Virus record (IMG/VR): IMGVR_UViG_3300005326_000030
Length of the DNA: 39,579 bases
Source of the DNA: a virus
Direction: 5' to 3' (one strand)
In this document: in pieces, positions 1 through 39,579 of the stretch
Numbering within the stretch: position 1 is the first letter of the stretch
Layout: each line of letters starts with the position of its first letter
The notes under the pieces: model-generated
What the model saw: only the letters and a program-made list of their open reading frames with translations
Told to the model about the DNA's origin: nothing
Databases searched by the model: none
Program-made: the position numbers and the translations under genes

Positions 1-123
1 GGCACTTTTTGATTTGTCAAAAAAATCTGAAGATAATGCCATATTTCTATCATAAATTTCTTGACAGGCTTTAGTAACTTCTATTATTTCTTTTTTTGTT
101 AATTTCATAATTAGAATTTATAA
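1..123. repeat. Terminal direct repeat copy 1, identical to 39457..39579 (circular-assembly overlap)
   Basis: Bases 1-123 match 39457-39579 at every position when compared by eye. Confidence 0.95.
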
Positions 124-365
124 CTTTTAACTTTTAAATTATCTATCATATGGGAAAACTCACAAATCTCTACATCTGACATATTAGAGATTGATCCTAA
201 ATGGCCAAAAAACATACTAATCTTATTTAATTTACTTCTTATCTGTTCTGTATTAAGTCCCATAGAATAAAGTTTTGCATATAAAGCTTTAATATTTTGT
301 TCCCGGAAATTTGCTCTTTGTTCATCAGTCATTCCAGTACCATCATTGTGATAATCTTTATTCAT
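111..365 (-). CDS. Hypothetical early protein, 84 aa
   Basis: ORF track 111..419. Start trimmed to the ATG at 365, which lies 6 nt after a GGAGG; the ATG at 371 directly abuts that GGAGG. Confidence 0.55.
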   Translation of the reverse strand: MNKDYHNDGTGMTDEQRANFREQNIKALYAKLYSMGLNTEQIRSKLNKISMFFGHLGSISNMSDVEICEFSHMIDNLKVKSYKF

Positions 366-486
366 TTTCATCCTCCCAATTATTAGTAATAGGAAAATCG
401 TGATCTTGTTCAGTAGCATTTATAGCATTAGTATCTATTTTATTATTTTCTTTTTCTTCTAAATACATTTGTTCTTGTGTTGGCAT
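358..486 (-). CDS. Small acidic ORF, 42 aa
   Basis: Hand translation gives MPTQEQMYLEEKENNK...NNWEDENE. It fills the gap and overlaps the next start by 8 nt. No SD seen. Confidence 0.25.
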   Translation of the reverse strand: MPTQEQMYLEEKENNKIDTNAINATEQDHDFPITNNWEDENE

Positions 487-551
487 TTTTGTTTATTTAA
501 AGTTTAATAAATTAGTTTACTACTTTACATATTTAATGTCAAGTGAGATGA

Positions 552-950
552 TTAAAACAGTTCTTTTGCGCCACTTTTTAATGGTTTAACATCAAAGTTT
601 CCGAACAAATCTCTTATGTAGCATTTATTGTAATTATTTAACATTCCAATAATATGACCTTTGATTAAATTTCCATTATCAAAATAAGCGATTAATTGAA
701 TTAAATATCTCATACTGCCTATTTTTTCATTTTTGAATCCGTCTATATTTACGACTACCCTATTTTCATCATGACTATCAATTTGATCTGGTTCTGCATT
801 TGTAATAATTTCTTTAATATCTCCATTTAAAATATTTATCTTGTCTTTTAGTAGGTAATATTCCGGTGGTATAACTTCAGCATATTTTCTAGCTCTTTCT
901 TTATTAACGATTTTGTTTTTTTCATCTAAAATTTGTTTTATTGTTTGCAT
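552..950 (-). CDS. Hypothetical protein, 132 aa
   Basis: Long ORF in the co-directional array. No motif recognised. Confidence 0.6.
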   Translation of the reverse strand: MQTIKQILDEKNKIVNKERARKYAEVIPPEYYLLKDKINILNGDIKEIITNAEPDQIDSHDENRVVVNIDGFKNEKIGSMRYLIQLIAYFDNGNLIKGHIIGMLNNYNKCYIRDLFGNFDVKPLKSGAKELF

Positions 951-954
951 ATAT

Positions 955-1605
955 TTATTTAATAATTAATATTTTTTTATCCTCTATTCGTTTCTGTACC
1001 CAATTCATAAGTCCAGCTTTATAATCTTTATAAACTTTACCTTTACTCTTTGCCCATAGATACATTGAGTCATAAGTAGTTTTTACATCTGATAATTTAA
1101 TATGATAATGGTCTGCTATTCTTTGCATTAATTCATCATCTATTTTTTCAATATCACTATATATATTTATTGGTTTATAGTTTATAGTTTTGGATTTATA
1201 GTTTATGGATAGGTTACTAACCTCTTTGTTACCACTTATTAACCCCTTAAAATATTCAGTAACATCCAATGGAATTTTGTTTATTTCATCTTGTTTAGAA
1301 CTCATTACTCGATCTCTACCTTGATAATCTAAATAAGCAAAATTATGATTTTGAAATATCCAACCATTGTAAAAATAACACCATCCTAAAGTTTGCAATT
1401 CTTGTTTTGCTTTCTCCCATTCACTATTATTAAGACCGGTACAATAAGTAGCGTATTTATCAGTAATAAAAGAATAAGGAGACAATCCAAGTTTTGGATT
1501 ATTTATTAGAAAATTTATAGCAATACGTGAGTCTTTACTTAATTCGGCAATTTTATCGTTCTCCCATATCGCAGGGTTTACAATCCTTGTTTTCATAATC
1601 ATCAT
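955..1605 (-). CDS. Replisome-organizer / replication-initiation-like protein
   Basis: The N-terminus (IVNPAIWENDKIAELSKDSRIAINFLI) resembles phage replisome-organizer N-domains. The true start may be the ATG at 1596. Confidence 0.35.
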   Translation of the reverse strand: MMIMKTRIVNPAIWENDKIAELSKDSRIAINFLINNPKLGLSPYSFITDKYATYCTGLNNSEWEKAKQELQTLGWCYFYNGWIFQNHNFAYLDYQGRDRVMSSKQDEINKIPLDVTEYFKGLISGNKEVSNLSINYKSKTINYKPINIYSDIEKIDDELMQRIADHYHIKLSDVKTTYDSMYLWAKSKGKVYKDYKAGLMNWVQKRIEDKKILIIK

Positions 1606-1753
1606 TAATTATTAACTTACCAGTCATATTATCTATAATAATAATTCCAGTACCCTTACACGTAGGACAAACTACTCTATATGGCGGTTTACCTTTAGAA
1701 CCGTAGCCAGAGCAATTTACGCATTGTTTAGTGGTGAAGTTTTCATCATTCAT
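1553..1753 (-). CDS. Small DnaJ-type zinc-finger protein
   Basis: Two CxxCxGxG repeats (CVNCSGYG and CPTCKGTG). Confidence 0.55.
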   Translation of the reverse strand: MNDENFTTKQCVNCSGYGSKGKPPYRVVCPTCKGTGIIIIDNMTGKLIINDDYENKDCKPCDMGER

Positions 1754-1826
1754 ATCATCATTTTAATCATTAATTACTATCATTAAACCACTATTATAAT
1801 AACCAGTCAATTAATACAAACTATAT

Positions 1827-1865
1827 CAAAAAAACCTCTACGGTGTATTTCTACAATGATAGAGG
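1827..1865 (-). terminator. Intrinsic-terminator-like hairpin plus T7, preceded by TATAAT at 1879..1884
   Basis: Minus strand reads CCTCTA...TAGAGG (1835-1840 / 1860-1865), followed by seven T (plus-strand A-run 1828-1834). Confidence 0.6.
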
Positions 1866-1885
1866 CGTTGATTACTTTATTATAT

Positions 1886-1919
1886 TAAAAAAAATACCCC
1901 CTTATTTCTAAGAGGATAT
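1886..1919 (-). terminator. Strong intrinsic-terminator-like hairpin plus T8
   Basis: Minus strand reads ATATCCTCTTA-GAAA-TAAGGGGGTAT (about 11 bp including G-U pairs), followed by eight T (plus-strand A-run 1887-1894). Confidence 0.65.
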
Positions 1920-1998
1920 TTTAACTTGAGTATCAGTCTAGTCAATTAATTATATCATTTAATATCTAATTACTGGAGTTTAATTATTTAATAATTAA

Positions 1999-2226
1999 TT
2001 ATTTACCACTACTAATGATACCTAATATTGGTTCATCTTTAACATCTAATTCTAAACTTCTTCTATTGTCAAAAAGTGTATTTCTGATAAGAGATTTAAC
2101 TGCTTCACTTTGATGAGTTTCTGGAAAAGTAGCATCAACTATCGTTAATAGTTGACCTTCCATATAACTAAAACGATTTTGCCATCTTTCGTATGATGTT
2201 TTTGGATTATTTTGTTTTTCTGACAT
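1999..2226 (-). CDS. Hypothetical protein, 75 aa; first gene of the leftward early transcript
   Basis: ORF with the SD AAAGGAG 7 nt upstream. It is followed by two tandem terminators. Confidence 0.6.
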   Translation of the reverse strand: MSEKQNNPKTSYERWQNRFSYMEGQLLTIVDATFPETHQSEAVKSLIRNTLFDNRRSLELDVKDEPILGIISSGK

Positions 2227-2286
2227 AACTTAACTCCTTTTAAACTTAACTAGACTCCAGCAACCAGATATTTAATGTACATAATA

Positions 2287-2295
2287 ATTATATCA
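2287..2295 (-). promoter_or_regulatory. Extended -10 promoter (TGATATAAT) for the leftward operon
   Basis: The minus strand reads TGATATAAT about 60 nt upstream of the 1999..2226 start. Confidence 0.5.
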
Positions 2296-2306
2296 TTATC
2301 ATCTAC

Positions 2307-2335
2307 TTGACATAATAATTGTAAAGGGGTATTAT
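2307..2335 (+). promoter_or_regulatory. Sigma70-type promoter TTGACA-17 nt-TATTAT for the rightward transcript
   Basis: TTGACA at 2307-2312, a 17-nt spacer, then TATTAT at 2330-2335. It sits back to back with the leftward promoter. Confidence 0.6.
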
Positions 2336-2444
2336 AAAACCATAACGATACTGGCAACGTTAAGAAACACTAACCAGAACCACTAGACCGCAGAATCTAG
2401 TTTAAAAGATACTCAAAGCACATTTAACAATTAAGTCTTAGAAC

Positions 2445-2580
2445 ACAGGAGTGGTGGAATAGGTAGACACTATAATGACGTAGTCAAGAAGGGAAAACAT
2501 GCTTATTACTGGACGTCATAGGTAGTAAGTATTCTTCCAATCTTGAGAATACTGTAAGGTGCAAATCCTTACCTCCTGTA
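2445..2580 (+). ncRNA. tRNA-like element: Leu-like D-arm, acceptor and T-arm, with an oversized non-canonical central region
   Basis: Acceptor ACAGGAG / CTCCTGT (7 bp), then U8 and G9. D-arm GTG-GAATAGGTAGA-CAC. T-arm TAAGG-TGCAAAT-CCTTA. Two long hairpins (ATGACGT/ACGTCAT and AGTATTCT/AGAATACT) replace a normal anticodon arm. Total length 136 nt. Confidence 0.4.
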
Positions 2581-2650
2581 TCTAGGACTTAATAAAACAA
2601 AACTCAAAGCCAGTAGAAATACTGAAAAGTGGGACACGTACATTAACAAA

Positions 2651-2732
2651 AACTATAGAGTAGGACAGAAGACATTGGACTGGATACAGTTACTGCCCAG
2701 ACAACACAATGTCTTTCTCTTGCTCTATAGTT
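2651..2732 (+). other. Long imperfect hairpin in the leader just upstream of the plus-strand genes
   Basis: Outer stem AACTATAGAG / CTCTATAGTT (10 bp). Inner stem AAGACATTG / CAATGTCTT (9 bp). Followed by T-rich sequence. Confidence 0.5.
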
Positions 2733-2756
2733 TAGTTAAATATTTATTAAACAATT

Positions 2757-3284
2757 ATGAGAAACAAAAAAACAGGACAATTTAGAAAATTTAGTTTAGG
2801 TTTTAAATTAAAATTAGCCTTTGCTAAATGGTACGAAATAAATAAATATAAAATAGCAGGAGTGGTTGGTGGATTAATAATTGGAACATTATTAGGATTT
2901 GCATTATTTACTAAATATGACTCACCACAGCCACTAGAAATGAAAGTAAATGCAAAAGAGGAAAATATTACACCTACACCAAAAATCACTTGGAATGACG
3001 CTATAAGAGAGGTATTTCCAGCAGATGAAGCAGGTAAGATGATTAGAATTTGTATGACCGAAAATAAAAGACAAAGTCCTTATGCTTTAAATGAAAATAC
3101 TAACGGCACTTATGATTATTCGTGGTGCCAAGTAAATTCCTGTCATAAACCAAAAGATATGACTGATAGTGAATGGAAAGAAAACTTAGAAGACCCAAGA
3201 TTTAATGCTAAACAAGTTAGAAAAATATATTTATCTCAGGGTTGGTCAGCATGGGTAGTATTTAATAAAAATTTAGTTAAATAA
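2757..3284 (+). CDS. Membrane-anchored lytic transglycosylase (SLT / lysozyme-like)
   Basis: N-terminal TM segment (IAGVVGGLIIGTLLGFALF). SLT-like motif TENKRQSPYALNENTNGTYDYSWCQVNS. Confidence 0.65.
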   Translation: MRNKKTGQFRKFSLGFKLKLAFAKWYEINKYKIAGVVGGLIIGTLLGFALFTKYDSPQPLEMKVNAKEENITPTPKITWNDAIREVFPADEAGKMIRICMTENKRQSPYALNENTNGTYDYSWCQVNSCHKPKDMTDSEWKENLEDPRFNAKQVRKIYLSQGWSAWVVFNKNLVK

Positions 3285-3285
3285 T

Positions 3286-3606
3286 ATGAACACTAAACAA
3301 CAAGCTTTTGATCTATTTGAACAGAAAAGAAAAGAGTTTTTAGATTACTGTAGATGGATTGCTATAAGAGAATATAAAAAGAAAGGTAATTTAACTATTG
3401 ATGACGTTAGAGATCAAGTAAAAGTACCAGATGGAGTTAATGCTAAAGTATTTGGAGCAGTATTTGATAAAGATTGGGAAATAGTCTCTTATGTTAAAAC
3501 TACTAGACAAACTTCTCACGGTAGACGTGTTGCTGTATGGAAGTTAATCAATGAACCAAAAGTAAGTTATAATTATTTAGACAATGGTCAAATTAGTTTT
3601 ATTTGA
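3286..3606 (+). CDS. Hypothetical protein, 106 aa
   Basis: ORF tightly coupled to the previous gene. Confidence 0.55.
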   Translation: MNTKQQAFDLFEQKRKEFLDYCRWIAIREYKKKGNLTIDDVRDQVKVPDGVNAKVFGAVFDKDWEIVSYVKTTRQTSHGRRVAVWKLINEPKVSYNYLDNGQISFI

Positions 3607-3656
3607 TGAAGTTACTAATACATATAGAGAATTATGATTAAACTAAAACAAATAAA

Positions 3657-3827
3657 ATGAAAATAAATAAAAAAATAGAAAATATAATCCTTGATATTTA
3701 TGAAATATCATTAGCATTACAACACATTCCGACTGTTAATAGTTTAGAGAAAAAACAAACTTATGAACTTGGAGTAATGTTAGAAAAATTATATGAAAAA
3801 CTCTGTATAGAATTATATAAAAATTAA
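3657..3827 (+). CDS. Small hypothetical protein, 56 aa
   Basis: Hand translation gives MKINKKIENIILDIYEIS...LYKN. It fills a gap below the ORF-track length threshold. Confidence 0.35.
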   Translation: MKINKKIENIILDIYEISLALQHIPTVNSLEKKQTYELGVMLEKLYEKLCIELYKN

Positions 3828-3841
3828 TATTTAAAATAAAA

Positions 3842-4000
3842 ATGAATACTAAAGAACTTTCTAAAAGTTTAAGAATATCTATGACTACTGTTAAAAAAAT
3901 GTTACGATTTAATCTAATTAAACATCACAAAGAAAATAGAAAGAATATAATAGATGAAACAGTCGATGAATATTTAAAACGATATGAGAAGAAAAATTAA
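3842..4000 (+). CDS. Small HTH DNA-binding protein, 52 aa
   Basis: Hand translation gives MNTKELSKSLRISMTTVKKML..., which is HTH-like. It overlaps the next start. Confidence 0.4.
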   Translation: MNTKELSKSLRISMTTVKKMLRFNLIKHHKENRKNIIDETVDEYLKRYEKKN

Positions 4001-4463
4001 CCCAAGTAAAGAAATATTTGATGAAATATATAATCTTAAAAAAATATATGGTAAGAGTAAACCTAAGTGTAAAGGATTAAAAAGAAAAACTACTCATAAA
4101 ATAAATCACGAAGAAATAGAAAGATTAAGAGGACGAGCAGACGCTTTATTTCAAATAAGAGGTAAAGAGATGTTTCCTTATTCAATAATTAGTGGTGAAC
4201 CAGTAGAGGTAATCCATCATTTTATCTACAAATCACAGGCTAAATCATTAAGATATGACTTTGATAATGCCATTCCACTTACAAATTCCGAACATTGTAG
4301 ACATCATAAATCAGGAGATCCTACTATAGTATCTGAAATATTAAGAAAGAAAGGTTTAAAATGGGAAGAAAATTTACAGATTAAAAGACGAATATTAACT
4401 AAAAATACTAAAGAATATCTTGAAAGTGTGATTGAAAGACTGTCAACACCATTACCGTTTTAA
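3984..4463 (+). CDS. ninG: NinG/Rap-like recombination endonuclease
   Basis: HHFIYKSQAKSLRYDFDNAIPLTNSEHCRHHKSGDP aligns by eye with the lambda NinG core GHY..LRF.E.N....C..CN.HKSGN. Confidence 0.5.
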   Translation: MRRKINPSKEIFDEIYNLKKIYGKSKPKCKGLKRKTTHKINHEEIERLRGRADALFQIRGKEMFPYSIISGEPVEVIHHFIYKSQAKSLRYDFDNAIPLTNSEHCRHHKSGDPTIVSEILRKKGLKWEENLQIKRRILTKNTKEYLESVIERLSTPLPF

Positions 4464-4556
4464 AATAAAACTATTAGTGTTAAAACTAGACAAAATATAC
4501 AGACAATATAATAAGTTACCTTATTCTCATTATCTTTCATTTCCTGTATAGTTCTG

Positions 4557-5303
4557 TCAATAATATTTTCCATTAAATACAAAATGGTCTTTTGAACTAA
4601 TAACTGGATAAATATTAAAATTACCATTTGGCATTATATAGAACACTCCAAAACCATTTACCCAAGCACTAGGCTTATCTTTCATGTATCTAGGGTTCAT
4701 ATCACAAGCACAGGGCATTGAAATAGCCATATGTGCTTCACCATCTACAGGTGTTACTTTAGTAAATGATTGTGGTGTATGACAATGACCATAGACAATA
4801 TTCTTTTCAAATACATCAACCATTTTAGAAGCATGATATTTACAAGTATATTCTCCATGATGAAAATAAATCTTACCTATTTTTACTGTCTGACGATAAC
4901 GATATATTTCCCAACCATCTAAATGCAAATTACGTTCTATTTCACAAAATCCTTCTAGTTCAGGATATTTATCTATGTATTGTTCTAGCCATTCACTATG
5001 ATTTCCATACATCCAAATTTTTCTACAAGTATCCGGTAATGAAACATTAACTTGATCTAATATTTCTGAATTATAATCATCGTAAGCCTTACGTAATCTT
5101 TTACCCTCCATTCCTCTACGATTACCTTTATCTATTTCCCAATGGTTTACAGCGTCCATATCGAGATTATCACCTCCAAAAACAAAAAAATCGGGTTTTA
5201 TATCCCCGATTACTCTTAAAATGTTTTCCCAAAGTTTCTTATTATGATTGGGAAAATGTTGATCCCAAACTCCAATTCCAACCTTAACATCTTCAGTTGT
5301 CAT
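4557..5303 (-). CDS. Calcineurin-like metallophosphoesterase
   Basis: Motifs DQH, GGDNLD, GNHSEW, HHGE and GHCH appear in the canonical order. Confidence 0.75.
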   Translation of the reverse strand: MTTEDVKVGIGVWDQHFPNHNKKLWENILRVIGDIKPDFFVFGGDNLDMDAVNHWEIDKGNRRGMEGKRLRKAYDDYNSEILDQVNVSLPDTCRKIWMYGNHSEWLEQYIDKYPELEGFCEIERNLHLDGWEIYRYRQTVKIGKIYFHHGEYTCKYHASKMVDVFEKNIVYGHCHTPQSFTKVTPVDGEAHMAISMPCACDMNPRYMKDKPSAWVNGFGVFYIMPNGNFNIYPVISSKDHFVFNGKYY

Positions 5304-5482
5304 TTATAACTGGATTATACCGCAAATACTCCGAACAATAAATTAGGACAATCTAATACTTTCTATATCAATATTAGCACTCATTTACATATTGTGCTAA
5401 AATATAGGTGTACACGTACAAGACCGACATTGATAACATCAAAAAGTTATCCATCTACCACGATTAAATGCCGGTCTTTATT

Positions 5483-5746
5483 TTATTTCTCTTGAACGAA
5501 TTTTTTTAATAAATCAATGGTGATATTTAATCCCCAAAGATAAATTGAATACAGAGCTTCTTTAATAGGAACTCCTGTCTGAATAGCTGTTAAGAAAATT
5601 ATTAAAGCTGGTGCAAGAAATGTTAAAGTATTCTTTCCCCATTTTAAAAGATCTTCTTTATTTAAAGAAAATTTTTTTGACATAATTTTTATTTTTAATA
5701 AATAACTTGTTTTGTCTGTTAAACAGTTTAATTTTATACGTCTCAT
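5483..5746 (-). CDS. Putative holin, two TM segments, possible dual start
   Basis: TM segments TLTFLAPALIIFLTAIQTG and ALYSIYLWGLNITIDLL. SD AGGTGA lies 6 nt before the ATG at 5746. A second in-frame start (MSKKF) is at 5683. Confidence 0.5.
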   Translation of the reverse strand: MRRIKLNCLTDKTSYLLKIKIMSKKFSLNKEDLLKWGKNTLTFLAPALIIFLTAIQTGVPIKEALYSIYLWGLNITIDLLKKFVQEK

Positions 5747-5808
5747 AGTAAATCACCTATTATAGGTTATTAGCAGTTAGTCTTATAGACTGCTACACTA
5801 GGTTTACT

Positions 5809-6264
5809 TTATACTTTGCAATAACTATCCGACCAATAGTATCTTTCTGCATCCTTGCGTGCTTGGATAGCTTCTTTTAGTGTATCAAATGTTCCTATAT
5901 GAACTTTCTTATAATTTGTTTTAATACCTACTGTAAATTTACCTTTCCAACCAATAGATACTCCAGTACAACCTGTTTTATTATTTGGTCTTAATTGATT
6001 TCTTAAGTTTTCTTGTATAGTACATATTCTTAGATTGCATTTTCTATTATCTAATGGATTTCTATTTATATGATCTATTACCATATTTTTAGGATTACCC
6101 ATTATTAATCTATGTAAACCAATCTTAGTTGGATTTAATCTTACATATAAAAATTGACCTACTTTATGTAGATATGTTTTTTCTTTATTAAAGAGCTTTA
6201 AATCTTCTTTATCTACTAAAACATAGTGTGTACCATGAGTAGGAGAAGTAATTTTTATTTTCAT
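5809..6264 (-). CDS. HNH homing endonuclease with AP2-type DNA-binding domain
   Basis: HNH_3-like segment DHINRNPLDNRKCNLR. AP2-like segment TGVSIGWKGKFTVGIKTNYKKVHIGTFDTLKEAIQARKDAE. Confidence 0.75.
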   Translation of the reverse strand: MKIKITSPTHGTHYVLVDKEDLKLFNKEKTYLHKVGQFLYVRLNPTKIGLHRLIMGNPKNMVIDHINRNPLDNRKCNLRICTIQENLRNQLRPNNKTGCTGVSIGWKGKFTVGIKTNYKKVHIGTFDTLKEAIQARKDAERYYWSDSYCKV

Positions 6265-6302
6265 TAATTAATTTTATCATATTGGGTTAGTATGGTCAAA
6301 TT

Positions 6303-6719
6303 CTATTTTTTAGGTGACAACCATCCGAGAACTCCTTTATAATTAAATCTCCTTAAATTACATGGAGAACCTGTACCGTAGTTTTGGTTGAAGACAATTA
6401 AATTATTAACATTAGCTGATACTACTATACCAACATGACCAGCTATTCCAGTAACAAAAGGATAGGTTTTCCAAAATATAATATCTCCTTTTTTAGGTAT
6501 TCCTTTTGGAGTATTTTTAATTTGAGTAAAGTATTTACTATTAAACTTATAAAACATATTCTTAGCATAGTTATTTGCTGGTATTGCTTCATAAGGATTT
6601 AAACCCATACATTCAATAATGTATTCACGTATACAATCCACACACTGAAAACCCCAATGTTGATCGTAATCTATAAACTTTCCATTATTTTTTTCTATAA
6701 ATTTATCAAATGTAATCAT
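6303..6719 (-). CDS. CHAP-domain endolysin (peptidoglycan amidase/endopeptidase)
   Basis: Catalytic Cys context WGFQCVDCIREY and His context GHVGIVV. Confidence 0.75.
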   Translation of the reverse strand: MITFDKFIEKNNGKFIDYDQHWGFQCVDCIREYIIECMGLNPYEAIPANNYAKNMFYKFNSKYFTQIKNTPKGIPKKGDIIFWKTYPFVTGIAGHVGIVVSANVNNLIVFNQNYGTGSPCNLRRFNYKGVLGWLSPKK

Positions 6720-6857
6720 AAGTTATTATAACAAATTATAAAAGTGTTGGTTCTAAACAAAGAGGACTTTTATATGCACCAGTCATTAATAAATAGAAAA
6801 TAAATATTTCTAATATTAACATTCCTATAATAATAAAACTAACAGCTTTATTATACT

Positions 6858-7067
6858 TTACCATTTTGCTTGTACTCCTGTTTTATTTAAAACTAAAGCC
6901 ACTAAAGCACCTACGACTGCAAAAAGAATAACACCTGTCATTCCATAAACTAATCGTTCTACTGGAGTAAAACGATCAATTGAAACATAACAACTTTTAA
7001 CCTCTTGTCTAAAATCATTTATAGCTTTAAGAATATCAGAATTAGTTATGTTTTCTTCGTTTTTCAT
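6858..7067 (-). CDS. XhlA-like lysis-associated membrane protein
   Basis: N-terminal coiled region plus a single C-terminal TM (GVILFAVVGALVALVL). Located in the lysis cassette. Confidence 0.4.
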   Translation of the reverse strand: MKNEENITNSDILKAINDFRQEVKSCYVSIDRFTPVERLVYGMTGVILFAVVGALVALVLNKTGVQAKW

Positions 7068-7168
7068 GCAATTCTTTTAGGTTTACCATAATTAATATTA
7101 TTAGTTTTCTTTTTGATTACATATTTAGTACCTTTTTTATTCTTTACAGTTATAGATTTTATTGACAT
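7064..7168 (-). CDS. Small basic ORF, 34 aa
   Basis: Hand translation gives MSIKSITVKNKKGTKYVIKKK... Start and stop overlap both neighbouring genes. Confidence 0.3.
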   Translation of the reverse strand: MSIKSITVKNKKGTKYVIKKKTNNINYGKPKRIA

Positions 7169-7287
7169 GTTTGTATTTCAGTAATAAATAATTGAGATAG
7201 AGTTTTATTTATATTAAATAAAAATATAGTATTAATTACTAATAGGGCAATTATTAATAATTTAATTAATTTATAAGTTGATTTCAT
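7159..7287 (-). CDS. Small single-TM ORF, 42 aa
   Basis: Hand translation gives MKSTYKLIKLLIIALLVINTIFLF... Located in the lysis region. Confidence 0.35.
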   Translation of the reverse strand: MKSTYKLIKLLIIALLVINTIFLFNINKTLSQLFITEIQTCQ

Positions 7288-7289
7288 AG

Positions 7290-8399
7290 TTAGAAGAAAG
7301 CAAATGCTCCACTTTGTTGAACATTTAAAGTTAAATCTTGTGCTGAACTTAAAGTAGGAGTTGTAGAACCTGTAATAGAAGTAAAGTAATCACAACGTAT
7401 ACGACCAACTCCACCATCTCCACCATAATTCCACCATCCACTTCCATTTGAGCCAGTTCCACCAACCCCACCAGCAGCAGTAATTCTGTTAGTTCCTAAA
7501 ACAGCAACTTGACACTTTATAAGACAAGAACCACCAGCTCCACCACCCCCACCAGTCCAATAAGCAGAATCAGCAGTCCCGTTTTCACCAACGCTACCAG
7601 TAAGAGGTATCGTTCCAGTAATTGTTATATTTTTGGCAATAATTAAAACAATTCCACTTCCATTCCCACCCAAACCATTAGAAGCATCACGGTTACCAAA
7701 ACCACCTGAACCACCAGCACCACCAAATACCATTGTAGTCAAAGCAGCAGCTCCAGCAGCAGCACCACCAGTACCAGCAGCACCAGCTTGCCCAACATTT
7801 CCGTTACCACCAGCAGTTCCATTTCCACCGCCACCACCACCAGCAGCCGCATCTCCAGCACCCTTTGGACCACCACCACCACCGTTTCCGTTTGCATTAC
7901 CAGATTGTGTTCCACCAGCAGCAATAGTCCCATCTCCTTGTTTACCTGTTCCAACACCACCAACCGCACCTCCTTTCAAAAATCCAGATGGTGGAGTAAT
8001 ACTTCCACTAACCGTTAAATCACCGTTACTCATTATTGCAGTGATTCCACCTACTGTTCCATTCCACGCAGTTCCTGTTACGGCACCACTAATATCACCA
8101 CCTGAATATTGAGGAATTAAAACAGCCTGTGCACCAGTAGAATAAGAATTAACTAAAGCACTATATAAATTGAGAGTTGCACCAGCATCACTAACTACTT
8201 TGACTATTTCCCAAGTTCCAGCAGCAGTAGCGTGTTGTGATTGATGAACAAGAATTTGGTCTCCTTCACTAGCAGCTAATGCAGTTGTTAAAACAGTTTG
8301 TCCAGCAGTTCCAGTACAAGTAGCATAGGTGTTGACAGTTCCAGAGATAGCGTTTGGGCTACCGTCTGAACCATCTCCCCAGTTAATCCATTGGCTCAT
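7290..8399 (-). CDS. Glycine-rich fibre/structural protein
   Basis: GGxGG and poly-G tracts (GNGGGGGPKGAGDAAAGGGGGGNGTAGGNG). Lies in the structural module. Paralogue of 18835..19755. Confidence 0.6.
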   Translation of the reverse strand: MSQWINWGDGSDGSPNAISGTVNTYATCTGTAGQTVLTTALAASEGDQILVHQSQHATAAGTWEIVKVVSDAGATLNLYSALVNSYSTGAQAVLIPQYSGGDISGAVTGTAWNGTVGGITAIMSNGDLTVSGSITPPSGFLKGGAVGGVGTGKQGDGTIAAGGTQSGNANGNGGGGGPKGAGDAAAGGGGGGNGTAGGNGNVGQAGAAGTGGAAAGAAALTTMVFGGAGGSGGFGNRDASNGLGGNGSGIVLIIAKNITITGTIPLTGSVGENGTADSAYWTGGGGGAGGSCLIKCQVAVLGTNRITAAGGVGGTGSNGSGWWNYGGDGGVGRIRCDYFTSITGSTTPTLSSAQDLTLNVQQSGAFAFF

Positions 8400-8401
8400 A
8401 G

Positions 8402-8884
8402 TTAGAAATTATTTAAAATAAGTAATTTTCTTCTTATACCTTTATGTTTTGTTCCATGACATTTTTTACATAAGGTAATTCCATTATTTATATCTAGTCT
8501 TAATTTTGGGAATAGTGAGAATGGTTTAATATGATGAGCAACTAAATAACCAGTGAATCCACAATCTTGGCAAATATAATTATCTCTAATAAAAACTGCT
8601 GAACGCCATAAACTGTATTCAAGTGAACTTCTTATTTTTTTTTGTTCAATAGTCTTGCCGTTATCACTAAATTCAATTCTACACTTTTTACTACAAAGTG
8701 TTTGAACGGTATTATTTCTACTTGGATGAAATAACTCACCACAATTTTTACATACTTTTTCTATTCTTGAAGTTTTGCTATCATAATCCGCCCTACATTG
8801 ATAACAACAAAACTTATATTCCCTTTGAGGATTATGTTTCTTTCCAAATTCTTTATTACAATTTTGACAGTTAAAAATTTTCAT
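8402..8884 (-). CDS. HNH endonuclease with N-terminal CxxC zinc-ribbon repeats
   Basis: CQNC..CYQC, CKNC..CSKKC, then the HNH core CQDCG..HHIKP...NGITLCKKCH. Confidence 0.75.
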   Translation of the reverse strand: MKIFNCQNCNKEFGKKHNPQREYKFCCYQCRADYDSKTSRIEKVCKNCGELFHPSRNNTVQTLCSKKCRIEFSDNGKTIEQKKIRSSLEYSLWRSAVFIRDNYICQDCGFTGYLVAHHIKPFSLFPKLRLDINNGITLCKKCHGTKHKGIRRKLLILNNF

Positions 8885-8886
8885 AT

Positions 8887-9765
8887 TTAAAAATTATTTA
8901 ATGCAAAAAGTAGATCGAACTTTGTGTCTGTGGCATTAAACATAAAGCCCATATATAAAGTCTTTCCTAATACCGTTGTAGTAGGTAAAGCTAAATCACT
9001 AGAAGCTCTAAATTCCGTATCATAAGTTAATGCTCTAGCTGTACCATCATCTTTGATTCTGACTATTAGTTTTTGTCCAGCAACAGCAGTTCCACCAGGA
9101 TTATTTAATTTTAATGCACCTGCTTGTGCTGTAACATCAAACTCATCACAAGTAGAAACATCTAAGGCTGTTCCTGTATCGGTTGTATAAGAAGCAGCCG
9201 TTACAATACGAGGATTAATTCTTTTATTAGTAAATGTAGTAGTCGAAGTAGGAGTAACTGTTAAACCAGCATCTTTTAAACCTTTAGGAGTAACGATTAG
9301 ATTATCAGCAGTTCCAGTGGTAATGTCTCCACTAGCAGCTTTAGCCGTACCAGTAAAAGAGGTATTAATTACTGGAGTAGTAAGAACTGTACTATCTTTA
9401 ATAGTTCCATCTTGGTTAAAAGCAACTAAGAAAGCATCTATAAGATCATTCCAATTATCAGCAGTAAATAGAATTTCAACTACTGTACCTGCTAACCAAG
9501 CCTGTGCTGTACCTTCAACACCTCTTAAACAATCAATGACATTAGTTCCTGAAATAACACCGACAACACCTTCAAAGTTTCCTGTAATCTTTCCTAAAGT
9601 ATCAACACGATTAATAGTTATCATTACAGCTGTATCAGTTGGAATACCAGAGACTGAACTTAATGGAATAGTAGTAACCGATCCATCATTAACACCACCT
9701 GAACCGATAACACCGCTCCATTGTGCTACCCCTTTTCTTAATTTATCTGAACTATTGGCTGAAAT
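8887..9765 (-). CDS. Fibre-like structural protein, 292 aa, probable ATT start
   Basis: The reading frame stays open 141 nt upstream of the first ATG (9624) with no ATG, GTG or TTG codon. AGGAGG lies 5 nt before the ATT at 9763-9765. The ATG at 9624 has no SD. Confidence 0.5.
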   Translation of the reverse strand: MSANSSDKLRKGVAQWSGVIGSGGVNDGSVTTIPLSSVSGIPTDTAVMITINRVDTLGKITGNFEGVVGVISGTNVIDCLRGVEGTAQAWLAGTVVEILFTADNWNDLIDAFLVAFNQDGTIKDSTVLTTPVINTSFTGTAKAASGDITTGTADNLIVTPKGLKDAGLTVTPTSTTTFTNKRINPRIVTAASYTTDTGTALDVSTCDEFDVTAQAGALKLNNPGGTAVAGQKLIVRIKDDGTARALTYDTEFRASSDLALPTTTVLGKTLYMGFMFNATDTKFDLLFALNNF

Positions 9766-9780
9766 TGTGACCTCCTATAA

Positions 9781-9848
9781 AATTACTAAAAAACCCGCCA
9801 CATAGACGGGTATTACCTTTAAAGGTATTTACTAGGTTAATTATAACA
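9781..9848 (-). promoter_or_regulatory. Late cassette copy D: TGTTATAAT, 5 nt, TAGTAAA, hairpin 1, hairpin 2, T-run
   Basis: TATAAT at 9840-9845. Hairpin 1 is TACC-TTTAA-GGTA. Hairpin 2 is ACCCGTC-TATGT-GGCGGGT followed by T5. Confidence 0.6.
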
Positions 9849-9876
9849 TTTTTTACTTGTTGTTTTATCATAAAAA

Positions 9877-11871
9877 TCATTGGAACCAACTTGACGGTGA
9901 TTGTTTATTGAGTAACCTACCTTTAGTTTGTATTGAAAGTATGGAATATTTTGTATTTGCACTATTAGAATAAACCCTATATTGAATAGAATAAACTTGT
10001 TTACGAATTTTTTTACCCTTTTTAAGTGATGATTGTGAAAAAGTTGTTGGAACTCCATTAGTATCTGAGAATTTAAAATCAGAATACATATCAGTTGACA
10101 TACCTGATGTGTAGGAAGTATTAGAAGTTATCGATCTAGTTGCTAGTGAAGAAAATCCTTTTTTAGCTTCTATTCCTAAAATTTCAAAATTAATTCTTCC
10201 TTTTGGTCGTCCTAATTCAATAATACTCTCTTTAGTTTTTAAGACATTACTTTTATCATTAGAAACGGGAATAAGAGGACTTAAATAAGATTGATAAAAT
10301 GGTTGTCCAAAATCTCCCTCAAAGTTCTGATTAATTTCTATTAAACGATTACCTGTAATAGGGACTCCTAAAAAGTGAGTAGTAGCATCTCCTGCAGTAT
10401 TTTCAGTATGTTCAAAGAATCGTTTTACTCCTTTAGTCCATTTATAATTCCAGTTATTGTATTCCATATCATAGATGAAAATAATGTCATTTGATGTTCC
10501 CTCAGCTCCTGAGAAGAATACTTTACCTTCATAGTAGTAAGAACATAGATTTTGTATTTGTGATTGATTTAAGGAGCGATAATCAGGTCTTATTGGTTGA
10601 GAAGTTTCATCAGTTGATAATAGATTTAACATCTGAGGTTTACTTCTAAGAAAGAAAAATCCTTTTTTATTACAAAATCCAATGTTGTCTCTAGCTTTAA
10701 CGACTGAGAATGGAGCATTTGAACCAATAGAACCAGTTATTTTCTGAACAAAAGGTAAATCAAAAGTAACCCCATTAACAGTTGTACTTGTTAGAGTAAT
10801 CTGCCAAATAGAACCAGTACCCTCTGGACTTGAACAGAGAACAGTAGCAATAGATACTCCTGCACCTGTACGATAATGAACTACTTTGACCGGTGTTTCT
10901 CGTCCACCTAATTCAAGATCTACTGAACCACCACCATCAAAATCACTCCAAGAACCCCAAGTATTAGATGAAGCACTACCCCAATATACTCTCCATCTAT
11001 TATCAGGATCATTTGTACCCCATAAACGATTATTAGAAATTTCTAGTGTTCCAAATTTAGGAGCAGCAGTAGTATCGCCATCGTGGATAGGTAAAAACGG
11101 ATTCCAAATAGCCGAACCATCATCTTTATAAGTGATAGTCGCATCGGCGGTAGCAACAACATCAGCTAGATAAGATTCAAACCCTTGCTGTTCGTGTGCG
11201 TATACTCGGTAACTTGTAGCTCCGGTAACTTTTGACCAACTTAGGGTTACATATTCCGTATCTCCCCAATTTACTCTTTCTTTATTAACAGTGACATCAA
11301 TCTCATTACTTCCAACTGTTTCACCGACAGCATTAAGAGCAGTTACCATGTACCAATAATGGAAAGAACCAGTAGTTAAAACCGTACGAGCAAATGAAAG
11401 ATCAGATATAGGATCAATAGCAGTATAGATAAGTAAATTAGTACCATCATATCGCATTAAGGGATCAACTCCATTAGTTATATATAATTGAGAACGAACT
11501 TGTAAAAAATCAGGGTTAGTTCCAGGAGTGAGAGTGGCACTTCCAACTTGTTCCCAAGCACCTTTATCTACACTTTTCCAAATCTTACCAGTAGTTCCAC
11601 CTACGGCAATAATTTCTTTAGTTAAATCAGTCTTAATAAATTCAGCTGCACCATCTATCGAAGTTTCGCCTGTTATAGCTGGTCCATAATAATCCATACC
11701 CCAACGAGTAGACCATATACCATCTTGATCTTGGATCATATTAGTTGATTGGACAGCAAATTTTGATGGCATACGAGCTTCGTCTATAAGAGACGAGTAC
11801 CCTCCCCGAAATTCTTTTATATCTAAAATGGTAGGTTTTGCAACCGTTCTACTAATATTAGTTAATTTCAT
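9877..11871 (-). CDS. Tail nozzle / tubular-B-like protein with beta-propeller and FN3-like insert
   Basis: Its size and position match a podovirus nozzle protein. There is an Asp-box-like SVDKGAW and an FN3-like VTLSWSKVTGATSYRVYA. Confidence 0.4.
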   Translation of the reverse strand: MKLTNISRTVAKPTILDIKEFRGGYSSLIDEARMPSKFAVQSTNMIQDQDGIWSTRWGMDYYGPAITGETSIDGAAEFIKTDLTKEIIAVGGTTGKIWKSVDKGAWEQVGSATLTPGTNPDFLQVRSQLYITNGVDPLMRYDGTNLLIYTAIDPISDLSFARTVLTTGSFHYWYMVTALNAVGETVGSNEIDVTVNKERVNWGDTEYVTLSWSKVTGATSYRVYAHEQQGFESYLADVVATADATITYKDDGSAIWNPFLPIHDGDTTAAPKFGTLEISNNRLWGTNDPDNRWRVYWGSASSNTWGSWSDFDGGGSVDLELGGRETPVKVVHYRTGAGVSIATVLCSSPEGTGSIWQITLTSTTVNGVTFDLPFVQKITGSIGSNAPFSVVKARDNIGFCNKKGFFFLRSKPQMLNLLSTDETSQPIRPDYRSLNQSQIQNLCSYYYEGKVFFSGAEGTSNDIIFIYDMEYNNWNYKWTKGVKRFFEHTENTAGDATTHFLGVPITGNRLIEINQNFEGDFGQPFYQSYLSPLIPVSNDKSNVLKTKESIIELGRPKGRINFEILGIEAKKGFSSLATRSITSNTSYTSGMSTDMYSDFKFSDTNGVPTTFSQSSLKKGKKIRKQVYSIQYRVYSNSANTKYSILSIQTKGRLLNKQSPSSWFQ

Positions 11872-11874
11872 AAT

Positions 11875-12546
11875 TTAAAAACCTGGATTGTTATCTACAA
11901 TCTCAAGATATTGATAATTAGATATTTGATCGTTCTTTAATCTCATACCATCTAACTTATTAATAGCAATTTGTGCATAAGTAGAAGAAAGTCCTGGATC
12001 ATCATCTTTAGTAAGTTCTGATAGAGTCCAATAAATAGCAAACTGTTCATCTTCCATTTCAATAGTGTCTGTTCCAAGAGTAGGGATAAAAGCAGTTTTG
12101 TAATAATCGTAGTTGATATCTAAAACGGCACTTGGTATCGTATGCATCAAATGAATTTTAAAACCTGTTTTTCTATTCCCAGTAATATAATAAACATCTT
12201 CAGTTGTGCCTTGATAAGCCACTGCCTCAGTTGCTTCTATTTTACGATAATAAACAGCGGTATCACCTGTTCCTATCTTTACAAAAGAAACTGGAAAAAC
12301 AAAATCTGTAGGACAATCATAAGTATCTAACCCTATAACTGTTTGAACATCACCATCTTCTGCATCTACGAGAGATACAAATAGTTCTTTCCATTGTGTA
12401 CCGTTCTCGTTATCGTGTTCCCATATACCTATAGAATTACATAGTAAAGCAAATCTAACTATATAATCTTCTTCTCCAGAAGTAGGGTAAACAGAATCTT
12501 TACTATAAAGTGTATGGATTCTTTGTAATAGTGTTGTTACTGTCAT
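11875..12546 (-). CDS. Adaptor / tubular-A-like structural protein, 223 aa
   Basis: Called on position only, immediately upstream of the nozzle-like gene. Start trimmed to MTVTT because 12547-12639 covers a terminator hairpin and overlaps the end of the 1512-aa gene. Confidence 0.3.
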   Translation of the reverse strand: MTVTTLLQRIHTLYSKDSVYPTSGEEDYIVRFALLCNSIGIWEHDNENGTQWKELFVSLVDAEDGDVQTVIGLDTYDCPTDFVFPVSFVKIGTGDTAVYYRKIEATEAVAYQGTTEDVYYITGNRKTGFKIHLMHTIPSAVLDINYDYYKTAFIPTLGTDTIEMEDEQFAIYWTLSELTKDDDPGLSSTYAQIAINKLDGMRLKNDQISNYQYLEIVDNNPGF

Positions 12547-12554
12547 AATTTTAA

Positions 12555-12591
12555 TAAAAAAAAATACCCAAGACAAAAACTGTCTGGGTAT
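12555..12591 (-). terminator. Intrinsic terminator after the 1512-aa gene
   Basis: Minus strand reads ATACCCAGACA-G-TTTT-TGTCTTGGGTAT (one bulge) followed by T9. Confidence 0.65.
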
Positions 12592-12625
12592 TAATGTAAA
12601 TAATATTCCTACGTCTATTTTAACA

Positions 12626-15600
12626 TTAAGCCATAGCAACTTTCAATGCTGATGATTTTATTGGTGCTTTTAATGTTAAATTTAATTTAGGTGTTTTAAT
12701 CTTCTTGAGTTTAAGACTAGTTAGTTTGTTTGATTTGGTTGTTTTAAACTTACTCAATGATTTACCCTTAGTTGAGGTAATTTTAAAAGCTAGTTTAGGT
12801 ATTTTAACTGGTTTAATTTTAAGAGAAGCAATTTTTTTAATAGTGAGATTAGGAGTTTTTCCAATGGTTAGTTTCTTACCACTACCAGTAGATGATGATT
12901 TTGCTTTCAATGCCTTTATATACTTTTCAGCTTCTTCGGCTGTTAGTTGGCCATCTTCATAGAGTTTAACGACATTGTTAATACGAGTAGTAATGGCTGA
13001 TTTGTAAGAAGATTTAAGTTTTTTATCAACTTCAGTAAACCCTGTTAATTTAGGTTCTTCAATCTCTTTTCCTAAATCAATAGTAGTAACTGTTCCGGCT
13101 TCACTAACTAACTTATAAACGTTTTCGCTTGTTTCATCTATGGCTTCATCTTTTAATGAATTGGCAATTTTTGTCTGTTCTGCTTTTGGTAACTTATTTA
13201 CTTCTTCACGCCAATTTAAATCTTTCTTTTGAGCTTCTTCTTTGGTTATTCGCCCGGCTTTCATTTCCTTATAAAGATAGGTTTCAAACTGTCCTTTAAT
13301 TTGGTTTTCTTCATTAGTTAATACTTGTAAATTAGACTCATCATTACTACCCCCTAAAGTTAAAGCTATTTTATGGTCTATTTGAGTTGAGGTATTTCCC
13401 TTATCTAAAGTTCCAAGTGAGTTTTTACGTTCCAATATGACTGTTCCACCCTCAACTTTACGAATAGGATTACCAGCAATAACAGCTTTAATAGTTTGTC
13501 CAGGATCAGTTACGATTGATTTTCCATATACACTTATTTTTCCACCTAAAGAAGTAGGTGCGTCAGTAGATTTGACATAACCAGTATCAGGCATATATTT
13601 AAGGTCAATGTTAGCTCTTACTTTCTTTCTCTCAGCAGTAACTAATTTATCTATGGCTTCTTGTTTAGACTCATCGTCTAGTTTTTGATATGAATTGCTA
13701 TTAAATAATGCTTCTAAGGAAGTTGATACCGCTTTACCAGCTTCTTCTTCATACTGGTCTAAACTCTTTTGGTCTAAGACAACCTTAGTTCCGTTGATAG
13801 TTTGATTTTTAGTTATTTTACTAGGAGTAGCGTTATAACCACCTTCGTTAAGTCGTTTAAGTTCATCTACTACATTATTACTAATAGGAGTTTTAGAATT
13901 GAATAGGTCAACAAAAGCACCTAATCCAGTTGGTTCTTGTTTAAGGATGTTTCCTAAAGTATCTCTTTTTGGTGTCATTTGATTTCTCCAAATAGGAACA
14001 CCTGCTTGAATAGAAGTCTTAATGTTCCCTCCCATAGTTCCAGTGTCTACTTCTCTTTGAGTTGGATCAAGTGATTTAGAAATGTCCTTTACTATATTAG
14101 GAGTTAGAGAACTTATCTGACCTCCTACATAAGATTTACCATATCTTGTAGGATCGGTGATTGCTTGGAGTGGTTGTTGAACACCAGCTAAAAAAGTTTG
14201 ATTTAATTGGTCTTGAACTAGACTTAATCCATATTTCCCTATGTTACCTTCTGGGTTGTTTAATTCTTCGTCTGCTTTAGCACCAGCAAGTAAGATAATA
14301 GCTTGTGGCCCAATAGAATTAATTGATCGCCATTTACTATTGATTAAAATAGAATTAGCTTGTTTACCTTCTAACTCCCATTGTTTACGTTCAGCATCAT
14401 CTTTTGGTTGACCAGTGATAAGTCCCTTACCTGCAAGATAAGCACCTAAAGCAAATATACCAGTTCCAATAGTTCCTCTACCTATTTCTTGAGCCGCTTG
14501 TCTTTGTAAGTCAGGAACATTTTTAGTAACTACTTTCCCAGCGTCTTTAATCCCGTTTAGAAGTCCTAACGGTGAATAATCAAAAGTCTTAGTCAACATT
14601 GATGATGGGACACCGGTAAAAGGTGCAACAACTTCGGAAGCAAGTTTTCCATACCATTTACTCCCCATTACTCTTTTAAAATTAGCAGCTACGTTACTAA
14701 TCATATTCTTATCTTTGAAAGTAGCATAGTTAGCGTCTATTGTAGCTTGATTTTTCATTGCCTCACTAGCGTTATTTACTAGATTTTGAATAACTTTAGT
14801 ATTGCCTTTTTTACCTTGATTCATAGCTTCTGCACCAGCTTGATTATAAAGTGAGCGAGAATAACTAGATTGCCAAAACGGTTTATCTTCTGCTGATAAG
14901 GTATTAAATACAAAGTCAGTATACTTCTTCAATGCTTGGTCAGTAGGGGTATTTTTCCAAGTTATCTTTTTTACGTCAAATTTAGATATTTCTTTTGATG
15001 GATCAAAACCATACTTCATAATGTCTACTGATTGTCCGAACCCTTCTTTAGCACCACTAACAGTTCCTTTTAATGTTGGGCTAATAGTTCTTTGACCAGT
15101 TCTTAATGACATTAAATAGTCAGCAAATCCAGCTGGTGCTTGAGATGTTATTTCAGCTCCTTGCATTACTGTGTTACCTGCGATGTTTCTTATATGAGTT
15201 CTAAGTGATGTTAAAAGTCCAGCCTTCCAAACAGTTATAAATTTATCTGTTTTACTAGATGGAATAAATGAATTAATAGTTTGTTCGAGTTGGTTAAGGG
15301 CGATATTCTTTTCTTTACCATCAACCATATTACGAATTGCTTCTACTTGTCCTGAAATAAGTTTTTGTTGTTCTCCAGTTAGTTCTGGAAGTTTAACCTT
15401 AGCAGTTCTGTTATATTTTTTAATTTGTCCAGCAGCGCTTAATGATATAGCCTGTGGGGACATTTTTTGTAGTAAAGAATATGCTTGAACACCACGACCT
15501 AATTCTGTACCAATATCAGAAAGATTATTAAACAAAGCAGCAGCTTCATCGTGTTTTCCAGCAGCGTCTAAATTAAGAGCTTCTTGCATAGCAGCAGTTA

Positions 15601-17164
15601 CTTTTCTATCTATATCTGGGATGTTCTTAACATCTTTTATCGTTCCACCTTCTGTAAGTAATGCTTTAGCCTCTCCCATTAGTTGTTCGTTTGGTTTTTG
15701 TTCATATCCTTGTAAATTTAATCCTTGTTTAACTTTATTAGATACATTTGGTGCTTCTGATACTGATTGTTGAAATCCTCTTAACTTTAATGTTGGTTCA
15801 GTTGGTTGTTCTAATGGAACACTTTGTTTAATCTTTATAGTTGGTTGAGTTGATTCAGTCTTTATCTTAATAGTAGGTTCTTGTTTTATTTTAATCCCTT
15901 TACTCTCTGGTGATATTTGAGATGGTAAAAGATATTGTTTAATTCTTTCAAACAATTTTTTAATTTCAGCTAAATCTATACCCTCTCCTTGTGGTGTAGA
16001 TATAGATGGTTGTTTACCAACTATTCCCATTTGTATTTGTTCTCCACTAGCACTTAGATCAGTTAGTTTACTAGAAATCAATTTATATTGTTCTTCGAGA
16101 GATAATTTTTGCCAATCTTTTTTAGGCATTATATTAAATCCTTCATTATAGTCATTAGCTAGTTTTGAGGCTTGAGTTCTTAATTCTAAATTAGGAACAC
16201 CAGTTTTCTTTTCTTCGCTTAAAGCAGATAATACTTTTTTAGTTTGGTCTATATCTGATTGATAAAGTTTTCCATCACCCATACCTTTGACTTTAACTCC
16301 TGTATCAAATTGTGTTTTTCCGCCAATTAATCCAGTTACTAAATCAATTCCCATACTTAACGGAGTTGTTTTTTGACCAGTTGAAATATCTGAAACTATA
16401 CCTTGACCAACATTTGAGACTCCAGCAGTAATCCTATTAGCAGCTACTCCTTGAACAGGAGTAAAGTTTACAACTTTTGAGAGTAAAGGATTAGTTGCTT
16501 GAGAAACACCTGCAAATACTGGTGCATAAGCCAAACCAGTTCCAGCACCTTGAGCAAACGAACCGCCTTGGACTTTATTTATTCCACCACTAATACCAGC
16601 CATAGTTAAAGCAGTTTTTGCATTTAATTTTTGCCCACCAACTAAAGTGGCAGCAGTTCCCAAACCTTCACCTGCAATTTGTAGTCCAGTTTTATTATAA
16701 TCTTGTTGAACATTAGTTGCACCTTGTTGAGACAGTTGTTGATTTTGATTAGCTAAATTTAACCACCTTTGTCTTTCTTCTTGAGTTTTAGACTGGTTAG
16801 CCATTTTTAAAGCAGTATTAATATACTGTGAATATTGTTGAGTATTTTGTTGAAGTGTTTTATTTACATAAGGTGAAGCAGCAGTATTTCCTAATGTTTG
16901 TCCAAATTGAAATACTGGAGATGATTTTAGTCCAGCAGTAAAATCTTTTGCAGATTGAATATTCTTTACATCAGAAGCACCATAGGTATTTATTCCAATT
17001 AAATTATTGTTTTTTAGGGTATTAAAAGTATTTTTTACTGGTTGAAAAGTAAAATTACCTTGTCTAATCCAACCTTGATTATCATTCATTGACGAATTAA
17101 CAGACGAGCCAATGTTATTAGCTGTTTCTTTCAGCTTTTTTAGCAAATCTTTAATTCCAGCCAT
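12626..17164 (-). CDS. Giant internal virion / ejection-type protein, 1512 aa, with an HNH-like motif and a Lys-rich tail
   Basis: Largest ORF in the structural module. DHKIALTLGGSNDESNLQVLTNEENQIKG at aa 1263-1292. Last ~83 aa are a K-rich periodic tail. Confidence 0.55.
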   Translation of the reverse strand: MAGIKDLLKKLKETANNIGSSVNSSMNDNQGWIRQGNFTFQPVKNTFNTLKNNNLIGINTYGASDVKNIQSAKDFTAGLKSSPVFQFGQTLGNTAASPYVNKTLQQNTQQYSQYINTALKMANQSKTQEERQRWLNLANQNQQLSQQGATNVQQDYNKTGLQIAGEGLGTAATLVGGQKLNAKTALTMAGISGGINKVQGGSFAQGAGTGLAYAPVFAGVSQATNPLLSKVVNFTPVQGVAANRITAGVSNVGQGIVSDISTGQKTTPLSMGIDLVTGLIGGKTQFDTGVKVKGMGDGKLYQSDIDQTKKVLSALSEEKKTGVPNLELRTQASKLANDYNEGFNIMPKKDWQKLSLEEQYKLISSKLTDLSASGEQIQMGIVGKQPSISTPQGEGIDLAEIKKLFERIKQYLLPSQISPESKGIKIKQEPTIKIKTESTQPTIKIKQSVPLEQPTEPTLKLRGFQQSVSEAPNVSNKVKQGLNLQGYEQKPNEQLMGEAKALLTEGGTIKDVKNIPDIDRKVTAAMQEALNLDAAGKHDEAAALFNNLSDIGTELGRGVQAYSLLQKMSPQAISLSAAGQIKKYNRTAKVKLPELTGEQQKLISGQVEAIRNMVDGKEKNIALNQLEQTINSFIPSSKTDKFITVWKAGLLTSLRTHIRNIAGNTVMQGAEITSQAPAGFADYLMSLRTGQRTISPTLKGTVSGAKEGFGQSVDIMKYGFDPSKEISKFDVKKITWKNTPTDQALKKYTDFVFNTLSAEDKPFWQSSYSRSLYNQAGAEAMNQGKKGNTKVIQNLVNNASEAMKNQATIDANYATFKDKNMISNVAANFKRVMGSKWYGKLASEVVAPFTGVPSSMLTKTFDYSPLGLLNGIKDAGKVVTKNVPDLQRQAAQEIGRGTIGTGIFALGAYLAGKGLITGQPKDDAERKQWELEGKQANSILINSKWRSINSIGPQAIILLAGAKADEELNNPEGNIGKYGLSLVQDQLNQTFLAGVQQPLQAITDPTRYGKSYVGGQISSLTPNIVKDISKSLDPTQREVDTGTMGGNIKTSIQAGVPIWRNQMTPKRDTLGNILKQEPTGLGAFVDLFNSKTPISNNVVDELKRLNEGGYNATPSKITKNQTINGTKVVLDQKSLDQYEEEAGKAVSTSLEALFNSNSYQKLDDESKQEAIDKLVTAERKKVRANIDLKYMPDTGYVKSTDAPTSLGGKISVYGKSIVTDPGQTIKAVIAGNPIRKVEGGTVILERKNSLGTLDKGNTSTQIDHKIALTLGGSNDESNLQVLTNEENQIKGQFETYLYKEMKAGRITKEEAQKKDLNWREEVNKLPKAEQTKIANSLKDEAIDETSENVYKLVSEAGTVTTIDLGKEIEEPKLTGFTEVDKKLKSSYKSAITTRINNVVKLYEDGQLTAEEAEKYIKALKAKSSSTGSGKKLTIGKTPNLTIKKIASLKIKPVKIPKLAFKITSTKGKSLSKFKTTKSNKLTSLKLKKIKTPKLNLTLKAPIKSSALKVAMA

Positions 17165-17166
17165 AA

Positions 17167-18465
17167 CTATTTATAAGTTGATAAAAAGTCTGTTTCTTTC
17201 TTTTTCTGTGCATTGTAGAAACCAGTCATCCCACCACTATCAGCACCTTGAACATTATTTAATCCACCTATTTCATTAGCAGTAATAGTTTGTGGAGTAT
17301 ATTGTCCATAACCGCTAATTTTGGCTTTAGCATCATCAATAGTAGCCATTCTGTTTAATGCCCACTCTTGTATACCTTGATTCCAAGAAGTAATTTGGTC
17401 ATCAATCTGTTGGATTCTAGATAAAGCATTTTGAATTAACCCTGTTTCTGTAGCAGCCAAAGCAGCAGCTTTTTGACCAGTAGCAGTTAATTTAGCATTT
17501 CTAATTTGAATTAATTGATTATCAGCCCAATCTTGTATAGCACCTGTTTGTTCATTCTTCCAAGTGGCAAGTTTATTGAGTTGATCGTCATAAGTAGCTC
17601 TAATTTGTTGTTCTTGTCCTTGAATTTGAGCTAATTGAGAATTGGCTTGATTACTTACATCTGCACTTGATTGTCCAGCAGCTTTACTTAATGCAAAATT
17701 GTACATACGAGCAGCACTTGAATCACCAGCACCAGCACTACCTAATTGCATACCGCCTGCTTTAGACATTTGATTCATCTGTTGTTGTAAATCACGAATA
17801 GATTGAGCTTTACTAGCAGCAACTTGTCCTCTTGAAGTATCTAATGCCCCTAATGAACCTTGCATATTACCACTTAATTCAGTTTGTTGAGAACCATATA
17901 AGTTATTCAAAGTATTCATCTTATTAGCCTGTTGAGTTGGTATTAAACCAGCCATTTGATCTAGTTGTTGAAATACTGGATCATAAGCAGAATTAAAAGC
18001 ATTTCTTGAAGCATTTAAAGCATCAGAATAACCATTACCACCACCACTAAATTTAGAACCGCCACCTGCAGCAATATCTGCATTAATAGCAGCTAAATCA
18101 TTCCAACCAGCTGCTCTATATTTGTCAATTAAAGCAGAATTATCTGTACCACCAGTTCCACCAGTACCACCAGTACCACCTGTTCCACCTGTTCCACCAC
18201 TAGTTTTTTTTTGATTTATTATTTTTTGAGTATCAGCATATTCATTTTGTGTATTTTGTAAAGTTGAACCTAGACCACTTAATCCATTATCTTCAGCAGC
18301 ACTAACTGTTTTAACTATATTACCAAAAGGATCTTGATATTGTACTTTCCCACTTTCTGGATCGTAATAATAATTATTGATTTGATGTCCAGCAACACCA
18401 ACACCTGCATTTTTTGTTTCTAATAATGATTCTAATCCTGTTGTATTATTACTTTTTGGTGGCAT
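17167..18465 (-). CDS. Q/A/G-rich internal virion protein, 432 aa
   Basis: Start trimmed to MPPKSNN; the upstream MGGFLLFK codons are a translated hairpin. Contains (GGT)x6. Confidence 0.4.
   Translation of the reverse strand: MPPKSNNTTGLESLLETKNAGVGVAGHQINNYYYDPESGKVQYQDPFGNIVKTVSAAEDNGLSGLGSTLQNTQNEYADTQKIINQKKTSGGTGGTGGTGGTGGTGGTDNSALIDKYRAAGWNDLAAINADIAAGGGSKFSGGGNGYSDALNASRNAFNSAYDPVFQQLDQMAGLIPTQQANKMNTLNNLYGSQQTELSGNMQGSLGALDTSRGQVAASKAQSIRDLQQQMNQMSKAGGMQLGSAGAGDSSAARMYNFALSKAAGQSSADVSNQANSQLAQIQGQEQQIRATYDDQLNKLATWKNEQTGAIQDWADNQLIQIRNAKLTATGQKAAALAATETGLIQNALSRIQQIDDQITSWNQGIQEWALNRMATIDDAKAKISGYGQYTPQTITANEIGGLNNVQGADSGGMTGFYNAQKKKETDFLSTYK
18145..18198 (-). repeat. 9-bp tandem repeat x6 encoding (Gly-Gly-Thr)6
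   Basis: Minus strand reads GGT GGN ACN six times in a row. Confidence 0.85.
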
Positions 18466-18548
18466 ATTTTTGTGTTTAAATAATAAAAAACCTCCCATTT
18501 CAGGGAGGCATGGTCGTAAAGACCTTTTACTATGTTTATTATATCATT
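18466..18548 (-). promoter_or_regulatory. Late cassette copy C: TGATATAAT, 5 nt, TAGTAAAA, hairpin 1, hairpin 2, T-run
   Basis: TATAAT at 18539-18544. Hairpin 1 is GGTC-TTTAC-GACC. Hairpin 2 is CCTCCC-TGAAAT-GGGAGG followed by T6. Confidence 0.65.
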
Positions 18549-18555
18549 TAAATTT

Positions 18556-18772
18556 TATACTATCCACTTATTCTCTCCATGAAGTCTTATTTTGTCGTAT
18601 TTTGTAAGATGGGCAAAGACATAGGGAACATTATCATTGTACTGTGTACCGTTACATAACTTCATAAACACACCAAACATCTACAACGTCTTTTAATTTA
18701 TTAATAGCAGCAGTAAAACATTGTTTAAAATACGAGGCACGATTATAAGTAGTTATTCCAACTCCAATCATA
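18556..18772 (-). pseudogene. Decayed family-2 glycosyltransferase remnant
   Basis: MIGVGITTYNRASYFKQCFTAAINKL... (GT2 N-terminal signature) stops after 39 aa. It continues after a frame shift as NGTQYNDNVPYVFAHLTKYDKIRLHGENKWIV and then ends. Confidence 0.4.
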
Positions 18773-18834
18773 CCGTATTATATCAAATAAATATCACGTC
18801 TTTATTATCTACTAAATAACGATTAATTTAAAAC

Positions 18835-19755
18835 TTATACATTACTAACTCCACTTATTTTTTTAATCTGATTAGATGTCGTTAAATATTTAATTATTAC
18901 CAATCCACTTCCACCATTTTTACCATAATAATAAGCATCATTTGGATAAGAACCACCACCACCTCCACCTCCAGTATTAGCAGCTCCAGCAGTTCCATCT
19001 TGACTATTTGTAGCACCATTACCACCACCACCATAACCACCATAACCAAAAACAGTAGCACTACCACCACCACCACCAGAAACATAATAAGTACCACCAA
19101 CATTATGACCAGAACTAGCAGCAGCCAATAAAGCAGAATAAGCAGCAGTACCAACTCCACCATTTCCAGCAACTCTGTTTGAAGTATTATTCGCACCAAC
19201 AGCACCAGCTCCGCCTCCACCAGCACCACCATAATCATTTGTAGTTCCTCCATTATATCCTTGACTACCAGTTCCACCAGTGGCATAAGATAAACCTCCT
19301 GCTCCACCTCCACATCCACCATTACGGCCAGCACTACCACCTGAATTTGTACCACCTCCTCCTCCTCCTCCAATAGCAGTTAGTGTTCCAAATACTGAAT
19401 TTCCACCGTCTCCACCTTGACCAACACCAGATGTATGACCAGCACCGCCTCCGCCAACAGTAACAGTATAAGTTTGTTGAGTTAAATCAAAAGAGTTGTT
19501 ATAAGCTACACCTCCACCTCCACCTCCACCTCCAAAATAACGTCCACCACCTCCACCTCCACCAACAACTAAAATTTCCGCTTTCCCTGTCCCATAAACC
19601 ACTAAACTACTTGTTTCTGTAAATTTATGAATAGTATAATTACCACTGGTAATAACTGTTCCGCCAGTACAAAAGAAATAATTATTAGTTTTTCCACTAA
19701 CTTTTTTAATTGTGGTTCTTGTCTTTCCAAAAGTTTTTTTAATTGCTATTGCCAT
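18835..19755 (-). CDS. Glycine-rich domain protein (fibre/structural)
   Basis: VVGGGGGGGRYFGGGGGGGG...GGGGGGGSYP...GGSGLVIIKY. This is the typical viral glycine-rich domain layout. Confidence 0.6.
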   Translation of the reverse strand: MAIAIKKTFGKTRTTIKKVSGKTNNYFFCTGGTVITSGNYTIHKFTETSSLVVYGTGKAEILVVGGGGGGGRYFGGGGGGGGVAYNNSFDLTQQTYTVTVGGGGAGHTSGVGQGGDGGNSVFGTLTAIGGGGGGGTNSGGSAGRNGGCGGGAGGLSYATGGTGSQGYNGGTTNDYGGAGGGGAGAVGANNTSNRVAGNGGVGTAAYSALLAAASSGHNVGGTYYVSGGGGGSATVFGYGGYGGGGNGATNSQDGTAGAANTGGGGGGGSYPNDAYYYGKNGGSGLVIIKYLTTSNQIKKISGVSNV

Positions 19756-19757
19756 AT

Positions 19758-21431
19758 TTATACAAGTTCAATTTGAACAAGTTGAGGATTAAAATACATT
19801 CTATCTGCATGAGTAGCCACCCCCATAATTTGAACTACATCATCTGTTCCAGTTGGAGCAGTTTGGGAAAGTGTATTACCAGTTGTACCAGTTGTTGAAA
19901 GATAAATTAAACCACCAACTGTCCATGCCCAAGTATCATCTCTTGCGAACCCTAAAAGTAGATAATTCCCATCAGCATTAGCAGAAATAGTTGCGTCTGC
20001 ACACATGGCGACACATGAAGAAGTAGCAATAGCATCAGCATCTCCTAATTGTGCTTGACCATCAGCGTTGATAAAACATACATCTCCAAAAGCTTGGTTT
20101 TCATTAGCATTTAGTACACATTTATTACCACTAGCAGTGTGATCTGAAGCAGGAGAAGATGTCATAGTTAAATCACTTGAACTTGGTGGAGCAACCCACC
20201 TTAATCCAGTTGTTTCACTTGCTCTTGACTCTAATACATAACCATCTGTACCGACTGGTAAAACAGCAGGAGTATCATTAGCACTAGCAGAAATAATATC
20301 TCCTTTAGCAGCTACTAATGAATTAGATATTTTTCCATCAGTTACATCTTTTACAGCTTTACTTGTTGGAACAGTTGTATCATCGGCACCCAAAGAAGTA
20401 ACAATAGTTTTATCTGAAGTACGAATATCTTTATTAGTTAAATTAAAAACAACTATTTCTCCATCGGCTATTCCTGTTTCGTTTAAAGCAGTGATATTGG
20501 TAGTCTTAGATATTTTAGTATCTGCATATTCTTTTGTAAGTCTATTAGTTGGATATTTGGTAGTTGAAGTATCAAGTGTTGTATTTTCTTTATTAGCGAC
20601 ATCTTCTTTTGAAGAAGCAAGTCCAGAGTATTGAGTATTGGTAGCATTATCACCTGAATTAGTTCCAGAAGTATTACTTAATATAGTTCCTTCGGCAGTT
20701 GTAATTAAACGACTACCAGCGACTTTATCAACTTTATCTCCTAGGGCAGTTAAACCAGCCAATCCACCAGCAGGAATAGCAACTCCATCTTTTAAAGTTT
20801 TAGAATTAGCACCCGACCATTGAGGTAGATAATCAGCAGTATTTGAAGCAGGACCTAAGACATCACCTGTACCAGCACCGGCAGTACCTTGTTCACCTTT
20901 ATATTTTTTCCATAATCCAGTAAAATCTGAGGCAACTGGTGAAGCAATAGCAGTAGTAGTATTCTTAACAGCAATATAATCTAATAAAGCACTAAAAGTT
21001 AATGTAAATCCTGTCCCTGTATCATCTGAAGCATAAGCAATATAAACATAAGCATCGTCTCCATCAGTACCATTAGTTCCATTTGTCCCATTAGTTCCAG
21101 CGTCTCCTTTATCCCCTTTATCTCCTTTTTCTCCTTGTATACCCTGAATACCTTGATCTCCTTTTGCTCCAGTTAGACCAGTATCTCCCTTATCACCCTT
21201 TGTTCCTTGAATACCTTGTATTCCTTGATCTCCTTTATCACCTTTAGAACCAGTATCACCCTTTGCACCGATTGGTCCTTGATCTTTAATAAAAGCCTTT
21301 ATTACTACATCAGGAGCAGTTACTGATTTTACTGATCCAGTAACAGCATTGACTCTGATATTACCACTAGACTCTACATTGGCCTTAATAGTATTACCAT
21401 TTACAATGTTCGCTAATATTAGTGTACTCAT
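19758..21431 (-). CDS. Collagen-like tail fibre protein
   Basis: 25 uninterrupted G-X-Y triplets (aa 52-126), followed by a long Thr/Ser-rich shaft and a globular C-terminus. Confidence 0.75.
   Translation of the reverse strand: MSTLILANIVNGNTIKANVESSGNIRVNAVTGSVKSVTAPDVVIKAFIKDQGPIGAKGDTGSKGDKGDQGIQGIQGTKGDKGDTGLTGAKGDQGIQGIQGEKGDKGDKGDAGTNGTNGTNGTDGDDAYVYIAYASDDTGTGFTLTFSALLDYIAVKNTTTAIASPVASDFTGLWKKYKGEQGTAGAGTGDVLGPASNTADYLPQWSGANSKTLKDGVAIPAGGLAGLTALGDKVDKVAGSRLITTAEGTILSNTSGTNSGDNATNTQYSGLASSKEDVANKENTTLDTSTTKYPTNRLTKEYADTKISKTTNITALNETGIADGEIVVFNLTNKDIRTSDKTIVTSLGADDTTVPTSKAVKDVTDGKISNSLVAAKGDIISASANDTPAVLPVGTDGYVLESRASETTGLRWVAPPSSSDLTMTSSPASDHTASGNKCVLNANENQAFGDVCFINADGQAQLGDADAIATSSCVAMCADATISANADGNYLLLGFARDDTWAWTVGGLIYLSTTGTTGNTLSQTAPTGTDDVVQIMGVATHADRMYFNPQLVQIELV
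21054..21278 (-). repeat. Collagen triple-helix repeat region (25 G-X-Y)
   Basis: GPIGAKGDTGSKGDKGDQGIQGIQGTKGDKGDTGLTGAKGDQGIQGIQGEKGDKGDKGDAGTNGTNGTNGTDGDD. Confidence 0.9.
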
Positions 21432-21435
21432 ATAT

Positions 21436-21798
21436 TTATGATGTTCTTCTTGTAATATCGCCAGAAATTCTTAGTTTTCGTGCAGGAATTGAAACTATTG
21501 CACCGGAACTTTTTTTAACTTGAATATCATAAAAATAATCCCCTGGTTCACAATCAGTATCACTTGCAGATAATGGGATAGTTGTTTTACCTTGAGTAGG
21601 ATCAGTTAAATCACCTGCAGCAACTTCAACTTCCATTACAGCAGTCGCATCAGTGGCTTCATTAGCAACGGTTGGTTTGGCAGTCAGAAAAACAGTAGCT
21701 CCGGTAATATCTACTGGAACCCCATCTTCTGTTAATTGAAAATCAATAGAACTTGTATCACCTCTAATTAAAAATATATCTGGTCTTGTTGTAGCCAT
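21436..21798 (-). CDS. Ig-like / BppU-N-like small structural protein, 120 aa
   Basis: Start trimmed to MATTRPD. The pattern of alternating beta-strand-like segments (GDTSSIDFQLTEDGVPVDITGATVFLTAK) is Ig-like. Confidence 0.35.
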   Translation of the reverse strand: MATTRPDIFLIRGDTSSIDFQLTEDGVPVDITGATVFLTAKPTVANEATDATAVMEVEVAAGDLTDPTQGKTTIPLSASDTDCEPGDYFYDIQVKKSSGAIVSIPARKLRISGDITRRTS

Positions 21799-21876
21799 TT
21801 TAAATTTAAATAATAAAAAACCTCCCAAACAAGGGAGGTATGCCTGTAAAAGGCTTTTACTATATTTATTATACCA
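21799..21876 (-). promoter_or_regulatory. Late cassette copy B: TGGTATAAT, 5 nt, TAGTAAAA, hairpin 1, hairpin 2, T-run
   Basis: TATAAT at 21868-21873. Hairpin 1 is GCCT-TTTAC-AGGC. Hairpin 2 is CCTCCC-TTGTTT-GGGAGG followed by T6. Confidence 0.65.
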
Positions 21877-21918
21877 AAATTGGTATTGTAATACTATTTT
21901 TTCTTTCCACCTTTACAT

Positions 21919-23034
21919 TTATTCATACATTACTTGGCAATTACAATTTGCACCTGAAATTACTAAATATAAACCATTAATGAATGGAATACCTGTATTA
22001 AATGATACATTAATAGGAATTGTTTGAGCACCCATAGCTCCTGTAGAATAAATTATCGTTCCAGTAGCCGAAGTATTATCATAAAGAGTTACTGTTGCGT
22101 TGTTATTAACTCCACTTAAATTTAAAGAATGAAGTGATCCAATTCCATTCTTAAGTAGGACTCCAGCAGTTGTTCCTTGCTGAAAGTAAAATTTAGATTG
22201 AGTTTTAGTATTTCCCCAAGTTAATATACTTAATACTTGAATATATAAATTAGCTGCTGATCCAACTCCTGTATTTATATTCTGAGCAAATGGTCTTAAA
22301 TGTCTAGTTCCACAAATTACAGAAGTAGTTTGAGTGAGAGTATGAATCAGGACTTTATCTATATAGAATTGAATACGTTTATTAGTATAAATAATTTCTA
22401 CAGTAGCAAAATTACTAGTTAAAGTATAAGTGGGAGAATCTCCATTAAAAGAACCACTATCAATTTTAATATCATTTAATCCAGTAGTTTTAGCACATAT
22501 AGAAAGGACTGATCCTTGTACCTGAAAATAAAATGAATCTGCTAAAGATGAAGAACTTGTAGCACCAAATCTCAAAGTATTATTAGTATATGAAGTTCCT
22601 CCTATTCTAATTATCCCCCTCAAATGATTCATTGATCCACCAATATATCTAGCAACAGAATTTGTGTAAACTAAAGCACTAGAACCACTATCAGTAGTGG
22701 TTGCGAGATTTAAAACACTGTTTGATATAGTAGCTGTTCCGTTAGCATTTAAGGAAGTAGTGTAAAAGTTCGTATCAGGGGTTGTTCCATTAAAGACTCC
22801 ACCAGCTACACGATTCTTTTCAGATACCATCATCTCATCAATCATTGTAGAACCTATTTCGTCACCCCATGAATCAAGAATACGAGAATATTGAAGTCCA
22901 TTAGTTTGATTAGCAGAAGTAGCTGGACTAACTACATTACCACTAACTCCATCAACAACAACTACTTTCTTAGCAGCTACACCATTAATCCATGCCCTTT
23001 CTTGCTGTGTTGACTCACTTACTATATTTCCCAT
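21919..23034 (-). CDS. Ser/Thr/Asn-rich structural protein, 371 aa (possibly receptor-binding or decoration)
   Basis: Long ORF in the structural module. No specific motif recognised. Many N-x-S/T triplets. Confidence 0.4.
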   Translation of the reverse strand: MGNIVSESTQQERAWINGVAAKKVVVVDGVSGNVVSPATSANQTNGLQYSRILDSWGDEIGSTMIDEMMVSEKNRVAGGVFNGTTPDTNFYTTSLNANGTATISNSVLNLATTTDSGSSALVYTNSVARYIGGSMNHLRGIIRIGGTSYTNNTLRFGATSSSSLADSFYFQVQGSVLSICAKTTGLNDIKIDSGSFNGDSPTYTLTSNFATVEIIYTNKRIQFYIDKVLIHTLTQTTSVICGTRHLRPFAQNINTGVGSAANLYIQVLSILTWGNTKTQSKFYFQQGTTAGVLLKNGIGSLHSLNLSGVNNNATVTLYDNTSATGTIIYSTGAMGAQTIPINVSFNTGIPFINGLYLVISGANCNCQVMYE

Positions 23035-23405
23035 TAAAATTCTCCATCAGCAATCGCACCGAGAGATTCAAGTATCTTGACTCTGCGATATAGATGTTCT
23101 AATTTAGACTCACCTACACTTGGACTGCCTAATTTGTAACTTAAATTTTCTATTTTCATAATTGCTTCATTTGTATCATTATTACCTTTCTTAGCCCAAT
23201 TAATTATTTGTTCTAACTTACCATCATAATCTGAATTAGATAGATTAAATAATTCTCTAAAAGGTCTTAAAGATAATTCATGTGCTACTTCTTTAGTTTC
23301 TTTTGAAGTATCAATAGTTGGACTTTTATATTCAGAACTTCCCAATTCATTTACTTTTTCCGCTATTGGTTCTACTTTTTTACCATCCTTATATACATTA
23401 TCCAT
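23034..23405 (-). CDS. Hypothetical protein, 123 aa
   Basis: ORF coupled to its neighbours. Confidence 0.5.
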   Translation of the reverse strand: MDNVYKDGKKVEPIAEKVNELGSSEYKSPTIDTSKETKEVAHELSLRPFRELFNLSNSDYDGKLEQIINWAKKGNNDTNEAIMKIENLSYKLGSPSVGESKLEHLYRRVKILESLGAIADGEF

Positions 23406-23412
23406 AGATATA

Positions 23413-24108
23413 TTATACCAATTTTTGAGTAAGTTTAATAAATCTATCTAATTGTTTTTTATGGTTCTTATTATATTTAGAATATTTTTTATCATAATCC
23501 TCTTTCTTTAATTCAATATTTTCTGGTACTACTATTACTCTACACCCACAAAGCATAGCTTCATATATTAATTGAGTATCATCATCATAGGTATAGACTA
23601 TTCTAGTATTTTTAAGTAGATCAGCATAAGCCCAACGACTAGGACAATCTATTATTTCTCTCAATTCTTCAACCATTGGAACTCTTGGTTTCTTCCAACC
23701 TTTATTACGATAGAAGCAATCAAACTTATCATTAGTTCCTTTAGTAAATAGTTCTGGTTCTATAGTATTAACTGTTAATAGTGGTTTGTCTAAGTATTTT
23801 TTATACCAACTAAATTGCAACCCATCTTTAAATGGTTCACCACCTAAGAACCCTGGCTTATTTAATGCCCATCTAACGACTTTGTGGATACCTACTGGAT
23901 TACCAGCTATAATCTCAGGATAAACAACAATAAAGTCCTCTGTAATTTTTTCTTTAGTTATGAGTGGTTCGTTCCACAATGGATTAGGGGTTGAAGTACA
24001 ATATGCCTCGTATCCTCTTTCGTTAAGATCGTGGACAAGTTTGTGTAGGACTCTTACTCCATTAGAGTTGTCTCTGTAAATTGGTGTAACTACTACGTAT
24101 GGACTCAT
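23413..24108 (-). CDS. Putative compact glycosyltransferase-like protein, 231 aa
   Basis: ATGA-coupled to the transketolase C-subunit gene. C-terminal IYEAMLCGCRVIVVP resembles the GT-B EA..G.PV motif. Confidence 0.3.
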   Translation of the reverse strand: MSPYVVVTPIYRDNSNGVRVLHKLVHDLNERGYEAYCTSTPNPLWNEPLITKEKITEDFIVVYPEIIAGNPVGIHKVVRWALNKPGFLGGEPFKDGLQFSWYKKYLDKPLLTVNTIEPELFTKGTNDKFDCFYRNKGWKKPRVPMVEELREIIDCPSRWAYADLLKNTRIVYTYDDDTQLIYEAMLCGCRVIVVPENIELKKEDYDKKYSKYNKNHKKQLDRFIKLTQKLV

Positions 24109-24611
24109 TTGGTTAGACTAATGAATACTGGTTTGTTATTGTTTATTATAGTGTGTAATAGTTTCTCAATATCTTCTTTATCATCTGGGAAATAAGAAGT
24201 TATATTTGGAAAACATTTTAAAACCTGTTTACAGTCCTCTGATTGGTGAGTATAACCATCGTTTTCGTAAGTTTTATCTCTCCCAGCACCTAGGATCTTA
24301 ACTGGTATCTGTTCATAGTCTACATAGTTTCTAACCCACTCAAAAGTTCTATATAAAGAAAAATTAGTTATTGAATAAAAGAAAGGTATCTTACCTTCTA
24401 AAGCAAGTCCTATACATAATCCCATACCAGCCTGTTCTGCTGCACCACAGTTTATACATCTATCAGGAAAGTCCTCTATAATAGCGTCCCATTGTTTGTA
24501 ACCCAAATCTGCATAAACTAACCATATATCCTTATTGGCTTCCATTTCTTTGTGTAAGTAATAGGCTAAATACCCTCTCATTGAGTCGTGTGGTTTATTG
24601 AAGTTTGGCAT
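24105..24611 (-). CDS. Transketolase-like pyrimidine-binding subunit, truncated form, 168 aa
   Basis: ADLGYKQWDAIIEDFPDRCINCGAAEQAGMGLCIGLALEGKIPFFYSITNF matches the transketolase Pyr-domain pattern. The usual C-terminal domain is absent. Confidence 0.65.
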   Translation of the reverse strand: MPNFNKPHDSMRGYLAYYLHKEMEANKDIWLVYADLGYKQWDAIIEDFPDRCINCGAAEQAGMGLCIGLALEGKIPFFYSITNFSLYRTFEWVRNYVDYEQIPVKILGAGRDKTYENDGYTHQSEDCKQVLKCFPNITSYFPDDKEDIEKLLHTIINNNKPVFISLTK

Positions 24612-25206
24612 AGGTTTCTAAGTCTAAACAATTATAATGTCCGGGTATTCCTTTAAGTATCTCAGGACATCTGTATAAGGTTACTCTTGATACTACAACA
24701 TTAAAAAATGATTTAAGTCTACTTTCCAAGTAATCTATGTCTACTAATCCACAGGCACTTTGTCCATTAGCAACTACTACAACTTTTAGATTATTTAATT
24801 CTTGATCGTGAGCTATTTTAAGTGCTTCCCATATAGAACCCTCAGCACAAGCACCATCTGAAGTAACTAAATAGACATCTCTGTCTCTATTAGCCAAAGC
24901 CATACCAACTGCAATAGTTTCTGGTTGTCCTAGTGAGCCACCACTAACATAAACTCCGTGTTCTAAGTCTCTAAAAGCGTGTGTTCCATATTTATCTACC
25001 ATTTCTTCTGCGTTGCAAATTCCTCTATCTTCCAATACTACCCATAGAGCTAGTGCAGCATGGGAGTTACCCAATACAAATATATCATCTTGTTTCTTAA
25101 GCTGGTAAATCTTATCTATAATTGGCAAAGTAGTTAATACACTGCTTAGATGAGTAAGTTTTCTTGGATAACTAATATCAAAGACTCTCTTTTCTAATTT
25201 GGTCAT
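24595..25206 (-). CDS. Transketolase-like thiamine-diphosphate-binding subunit, 203 aa
   Basis: GNSHAALALW..., GGSLGQPETIAVGMALA and YLVTSDGACAEGSIWEAL match the transketolase N-subunit pattern GSLGQG / GDG..EG..WEA. Confidence 0.65.
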   Translation of the reverse strand: MTKLEKRVFDISYPRKLTHLSSVLTTLPIIDKIYQLKKQDDIFVLGNSHAALALWVVLEDRGICNAEEMVDKYGTHAFRDLEHGVYVSGGSLGQPETIAVGMALANRDRDVYLVTSDGACAEGSIWEALKIAHDQELNNLKVVVVANGQSACGLVDIDYLESRLKSFFNVVVSRVTLYRCPEILKGIPGHYNCLDLETYAKLQ

Positions 25207-25951
25207 AAGATTCCTCTATACTTTCAATTAATGATTTCTTTGGCAACCAACCCCAACTCCTAGCTTTAAAGTTAGTACATACCCAATTAGGAGTGTCATA
25301 TTTTCTTAATTGAGGTACTCTGGTAACCTTTAATTTTTTCTGAGTAATAAACTCTACTATTTCTAAAATTTTTTCATTAGTTGTGCTAACTCCACTCCCT
25401 AGTTCAAAAATACCTTTAGCTTGATTATCAGAGAGATTTAATATCCCACTAACGACATCAGAAACATCAATATAGTCATGACTACCATCACATAAGTTTA
25501 CAGGAGTATCATTGATTGCAGCCCTTATTAGAGTAGGAATTAAGTGTTTTGGACTATCACCAGCACCGCATATCGTATATGGCCTAATTATAGTTATTGG
25601 TAAGTGTAATTTTTCTAAATAACCCATCAAAATCTCCTCACTTGCCTTCTTAGTCCTTGAATACATGGTCTGGACTGGAAGTTTTACTGACGAAGTTGAT
25701 ATATAAACAAAGGATTTGAAATTTAAGTCTTTTACTTTGTTAATTATTGAGATTAGGTCTAGTAAATTAGCCTTTATGATTAAATCGTCGTCTGTGTGGT
25801 CGCTAATGTTGCCATAGGCAGAGCAAAATAGGAATTTATTAAAATTTTTAGGCTTAAAAGTATCTATTTCTTCATGAGGAATACAAACTGCGTCAATATT
25901 TTTTAGTAATTCTTGACCGAGAAAACCTGATCCCCCAGTTAAGTAGTTCAT
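25178..25951 (-). CDS. NAD-dependent sugar epimerase/dehydratase (SDR family)
   Basis: Rossmann motif TGGSGFLG at the N-terminus and catalytic YxxxK (YSRTK). Confidence 0.7.
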   Translation of the reverse strand: MNYLTGGSGFLGQELLKNIDAVCIPHEEIDTFKPKNFNKFLFCSAYGNISDHTDDDLIIKANLLDLISIINKVKDLNFKSFVYISTSSVKLPVQTMYSRTKKASEEILMGYLEKLHLPITIIRPYTICGAGDSPKHLIPTLIRAAINDTPVNLCDGSHDYIDVSDVVSGILNLSDNQAKGIFELGSGVSTTNEKILEIVEFITQKKLKVTRVPQLRKYDTPNWVCTNFKARSWGWLPKKSLIESIEESYDQIRKESL

Positions 25952-27042
25952 AAGTCTACAAATTTAACATCTAAAGATTTAATAACATTTAGAAAAGTTT
26001 TAGAAACTTCTTTAAGGTCTCTATTTTTCTTTACCCATTTAAAAGCATTGTCGGCAATACGTTTTCTTTCTTGTGGATTATCGATTAGATACTTAACTTG
26101 TTTGTAAAAATCATTGGTATAAAGTAACCCATTATCATTATGTTTAATATCAGCCGAGTAAGGAAGCATATTTTTAGCAACAGTAGGAATACCTAAAGCA
26201 GCCGTTTCATAATACTTGATAGAACTCTTATTAGTATTGAATTCATTATCTTCTAAAGGACAGATAGCAATATCAGCATTGATTGTAGCCAATCTATATC
26301 CATGTCCATCTGCTGTGATCCAACCGTCTTTGTGGACTCTTGATTGGTCCATGTCTTTAGTTATACCTTCAAAAGGATTACCGAGGATATATAAGTGTAG
26401 ATTAGGATATTCTTTCATTAATCTTTCTAAATCGTCTCTTATTGAAAACATATCTCCATAGTGGGAACTACCACCAGACCAAAGTAAACGAATCTTATCA
26501 TCTTTCTTAATATCTAATCTAGGAAATATATCAAGATTTACAGCATTTGGGACAACAACTACATTTTTATTAAAAGGTTTAATAGTATCAGCTAGTTTAC
26601 TTGTAGTAGTTGTAACTACATTTGCTTTAGTAAGACAGTATTCGTAGTCTATTAAAGCTCTACGATTACGATATGGATCAAAGTGTTTATCTTCTACCCA
26701 TAGAGGTTTTCCATCTGGTAAGTAAACTTCTTTTGTACCACCAAATGAATAAGCATCACTAAAAGGACTAATATTAAATAAGTCATCATCAGTATCAAAG
26801 ATTATTTTCTTTTTTGGATAGTATTCTTTAATCTCTCTAATAAATTGAGTTACATTTTTAGTTGAAGGTCTTAAATAAAAAACATCAGAATCTTTAATTG
26901 CTTCCATTATATCTTTCTCACTCCAAGTATCTATATCAACTTCCTTTATCTCTACTTCGTTAGATATTGCTTTAGTTATCTGCATTATGCGATACCAACT
27001 ACAACCATCAATTCTATGCTTATGGACAAATAGTTTCATCAT
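25948..27042 (-). CDS. GT-B fold (GT4-like) glycosyltransferase, 364 aa
   Basis: EFNTNKSSIKYYETAALGIPTVA...NGLL matches the E..(7)E/GT1 C-terminal motif. Start set at the ATG that overlaps the upstream stop (ATGA). Confidence 0.65.
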   Translation of the reverse strand: MMKLFVHKHRIDGCSWYRIMQITKAISNEVEIKEVDIDTWSEKDIMEAIKDSDVFYLRPSTKNVTQFIREIKEYYPKKKIIFDTDDDLFNISPFSDAYSFGGTKEVYLPDGKPLWVEDKHFDPYRNRRALIDYEYCLTKANVVTTTTSKLADTIKPFNKNVVVVPNAVNLDIFPRLDIKKDDKIRLLWSGGSSHYGDMFSIRDDLERLMKEYPNLHLYILGNPFEGITKDMDQSRVHKDGWITADGHGYRLATINADIAICPLEDNEFNTNKSSIKYYETAALGIPTVAKNMLPYSADIKHNDNGLLYTNDFYKQVKYLIDNPQERKRIADNAFKWVKKNRDLKEVSKTFLNVIKSLDVKFVDL

Positions 27043-27350
27043 ATATTTCGTGTGTCTCCTTTGACTACCTTCCACTCTTTATAATGTTCAAAAAAATCTT
27101 TATCTTTAAAATAATCTGGTCCATACATCTTAGTAAACCACTCATCTACTTCAATGGGGATAGTTGCTATTTTAATCCAGTGTGCTTTACCAGTACGTTT
27201 ATGTCCTGCAAGATATTGTTCCTTTCGTAGAGATTGTTGAATAACACCTTTTGGATCAGTGGCTTGTTTTATTCCTAATTCTTTATTTTTATTAACACTA
27301 TCAATAACTTTATTGATTACTTTTAGTTCTTCTGTATTAAATGTAGCCAT
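27039..27350 (-). CDS. Hypothetical protein, 103 aa, downstream of the capsid gene
   Basis: ORF with its own promoter-like element. Confidence 0.5.
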   Translation of the reverse strand: MATFNTEELKVINKVIDSVNKNKELGIKQATDPKGVIQQSLRKEQYLAGHKRTGKAHWIKIATIPIEVDEWFTKMYGPDYFKDKDFFEHYKEWKVVKGDTRNI

Positions 27351-27388
27351 ATAGTGAGGACGAATCCTTAAACTAATATATTATAACA
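27351..27388 (-). promoter_or_regulatory. Truncated cassette variant E: TGTTATAAT, 4 nt, TAGTTTA, one small hairpin
   Basis: TATAAT at 27380-27385. AGGA-TTCG-TCCT at 27357-27368. No second hairpin or T-run. Confidence 0.45.
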
Positions 27389-27393
27389 TTGGT

Positions 27394-27419
27394 GTCTAGG
27401 ACAGTTTCCCATCCTAGAC
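27394..27419 (-). terminator. Stable hairpin directly after the major capsid gene, no U-run
   Basis: GTCTAGGA / TCCTAGAC, an 8-bp stem with a 10-nt loop. Confidence 0.4.
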
Positions 27420-27429
27420 GGTGTAACTT

Positions 27430-28317
27430 TTAGGCTAAAGTTACTAAACCACATCCAGCTTCCTGTCTCATCTCTAGGGTAAGAGCAGTTTCTACGACAC
27501 CTCTTGTGGTAGATGCGATTTTAGCAGCATCTACTTTGTGAGTTGGAATAGCAACAGCAACTTTACATAGATCAGATTGAACAGTAAGGATTTTACCGGC
27601 AGTAATAAAACGATCAGCAACAATCTTTACTCGTCCGAAGTCTGAATCATAAACATCCACTCCGCTAATAACTTCTTTAGAGTCTTGATTCATAAACTTA
27701 GTAGAGCTAGCTGTGAAATCAGAGATTGCTCTCTTAGCAGTAGCATTTACATAAGTAGTATCAGGACGACCACCAGCTGTCCAAATTGCTTGGAGGTTGG
27801 TGTTGAAAAGATATTCTGGAGAAGAAGAACCTGTGCCTGAATAGAATCCACTACCAGTATTGGTGGCAATGAAAGCTAAAGCACCTTTAAGTTCACGAGC
27901 AGTACCGCTTGCACCGCTTGCACCAGTTCCAGTGAAAAGAGCTAGTTCAATGTCTCTAGCTTGTTCTTTCATGGCTTTGGCCATTTGGTAAGCGTACATA
28001 TCGTCCATACCTGCTGGATTCATAGCTCTTTCAAAATCAGTTACTTCAACGAAGTTTCTGAAAGTTTGAACATAAGCACCAGTTCGTGCAGGAGTCGTCT
28101 TAACAGCGAACGAATAATCTTGCCCTTCAATTTGGGCATTAGCTGTAGCACTAGCAAGAGAGTCAGTAGACCACTCATGGTAAGCACCACTAGCTTTGGT
28201 TTTTCCACATGAACTAAAAAAAGGAGTCTCAGTTGGAGAGATATTTGTTATCACATCCAAAAGGTCTTCACGATTAGTAGTCGCATGGAATGAGGAAATA
28301 GCTGTTCCTGAAGCCAT
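27430..28317 (-). CDS. Major capsid protein (HK97-fold, SU10/DUF5309-like type)
   Basis: The N-terminal signature NREDLLDVITNISPTETPFFS is typical of this capsid family. Position follows the scaffold gene. Confidence 0.75.
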   Translation of the reverse strand: MASGTAISSFHATTNREDLLDVITNISPTETPFFSSCGKTKASGAYHEWSTDSLASATANAQIEGQDYSFAVKTTPARTGAYVQTFRNFVEVTDFERAMNPAGMDDMYAYQMAKAMKEQARDIELALFTGTGASGASGTARELKGALAFIATNTGSGFYSGTGSSSPEYLFNTNLQAIWTAGGRPDTTYVNATAKRAISDFTASSTKFMNQDSKEVISGVDVYDSDFGRVKIVADRFITAGKILTVQSDLCKVAVAIPTHKVDAAKIASTTRGVVETALTLEMRQEAGCGLVTLA

Positions 28318-28374
28318 AATTTTAATTTAATTATTAATACGCAGATTATTTTATAAACAAATTCTTCATCTGTT

Positions 28375-29133
28375 TTAGATAATATCTTTTAAGTAGGCTG
28401 CCCAATCATCTGTACTTCCAGTATTTCTAGCTTTCTGTAGTCTTTGACGACTTTCATCATTACTAGTGTCAGGCCTATTTGATGTAGGCGTTACTGCAGC
28501 ATTAGCGATTGTTTTAGCCATACTTGAAGCGGCCTCTGCTTGGCCGTTGCTTTCACCTAATTTGATAACCCCTTTTAACTCGTTGTAGAGTTCTTTAGGA
28601 CTCATCTTAGGACGAAAAGCTCCAGATTCGTCATAATTAAGAGATGCATATAACTTAGTGTATTTAGAATCAAAATTCTTATCACTAAATTCAGGTGCAT
28701 CTACAAGCTCTCCTAATTCAGATTGATGTGCTCCAACTGTTTGTCTAAAACCTTGTTCCTGTCTATCTTTGGCGATAGCTAACTGTGTAACAGTCATTAT
28801 TTTATTATTTAACTGTTCTATGGTTATTTCACCATCATTAGCCTCTGTTTGTTGGTTGGTCTGCCACCATGGAGGTAGTTGATTGCCAAAAACATCGTTA
28901 TTATATTGAGGTTGAGGTTCTGACAACTCCTTTACTTTAGAAGTAAGTTGTTGAATCCTTCTCTCTGCCCTAGTTGGCCTATAACTATCTGACTCTTTCT
29001 GAGGTTCTTCCGGTGAGTTATTAGCTTCTTCCGAATTAACTTCTTCCTGAGTGGTTTCTAGTTCAGTTTGCGAAACTTCGTTGGTTTCCTCAACGACTGG
29101 TGTTTCCACCACAGCATTGTTTTGTTCGTCCAT
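28375..29133 (-). CDS. Scaffolding protein
   Basis: Acidic, low-complexity N-terminus and helical remainder. Lies between the portal and capsid genes. Confidence 0.5.
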   Translation of the reverse strand: MDEQNNAVVETPVVEETNEVSQTELETTQEEVNSEEANNSPEEPQKESDSYRPTRAERRIQQLTSKVKELSEPQPQYNNDVFGNQLPPWWQTNQQTEANDGEITIEQLNNKIMTVTQLAIAKDRQEQGFRQTVGAHQSELGELVDAPEFSDKNFDSKYTKLYASLNYDESGAFRPKMSPKELYNELKGVIKLGESNGQAEAASSMAKTIANAAVTPTSNRPDTSNDESRQRLQKARNTGSTDDWAAYLKDII

Positions 29134-29239
29134 ATTTGGTTGAACTAATAATCAGACAACTTAAAGCAGTGTCGGCCACGCTTGAATCTAATTAATTAGA
29201 AAAGACTCATTGATACCTACGAGATTCGTAGAGCATCAA

Positions 29240-29482
29240 TCAAACTTTTTTAAGTATTGGGATTCCCCTATCATCTAATCCCATAAAAATTCTTCTTCCT
29301 ATATTTACACTATGAGGACAAGGACATGAATTACAAACTAATGTAAACCCTTGCTGAGTCCAATTATGTCCAGCTATTCCCTCTCTCACTTGAGAAGGTA
29401 TTTGACTTACATCAATGTCAATGTGCGAGGTTTCTTCTTTTGTTTCCTCTTTAACTTCATCTAATACATCATTTGGTTTCAT
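29240..29482 (-). CDS. Hypothetical Cys/His-containing protein, 80 aa
   Basis: ORF containing the CNSCPCPH cluster. Confidence 0.45.
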   Translation of the reverse strand: MKPNDVLDEVKEETKEETSHIDIDVSQIPSQVREGIAGHNWTQQGFTLVCNSCPCPHSVNIGRRIFMGLDDRGIPILKKV

Positions 29483-29774
29483 TGGGTTTATGTCCCTCTA
29501 TGAAATCTAGTATTTGTTGCATCTTGTCGGCTACAACTCTAGCGATAAGAGCTTTACGCCCAAACGCTTCCTCTGACATCTGGTTAGCTAAAACGGCAGT
29601 AATGTCATCGGCTTGTGATAACACATCCCCAATACATGATTCAAAATATCTCTTGAGGTATGGCCATTGTATAGAAGAAGTAATCTCGGCAAGATTTTGG
29701 TTAAGTTCGTCCCATTTTACTGGTGGTTCAGTTAGAATTTGATCGTAAATATTTTTCAATGTTACTTTTTCCAT
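29469..29774 (-). CDS. Hypothetical protein, 101 aa
   Basis: ORF coupled to the portal gene. Confidence 0.5.
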   Translation of the reverse strand: MEKVTLKNIYDQILTEPPVKWDELNQNLAEITSSIQWPYLKRYFESCIGDVLSQADDITAVLANQMSEEAFGRKALIARVVADKMQQILDFIEGHKPNETK

Positions 29775-29775
29775 A

Positions 29776-31713
29776 TTATCTCCCTCCTAATAATGATTGA
29801 GCGATCTGTTGTAATTCAGGATCTTTTATATTTCCCATGATCTGTGCAGAATCTACACCCTGTCCATTACCAGGCATCATAGATTGTTCTTGAGATGGTT
29901 GAACTGGTTGTCCTTGTCCTTGCATTTCAGGTGGTATTCTCTGTGGTGTTTGTCCTTGAATTGGTTGACCATCTGGACCTGCTTGTACTTGTGGTGGTTC
30001 TGGTTTAAAGTCAACAACTATTTTATCTGAATCTTTAGTACCCGAAGTAATGATGTATCGTTTAACTAATTCAGAGAAGTCAATATCTTTTCCTTTAGTT
30101 TGCATCATTTGTAATAGAGTTGAACCAAATGGAGTTCCAAATAATTGAATTATTGCAGTTAGTGATTGATTTTCTTCCATAGCATCTTTTTGTAATGTAG
30201 TTCCGGCATCAATAAAGAATCTAAACTTACCTTTAAGCATTTCCGGTTTGATTCTGTACTTACCTTCACCATTTTGTGAGTATATTTCTTCAATATCGGG
30301 ATAGATTTCTTTAATTTGTTCAATTTCACCACTAAATAAGTTAATATCAATTGGTTTAGCTTGATTAGAAGCAATCATTTCAATCATTCGATCATAAAGT
30401 TCCTCTACAAAGTCTTCCATTGTCTGTCTTTCCCATGAATCAGCGGCACTTTCCTTCATCTGTTGCATTTTAAGGGCTTGTGGAGTCTTGCCTTGAGTCA
30501 TATCTACATTCTTAGACACACTCATATCAGTAGAACCCAATAAGTTGTTTAAAGAACTTAGAATCATACCCGATAAGTTATTAGCAGTGTTAATATCTTC
30601 ATTCCCATTAACTAAAGGACGGATAGAGTTAGGGATTGTTTCTTCCCATATAGCACCAGCCCTACGATTTAAAGTATTTTTAACTACACCTTTAGGATTT
30701 ACAACTGTAATAGGGAATAATTTATTCTTTGCACTATCAAGAGTTAAGTTGATAATAGAGTTTTGAGTAAGTTGAAGTGGTTTACCTCTTTCAGTATCAG
30801 ACCAACCAGTACATCTATCTAACATTGGAACTGTTTGTTTGATGATGATTGGAAGTTTACCATTTTGATGTGGGTTATCTATTTCTCTAAGTATTCCTGC
30901 TTGTGGGAACTTAGGAGCATAAGTAATCCAACTATCACGAGTGTATTTAGTTCTAATAAGTACACCTTCTAAATCAACATTGTATTTGGCTTCATTATAA
31001 GATTGATTGACATAGGTTATCTTTTCCTTTTGTTCTTTAACTGCTTTGACTAAGATATCAATATTCTTCCAAGTAGATTTAGGTAAGTGTTTAAGCCAAC
31101 CTAATGGTTGTAATTGGTCTACAAAACAATAGTCTTGGTCATCATCTTGGAATACTCCTGGTTGTGGATAGTATCTATCAATAGGAATAAGCCAAAAGTC
31201 AGGGCCAACATAAGTATCTGATACAACATAATCAACTAAAACAGGTTGTTTCCCATATATCTGAGAATTAATAGAAGTTAGTTTCAACTTCATTAAGTGT
31301 TTATATTGGGAATTAGAATTAGGAATAATATATCTTTGGAGAATTAGATTTAGTAATTGGTTCTTACCTCTGTCTTTACGATCTAAGTAATCAACTTTAC
31401 CAGTAGCAGGTTGAGCTGTTATTCTTTGAGTTCTTTGGATAATAGCAGTAGACAAGTGTCCATCATTAACATTTGATTTACTATTCTCAGCAGCTTTACC
31501 TTTGTCTTGATTATAGAATACTTCTTCATTCTCACGCCATTCTGGTCTGATTATATTCAACGCACTATCGCAATATTGCCATTCACTTTCCATTTTAGTT
31601 ATCAACTCATCTTCTGTTTCTGTTTTCTTAGGTTTTGTATCCTTAAACAAATCAACTGTATTATCTTTCTTAACTTCCTTAACTGTTTTCTTTTTCTTTA
31701 ATTTTTTAGGCAT
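29776..31713 (-). CDS. Portal protein, 645 aa
   Basis: Called on size and on position after TerL. Start trimmed to MPKKLKKKK; the upstream codons lie inside cassette A hairpins. The C-terminal tail is Q/P/G-rich. Confidence 0.6.
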   Translation of the reverse strand: MPKKLKKKKTVKEVKKDNTVDLFKDTKPKKTETEDELITKMESEWQYCDSALNIIRPEWRENEEVFYNQDKGKAAENSKSNVNDGHLSTAIIQRTQRITAQPATGKVDYLDRKDRGKNQLLNLILQRYIIPNSNSQYKHLMKLKLTSINSQIYGKQPVLVDYVVSDTYVGPDFWLIPIDRYYPQPGVFQDDDQDYCFVDQLQPLGWLKHLPKSTWKNIDILVKAVKEQKEKITYVNQSYNEAKYNVDLEGVLIRTKYTRDSWITYAPKFPQAGILREIDNPHQNGKLPIIIKQTVPMLDRCTGWSDTERGKPLQLTQNSIINLTLDSAKNKLFPITVVNPKGVVKNTLNRRAGAIWEETIPNSIRPLVNGNEDINTANNLSGMILSSLNNLLGSTDMSVSKNVDMTQGKTPQALKMQQMKESAADSWERQTMEDFVEELYDRMIEMIASNQAKPIDINLFSGEIEQIKEIYPDIEEIYSQNGEGKYRIKPEMLKGKFRFFIDAGTTLQKDAMEENQSLTAIIQLFGTPFGSTLLQMMQTKGKDIDFSELVKRYIITSGTKDSDKIVVDFKPEPPQVQAGPDGQPIQGQTPQRIPPEMQGQGQPVQPSQEQSMMPGNGQGVDSAQIMGNIKDPELQQIAQSLLGGR

Positions 31714-31787
31714 AGTTTTTAAACAAAAAAAAGCTCTCACTTCTGAGAGCATTCCCGTACAGGGATTTTACTAATTACATTATATCA
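31714..31787 (-). promoter_or_regulatory. Late cassette copy A: TGATATAAT, 5 nt, TAGTAAAA, hairpin 1, hairpin 2, T-run
   Basis: TATAAT at 31779-31784. Hairpin 1 is TCCC-TGTAC-GGGA. Hairpin 2 is GCTCTCA-GAAG-TGAGAGC followed by T8. Confidence 0.65.
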
Positions 31788-32105
31788 TGGTTGTTTGTCT
31801 AGTGGATATTGTTTCTTAATATTCCTTTGTAGATAAACATCTTTTATATTACCTTTATTAAATTTCATAGTAAAAGTAAACATTCCAGACTCTTGTTTAG
31901 TAAATAAATCTTTTATTTCACTTAATACTAATGAAGTTGCTTCTGTATTCTCTCCATCTTTAAACTTTACTCTTTGAAATTGTTGTCCTTGGACTCCAAC
32001 TATCTTATCTTGGAATATCTCTAAAGTTAAATTAAGACTACCATAGTGTTGGGTATTGCATTGTTTCTCTATATCTATAAAAGGAATTAGATTAAGTGTT
32101 TCCAT
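31785..32105 (-). CDS. Hypothetical protein, 106 aa
   Basis: ORF whose start overlaps the TerL stop. Confidence 0.5.
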   Translation of the reverse strand: METLNLIPFIDIEKQCNTQHYGSLNLTLEIFQDKIVGVQGQQFQRVKFKDGENTEATSLVLSEIKDLFTKQESGMFTFTMKFNKGNIKDVYLQRNIKKQYPLDKQP

Positions 32106-33352
32106 TAATAATATGTTTTAGTAATAAATGAAGTATCTGGGTAACTGTCATTAGTATCAGTTGGTTTATTGTAACTCATTACAAAGTATCTAATTGCGTC
32201 CATAGCATCGTCATCTCTCTTTAAAGGGACTTCTTTTATTGATCCACCACTCTTATTATCCAACCATCTATACTTTTCAAACTCATCAGCTATCCATGTT
32301 AAGTTCTTACTAAACATTAAAGTTGGTTTTCCAGTATCATTTCTAATCTTTAACATCTCAGCAACTTTGACTATTCCATTCTTCACTGAATCTTGTCCTT
32401 TCTCTATTGGAGTAAATAAGCATCCAAACTCTTGAAGTTGTTTAATACTCATTGGTTGAGCTGAATCGGCTACTGAAGTTGTTATTACCTTACCGGCATC
32501 TTTAATATTTGCTATATCAGCTATCTCTTTCTCTATTAGTCCTGATTGGTAGATTCCATCATAAGCATAAATAGCAGTACCAGTTGAATTGATAGCAAAG
32601 TAAACCAAGGCGGTCTTGTGACTGAATCCAAAGTCTAATGAACGACAGTAAGTATAGTTATAATCTAACTGAGGAACGTCAACCATGTGGATATCTCTGT
32701 TGAAATCTTTGTAAATTAAACCTGACATCTTTCTAAATTCACCCATGATCTCTTGTGCAAAACTATCTTCATCCATTTCTTTCTTCATGGCCTCAATTTC
32801 TTCTACTGGTATATGAGGATTGTCATAAGTTGTATAGTGATGATAAGACCAATCAGGATCATTCATCTCACTTAGTTCTTTAAAGTGATTGAAACCATTA
32901 GGTGTAGATATAAACCAAACATTTGCTTTACTATCAGCAAGAGTAGGTCGTACTACTTTCCATACTTCATCCCAATGGTCAATAAAAGCAGTTTCATCAA
33001 ATATACATAAATCTATTCTTACACCTCTTAGTGAATCAGGGTTATCAGCTCCCTTTAAGAATATTTGTGATCCATTAAGTAGTTCGATATACAGTTCTGT
33101 TTCATTTGTTCGTTTAATAGCCTCTGGTGGAACAAGTTCTTTAAGCATTGACCACATGATAGCTTTACTTTGTTTATAAGTTGGGGATACATACCAAACA
33201 ATACTCTTTTCTTTCTCTGTTGCAAATCTTAATATCTCTACACTAACTAAATACGATTTCCCTGCACGCCTGCCACAATTTATTACCTTAAAACGGTGAT
33301 TGTCATTGAATACTTGAGTTTGCCAATATGTTAATTTAAGTTTCTTTTTCAT
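32105..33352 (-). CDS. terL: Terminase large subunit
   Basis: Walker A CGRRAGKS, Walker B LCIFDE, and C-terminal nuclease acidic motifs (LDFGFS, VADSAQP, DDAMDAIRY). Confidence 0.9.
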   Translation of the reverse strand: MKKKLKLTYWQTQVFNDNHRFKVINCGRRAGKSYLVSVEILRFATEKEKSIVWYVSPTYKQSKAIMWSMLKELVPPEAIKRTNETELYIELLNGSQIFLKGADNPDSLRGVRIDLCIFDETAFIDHWDEVWKVVRPTLADSKANVWFISTPNGFNHFKELSEMNDPDWSYHHYTTYDNPHIPVEEIEAMKKEMDEDSFAQEIMGEFRKMSGLIYKDFNRDIHMVDVPQLDYNYTYCRSLDFGFSHKTALVYFAINSTGTAIYAYDGIYQSGLIEKEIADIANIKDAGKVITTSVADSAQPMSIKQLQEFGCLFTPIEKGQDSVKNGIVKVAEMLKIRNDTGKPTLMFSKNLTWIADEFEKYRWLDNKSGGSIKEVPLKRDDDAMDAIRYFVMSYNKPTDTNDSYPDTSFITKTYY

Positions 33353-33755
33353 TAGTTGTCTCTAAACCAACTAAACCTTTTAACCCAGTCAATTTTACTT
33401 CTGCTTTATCTGTTAATTTACCTCTCACTTTATATCCTAATTCAGTTGCTTTCATCCTTGTTTGCCAATCAGGAACATCTACAAAATCAGTAGTTCCACC
33501 ACTCGCTTGTCTACCATTTACTACACTAATTGTTCTATTTGCTTCAAATGCTTCTTTATGTGTTTCTAACACTAAACTTTCAGGAATATATTTATCTAAT
33601 AAAACACCCCAACTCTTACTTTCTGTTACATTTTTAGGGTTATCTGCGGTGTTATCTGAATAACCCTCTTCTCTCATTATTTGTCCTAAGGGTTTTCCAA
33701 GATTTTCCAAGGATTTTTCAAACACTTTTTTAATACGTGGTTTTACTCCTTTCAT
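33336..33755 (-). CDS. terS: Terminase small subunit (putative)
   Basis: Lies immediately upstream of TerL and overlaps it. Basic N-terminus, about 140 aa. Confidence 0.5.
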   Translation of the reverse strand: MKGVKPRIKKVFEKSLENLGKPLGQIMREEGYSDNTADNPKNVTESKSWGVLLDKYIPESLVLETHKEAFEANRTISVVNGRQASGGTTDFVDVPDWQTRMKATELGYKVRGKLTDKAEVKLTGLKGLVGLETTNEKET

Positions 33756-33762
33756 TAGCAGT

Positions 33763-33771
33763 ATTATACCA
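33763..33771 (-). promoter_or_regulatory. Extended -10 (TGGTATAAT) 7 nt upstream of the terS ATG
   Basis: Minus strand reads TGGTATAAT-ACTGCTA-ATG. No SD can fit in that spacing. Confidence 0.45.
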
Positions 33772-33778
33772 CCACTGC

Positions 33779-34000
33779 TTAATAACTTCTTCTACCACTT
33801 GGTTCGTCAATACTTATAATTGGACCAAATTTTAGTTTTTCACAATGATTACATCGTCTTAACATTCCATACTCATTTACTTTTGCCGGATTCTTTTCAC
33901 ATATAAGACATAGAACAATACCTTTACTATTTACTTTAGCTCTACTTATTTCTGATTCGTTTAAATCTTTAATTGTTGGCATATTTGAATATAAATCCAT
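33779..34000 (-). CDS. Small zinc-ribbon protein
   Basis: CLICEKN...CNHCEK. The start may instead be M7 at 33982. Confidence 0.45.
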   Translation of the reverse strand: MDLYSNMPTIKDLNESEISRAKVNSKGIVLCLICEKNPAKVNEYGMLRRCNHCEKLKFGPIISIDEPSGRRSY

Positions 34001-34238
34001 GAGTAGATTGTCTTCTACCTATTAAAACTCTACTAATCATATCAGATCTTATAAATAAACATCTTGAAGCTTCGTTAATACTATCCCAAATAGTTAATTC
34101 GTTTCCTTGTAAATCTAATTGTTTAATTCTTTTTCTTAAACTAATTTCTTTCTTTCTTCTATTAGCCTCACATTTCTTACATAGTTTTATATTTCCATTA
34201 CTAACTTTCTTTTTACATTTAGAACATTGATATGTCAT
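33969..34238 (-). CDS. Zinc-ribbon plus NUMOD1/IENR1-like DNA-binding protein
   Basis: CSKCKKK..CKKCE, then WDSINEASRCLFIRSDMISRVLIGRRQSTHGFIFKY. The second segment is the motif of homing-endonuclease DNA-binding modules. Confidence 0.5.
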   Translation of the reverse strand: MTYQCSKCKKKVSNGNIKLCKKCEANRRKKEISLRKRIKQLDLQGNELTIWDSINEASRCLFIRSDMISRVLIGRRQSTHGFIFKYANN

Positions 34239-34317
34239 CTACAAGTAAAAATAAATAACCATGCCGGACTAGTTACTATTATTCCTAATATAATTTCTAA
34301 AAAATAGATTAGTTTAT

Positions 34318-34515
34318 TCATAGTGTTTTATCTGCATTAACAGCTACTAGATAATTACCATCTTTCGAATTTTTATGTCTTCTAATATTAGCTGGAGTTG
34401 AATAAAATATTATTGTTTTTCTTTTAATATTAAATTGTTTAGCTAGTTCAGTGGCAGTACCCATACCTATTATATTTTCTCCCTTATATAAGAAATAATA
34501 TGTTTCACTTTTCAT
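34318..34515 (-). CDS. Small HTH protein, 65 aa
   Basis: GTATELAKQFNIKRKTIIFY is HTH-like. Confidence 0.45.
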   Translation of the reverse strand: MKSETYYFLYKGENIIGMGTATELAKQFNIKRKTIIFYSTPANIRRHKNSKDGNYLVAVNADKTL

Positions 34516-34607
34516 ATAAATCTACAAAACTTAAATACTAATACCCAAATAGCACAAAATAATATTAATCCAGTAATAGTTTGTAAACAATGATTTAGTC
34601 TATTCAT
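34512..34607 (-). CDS. Micro-ORF, 31 aa, hydrophobic
   Basis: Hand translation gives MNRLNHCLQTITGLILFCAIWVLVFKFCRFI. Its start overlaps the upstream TAG stop by 8 nt and its stop overlaps the next start as ATGA. Confidence 0.35.
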   Translation of the reverse strand: MNRLNHCLQTITGLILFCAIWVLVFKFCRFI

Positions 34608-34947
34608 CTTTATTATTAAGTAAATTAAATAACTCCTTGTTTAATTTCTCTGGGTCTATCACATCAAAATCTCCAGTAGGCGATTGAACTTGAACCCAAC
34701 AACTTCTAATAATTAAACTGACATCACCTAATAGTTCTGTTCTTTGTTGGGTAAGGATTTTTCTTTTAATATACTTTCTATTAATTAATTCATAAGCACT
34801 AATAGCATCATAACTATCATCAGCACCATGATAAGCTACACTTTTTAGAATATCCATTAATTCTTTATCTTCTACTATTGGTGGTTTATAGTTTGGATTA
34901 ACTTTTTCTTCTTTCTCCCAATGTAATTCTTTAGGTTTTTGTTTCAT
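34600..34947 (-). CDS. Hypothetical protein, 115 aa
   Basis: ORF in the early array. Confidence 0.55.
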   Translation of the reverse strand: MKQKPKELHWEKEEKVNPNYKPPIVEDKELMDILKSVAYHGADDSYDAISAYELINRKYIKRKILTQQRTELLGDVSLIIRSCWVQVQSPTGDFDVIDPEKLNKELFNLLNNKDE

Positions 34948-35041
34948 AATTGTTTTCCATATCTTAATATTAGATATAGTCTATAAATTTTCAACCATAT
35001 CTGTTCCCATAATGGTTGTGTTTTTTTATAATCTGAATATT

Positions 35042-35299
35042 TCATTTCATTTTTCCTTTTGATTGAATGGATAAAAGTTTTTTTTCTGGAATATCCCATA
35101 TTTTAGTTTGAGCATTATATTCAACATTTCTTAAAACTTCTTTAATTCCAGACTTATATGCTTTTTGTATTTGGTCAGCAAATAAAGTCTTTAATTTACT
35201 ATTCCACACCTTACTTTCTGCTTCGCTACAGTCCATTTCAAAAGTAATTTTATCTATTTCTTTCACCGCTTCTGATTGTAATTTTGATAGGGTTTTCAT
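35042..35299 (-). CDS. Hypothetical protein, 85 aa
   Basis: ORF in the early array. Confidence 0.5.
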   Translation of the reverse strand: MKTLSKLQSEAVKEIDKITFEMDCSEAESKVWNSKLKTLFADQIQKAYKSGIKEVLRNVEYNAQTKIWDIPEKKLLSIQSKGKMK

Positions 35300-35454
35300 A
35301 ATTCTATATTAATTTTTGCATTAAGAAATTTTTTAGTAAAAAGAATTTGAATAACACACCATAAAAACCATAGTCTATTTTTAAGTGGTAGTCTATTAAC
35401 TTTAATTTCTATTTTCTTTTCTTTATCTTTTGTCATATTAGATTTTGTTTTCAT
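35296..35454 (-). CDS. Small ORF, 52 aa, with a hydrophobic segment
   Basis: Hand translation gives MKTKSNMTKDKEKKIEIKVNRLPLKNRLWFLWCVIQILF... ATGA overlap with the next gene. Confidence 0.35.
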   Translation of the reverse strand: MKTKSNMTKDKEKKIEIKVNRLPLKNRLWFLWCVIQILFTKKFLNAKINIEL

Positions 35455-35462
35455 ATGGATTG

Positions 35463-35768
35463 TCATTTTGTTTTAATTACAGTTCTAATAATAAATTGGT
35501 TTAGGATTTTTCCATATCTCTTAAAAACATAGGTGTCTAAATCTAACTTATGGTCAACTTCTAGACTATAACCAAATAAATTATTTAGAATACTAAATCT
35601 AAAACGCTTGATTAACTGTAACTGCCATTTAGGAATAAATGGAATAATTTGACTGTCAATCAATCTTGCCTTTTGAGTAGCAATATTATTAACTCTTGAA
35701 TACAAACTATTTCTAAATTTAAAAGTCTTAAACTTTATCTCTCTATTATCTTGTTTAATGTTTTTCAT
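35463..35768 (-). CDS. Hypothetical protein, 101 aa
   Basis: ORF in the early array. Confidence 0.5.
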   Translation of the reverse strand: MKNIKQDNREIKFKTFKFRNSLYSRVNNIATQKARLIDSQIIPFIPKWQLQLIKRFRFSILNNLFGYSLEVDHKLDLDTYVFKRYGKILNQFIIRTVIKTK

Positions 35769-35950
35769 AATTCTTTTTTGTCTTCAATTTTAATCCATTG
35801 ATTTTTCTCTACATCAAAATAAGTTCCATCAATAGTGTTAATAATTCCTTCACACTCACCATTTTTGAAATCAATCAATTCTTTTGATGTAATAGTATCA
35901 GTCTGGTAAGTTCCATAGATTATATTTTTTATTATTAAGTATTTTTTCAT
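35765..35950 (-). CDS. Hypothetical protein, 61 aa
   Basis: ORF with ATGA coupling. Confidence 0.45.
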   Translation of the reverse strand: MKKYLIIKNIIYGTYQTDTITSKELIDFKNGECEGIINTIDGTYFDVEKNQWIKIEDKKEL

Positions 35951-35974
35951 ATCTTTTTATTTAATTTATAATAT

Positions 35975-36211
35975 TTATTTGGTTAAATTAGTTCTACAAT
36001 TACCATTTGCTCTAATAAAGTCTAAATCCCTGTGGTAAGCCATAACAGCACTATTCCAAGACAATAACTCTATGTCTTTTTTAGACAACCCAAGTTCATT
36101 TTCTTGATTATCCATAGTTATTGCTGATGTTATCTGATTGTGTAGCCAGTCAAATAAGACTTTATTAATTTGTATCTTTTTTCCCTCTACTTTTATATTT
36201 GGGTATTTCAT
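35975..36211 (-). CDS. Hypothetical protein, 78 aa
   Basis: ORF in the early array. Confidence 0.5.
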   Translation of the reverse strand: MKYPNIKVEGKKIQINKVLFDWLHNQITSAITMDNQENELGLSKKDIELLSWNSAVMAYHRDLDFIRANGNCRTNLTK

Positions 36212-36690
36212 TTTAATCTCCTTGTTTTAATTAATAATTTATTAGATTGTCTAAGTTGGGTTAGTTTTTGTCGGTCAATTCTTTCTACAATTACAGCGTG
36301 AATTCCGTCAGTATCTTTATAAATGCAATCTTCTACTCTATCTAATATTTCTTTTACTATCTCTTGGTTGGATTGGGCAAGTAATCTATTTATAAAAAAT
36401 ATTCCCATTGATTTAACTTTTAAATAGATAGCATTATCTTCATAATTATTATTGTTTAAATTTAGATTAAGTAATTCTTTCCAGTCTTTCTCCCAGTCTT
36501 TTATATTAATTTTATCTATGACTTTCTTTTTCATTTCTTCTGTCATTGGTCTAGGTTTATTAATTATCTCCCAATAACTCCAATTAGTTTTATAACAATT
36601 AACATAGTCACACTCACCTTTTCCAAAGTGTTGGCAACTTTCACATTGTTTATCTTTTATATTCATAGTTGGTTTAATGGTTTTTGGCAT
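36208..36690 (-). CDS. Hypothetical Cys-cluster protein, 160 aa
   Basis: N-terminal CESCQHFGKGECDYVNC. Confidence 0.5.
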   Translation of the reverse strand: MPKTIKPTMNIKDKQCESCQHFGKGECDYVNCYKTNWSYWEIINKPRPMTEEMKKKVIDKINIKDWEKDWKELLNLNLNNNNYEDNAIYLKVKSMGIFFINRLLAQSNQEIVKEILDRVEDCIYKDTDGIHAVIVERIDRQKLTQLRQSNKLLIKTRRLK

Positions 36691-36692
36691 AG

Positions 36693-36854
36693 TTATTTAT
36701 TAATAGTTTTAAATTTACAATCATCTATAATAAATATCTTATTTTTAGGACAAGATTTTCTAGCAATTAACTTCTTACCATAAAAATTAAACTGGTCTCC
36801 TTCTTTAATTTCAGGATTTGGAAATGGTTGTATATTTGGTATATTAATTTTCAT
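36693..36854 (-). CDS. Small ORF, 53 aa
   Basis: Hand translation gives MKINIPNIQPFPNPEIKEGDQFNFYGKKLIARKSCPKNK... It fills a gap. Confidence 0.35.
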   Translation of the reverse strand: MKINIPNIQPFPNPEIKEGDQFNFYGKKLIARKSCPKNKIFIIDDCKFKTINK

Positions 36855-37104
36855 TTTTAAATGATTTAAGTTGTTTTTTAATAATAGATAGTTGTTCTCT
36901 TTGTTTTTTCATTAATTCATTATTTGATTCAGCACACATAGCTGGCATACTTTCATACTCACTGAAGTCTTCATAATCTCCAATTACAGTATTGTCTATT
37001 TCTTCTAATAACATTTCTAATATTTTATCTACAGTATTTTCAATATCATCAATTAAACTGCCTTTACCAAATTTTTTTTCAAAATATGGTTTATAGTTTT
37101 TCAT
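36844..37104 (-). CDS. Hypothetical acidic protein, 86 aa
   Basis: ORF in the early array. Confidence 0.5.
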   Translation of the reverse strand: MKNYKPYFEKKFGKGSLIDDIENTVDKILEMLLEEIDNTVIGDYEDFSEYESMPAMCAESNNELMKKQREQLSIIKKQLKSFKNEN

Positions 37105-37727
37105 TTCCTCTCCTTTAAACTAATAAGTAATTGTTTATTAAAGTCTAGGATTTCGTTTATTTTTTCTTGAAAGATTAAAAGATTTCTTGAATCACACTTA
37201 ATAACTTCTTCATTAAAAACATTATATTTAGTTTCTAAATTATGATAATCACTACCTTTTTTAATTAGTTTTATCTCTTTAATCTCTGTAGATTTCTTTT
37301 TAGGAGTAGATTTGGCTAATAGGTCTTGTCTAAATAATTCTAATTTTTCTTTTAATTTACGATCCTTACAATTTAACATTAAAATACCTAATTCTAACCA
37401 AAGGTTAGATCTATTATTTTTCCATTTCTTTACTTCTTTCTTAGGAATTTGAAATCTATCTAAATAACTTCTATTACCACAAGTACAAAGTCTTTTACCA
37501 CATTTAAGACATTTACAGTCTTTACCTAAATCAAAAGGTTCAGTTTTAGGAGTAATTAGTTGGAGTTTGTCATCTTTTAAAGAAAAAATATAATTATTCT
37601 CATCATTAAAATTATTATTATTTAATATTTTTTTAACAGTTACAACTCTACCATTCATAAAATTATCCATACAATCTTTTATTACTCTATACTGTTGTCC
37701 TACTTTAAGTGTTTGTTTTGATTTCAT
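37101..37727 (-). CDS. Hypothetical zinc-finger-like protein, 208 aa
   Basis: CKCLKCGKRLCTCGN cluster with a basic C-terminal half. Confidence 0.5.
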   Translation of the reverse strand: MKSKQTLKVGQQYRVIKDCMDNFMNGRVVTVKKILNNNNFNDENNYIFSLKDDKLQLITPKTEPFDLGKDCKCLKCGKRLCTCGNRSYLDRFQIPKKEVKKWKNNRSNLWLELGILMLNCKDRKLKEKLELFRQDLLAKSTPKKKSTEIKEIKLIKKGSDYHNLETKYNVFNEEVIKCDSRNLLIFQEKINEILDFNKQLLISLKERK

Positions 37728-38047
37728 AATTTAATATACCACTTTACTAATTTAATGTCAATGGATAACTGTTTATTTCTAAAATATGCAGGAATATCTA
37801 ATATTTTATTTTCCTTATTAGTATCCTTTAAGAACTTAATAACATCATCTTTGTAAAAGACTGGTGAATCTAATCTTGTAGGTTTTAGTTTAATAGGTTG
37901 AGAGAACTTATGGTTTTTACCTCCTACTTGTACTCTAACTCCTTTTATCCAGTTAAAGACTGTTTTAGGACTTATATGGAGACATTTAATAAGATCATCT
38001 GTTGTTAGATATTCTTTGTCTAGTATGTTTTGTAGTTTATTTTTCAT
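37724..38047 (-). CDS. HTH (excisionase/MerR-type) DNA-binding protein
   Basis: YLTTDDLIKCLHISPKTVFNWIKG. Confidence 0.5.
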   Translation of the reverse strand: MKNKLQNILDKEYLTTDDLIKCLHISPKTVFNWIKGVRVQVGGKNHKFSQPIKLKPTRLDSPVFYKDDVIKFLKDTNKENKILDIPAYFRNKQLSIDIKLVKWYIKL

Positions 38048-38334
38048 AATTTTATTCTTATATTTTTAACTTCACACTCAGGACTTCTATATTTTTCAAT
38101 TTGATAAGCATATTTATAACCTAATTTATTCTCTGAATAATAACCACTATTTTCTACTTCATTTTGACATACAAACCAACAATGTTCTTTCCAATAATTT
38201 ATATTCCAATGTAATTTAGCATTGTCTATATAAATTCCATTTATTGTACAAGTAATAGGTAATCCTTCTATTTTAGGGAAAAATTTAGGTTTATTATTAT
38301 AAATTAGTTTAATAATATTAATTATTTGTTTCAT
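38044..38334 (-). CDS. Hypothetical protein, 96 aa
   Basis: ORF in the early array. Confidence 0.5.
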   Translation of the reverse strand: MKQIINIIKLIYNNKPKFFPKIEGLPITCTINGIYIDNAKLHWNINYWKEHCWFVCQNEVENSGYYSENKLGYKYAYQIEKYRSPECEVKNIRIKL

Positions 38335-38363
38335 ATATGTTTATATAAATCTTGGTGGGGTGA

Positions 38364-38984
38364 TTAAAAAATATCTTGTTCGTTTCCACTTAAAGGATTA
38401 AAATTTTCTTCTACTTTATCCGGAATAATTGTACCTAACCAACATTTAGCAGAACAGTATTTTTTACCTTGCATTGACAACTTCATATCAGCCCCGCATT
38501 TAACACATTTTCCTAAACTAGTATCAGTAGTAGTTTTTACTGGAATTGTCTGTTTTACGGGCTGTAGTGAAGTAATTTTATTATCCATATTAGTTGTATC
38601 GCTGTCTTTTGTGTCATCAATAGCAAAAAGTCCATTTAGGGCATATTTTCTAGCATAAGATGAACTAGCACCTGTTATCTGACTACCATCCATTCCTTTT
38701 TTGTCTAATTCTTCTCTAGCATAAGCAATTCCGTTTATTGAATTTCCTTCTATATTACTTAAAGTAGCAGTTGATTTAACGTAATATCTTTCTCCAATTA
38801 AAACTATTTCATCGTTTAATTGAATAGTGCAACCTTCTTCACATAATAATGGTTTAAGAGCATCTAAAATATCTTCACAACTACGATAATTATAATTTCC
38901 AAAATTATTTCTTTGATTTTTAGGAACATTTAATTCTTGTTGTATTTTATAAAGTTTTTGTAATATTGGATTTATATCTGTCAT
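38364..38984 (-). CDS. erf: ERF-family single-strand annealing protein with a C-terminal zinc ribbon
   Basis: FGNYNYRSCEDILDALKPLL..., GASSSYARKYALNGLFAIDDTKDSD (ERF signature), then CVKCG...CSAKC. Confidence 0.7.
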   Translation of the reverse strand: MTDINPILQKLYKIQQELNVPKNQRNNFGNYNYRSCEDILDALKPLLCEEGCTIQLNDEIVLIGERYYVKSTATLSNIEGNSINGIAYAREELDKKGMDGSQITGASSSYARKYALNGLFAIDDTKDSDTTNMDNKITSLQPVKQTIPVKTTTDTSLGKCVKCGADMKLSMQGKKYCSAKCWLGTIIPDKVEENFNPLSGNEQDIF

Positions 38985-38986
38985 AA

Positions 38987-39376
38987 TTATTTTTTATATG
39001 CAAATGCTAATGTAATCTTTGTTTGTTTAACTGCTTTTCCAGTGTCAATCTCATTTTGTTTAGCAATATCTATTTCTTCTTTTAAAGGTTTGGAATATTC
39101 ATCAATCTTTTTAATAAATGGTTCTGAAAATTCTTTAATTTTCTTTTGAATATCTACTCCTAATTCGGCAATATTAGTAGAAAAAGAATAACTATCAGAA
39201 ATCTTTTTAGTAAAGTTACCAAATTCACTTTTATAAGTAGATTTATCTAATACAGATGCAGGTAAATTTTGAAGTTCTTTTAAAACTTGCTCTTTTAATT
39301 TTTCTTCTTCAATACTTAGACTATCTAATTGATGTCTAACTTCATAATATTGTTCAAAAACTGTTTTTTGTGTCAT
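38987..39376 (-). CDS. Coiled-coil protein upstream of erf, 129 aa
   Basis: ORF only. Its position resembles accessory genes of ERF modules, but no motif was recognised. Confidence 0.5.
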   Translation of the reverse strand: MTQKTVFEQYYEVRHQLDSLSIEEEKLKEQVLKELQNLPASVLDKSTYKSEFGNFTKKISDSYSFSTNIAELGVDIQKKIKEFSEPFIKKIDEYSKPLKEEIDIAKQNEIDTGKAVKQTKITLAFAYKK

Positions 39377-39384
39377 TTTTATTT

Positions 39385-39564
39385 TTAATTATTAATTTGT
39401 TTATTTTCTAAATGTTTAAGTTGATGTTGTAGTTTAAAAATTGCAACTGATAAATAGGCACTTTTTGATTTGTCAAAAAAATCTGAAGATAATGCCATAT
39501 TTCTATCATAAATTTCTTGACAGGCTTTAGTAACTTCTATTATTTCTTTTTTTGTTAATTTCAT
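39385..39564 (-). CDS. Junction-spanning hypothetical ORF, 59 aa
   Basis: Hand translation gives MKLTKKEIIEVTKACQEIYDRNMALSSDFFDKSKSAYLSVAIFKLQHQLKHLENKQINN. Its first 108 nt are also present at 1..108. Confidence 0.45.
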   Translation of the reverse strand: MKLTKKEIIEVTKACQEIYDRNMALSSDFFDKSKSAYLSVAIFKLQHQLKHLENKQINN

Positions 39565-39579
39565 AATTAGAATTTATAA
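39457..39579. repeat. Terminal direct repeat copy 2, identical to 1..123
   Basis: Base-for-base identity with 1-123. Confidence 0.95.

Follow-up and report, generated by a model that had tools for sequence, protein, structure and literature searches.

Why would a phage set an intrinsic-terminator-like hairpin directly behind a promoter, in front of its virion genes, and do so four times in one genome? The question is raised by the window, by which we mean the whole 39,579-nucleotide stretch of viral DNA analysed here (IMG/VR record IMGVR_UViG_3300005326_000030), a complete, circularly assembled 39.5 kb genome whose first 123 nt are repeated exactly at its end; 16.7 kb of an independent 39,250-nt contig is identical to it. 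The phage occurs in the samples ERZ27247097, SRR5248219, SRR5248198 and JGI 3300002171. The genome is podophage-like, with nearly all of its genes on the minus strand, and it encodes an SU10-type capsid and portal, a large terminase, a CHAP endolysin and an ERF recombinase, with sugar-modification genes sitting within the structural block. Most of its genes are not preceded by a Shine-Dalgarno sequence. Scans with Pfam and PHROGs, which covered most open reading frames of the complete genome including every early one of at least 65 aa, gave zero matches to an RNA polymerase, a sigma factor, Q, N or a NusG-like protein. The 1512-aa virion protein was considered as a phage RNA polymerase that would use the cassette sites, an idea dropped because the cassette promoters are plainly sigma-70-like and no polymerase domain was found in the protein, an HNH/EndoVII-like stretch being its only domain-like match. 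A near-identity search of GenBank phages with 16.5 kb of the window found zero matches, as did an IMG/VR query with the capsid protein alone. Relatives identified through the portal protein come from sludge, groundwater and freshwater metagenomes and, in genome assemblies, largely from Patescibacteria (CPR) bins, including contigs of 64-500 kb, which makes a CPR host for the window phage plausible.

The window contains exactly four copies of the cassette, all on the minus strand (Table 1). The earlier note on this DNA, made by reading the sequence, had described four intergenic copies with a shared architecture, and that description is confirmed almost base for base. Each cassette consists, in order, of TGnTATAAT, exactly 5 nt, TAGTAAA(A), a hairpin of 4-5 bp (hairpin 1), AU, a GC-rich hairpin of 7 bp (hairpin 2) and U5-8, followed after 11-22 nt by the start codon. 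Cassette 1 reads TGATATAAT, GTAAT, TAGTAAAA, hairpin 1 (TCCC/GGGA, loop TGTAC), AT and hairpin 2 (GCTCTCA/TGAGAGC), and ends in T8 and 11 nt before the ATG at 31713; the TG of its extended -10 is supplied by the TGA stop of the 106-aa gene. In cassette 2, which spans 21876-21815, the spacer between the -10 and TAGTAAAA is AAATA, and the T-run is followed by 16 nt and the ATG at 21798. Cassette 3 follows the same plan (hairpin 1 GGTC/GACC, hairpin 2 GCCTCCC/GGGAGGT), with 19 nt to the ATG at 18465. Cassettes 2 and 3 are near-identical paralogues that flank an inserted fibre block; what sets them apart is the loop of hairpin 2 and three base pairs of hairpin 1, each swapped in a compensatory way. 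Cassette 4 carries TAGTAAA, hairpin 1 TACC(T)/(A)GGTA and hairpin 2 ACCCGTC/GGCGGGT, and lies 22 nt from an ATT at 9765 that is preceded by AGGAGG and from which the frame is open.

Table 1. Positions in the window of the cassettes, of two further promoter-then-terminator units and of associated genes
Feature	Position	Strand	Context or basis
Cassette 1, whole module	31725..31787	-	upstream of portal gene (29776-31713)
Cassette 2, extended -10 promoter TGGTATAAT	21868..21876	-	sequence reading
Cassette 2, TAGTAAAA	21855..21862	-	predicted start = A of TAG
Cassette 2, hairpin 1 GCCU-UUUAC-AGGC	21842..21854	-	RNAfold and covariation
Cassette 2, AU linker between hairpins	21840-21841	-	
Cassette 2, hairpin 2 ACCUCCC/GGGAGGU and U-run, intrinsic-terminator-like	21815..21839	-	fold, terminator scans, covariation
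First gene after cassette 2, 120-aa protein (phrog_1084)	21436..21798	-	
Collagen-like tail fibre gene	19758-21431		next after 120-aa gene
Cassette 3, whole module	18485..18546	-	upstream of 432-aa gene (17167-18465) and 1512-aa gene
Cassette 4, whole module	9788..9848	-	upstream of 292-aa open reading frame (8887-9765)
Unit 5: TGATATAAT, 26 nt, 12-14 bp hairpin, T8	1885..1957	-	terminator scans; unmatched by covariance model
Unit 6: TATAAT, 12 nt, GCCTCTA...TAGAGG, T7	1828..1884	-	upstream of early genes (1553-1753 onward)
CxxC-N15-CxxC zinc-ribbon protein, 67-73 aa	33779..34000	-	relatives in L223 and L008

The exact pattern TATAATN5TAGTAAA occurs at four sites in the window, which are the cassettes and no others, against a chance expectation, estimated from composition, of about 0.03 matches. 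RNAfold, a check that the earlier note had proposed, gives a two-hairpin fold for all four cassettes (RNAs of 46-48 nt, taken from predicted start to U-run end, -15.4 to -18.7 kcal/mol). When the window is scanned with a covariance model derived from close copies, the four cassettes and nothing else are recovered, each with E ≤ 2e-9. With 7 bp stems, 4-5 GC pairs and T5-8, hairpin 2 has the sequence make-up of an intrinsic terminator, and in terminator consensus scans the cassettes are among only a handful of terminator-like sites in the window. Genome-wide there are five stringent terminators on the minus strand, each with a TGnTATAAT starting 33-37 nt upstream of the stem, and the cassettes account for four of these five strong coding-strand terminators. 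Two alternative pairings, one between the 5' GUAAA and the UUUAC loop of hairpin 1, the other between AGUAAAA and the terminal U-run, were rejected, being neither conserved across copies nor present in minimum-energy folds.

Are the hairpins themselves under selection? Eight close copies could be compared, the four window cassettes and two each from the related loci L008, whose portal is 91% identical to that of the window, and L223, whose counterpart of the 106-aa protein, encoded immediately before the portal, is 85% identical. Parsed manually, all 32 cells of hairpin 1 and all 56 of hairpin 2 pair, so that both stems together have standard pairs in 88/88 cells, with up to four pair types per position; when the 3' arms are permuted in every possible way, a fraction of only 0.0002 pairs equally well. 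A covariance-model-guided alignment, in which several copies are out of register owing to differing loop lengths, has 68% of cells paired, a value above all 500 shuffles and about the same as that of a -1 slide; the 100% figure is that of the manual parse. The earlier claim that the stems differ between copies yet stay complementary is thus borne out, and the pattern of substitution argues that the hairpin structure is under selection at the level of RNA. The hairpin-1 loops vary among the close copies (UGUAC, UUUAC, UUUAAA, AUCA, AUAC and UUCA).

Where, then, would transcription of a cassette begin? The extended -10 form TGNTATAAT is found at 11 sites in the window, all on the coding strand and all adjoining gene starts, and these 11 sites have, by sequence, the form of sigma-70-type extended -10 promoters (TGnTATAAT). 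Four of them precede an ATG by 5-7 nt (33771, 23420, 18785 and 6733), and this TATAAT-N5-7-ATG arrangement is apparently that of leaderless promoters. Because the leaderless ATGs stand at that distance, TGnTATAAT can be read as a working promoter with a start 6-8 nt downstream, and by the same measure +1 of the cassettes is probably the A of TAG, the TAG marking the start; this A stands at 31772, 21861, 18531 and 9833 in cassettes 1 to 4. The predicted RNA would have a single-stranded, A-rich 5' end, AGUAAAA, and the terminator-like hairpin begins about 23 nt after the predicted start. TGnTATAAT is the general promoter form of this phage and is not late-specific; since the same -10 also serves leaderless genes, including that of the endolysin, promoter type alone does not set timing. 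What distinguishes the cassettes is the sequence after the promoter and not the promoter itself.

The earlier note counted four copies, and there are indeed exactly four TAGTAAA cassettes, but it missed two further promoter-then-terminator units (units 5 and 6, Table 1). Unit 5 has neither TAGTAAA nor hairpin 1, and it is followed directly by unit 6, with no gene between. Unit 6 is weaker than unit 5 and likewise has neither TAGTAAA nor hairpin 1. Both resemble pure small-RNA genes.

Is the arrangement peculiar to this genome? Relatives were collected by means of the portal protein from a clade of roughly 200 members, with ±10 kb of sequence for each, giving 86 non-redundant related loci (1.06 Mb). 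In 42 of 84 distinct portal-upstream regions a strict terminator ends at most 60 nt from the start codon, and several more can be recognised by eye. Across the 86 loci, 96 terminators lie on the coding strand, and upstream of 55 of them there is a promoter-like site, counted when its -10 ended 10-80 nt before the terminator (median 32), compared with a chance expectation of 3.2%. The reverse order, terminator then promoter, occurs in 3/96, and promoter-then-terminator on the other strand in 3/44. In a control set of 105 unrelated viral loci, 5 of 61 terminators (8.2%) have a promoter-like site so placed, where chance predicts 7.8%. These counts indicate that the order promoter before terminator is selected clade-wide. 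The modules also stand in a fixed relation to genes: in 54 of the 55 an ATG of an open reading frame follows within 120 nt, a median of 14 nt downstream, and in 51 the ATG lies no more than 30 nt from the end of the stem, often directly after the U-run, a placement that marks the modules as 5' leaders. A leader hairpin is present in 93% of the 55 (mean z -1.8), separated from the terminator stem by a median of 2 nt; the terminator hairpins have a median dG of -13 kcal/mol and U5-9, and termination there is predicted to leave an RNA of 57 nt (median; range 40-79 nt). Many of the relatives have full TTGACA-17-TAnnnT promoters.

The leader sequence is a different matter. The TAGTAAAA leader is common to the window, L008 and L223, and the earlier note had called TAGTAAA invariant; it is lineage-specific, and even within L008 and L223 the portal copies read TATTAAAGCAAAA and TATTAGCAAAA respectively, of the form TATTA(AA)GCAAAA, which differs from the second copy in the same genome. 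The relative L118 has the leader motif GTAGCAAAT in both of its modules, and both modules of L192 have GC(U/G)GC-AUAUG-GC(A/C)GC, with one compensatory change. Leader motifs common within a genome and different between genomes are what would be expected of a specific factor that co-evolves with them. A scan of IMG/VR with TATAATN5TAGTAAAN{30,40}T6 returned 105 single matches, a terminator-like fold following in only 7 and the two-hairpin module in none, and the exact module of the window is therefore confined to its lineage. The earlier note could not match the module to any named element, and an Rfam scan over the whole window agrees, with 0 matches at gathering scores and 0 at E ≤ 1.

In the light of this conserved order, each cassette could be viewed as a gate on one block of virion genes, formed by a terminator close to its promoter, with read-through directed by the leader RNA, a reading that we prefer tentatively and whose chances we put slightly short of even. 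RNA polymerase would start at the A of TAG, copy AGUAAAA, both hairpins and the AU between them, and by default let go of the transcript, by then about 47 nt long, at the U-run. Hairpin 2 would also halt polymerases arriving from the upstream operon, and because it would stop both these and the polymerases of its own promoter, each late block would be silent unless the terminator is overcome. Late gene expression probably needs read-through of the terminator by some factor. Read-through would be conditional, and its director would be the leader RNA, that is, the A-rich 5' end and hairpin 1. By the time the terminator hairpin must fold, hairpin 1 would lie where the RNA exit channel opens, and a factor specific to the phage, once bound there, could keep the terminator from folding or alter the polymerase. 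An RNA element is favoured because the stem covaries, the sequence is genome-specific and the position is 2 nt from the terminator, and the transcripts appear meant to meet the terminator because of the strong order bias, the close spacing and the conservation across the clade. As every late block has its own copy of the module, antitermination may act locally, terminator by terminator. Two secondary roles are likely: the two 5' hairpins would stabilise the read-through mRNA, and the U-rich stretch beside the start codon would be a ribosome landing site in a genome mostly without Shine-Dalgarno sequences. As to the earlier proposal of a promoter leading into an intrinsic terminator with a short default RNA, that part stands as the most economical reading, strengthened by the clade-wide 55/96 against 3/96 in the reverse order, but the membership of Q/qut or put systems that came with it does not.

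Some observations sit awkwardly with such a gate. If the loop of hairpin 1 were recognised by its sequence, one would not expect it to vary as it does even among close copies. In L008 and L223 the portal copy has another 5' motif than the second copy of the same genome. Neither an antiterminator nor a sigma factor nor a NusG-like protein was found by Pfam or PHROGs in the complete genome. A start codon conserved beside the U-run might indicate that selection on the hairpin is chiefly a matter of translation or RNA stability.

What might the factor be? The zinc-ribbon protein of Table 1 is a weak candidate on the strength of its distribution: clear relatives are present in L223 and L008, the genomes with a TAGTAAAA-type leader, and a weak match in L001, and its family is narrow, with 17 clusters in 1.84 billion proteins. 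Its structural model (pLDDT 72) has only generic RING or zinc-finger fold matches, with E > 1. When all early window proteins were compared with the relatives by tblastn, matches were obtained only for the zinc ribbon and for a 139-aa protein beside the large terminase gene, and no conserved regulator was found among them in this comparison. The 106-aa protein (31785-32105), encoded directly upstream of cassette 1 in a position conserved in relatives, was considered as an analogue of Q by position and set aside, its AlphaFold model being weak (pLDDT 64.5) and without a sequence or fold match in the PDB. A more specific form of the gate can be drawn from these elements, a form of local antitermination undescribed so far, by which this podophage clade would time its virion production and in which a small phage protein, for example the 67-aa zinc ribbon, would read a miniature nut-like leader; in this specific form we regard the proposal as speculative and doubtful. 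The leader would comprise the A-rich 5' end and the 4-5 bp hairpin, within about 25 nt of the transcription start, and the protein would disable a terminator only 2 nt further downstream, separately before every late operon, the U-run of the terminator doubling as a ribosome landing site.

The features that place the modules beside start codons can also be accounted for without any factor or temporal switch. Hairpin 2 might be a constitutive, leaky insulator, a partly efficient terminator of the upstream operon, placed downstream of the next promoter because the hairpin and U-run have to adjoin the start codon; there they would stabilise the 5' end, shield the message from upstream RNA structure and give ribosomes a U-rich landing pad, with strong promoters offsetting the loss to termination. 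We take this explanation seriously as a rival, though we think it less likely than the gate. It would fit the 51 of 55 modules in which the ATG is within 30 nt of the stem end, the scarcity of Shine-Dalgarno sequences before window genes, the failure of Pfam and PHROGs to reveal a factor, the unconserved loops of hairpin 1 and the use of the same -10 form by leaderless genes such as that of the endolysin. However, with terminators that look as strong as these (median -13 kcal/mol, U5-9) most initiations would be wasted; the 55:3 bias in order is hard to explain unless transcripts from the promoter are intended to meet the terminator; and leader motifs held in common within a genome are unneeded for stability or translation.

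Might the short RNA itself be the product? The cassettes would then be small-RNA genes, giving RNAs of 46-48 nt here that act in trans on host or phage targets through a shared 5' seed, AGUAAAA, followed by two hairpins and a U tail, with read-through being secondary. Not only is the build that of a bacterial small RNA, with a single-stranded 5' end, hairpins and a terminator, but units 5 and 6 also have the promoter-then-terminator order, and unit 5 is not directly followed by a gene. There are phage precedents as well: the short RNA terminated downstream of PR' in Stx phage is a functional small RNA (PMC7547250), and abundant short RNAs arise from 5' UTRs in Pseudomonas phages (PMC10914365). 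Yet an ATG follows within 120 nt in 54/55 modules, which makes the downstream gene part of the design, and the putative seed differs within one genome in both L008 and L223; we therefore find it improbable that the short RNAs are the main product.

If the cassettes are conditional terminators, they represent a regulatory part of about 60 nt that combines promoter, sensor hairpin, terminator and translation start, and an uncultured phage clade would be using nothing but the polymerase of its host to time late genes, in the absence of any recognisable Q, N, sigma factor or phage polymerase. This would be a new mechanistic class of phage antitermination, would explain the promoter-proximal terminators that have been seen but not understood in phage transcriptomes, would allow late operons to be predicted from a signature in the sequence of metagenomic phage genomes, and would yield parts small and portable enough for synthetic biology. 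Were they only leaky insulators, a clade-wide rule that puts the promoter before the terminator and the terminator against the start codon would still be unusual, and it bears on how genes without Shine-Dalgarno sequences are expressed.

The gate is reminiscent of the PR'-qut-tR' region of phage lambda. In lambda the late promoter PR' is constitutive and its transcription is terminated immediately downstream until Q acts (PMC7547250). In both cases a host-type promoter is closely followed by a predicted or known intrinsic terminator ahead of late genes, in all four cassettes here, and a short default RNA would give way to late expression by read-through, which for the cassettes is proposed. 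Unlike lambda, with one such module, the window genome has four, and a covarying RNA hairpin stands 2 nt from the terminator. The lambda tR' terminator ends at +194, compared with about +47 in the window cassettes. That a DNA-binding, Q-like protein loads on polymerase held by sigma at TAGTAAA and carries it past hairpin 2, as the earlier note had supposed, would suit two things that are present, a promoter leading into a terminator and a conserved element spanning +1 to +7, but is highly improbable. The complete genome has no Q-family match in Pfam or PHROGs, although a highly divergent Q might escape such scans. No word of 6-9 nt exceeds shuffled expectation in the 60 nt upstream of the four extended -10s (about -75 to -16), where a Q-binding DNA element was sought. 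A sigma-dependent pause element was sought in the first 30 transcribed nt, and TAnnnT is present in only two of the four leaders, at +3 in cassette 1 and at +7 in cassette 4; TAGTAA is without the critical sixth T of a -10-like pause element. With neither a conserved TAnnnT nor a shared upstream word, the assignment of TAGTAAA as a sigma-dependent pause or loading element is not supported, and the covarying stem of hairpin 1 suggests that the element acts as RNA and not as DNA.

The put RNA of HK022, V-shaped and 73 nt long, is built from two long stem-loops with a triplex and binds the beta' zinc-binding domain (PMC9378689); it is likewise a structured nascent RNA near a promoter, although the common two-hairpin picture is superficial, the second hairpin here being the terminator itself. 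That the leader alone renders its own polymerase resistant to hairpin 2, protein-free, would agree with a structured nascent RNA directly upstream of the terminator and with the failure to find a protein factor, but the resemblance to put suggested earlier does not hold for a pre-terminator leader of about 22 nt with one hairpin of 4-5 bp, no Rfam match appears even at E ≤ 1, and polymerases from upstream would copy the same leader and read through, making the terminator pointless, so that we give this idea very little credence.

The nearest analogue in form is the N/nut system of lambda, in which a short single-stranded motif and a small hairpin of phage-specific sequence also lie upstream of terminators. 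The lambda nut site loads a processive complex once per early operon, and this complex acts over kilobases, whereas the element here recurs before each operon and abuts the terminator. AGUAAAA and its covarying hairpin are also without the boxA consensus, and the loops vary among copies. An arginine-rich, N-like protein was sought in the window, with no family match in Pfam or PHROGs and none seen on reading the small early proteins.

A likeness of another kind is to the gp39 and p7 systems of phages P23-45 and Xp10, which also combine extended -10 late promoters, host polymerase and intrinsic terminators. In P23-45 the late promoters have an extended -10 and no -35 element, they are used by the host polymerase, and with the antiterminator gp39 intrinsic terminators are read through (PMC3351154). 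Those factors need no leader RNA element, unlike the factor proposed here, and many relatives in our clade have full TTGACA-17-TAnnnT promoters. Antiterminators of the gp39 type suggest, by analogy, that a small and unrecognisable protein could do the job; comparison of two window proteins, the 106-aa protein and the zinc ribbon, with solved structures found no similarity.

Terminators immediately after promoters, at each of which either a short RNA dominates or read-through mRNA is made, have been mapped by ONT-cappable-seq at 42 sites in six Pseudomonas phages (PMC10914365). Those sites are scattered and unrelated, extend up to 250 nt and form no defined module, in contrast to the fixed geometry of hairpin, linker, terminator and ATG described here. 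Promoter-proximal terminators are thus already known as a phenomenon; what is new is a compact module, repeated within the genome and conserved throughout a clade.

The promoter modules, in which a promoter and then a terminator precede a gene, look from their sequence context like mosaic recombination joints. At 23420, the window shares the 3′ end of a 231-aa gene and the promoter with L008 (12060-12100), one of the relatives gathered with the portal protein, whereas the genes after the shared promoter differ; moreover, fibre genes of Ig-like, collagen-like and glycine-rich types form a block inserted between the near-identical minus-strand cassettes c2 and c3 (18466-21876). Another block, of sugar genes (table), is embedded in the structural region, with capsid genes on one side and downstream virion genes on the other. 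These sugar genes are kept in many relatives, and this conservation suggests a role in modification of virion or host-surface glycans.

Positions of the features discussed, in the window and in two relatives
Feature	Sequence	Position	Strand
Glycosyltransferase, NAD-dependent epimerase and split transketolase-like pair	window	23413-27075	
Two promoter-then-terminator units in tandem	window	1957-1885, 1884-1828	minus
Promoters with ATG 5-7 nt past TGnTATAAT	window	33771, 23420, 18785, 6733	minus
ORF-free, GC-richer stretch of ~400 nt between divergent gene blocks	window	2340-2745	
Modules with perfect TTGACA close to the -10	L001	9040-9075	
Modules with perfect TTGACA close to the -10	L011	9910-9935, 17860-17885	

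At four promoters, the short distance from TGnTATAAT, the extended -10 form of this phage, to the ATG implies that the mRNAs would be leaderless. The genes behind them include that of the endolysin and a 139-aa gene at the head of the large-terminase operon, and most other genes of the window are without a Shine-Dalgarno sequence. A promoter of this type stands immediately before a 39-aa ORF (18660-18790, minus strand) that looks like a gene remnant; the one part of a family-2 glycosyltransferase that the ORF encodes is its N-terminal motif, GITTYNR.

The tandem units are located just past the first early gene (1999-2226) and ahead of the remaining early genes, and are devoid of the TAGTAAA and hairpin-1 signature found in the four cassettes that precede virion genes. 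They may give rise to small RNAs of ~50-60 nt or act as a checkpoint of the early operon. The ORF-free stretch has very strong RNA structure, with z-scores of -7.0 (plus strand) and -4.3 (minus strand), and no Rfam or tRNA match. It might serve as an origin region, or else be transcribed as a structured non-coding RNA or as a long 5′ UTR.

The two ends of the window overlap exactly over 123 nt (1-123 = 39457-39579), which shows that the assembly is circular and complete, or else that the genome, of ~39,456 bp, is terminally redundant. Portal relatives of the clade recur in Patescibacteria (CPR) assemblies (L121, L125, L130, L133 and L135-L138), on contigs with lengths that include 64, 82 and 500 kb, and this recurrence points to CPR bacteria as hosts of at least part of the clade. 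Among the relatives, L009 encodes a 118-aa protein comprising sigma-70 region 4 only.

In every module of the relatives L001 and L011, a perfect TTGACA lies just 7-8 nt upstream of a -10-like hexamer, a non-canonical spacing which, judged from the motifs, suggests another mode of promoter recognition.

Follow-up and report, generated by a model that had tools for sequence, protein, structure and literature searches.

The 39,579-nt window, meaning the whole stretch of viral DNA analysed here, carried five minus-strand genes at positions 23413-27042 that very probably constitute a module for tailoring and transferring sugars. We infer, at about even odds, that this module would act on the virion, the best-supported of its candidate targets, and give the complete proposal (tailoring, transfer and virion target together) a probability of roughly 0.5.

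An exact repeat of 123 bp at both ends of the window indicates that it is a complete genome, and the phage was a podophage of 32% GC, which almost certainly excludes an actinobacterial host. A Pfam scan of its ORFs, including all those of ≥101 aa, found no integrase, no recombinase other than ERF, and no DNA polymerase or hydroxymethylase. The major capsid gene (27430..28317, on the minus strand like all features below) was of the SU10 type (Pfam SU10_MCP, 9e-76, with tblastn matches to annotated capsid genes), and was followed by a gene for a 103-aa protein (27039..27350), the stop codon of which overlapped the start of the first glycosyltransferase gene as ATGA. ATGA overlaps also joined this glycosyltransferase gene to the SDR gene and the gene for the Pyr subunit of a ThDP enzyme to that for a 231-aa protein; the SDR gene overlapped that of the PP (N) subunit by 29 nt, which in turn overlapped the Pyr-subunit gene by 17 nt. 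Together with the 103-aa gene at the 5′ side and two genes at the 3′ side, encoding proteins of 123 aa (23034..23405; 35% homologue in the relative L002) and 371 aa (21919..23034, the final gene), the five translationally coupled genes form one transcription unit, with a collagen-like fibre gene downstream of the island. The unit was delimited by an inverted repeat just past the capsid stop (27394..27419; 8-bp stem, 10-nt loop), possibly an attenuator or RNA-stability hairpin, and by an intrinsic-terminator-like hairpin with a T-run after the 371-aa gene (21820..21839), and promoter- or terminator-like sites were not enriched within these bounds in a consensus scan. Identical or near-identical copies of the island genes on independent metagenome contigs, and homologous sets in many phage contigs, show that these are not chance ORFs. 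The layout given in the preliminary description, five coupled genes joined by ATGA or 17-29 nt overlaps inside a late structural operon, separated from the capsid gene by a single small gene, in a genome devoid of integrase, was thus confirmed, and its reading of the island as a sugar-modification locus was supported.

The first island gene (25948..27042) encodes a 364-aa protein, counted from the ATG at 27042, of a glycosyltransferase family referred to here as GT375. It scored 26.1 bits with Pfam Glyco_trans_1_2 (cut-off 25) and 26.2 bits with Glycos_transf_1 (cut-off 26.4), and matched phrog_7162 ("glycosyltransferase") at 1e-33; by the Glyco_trans_1_2 and phrog_7162 profiles it is assigned to the GT-B (GT4-like) enzymes. 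Homologues were found in the Manatee Spring podovirus MW202801 and in the Streptomyces phages KimJongPhill and Zuko. The last island gene (23413..24108) encodes the 231-aa p231, which matched no family in Pfam, PHROG or NCBIfam and is predicted, through its fold only, to be a compact GT-B (GT4-like) transferase. Its AlphaFold (AF2) model (pLDDT 88.4) was matched by Foldseek to an A. minor glucosyltransferase, PimA, BshA and MshA (probability 1.0, TM ∼0.5), and also to viral glycosyltransferases, including those of giant and archaeal viruses. The two transferases were paired in 20 or more phage loci and in one Actinomycetota MAG. GT4-type enzymes usually act on lipid-linked or soluble glycans, which speaks against a virion target. 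None of the five island proteins had a transmembrane-like segment (maximum Kyte-Doolittle mean over 19 residues of 1.3), and the island unit contained no lipid-carrier, flippase or polymerase genes.

The SDR (25178..25951, 257 aa) resembled nucleotide-sugar epimerases and reductases, with matches to Pfam Epimerase (2e-14; 53.9 bits, gathering score 20.9) and phrog_540 (4e-26). Its Rossmann motif TGGSGFLG (residues 5-12), its YxxxK motif, of which the catalytic Tyr and Lys were kept in 115 homologues, and the Epimerase score are those of an extended SDR, although the typical members found by a PDB search were longer by about 60 residues and it scored weakly, far under the cut-offs, with the NCBIfam models for LegB, RmlB and GalE. 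The next two genes encode a PP-domain subunit of 203 aa (24595..25206; Transketolase_N, 8e-6) and a Pyr-domain subunit of 168 aa (24105..24611; Transket_pyr, 3.5e-21). The PP subunit spanned no more than the stretch from about 55 to 203 of the 334 positions in the Transketolase_N domain and reached 4e-20 with the NCBIfam transketolase model, far under its equivalog cut-off; against the split transketolase 6yak (9e-12) the cofactor/metal motif SDG...EG..WEA...N, kept in 87 homologues, was aligned, its SDGACAEG...ANG facing GDGEIQEG...YNG. The Pyr subunit covered positions 5-169 of the 174-position Transket_pyr domain, stopped where that domain ends, and matched 6yaj (7e-16) and DXS (9e-13); its cofactor-activating Glu59 (GAAEQ) was invariant in sets of 27 and of 90 homologues.

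Both cofactor motifs being present, the pair is assigned by sequence to the ThDP-dependent TK/DXS/E1 superfamily. Pfam found no Transketolase_C domain anywhere in the island, and the best NCBIfam scores were 71.6 and 37 bits for transketolase (cut-off 488) and 40 bits for dxs (cut-off 466). The identity of a transketolase (EC 2.2.1.1) was rejected on the missing third domain, the truncated N domain and scores under all equivalog cut-offs, and the pair appears to be a minimal two-domain ThDP enzyme equivalent to no curated family. Profile searches with Pfam, PHROG and NCBIfam therefore upheld, at superfamily level, the GT-B, SDR and ThDP classes first proposed for these genes; the "transketolase-like pair" kept its superfamily and lost its closer likeness to transketolase, and the glycosyltransferase character of the fifth protein was recovered by fold matching (AF2 and Foldseek) and not by any profile.

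In the pathway that we propose, the SDR and the two-subunit ThDP enzyme, probably an (αβ)2 assembly, would act on a nucleotide-sugar or sugar phosphate of the host and make an unusual sugar from it. In the likeliest route the SDR would create or reduce a keto group, to which the ThDP enzyme would add a two-carbon unit, yielding a C-branched or chain-extended sugar. Precedent for such chemistry comes from miharamycin and amipurimycin, for which the proposed route has an oxidoreductase and a split-gene transketolase attach a hydroxyacetyl group as a branch on a keto sugar (a Streptomyces reaction for which in vitro proof is absent even there), and from YerE (YerE/YerF, yersiniose) and the α-KADH2 pairs of aldgarose, avilamycin and kibdelomycin, which branch NDP-keto sugars (PMC12247030). 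The island shares with these systems a redox enzyme and a ThDP carboligase, the latter split in two, within a sugar-modification cluster; it differs in that its subunits (203 and 168 aa) are much shorter, lack the TK/E1-β C-terminal domain and are assignable to none of TK, DXS and E1 specifically. Soluble GT375 and p231 would then place sugars on a cytoplasmic acceptor, most likely at least one virion protein of the same operon (capsid, 103-aa protein or fibres), so that a module expressed late would yield glycosylated virions.

The locus is conserved, which is new, and is not a one-off insertion: its place beside the capsid gene recurs throughout a broad set of SU10-like podophages. Among 15 distinct relatives sampled by portal, GT375 lay 3′ of the capsid gene in nine, and no other element of the locus was as well conserved; the order capsid, 103-aa gene, GT was kept, with homologues of the 103-aa protein in L002, L098, L105-L107 and L113. 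In some relatives GT375 alone represented the sugar genes between the 103-aa gene and p443, and in others it was flanked by variable accessory genes encoding UDP-glucose dehydrogenase, an Asn-synthase-like amidotransferase, a nucleotide pyrophosphatase, methyltransferases and Fe-S oxidoreductase/PhyH/NodB proteins. The island had been described as inserted between capsid and fibre genes; a simple insertion is not what the relatives show, GT375 being near-core at the locus and the adjacent fibre genes its lineage-specific part. Spearman correlations with portal divergence, calculated over non-independent pairs with labels from custom HMMs and simple ORF calls, were 0.63 for GT375, 0.76 for p231, 0.71 for the capsid protein and 0.84 for p443, compared to 0.14 for the Pyr subunit and 0.21 for the SDR. 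Both transferases thus seem to diverge in step with the portal, whereas the SDR and Pyr subunit do not.

The triad of SDR and ThDP pair, the viral pair almost always adjoining an SDR in the loci examined, was found in at least 476 IMG/VR stretches and, among uncultured bacteria (chiefly Patescibacteria and Omnitrophota), in clusters for surface glycans. Direct cellular homologues (46-56% identity) belonged to Patescibacteria, Omnitrophota and other uncultured MAGs, and triad neighbours on cellular contigs were GT2/GT4, PMT_2/YfhO, methyltransferases, a dTDP-sugar isomerase, a GHMP kinase and a nucleotidyltransferase. In a second phage lineage, 10 of the ∼19 loci whose upstream sequence reached 3 kb or more had genes for a GHMP sugar kinase and a nucleotidyltransferase directly upstream of the triad, which, with the glycan-cluster neighbours, links the triad to activated sugars; the absence of both genes from the island of this window counts against the proposal. 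No recognisable glycosyltransferase occurred within 10 kb of the triad in this lineage, suggesting that the product may be usable by host transferases, a further point against the virion as target.

Several observations favour the virion as target: the bounds of the unit, the soluble proteins, the conserved capsid-adjacent GT375, the absence of an integrase from a complete genome, and the tracking of the portal by GT375 and p231 about as well as by the capsid protein and p443. Against it, no Ser/Thr-rich tail was evident in the capsid protein, and each island gene has its closest cellular relatives in clusters for cell-surface glycans. The latter point favours, as a possible but less probable alternative, remodelling of the host envelope, in which an unusual activated sugar would be added late in infection to an O-antigen or capsule unit, a teichoic acid or an S-layer glycan, or could be fed into the host's own glycan pathway. 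Split or partial transketolases likewise occur in the hypervariable surface-glycan region of SAR11/Fonsibacter (10.1101/672428) and in the Wzx/Wzy cluster wps-2 of Actinoplanes (PMC13390465), and the second phage lineage, with kinase, nucleotidyltransferase, SDR and ThDP pair and no glycosyltransferase within 10 kb, points the same way. The published enzymes retain the C-terminal TK domain that the island pair lacks, and none of these bacterial loci has a characterised product; bacterial surface-glycan loci follow the same logic of gene neighbourhood (SDR, methyltransferases, GTs), but are cellular and, unlike the island, include membrane GT-C/Wzx/Wzy machinery.

Envelope remodelling would also fit the co-transcription of the island with the 371-aa protein (p371), whose model predicts a lectin-like receptor-binding protein, its N-terminal anchor being swappable. 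The AF2 model (pLDDT 85.5) comprised a disordered N-terminal anchor, a ConA/GH16-like jelly roll and a second β-sandwich, with Foldseek matches to the lectin Emp47p, GH16, legume lectins and the RBD of phage TM4 gp23; the similarity to L002 was limited to the N-terminal 45 aa, and the 72 homologues had variable N-termini. Masking of the receptor could then allow progeny bearing this protein to avoid debris or infected cells. Nevertheless, the 371-aa gene was not conserved together with the island in relatives, membrane proteins, lipid-carrier transferases, flippases and polymerases were all absent, expression would go with that of the head genes, just ahead of lysis, in a phage that lacks lysogeny genes, and the transferases are inherited with the virion module where swapping would be expected for host-specific glycans. 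The same protein had been put forward as a candidate acceptor for its Ser/Thr/Asn content, which was indeed the highest among the proteins tabulated (32.3%); such richness is ordinary for fibres and nothing singles it out as acceptor.

Modification of another cytoplasmic target (a host protein, small molecule or storage glycan) for takeover or defence evasion is improbable. The transferases are soluble, and the fold matches of p231 include GT4 enzymes acting on small molecules (BshA, MshA), but the head-module placement is conserved, the transferases co-diverge with virion genes, and no precedent is known to us or emerged from the literature searched. Glycosylation of hydroxymethylated bases in the phage DNA, as in T4, is very unlikely: the T4 β-glucosyltransferase (GT-B) was a weak fold match of p231 (rank 29), and DNA-glycosylating viral transferases are described as diverse (10.1101/2023.12.21.572611), but Pfam and PHROG searches of ORFs including all of ≥101 aa found no hydroxymethyl-pyrimidine-forming enzyme (no dNMP hydroxymethylase, cytosine methyltransferase or TET/5mYOX), the complete genome showed no DNA polymerase or nucleotide-metabolism genes, and the genes belong to a late head operon. 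A central-carbon role, in which a "transketolase" would boost the pentose-phosphate pathway for nucleotide synthesis, is equally remote, for although viromic surveys list tkt as such an AMG (PMC4053976), the domain losses and sub-threshold scores given above, the near-constant SDR neighbour accompanied by GTs or by kinase and nucleotidyltransferase, and the placement of relatives in glycan clusters rather than with pentose-phosphate genes in both cellular contigs examined all argue against it.

Glycosylation of the virion finds its closest parallel in the mycobacteriophages Che8 and Corndog, whose capsid and tail-tube proteins are reported to be glycosylated (PMC12363180 and PMC12619734, each with reference to Freeman et al. 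2023). Corndog carries a methyltransferase and three GT genes within its head module (gp35-38), and the Che8 GTs (gp108-110) lie just before the HNH/terminase end; as in the Che8, Corndog and Myrna cassettes, the transferases here sit in or beside the structural module, appear soluble, and would coat capsid or tail proteins with glycans. The parallel drawn in the preliminary description therefore stands for the arrangement and not for the sequences, since blastp and profile searches found no sequence similarity of GT375 or p231 to Che8 gp108-110 or Corndog gp36-38, among them the essential transferases gp110 (Che8) and gp38 (Corndog); moreover, the donor-tailoring pathway is an addition of the island. 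The conserved capsid-adjacent position and the Corndog arrangement strengthen that earlier interpretation, which is partly supported overall.

Seroconversion cassettes (GtrABC, O-acetylases) consist of membrane proteins acting on periplasmic lipid-linked sugars; their genes adjoin integrase/att, and lysogens express them. The island resembles them as phage-encoded glycan modification, and a Gtr-type cassette was rejected because transmembrane-like segments and, in a complete genome, an integrase were absent. Chloroviruses and giant viruses likewise bring their own sugar-nucleotide tailoring enzymes and GTs to decorate their capsids or fibrils (PMC9614988, PMC7019647); the likeness is at the level of the GT-B fold only, and these viruses, unlike the present phage, infect eukaryotes and have large genomes.

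Tentatively, and with somewhat less confidence than for the window itself, a large and hitherto unrecognised group of uncultivated aquatic podophages may glycosylate their virions with a vertically inherited GT375, with or without p231, and horizontally exchanged donor modules, one of which would supply a ThDP-derived C-branched or chain-extended sugar through a minimal two-subunit enzyme that has no characterised precedent. If this is true, many "viral transketolase" AMG calls would be sugar-branching enzymes, and glycan coats on virions, diversifying as O-antigens do, would belong to phages in general and not be peculiar to actinobacteriophages.

The window ended in an exact 123-bp direct repeat (1–123 and 39457–39579), indicating a complete phage genome, the repeat reflecting either circular assembly or terminal redundancy. 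The minus strand carried almost all genes. The late region ran from the large terminase (32105–33352) through an SU10-type portal (29776–31752), the scaffold (28375–29133) and an SU10-type major capsid protein (27430–28317; 9e-76) to a 103-aa gene, the five-gene sugar island, and genes of 123 and 371 aa. These were followed by a BppU_N-like 130-aa gene, a collagen-like fibre (557 aa), a glycine-rich protein (306 aa), a 443-aa protein, a 1512-aa protein, an SU10-adaptor-like protein and a 664-aa protein. The nearest annotated capsids were ~37% identical, and a nucleotide search of GenBank phages with 7.5 kb of the window gave no match. Pfam and PHROG scans of all ORFs of at least 101 aa detected ERF, HNH endonucleases, and CHAP and SLT-like lysins, and no DNA polymerase, base-modifying enzyme or integrase, upholding the earlier statement that the genome has no integrase. 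Lysin genes were noted at 2757–4463 (plus strand) and 6303–6719: the sole plus-strand block included an SLT_3 lysozyme-like protein, and the CHAP-domain lysin was on the minus strand. Endonuclease genes or domains of HNH or NUMOD type occurred at 5809–6264, 8402–8884 and 33969–34238, and the 1512-aa virion-module protein (12626–17164) contained an HNH/EndoVII-like segment at residues 1249–1332. Two glycine-rich proteins were present in the tail/fibre region, at 18835–19755 (32% Gly, matching Gly_rich_2 and phrog_2295) and 7290–8399 (25% Gly). The G+C content of the early region (1–2000 and 34000–39579) was 0.24–0.27, markedly below the 0.31–0.41 of the late region.

The five island ORFs (23413–27042) were arranged as first described, coupled by ATGA or by overlaps of 17 and 29 nt, and the first gene was also ATGA-coupled to the upstream 103-aa gene (27039–27350). 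An inverted repeat with an 8-bp stem and no T-run was found directly past the capsid stop codon (27394–27419), and a good intrinsic-terminator-like hairpin was located downstream of the 371-aa gene (21839–21820). Taken as limits, these two elements make it likely that the 103-aa gene, the island and the 123- and 371-aa genes form one predicted transcription unit; the first may tune downstream expression relative to the capsid, as an attenuator or stability element. The intergenic stretch past the 371-aa gene (21840–21918) carried an extended -10-like element, TGGTATAAT, ahead of the terminator hairpin, and the next gene starts ~10 nt beyond the T-run, at the ATG at 21798 and not the TTG at 21828. 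Identical copies were present on independent JGI and Logan contigs, and the G+C content of the island (0.30–0.35) was near that of its flanks, giving no sign of recent foreign insertion.

Profile searches bore out the four enzyme classes named in the preliminary description, and the fifth protein was glycosyltransferase-like by predicted fold. The first protein, GT375 (364 aa; 25948–27042), matched Glyco_trans_1_2 above and Glycos_transf_1 at the cut-off, and phrog_7162 at 1e-33. The second was a shortened extended SDR retaining the GxxGxxG and YxxxK motifs. The third and fourth were the PP-domain and Pyr-domain halves of one thiamine-diphosphate (ThDP) enzyme, whose best solved relative was the Carboxydothermus split transketolase, followed by DXS. 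Across 87–90 homologues the PP half kept the SDG...EG..WEA...N metal/cofactor motif and three histidines, and the Pyr half its cofactor-activating glutamate, so the two-subunit enzyme is probably active. It is not a strict transketolase, as the C-terminal domain is absent and the N domain truncated, and it missed every curated equivalog model by hundreds of bits. A phosphonopyruvate or sulfopyruvate decarboxylase was considered and set aside; the PP subunit alone gave weak matches of this kind (1e-5 and 5e-4), but the Pyr subunit matched Transket_pyr strongly. The fifth protein, p231 (231 aa; 23413–24108), had no family match in profile searches, and its confident predicted model (pLDDT 88) showed a compact GT-B fold similar to GT4 enzymes and to other glycosyltransferases of viruses. 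None of the five proteins had transmembrane-like segments.

The nearest chemical precedents for the SDR and ThDP pair are the YerE/YerF and alpha-KADH2 pairs, which carry out ThDP-dependent branching of keto sugars, and the miharamycin/amipurimycin pathways, for which a step by an oxidoreductase and a split-gene transketolase has been proposed but is unproven in vitro (PMC12247030). A comparable route here would have the SDR form or reduce a carbonyl group on a sugar phosphate or nucleotide-sugar and the ThDP enzyme attach a two-carbon unit, after which GT375 and p231 would transfer sugars. The starting material would have to be a host-activated sugar, because the window encodes no kinase or nucleotidyltransferase.

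The short Pyr subunit belongs to a large family (215 clusters in the protein database), and its cassette occurred in at least 476 confirmed IMG/VR stretches. Among 80 fetched loci, ~23 were of the capsid-module type and ~27 were long contigs with arrays of GT-, SDR- and methyltransferase-sized genes. Another ~30 came from a phage lineage unrelated to that of the window, where the terminase genes come immediately after the triad of SDR, PP and Pyr genes and no glycosyltransferase could be recognised within 10 kb. Ten of these ~30 loci (L020, L033, L039, L040, L043, L044, L058, L060, L061 and L087; for example L058:6948–10492) had genes for a GHMP sugar kinase and a nucleotidyltransferase directly ahead of the triad. 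In the species-representative genomes searched, close cellular homologues were confined to uncultured lineages, namely Levy-, Davies-, Roizman- and Collier-bacteria, other Patescibacteria, Omnitrophota, uncultured Gammaproteobacteria MAGs and one Actinomarina genome. Two cellular contigs were inspected, one of them from Levybacteria, and in both the triad genes sat inside surface-glycan clusters with GT2/GT4, PMT_2/YfhO, methyltransferases, dTDP-sugar isomerase, GHMP kinase and nucleotidyltransferase. Together with the kinase and nucleotidyltransferase neighbours in phages, these clusters make a link between the cassette and activated-sugar metabolism well supported. The nearest cellular homologue of p231 (48%) was in an Actinomycetota MAG beside GT1, GT2 and methyltransferase genes. 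Phage-sized contigs in MAG bins among the Pyr-subunit matches (L172, and L173, CAZSXP010000007.1, 40,987 bp, from a Gammaproteobacteria bin) suggest that mis-binned phage may account for some of the cellular occurrences. Isolated phages (INPHARED) had no close homologue of either the Pyr subunit or p231, which leaves no experimental model, and a literature search for transketolase in O-antigen or capsule clusters returned generic matches only.

Comparison with related phages revealed that the island exemplifies a widespread and so far undescribed type of locus. One relative (L002; portal 84% identical) had these five genes together with a TylF-like methyltransferase, with other fibre genes downstream and only the first 45 residues of p371, the 371-aa protein, in common. 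In L007, L008 and ~20 others (portal 32–35% identical), the order was SDR, PP, Pyr, extra genes (an FkbM-type methyltransferase and unknowns), p231 and GT375; this set directly adjoined the capsid block on one side and the homologue of the 443-aa protein on the other, and fibre genes were absent. The island had been described as inserted between capsid and fibre genes; the distant relatives reverse this, implying that the sugar genes are older residents and the fibres lineage-specific.

Relatives were also sampled by portal alone, blind to the island; a single capsid protein query of IMG/VR returned nothing and an alignment-based portal query was needed. Among the 15 distinct loci of this portal-defined podophage group that extended 4 kb or more past the capsid gene, nine (~60%) had a GT375-family gene there, two more had ThDP genes at the contig edge, and four had neither. 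In the minimal form (L105–L107 and L113), GT375 stood without tailoring genes between homologues of the 103-aa and 443-aa proteins; L114 had p231 and GT375 without ThDP genes. Elsewhere the companions of GT375 were UDP-glucose dehydrogenase (L140), a nucleotide pyrophosphatase (L101) or an Asn-synthase-like amidotransferase (L014). A Manatee Spring podovirus (MW202801.1, 5006–9669) carried a different sugar island at the same post-capsid position, comprising an Fe-S oxidoreductase, a second glycosyltransferase, a PhyH dioxygenase, a methyltransferase, a NodB-like protein and a GT375 homologue. GT375 also matched Streptomyces phages KimJongPhill and Zuko, the KimJongPhill gene lying beside UDP-glucose dehydrogenase and methyltransferase genes directly upstream of the small terminase. 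Pairwise divergence tracked that of the portal for GT375 (rho 0.63), p231 (0.76), capsid (0.71) and the 443-aa protein (0.84), but not for the Pyr subunit (0.14) or SDR (0.21), a rough correlation given that pairs are non-independent and gene labels came from our own HMMs. This contrast fits a picture in which the transferases are inherited with the virion module while donor-tailoring genes are exchanged.

Glycosylation of the virion is the target function that we favour, with a probability of about 0.5. It is consistent with the predicted late co-expression with head genes, soluble enzymes without lipid-carrier machinery, the absence of lysogeny genes, and transferases whose synteny is conserved and whose divergence follows that of virion genes. 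There are also positional parallels in mycobacteriophages Corndog and Che8, reported to have glycosylated virions in passages of PMC12363180 and PMC12619734 that cite Freeman 2023: Corndog has a methyltransferase (gp35) and glycosyltransferases (gp36–38) between the portal region and the major head gene gp41, and Che8 has glycosyltransferases (gp108–110) just before its HNH/terminase end. The earlier proposal of virion modification is thus strengthened by conserved placement and co-divergence, but its mycobacteriophage precedent does not extend to sequence, as no homology was found between those transferases and GT375 or p231. Also against it, the second phage lineage seemingly supplies activated sugar only, and the cellular homologues serve envelope glycans. 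Remodelling of the host envelope is a possible but distinctly less probable target, and what probability remains is split among others. DNA glycosylation was rejected since no base-modifying enzyme was found in the ORFs scanned, Gtr-type seroconversion since the island has no membrane proteins and the genome no integrase, and the pentose-phosphate auxiliary metabolic reading used in viromics on domain content and neighbourhood.

For modification of virion proteins, p371 (21919–23034) had been put forward as a candidate acceptor. It is indeed Ser/Thr/Asn-rich (32.3%, the highest of the proteins tabulated, with the fibres not far behind), but no supporting mark of an acceptor role was found, and relatives show no linkage of p371 to the island. 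Its predicted structure (pLDDT 85.5) had a disordered N-terminus of 30–50 residues, a ConA/GH16-like jelly roll and a second beta-sandwich, matching lectin domains, GH16 enzymes, the receptor-binding domain of phage TM4 gp23 and clostridial toxin binding domains. Its 72 homologues kept the C-terminal module and varied at the N-terminus. A GH16 hydrolase was considered given the fold, but the ExDxxE catalytic motif was not seen, so a lectin-like reading is preferred, and p371 is best read as a putative carbohydrate-binding receptor-binding protein.

In the literature searched, phage-encoded virion glycosylation has been demonstrated in a few actinobacteriophages only; relative to these known cases, the non-homologous transferases and the minimal, uncharacterised ThDP sugar-tailoring cassette are new. 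The short SDR and two-subunit ThDP enzyme are a candidate new sugar-branching system, and caution is called for before such genes are counted as pentose-phosphate auxiliary metabolic genes. Should the locus glycosylate virions with these unrelated enzymes, glycan coats on virions would be a widespread feature of environmental phages, with possible effects on adsorption, particle stability, stickiness, grazing and recognition by antibodies or lectins.
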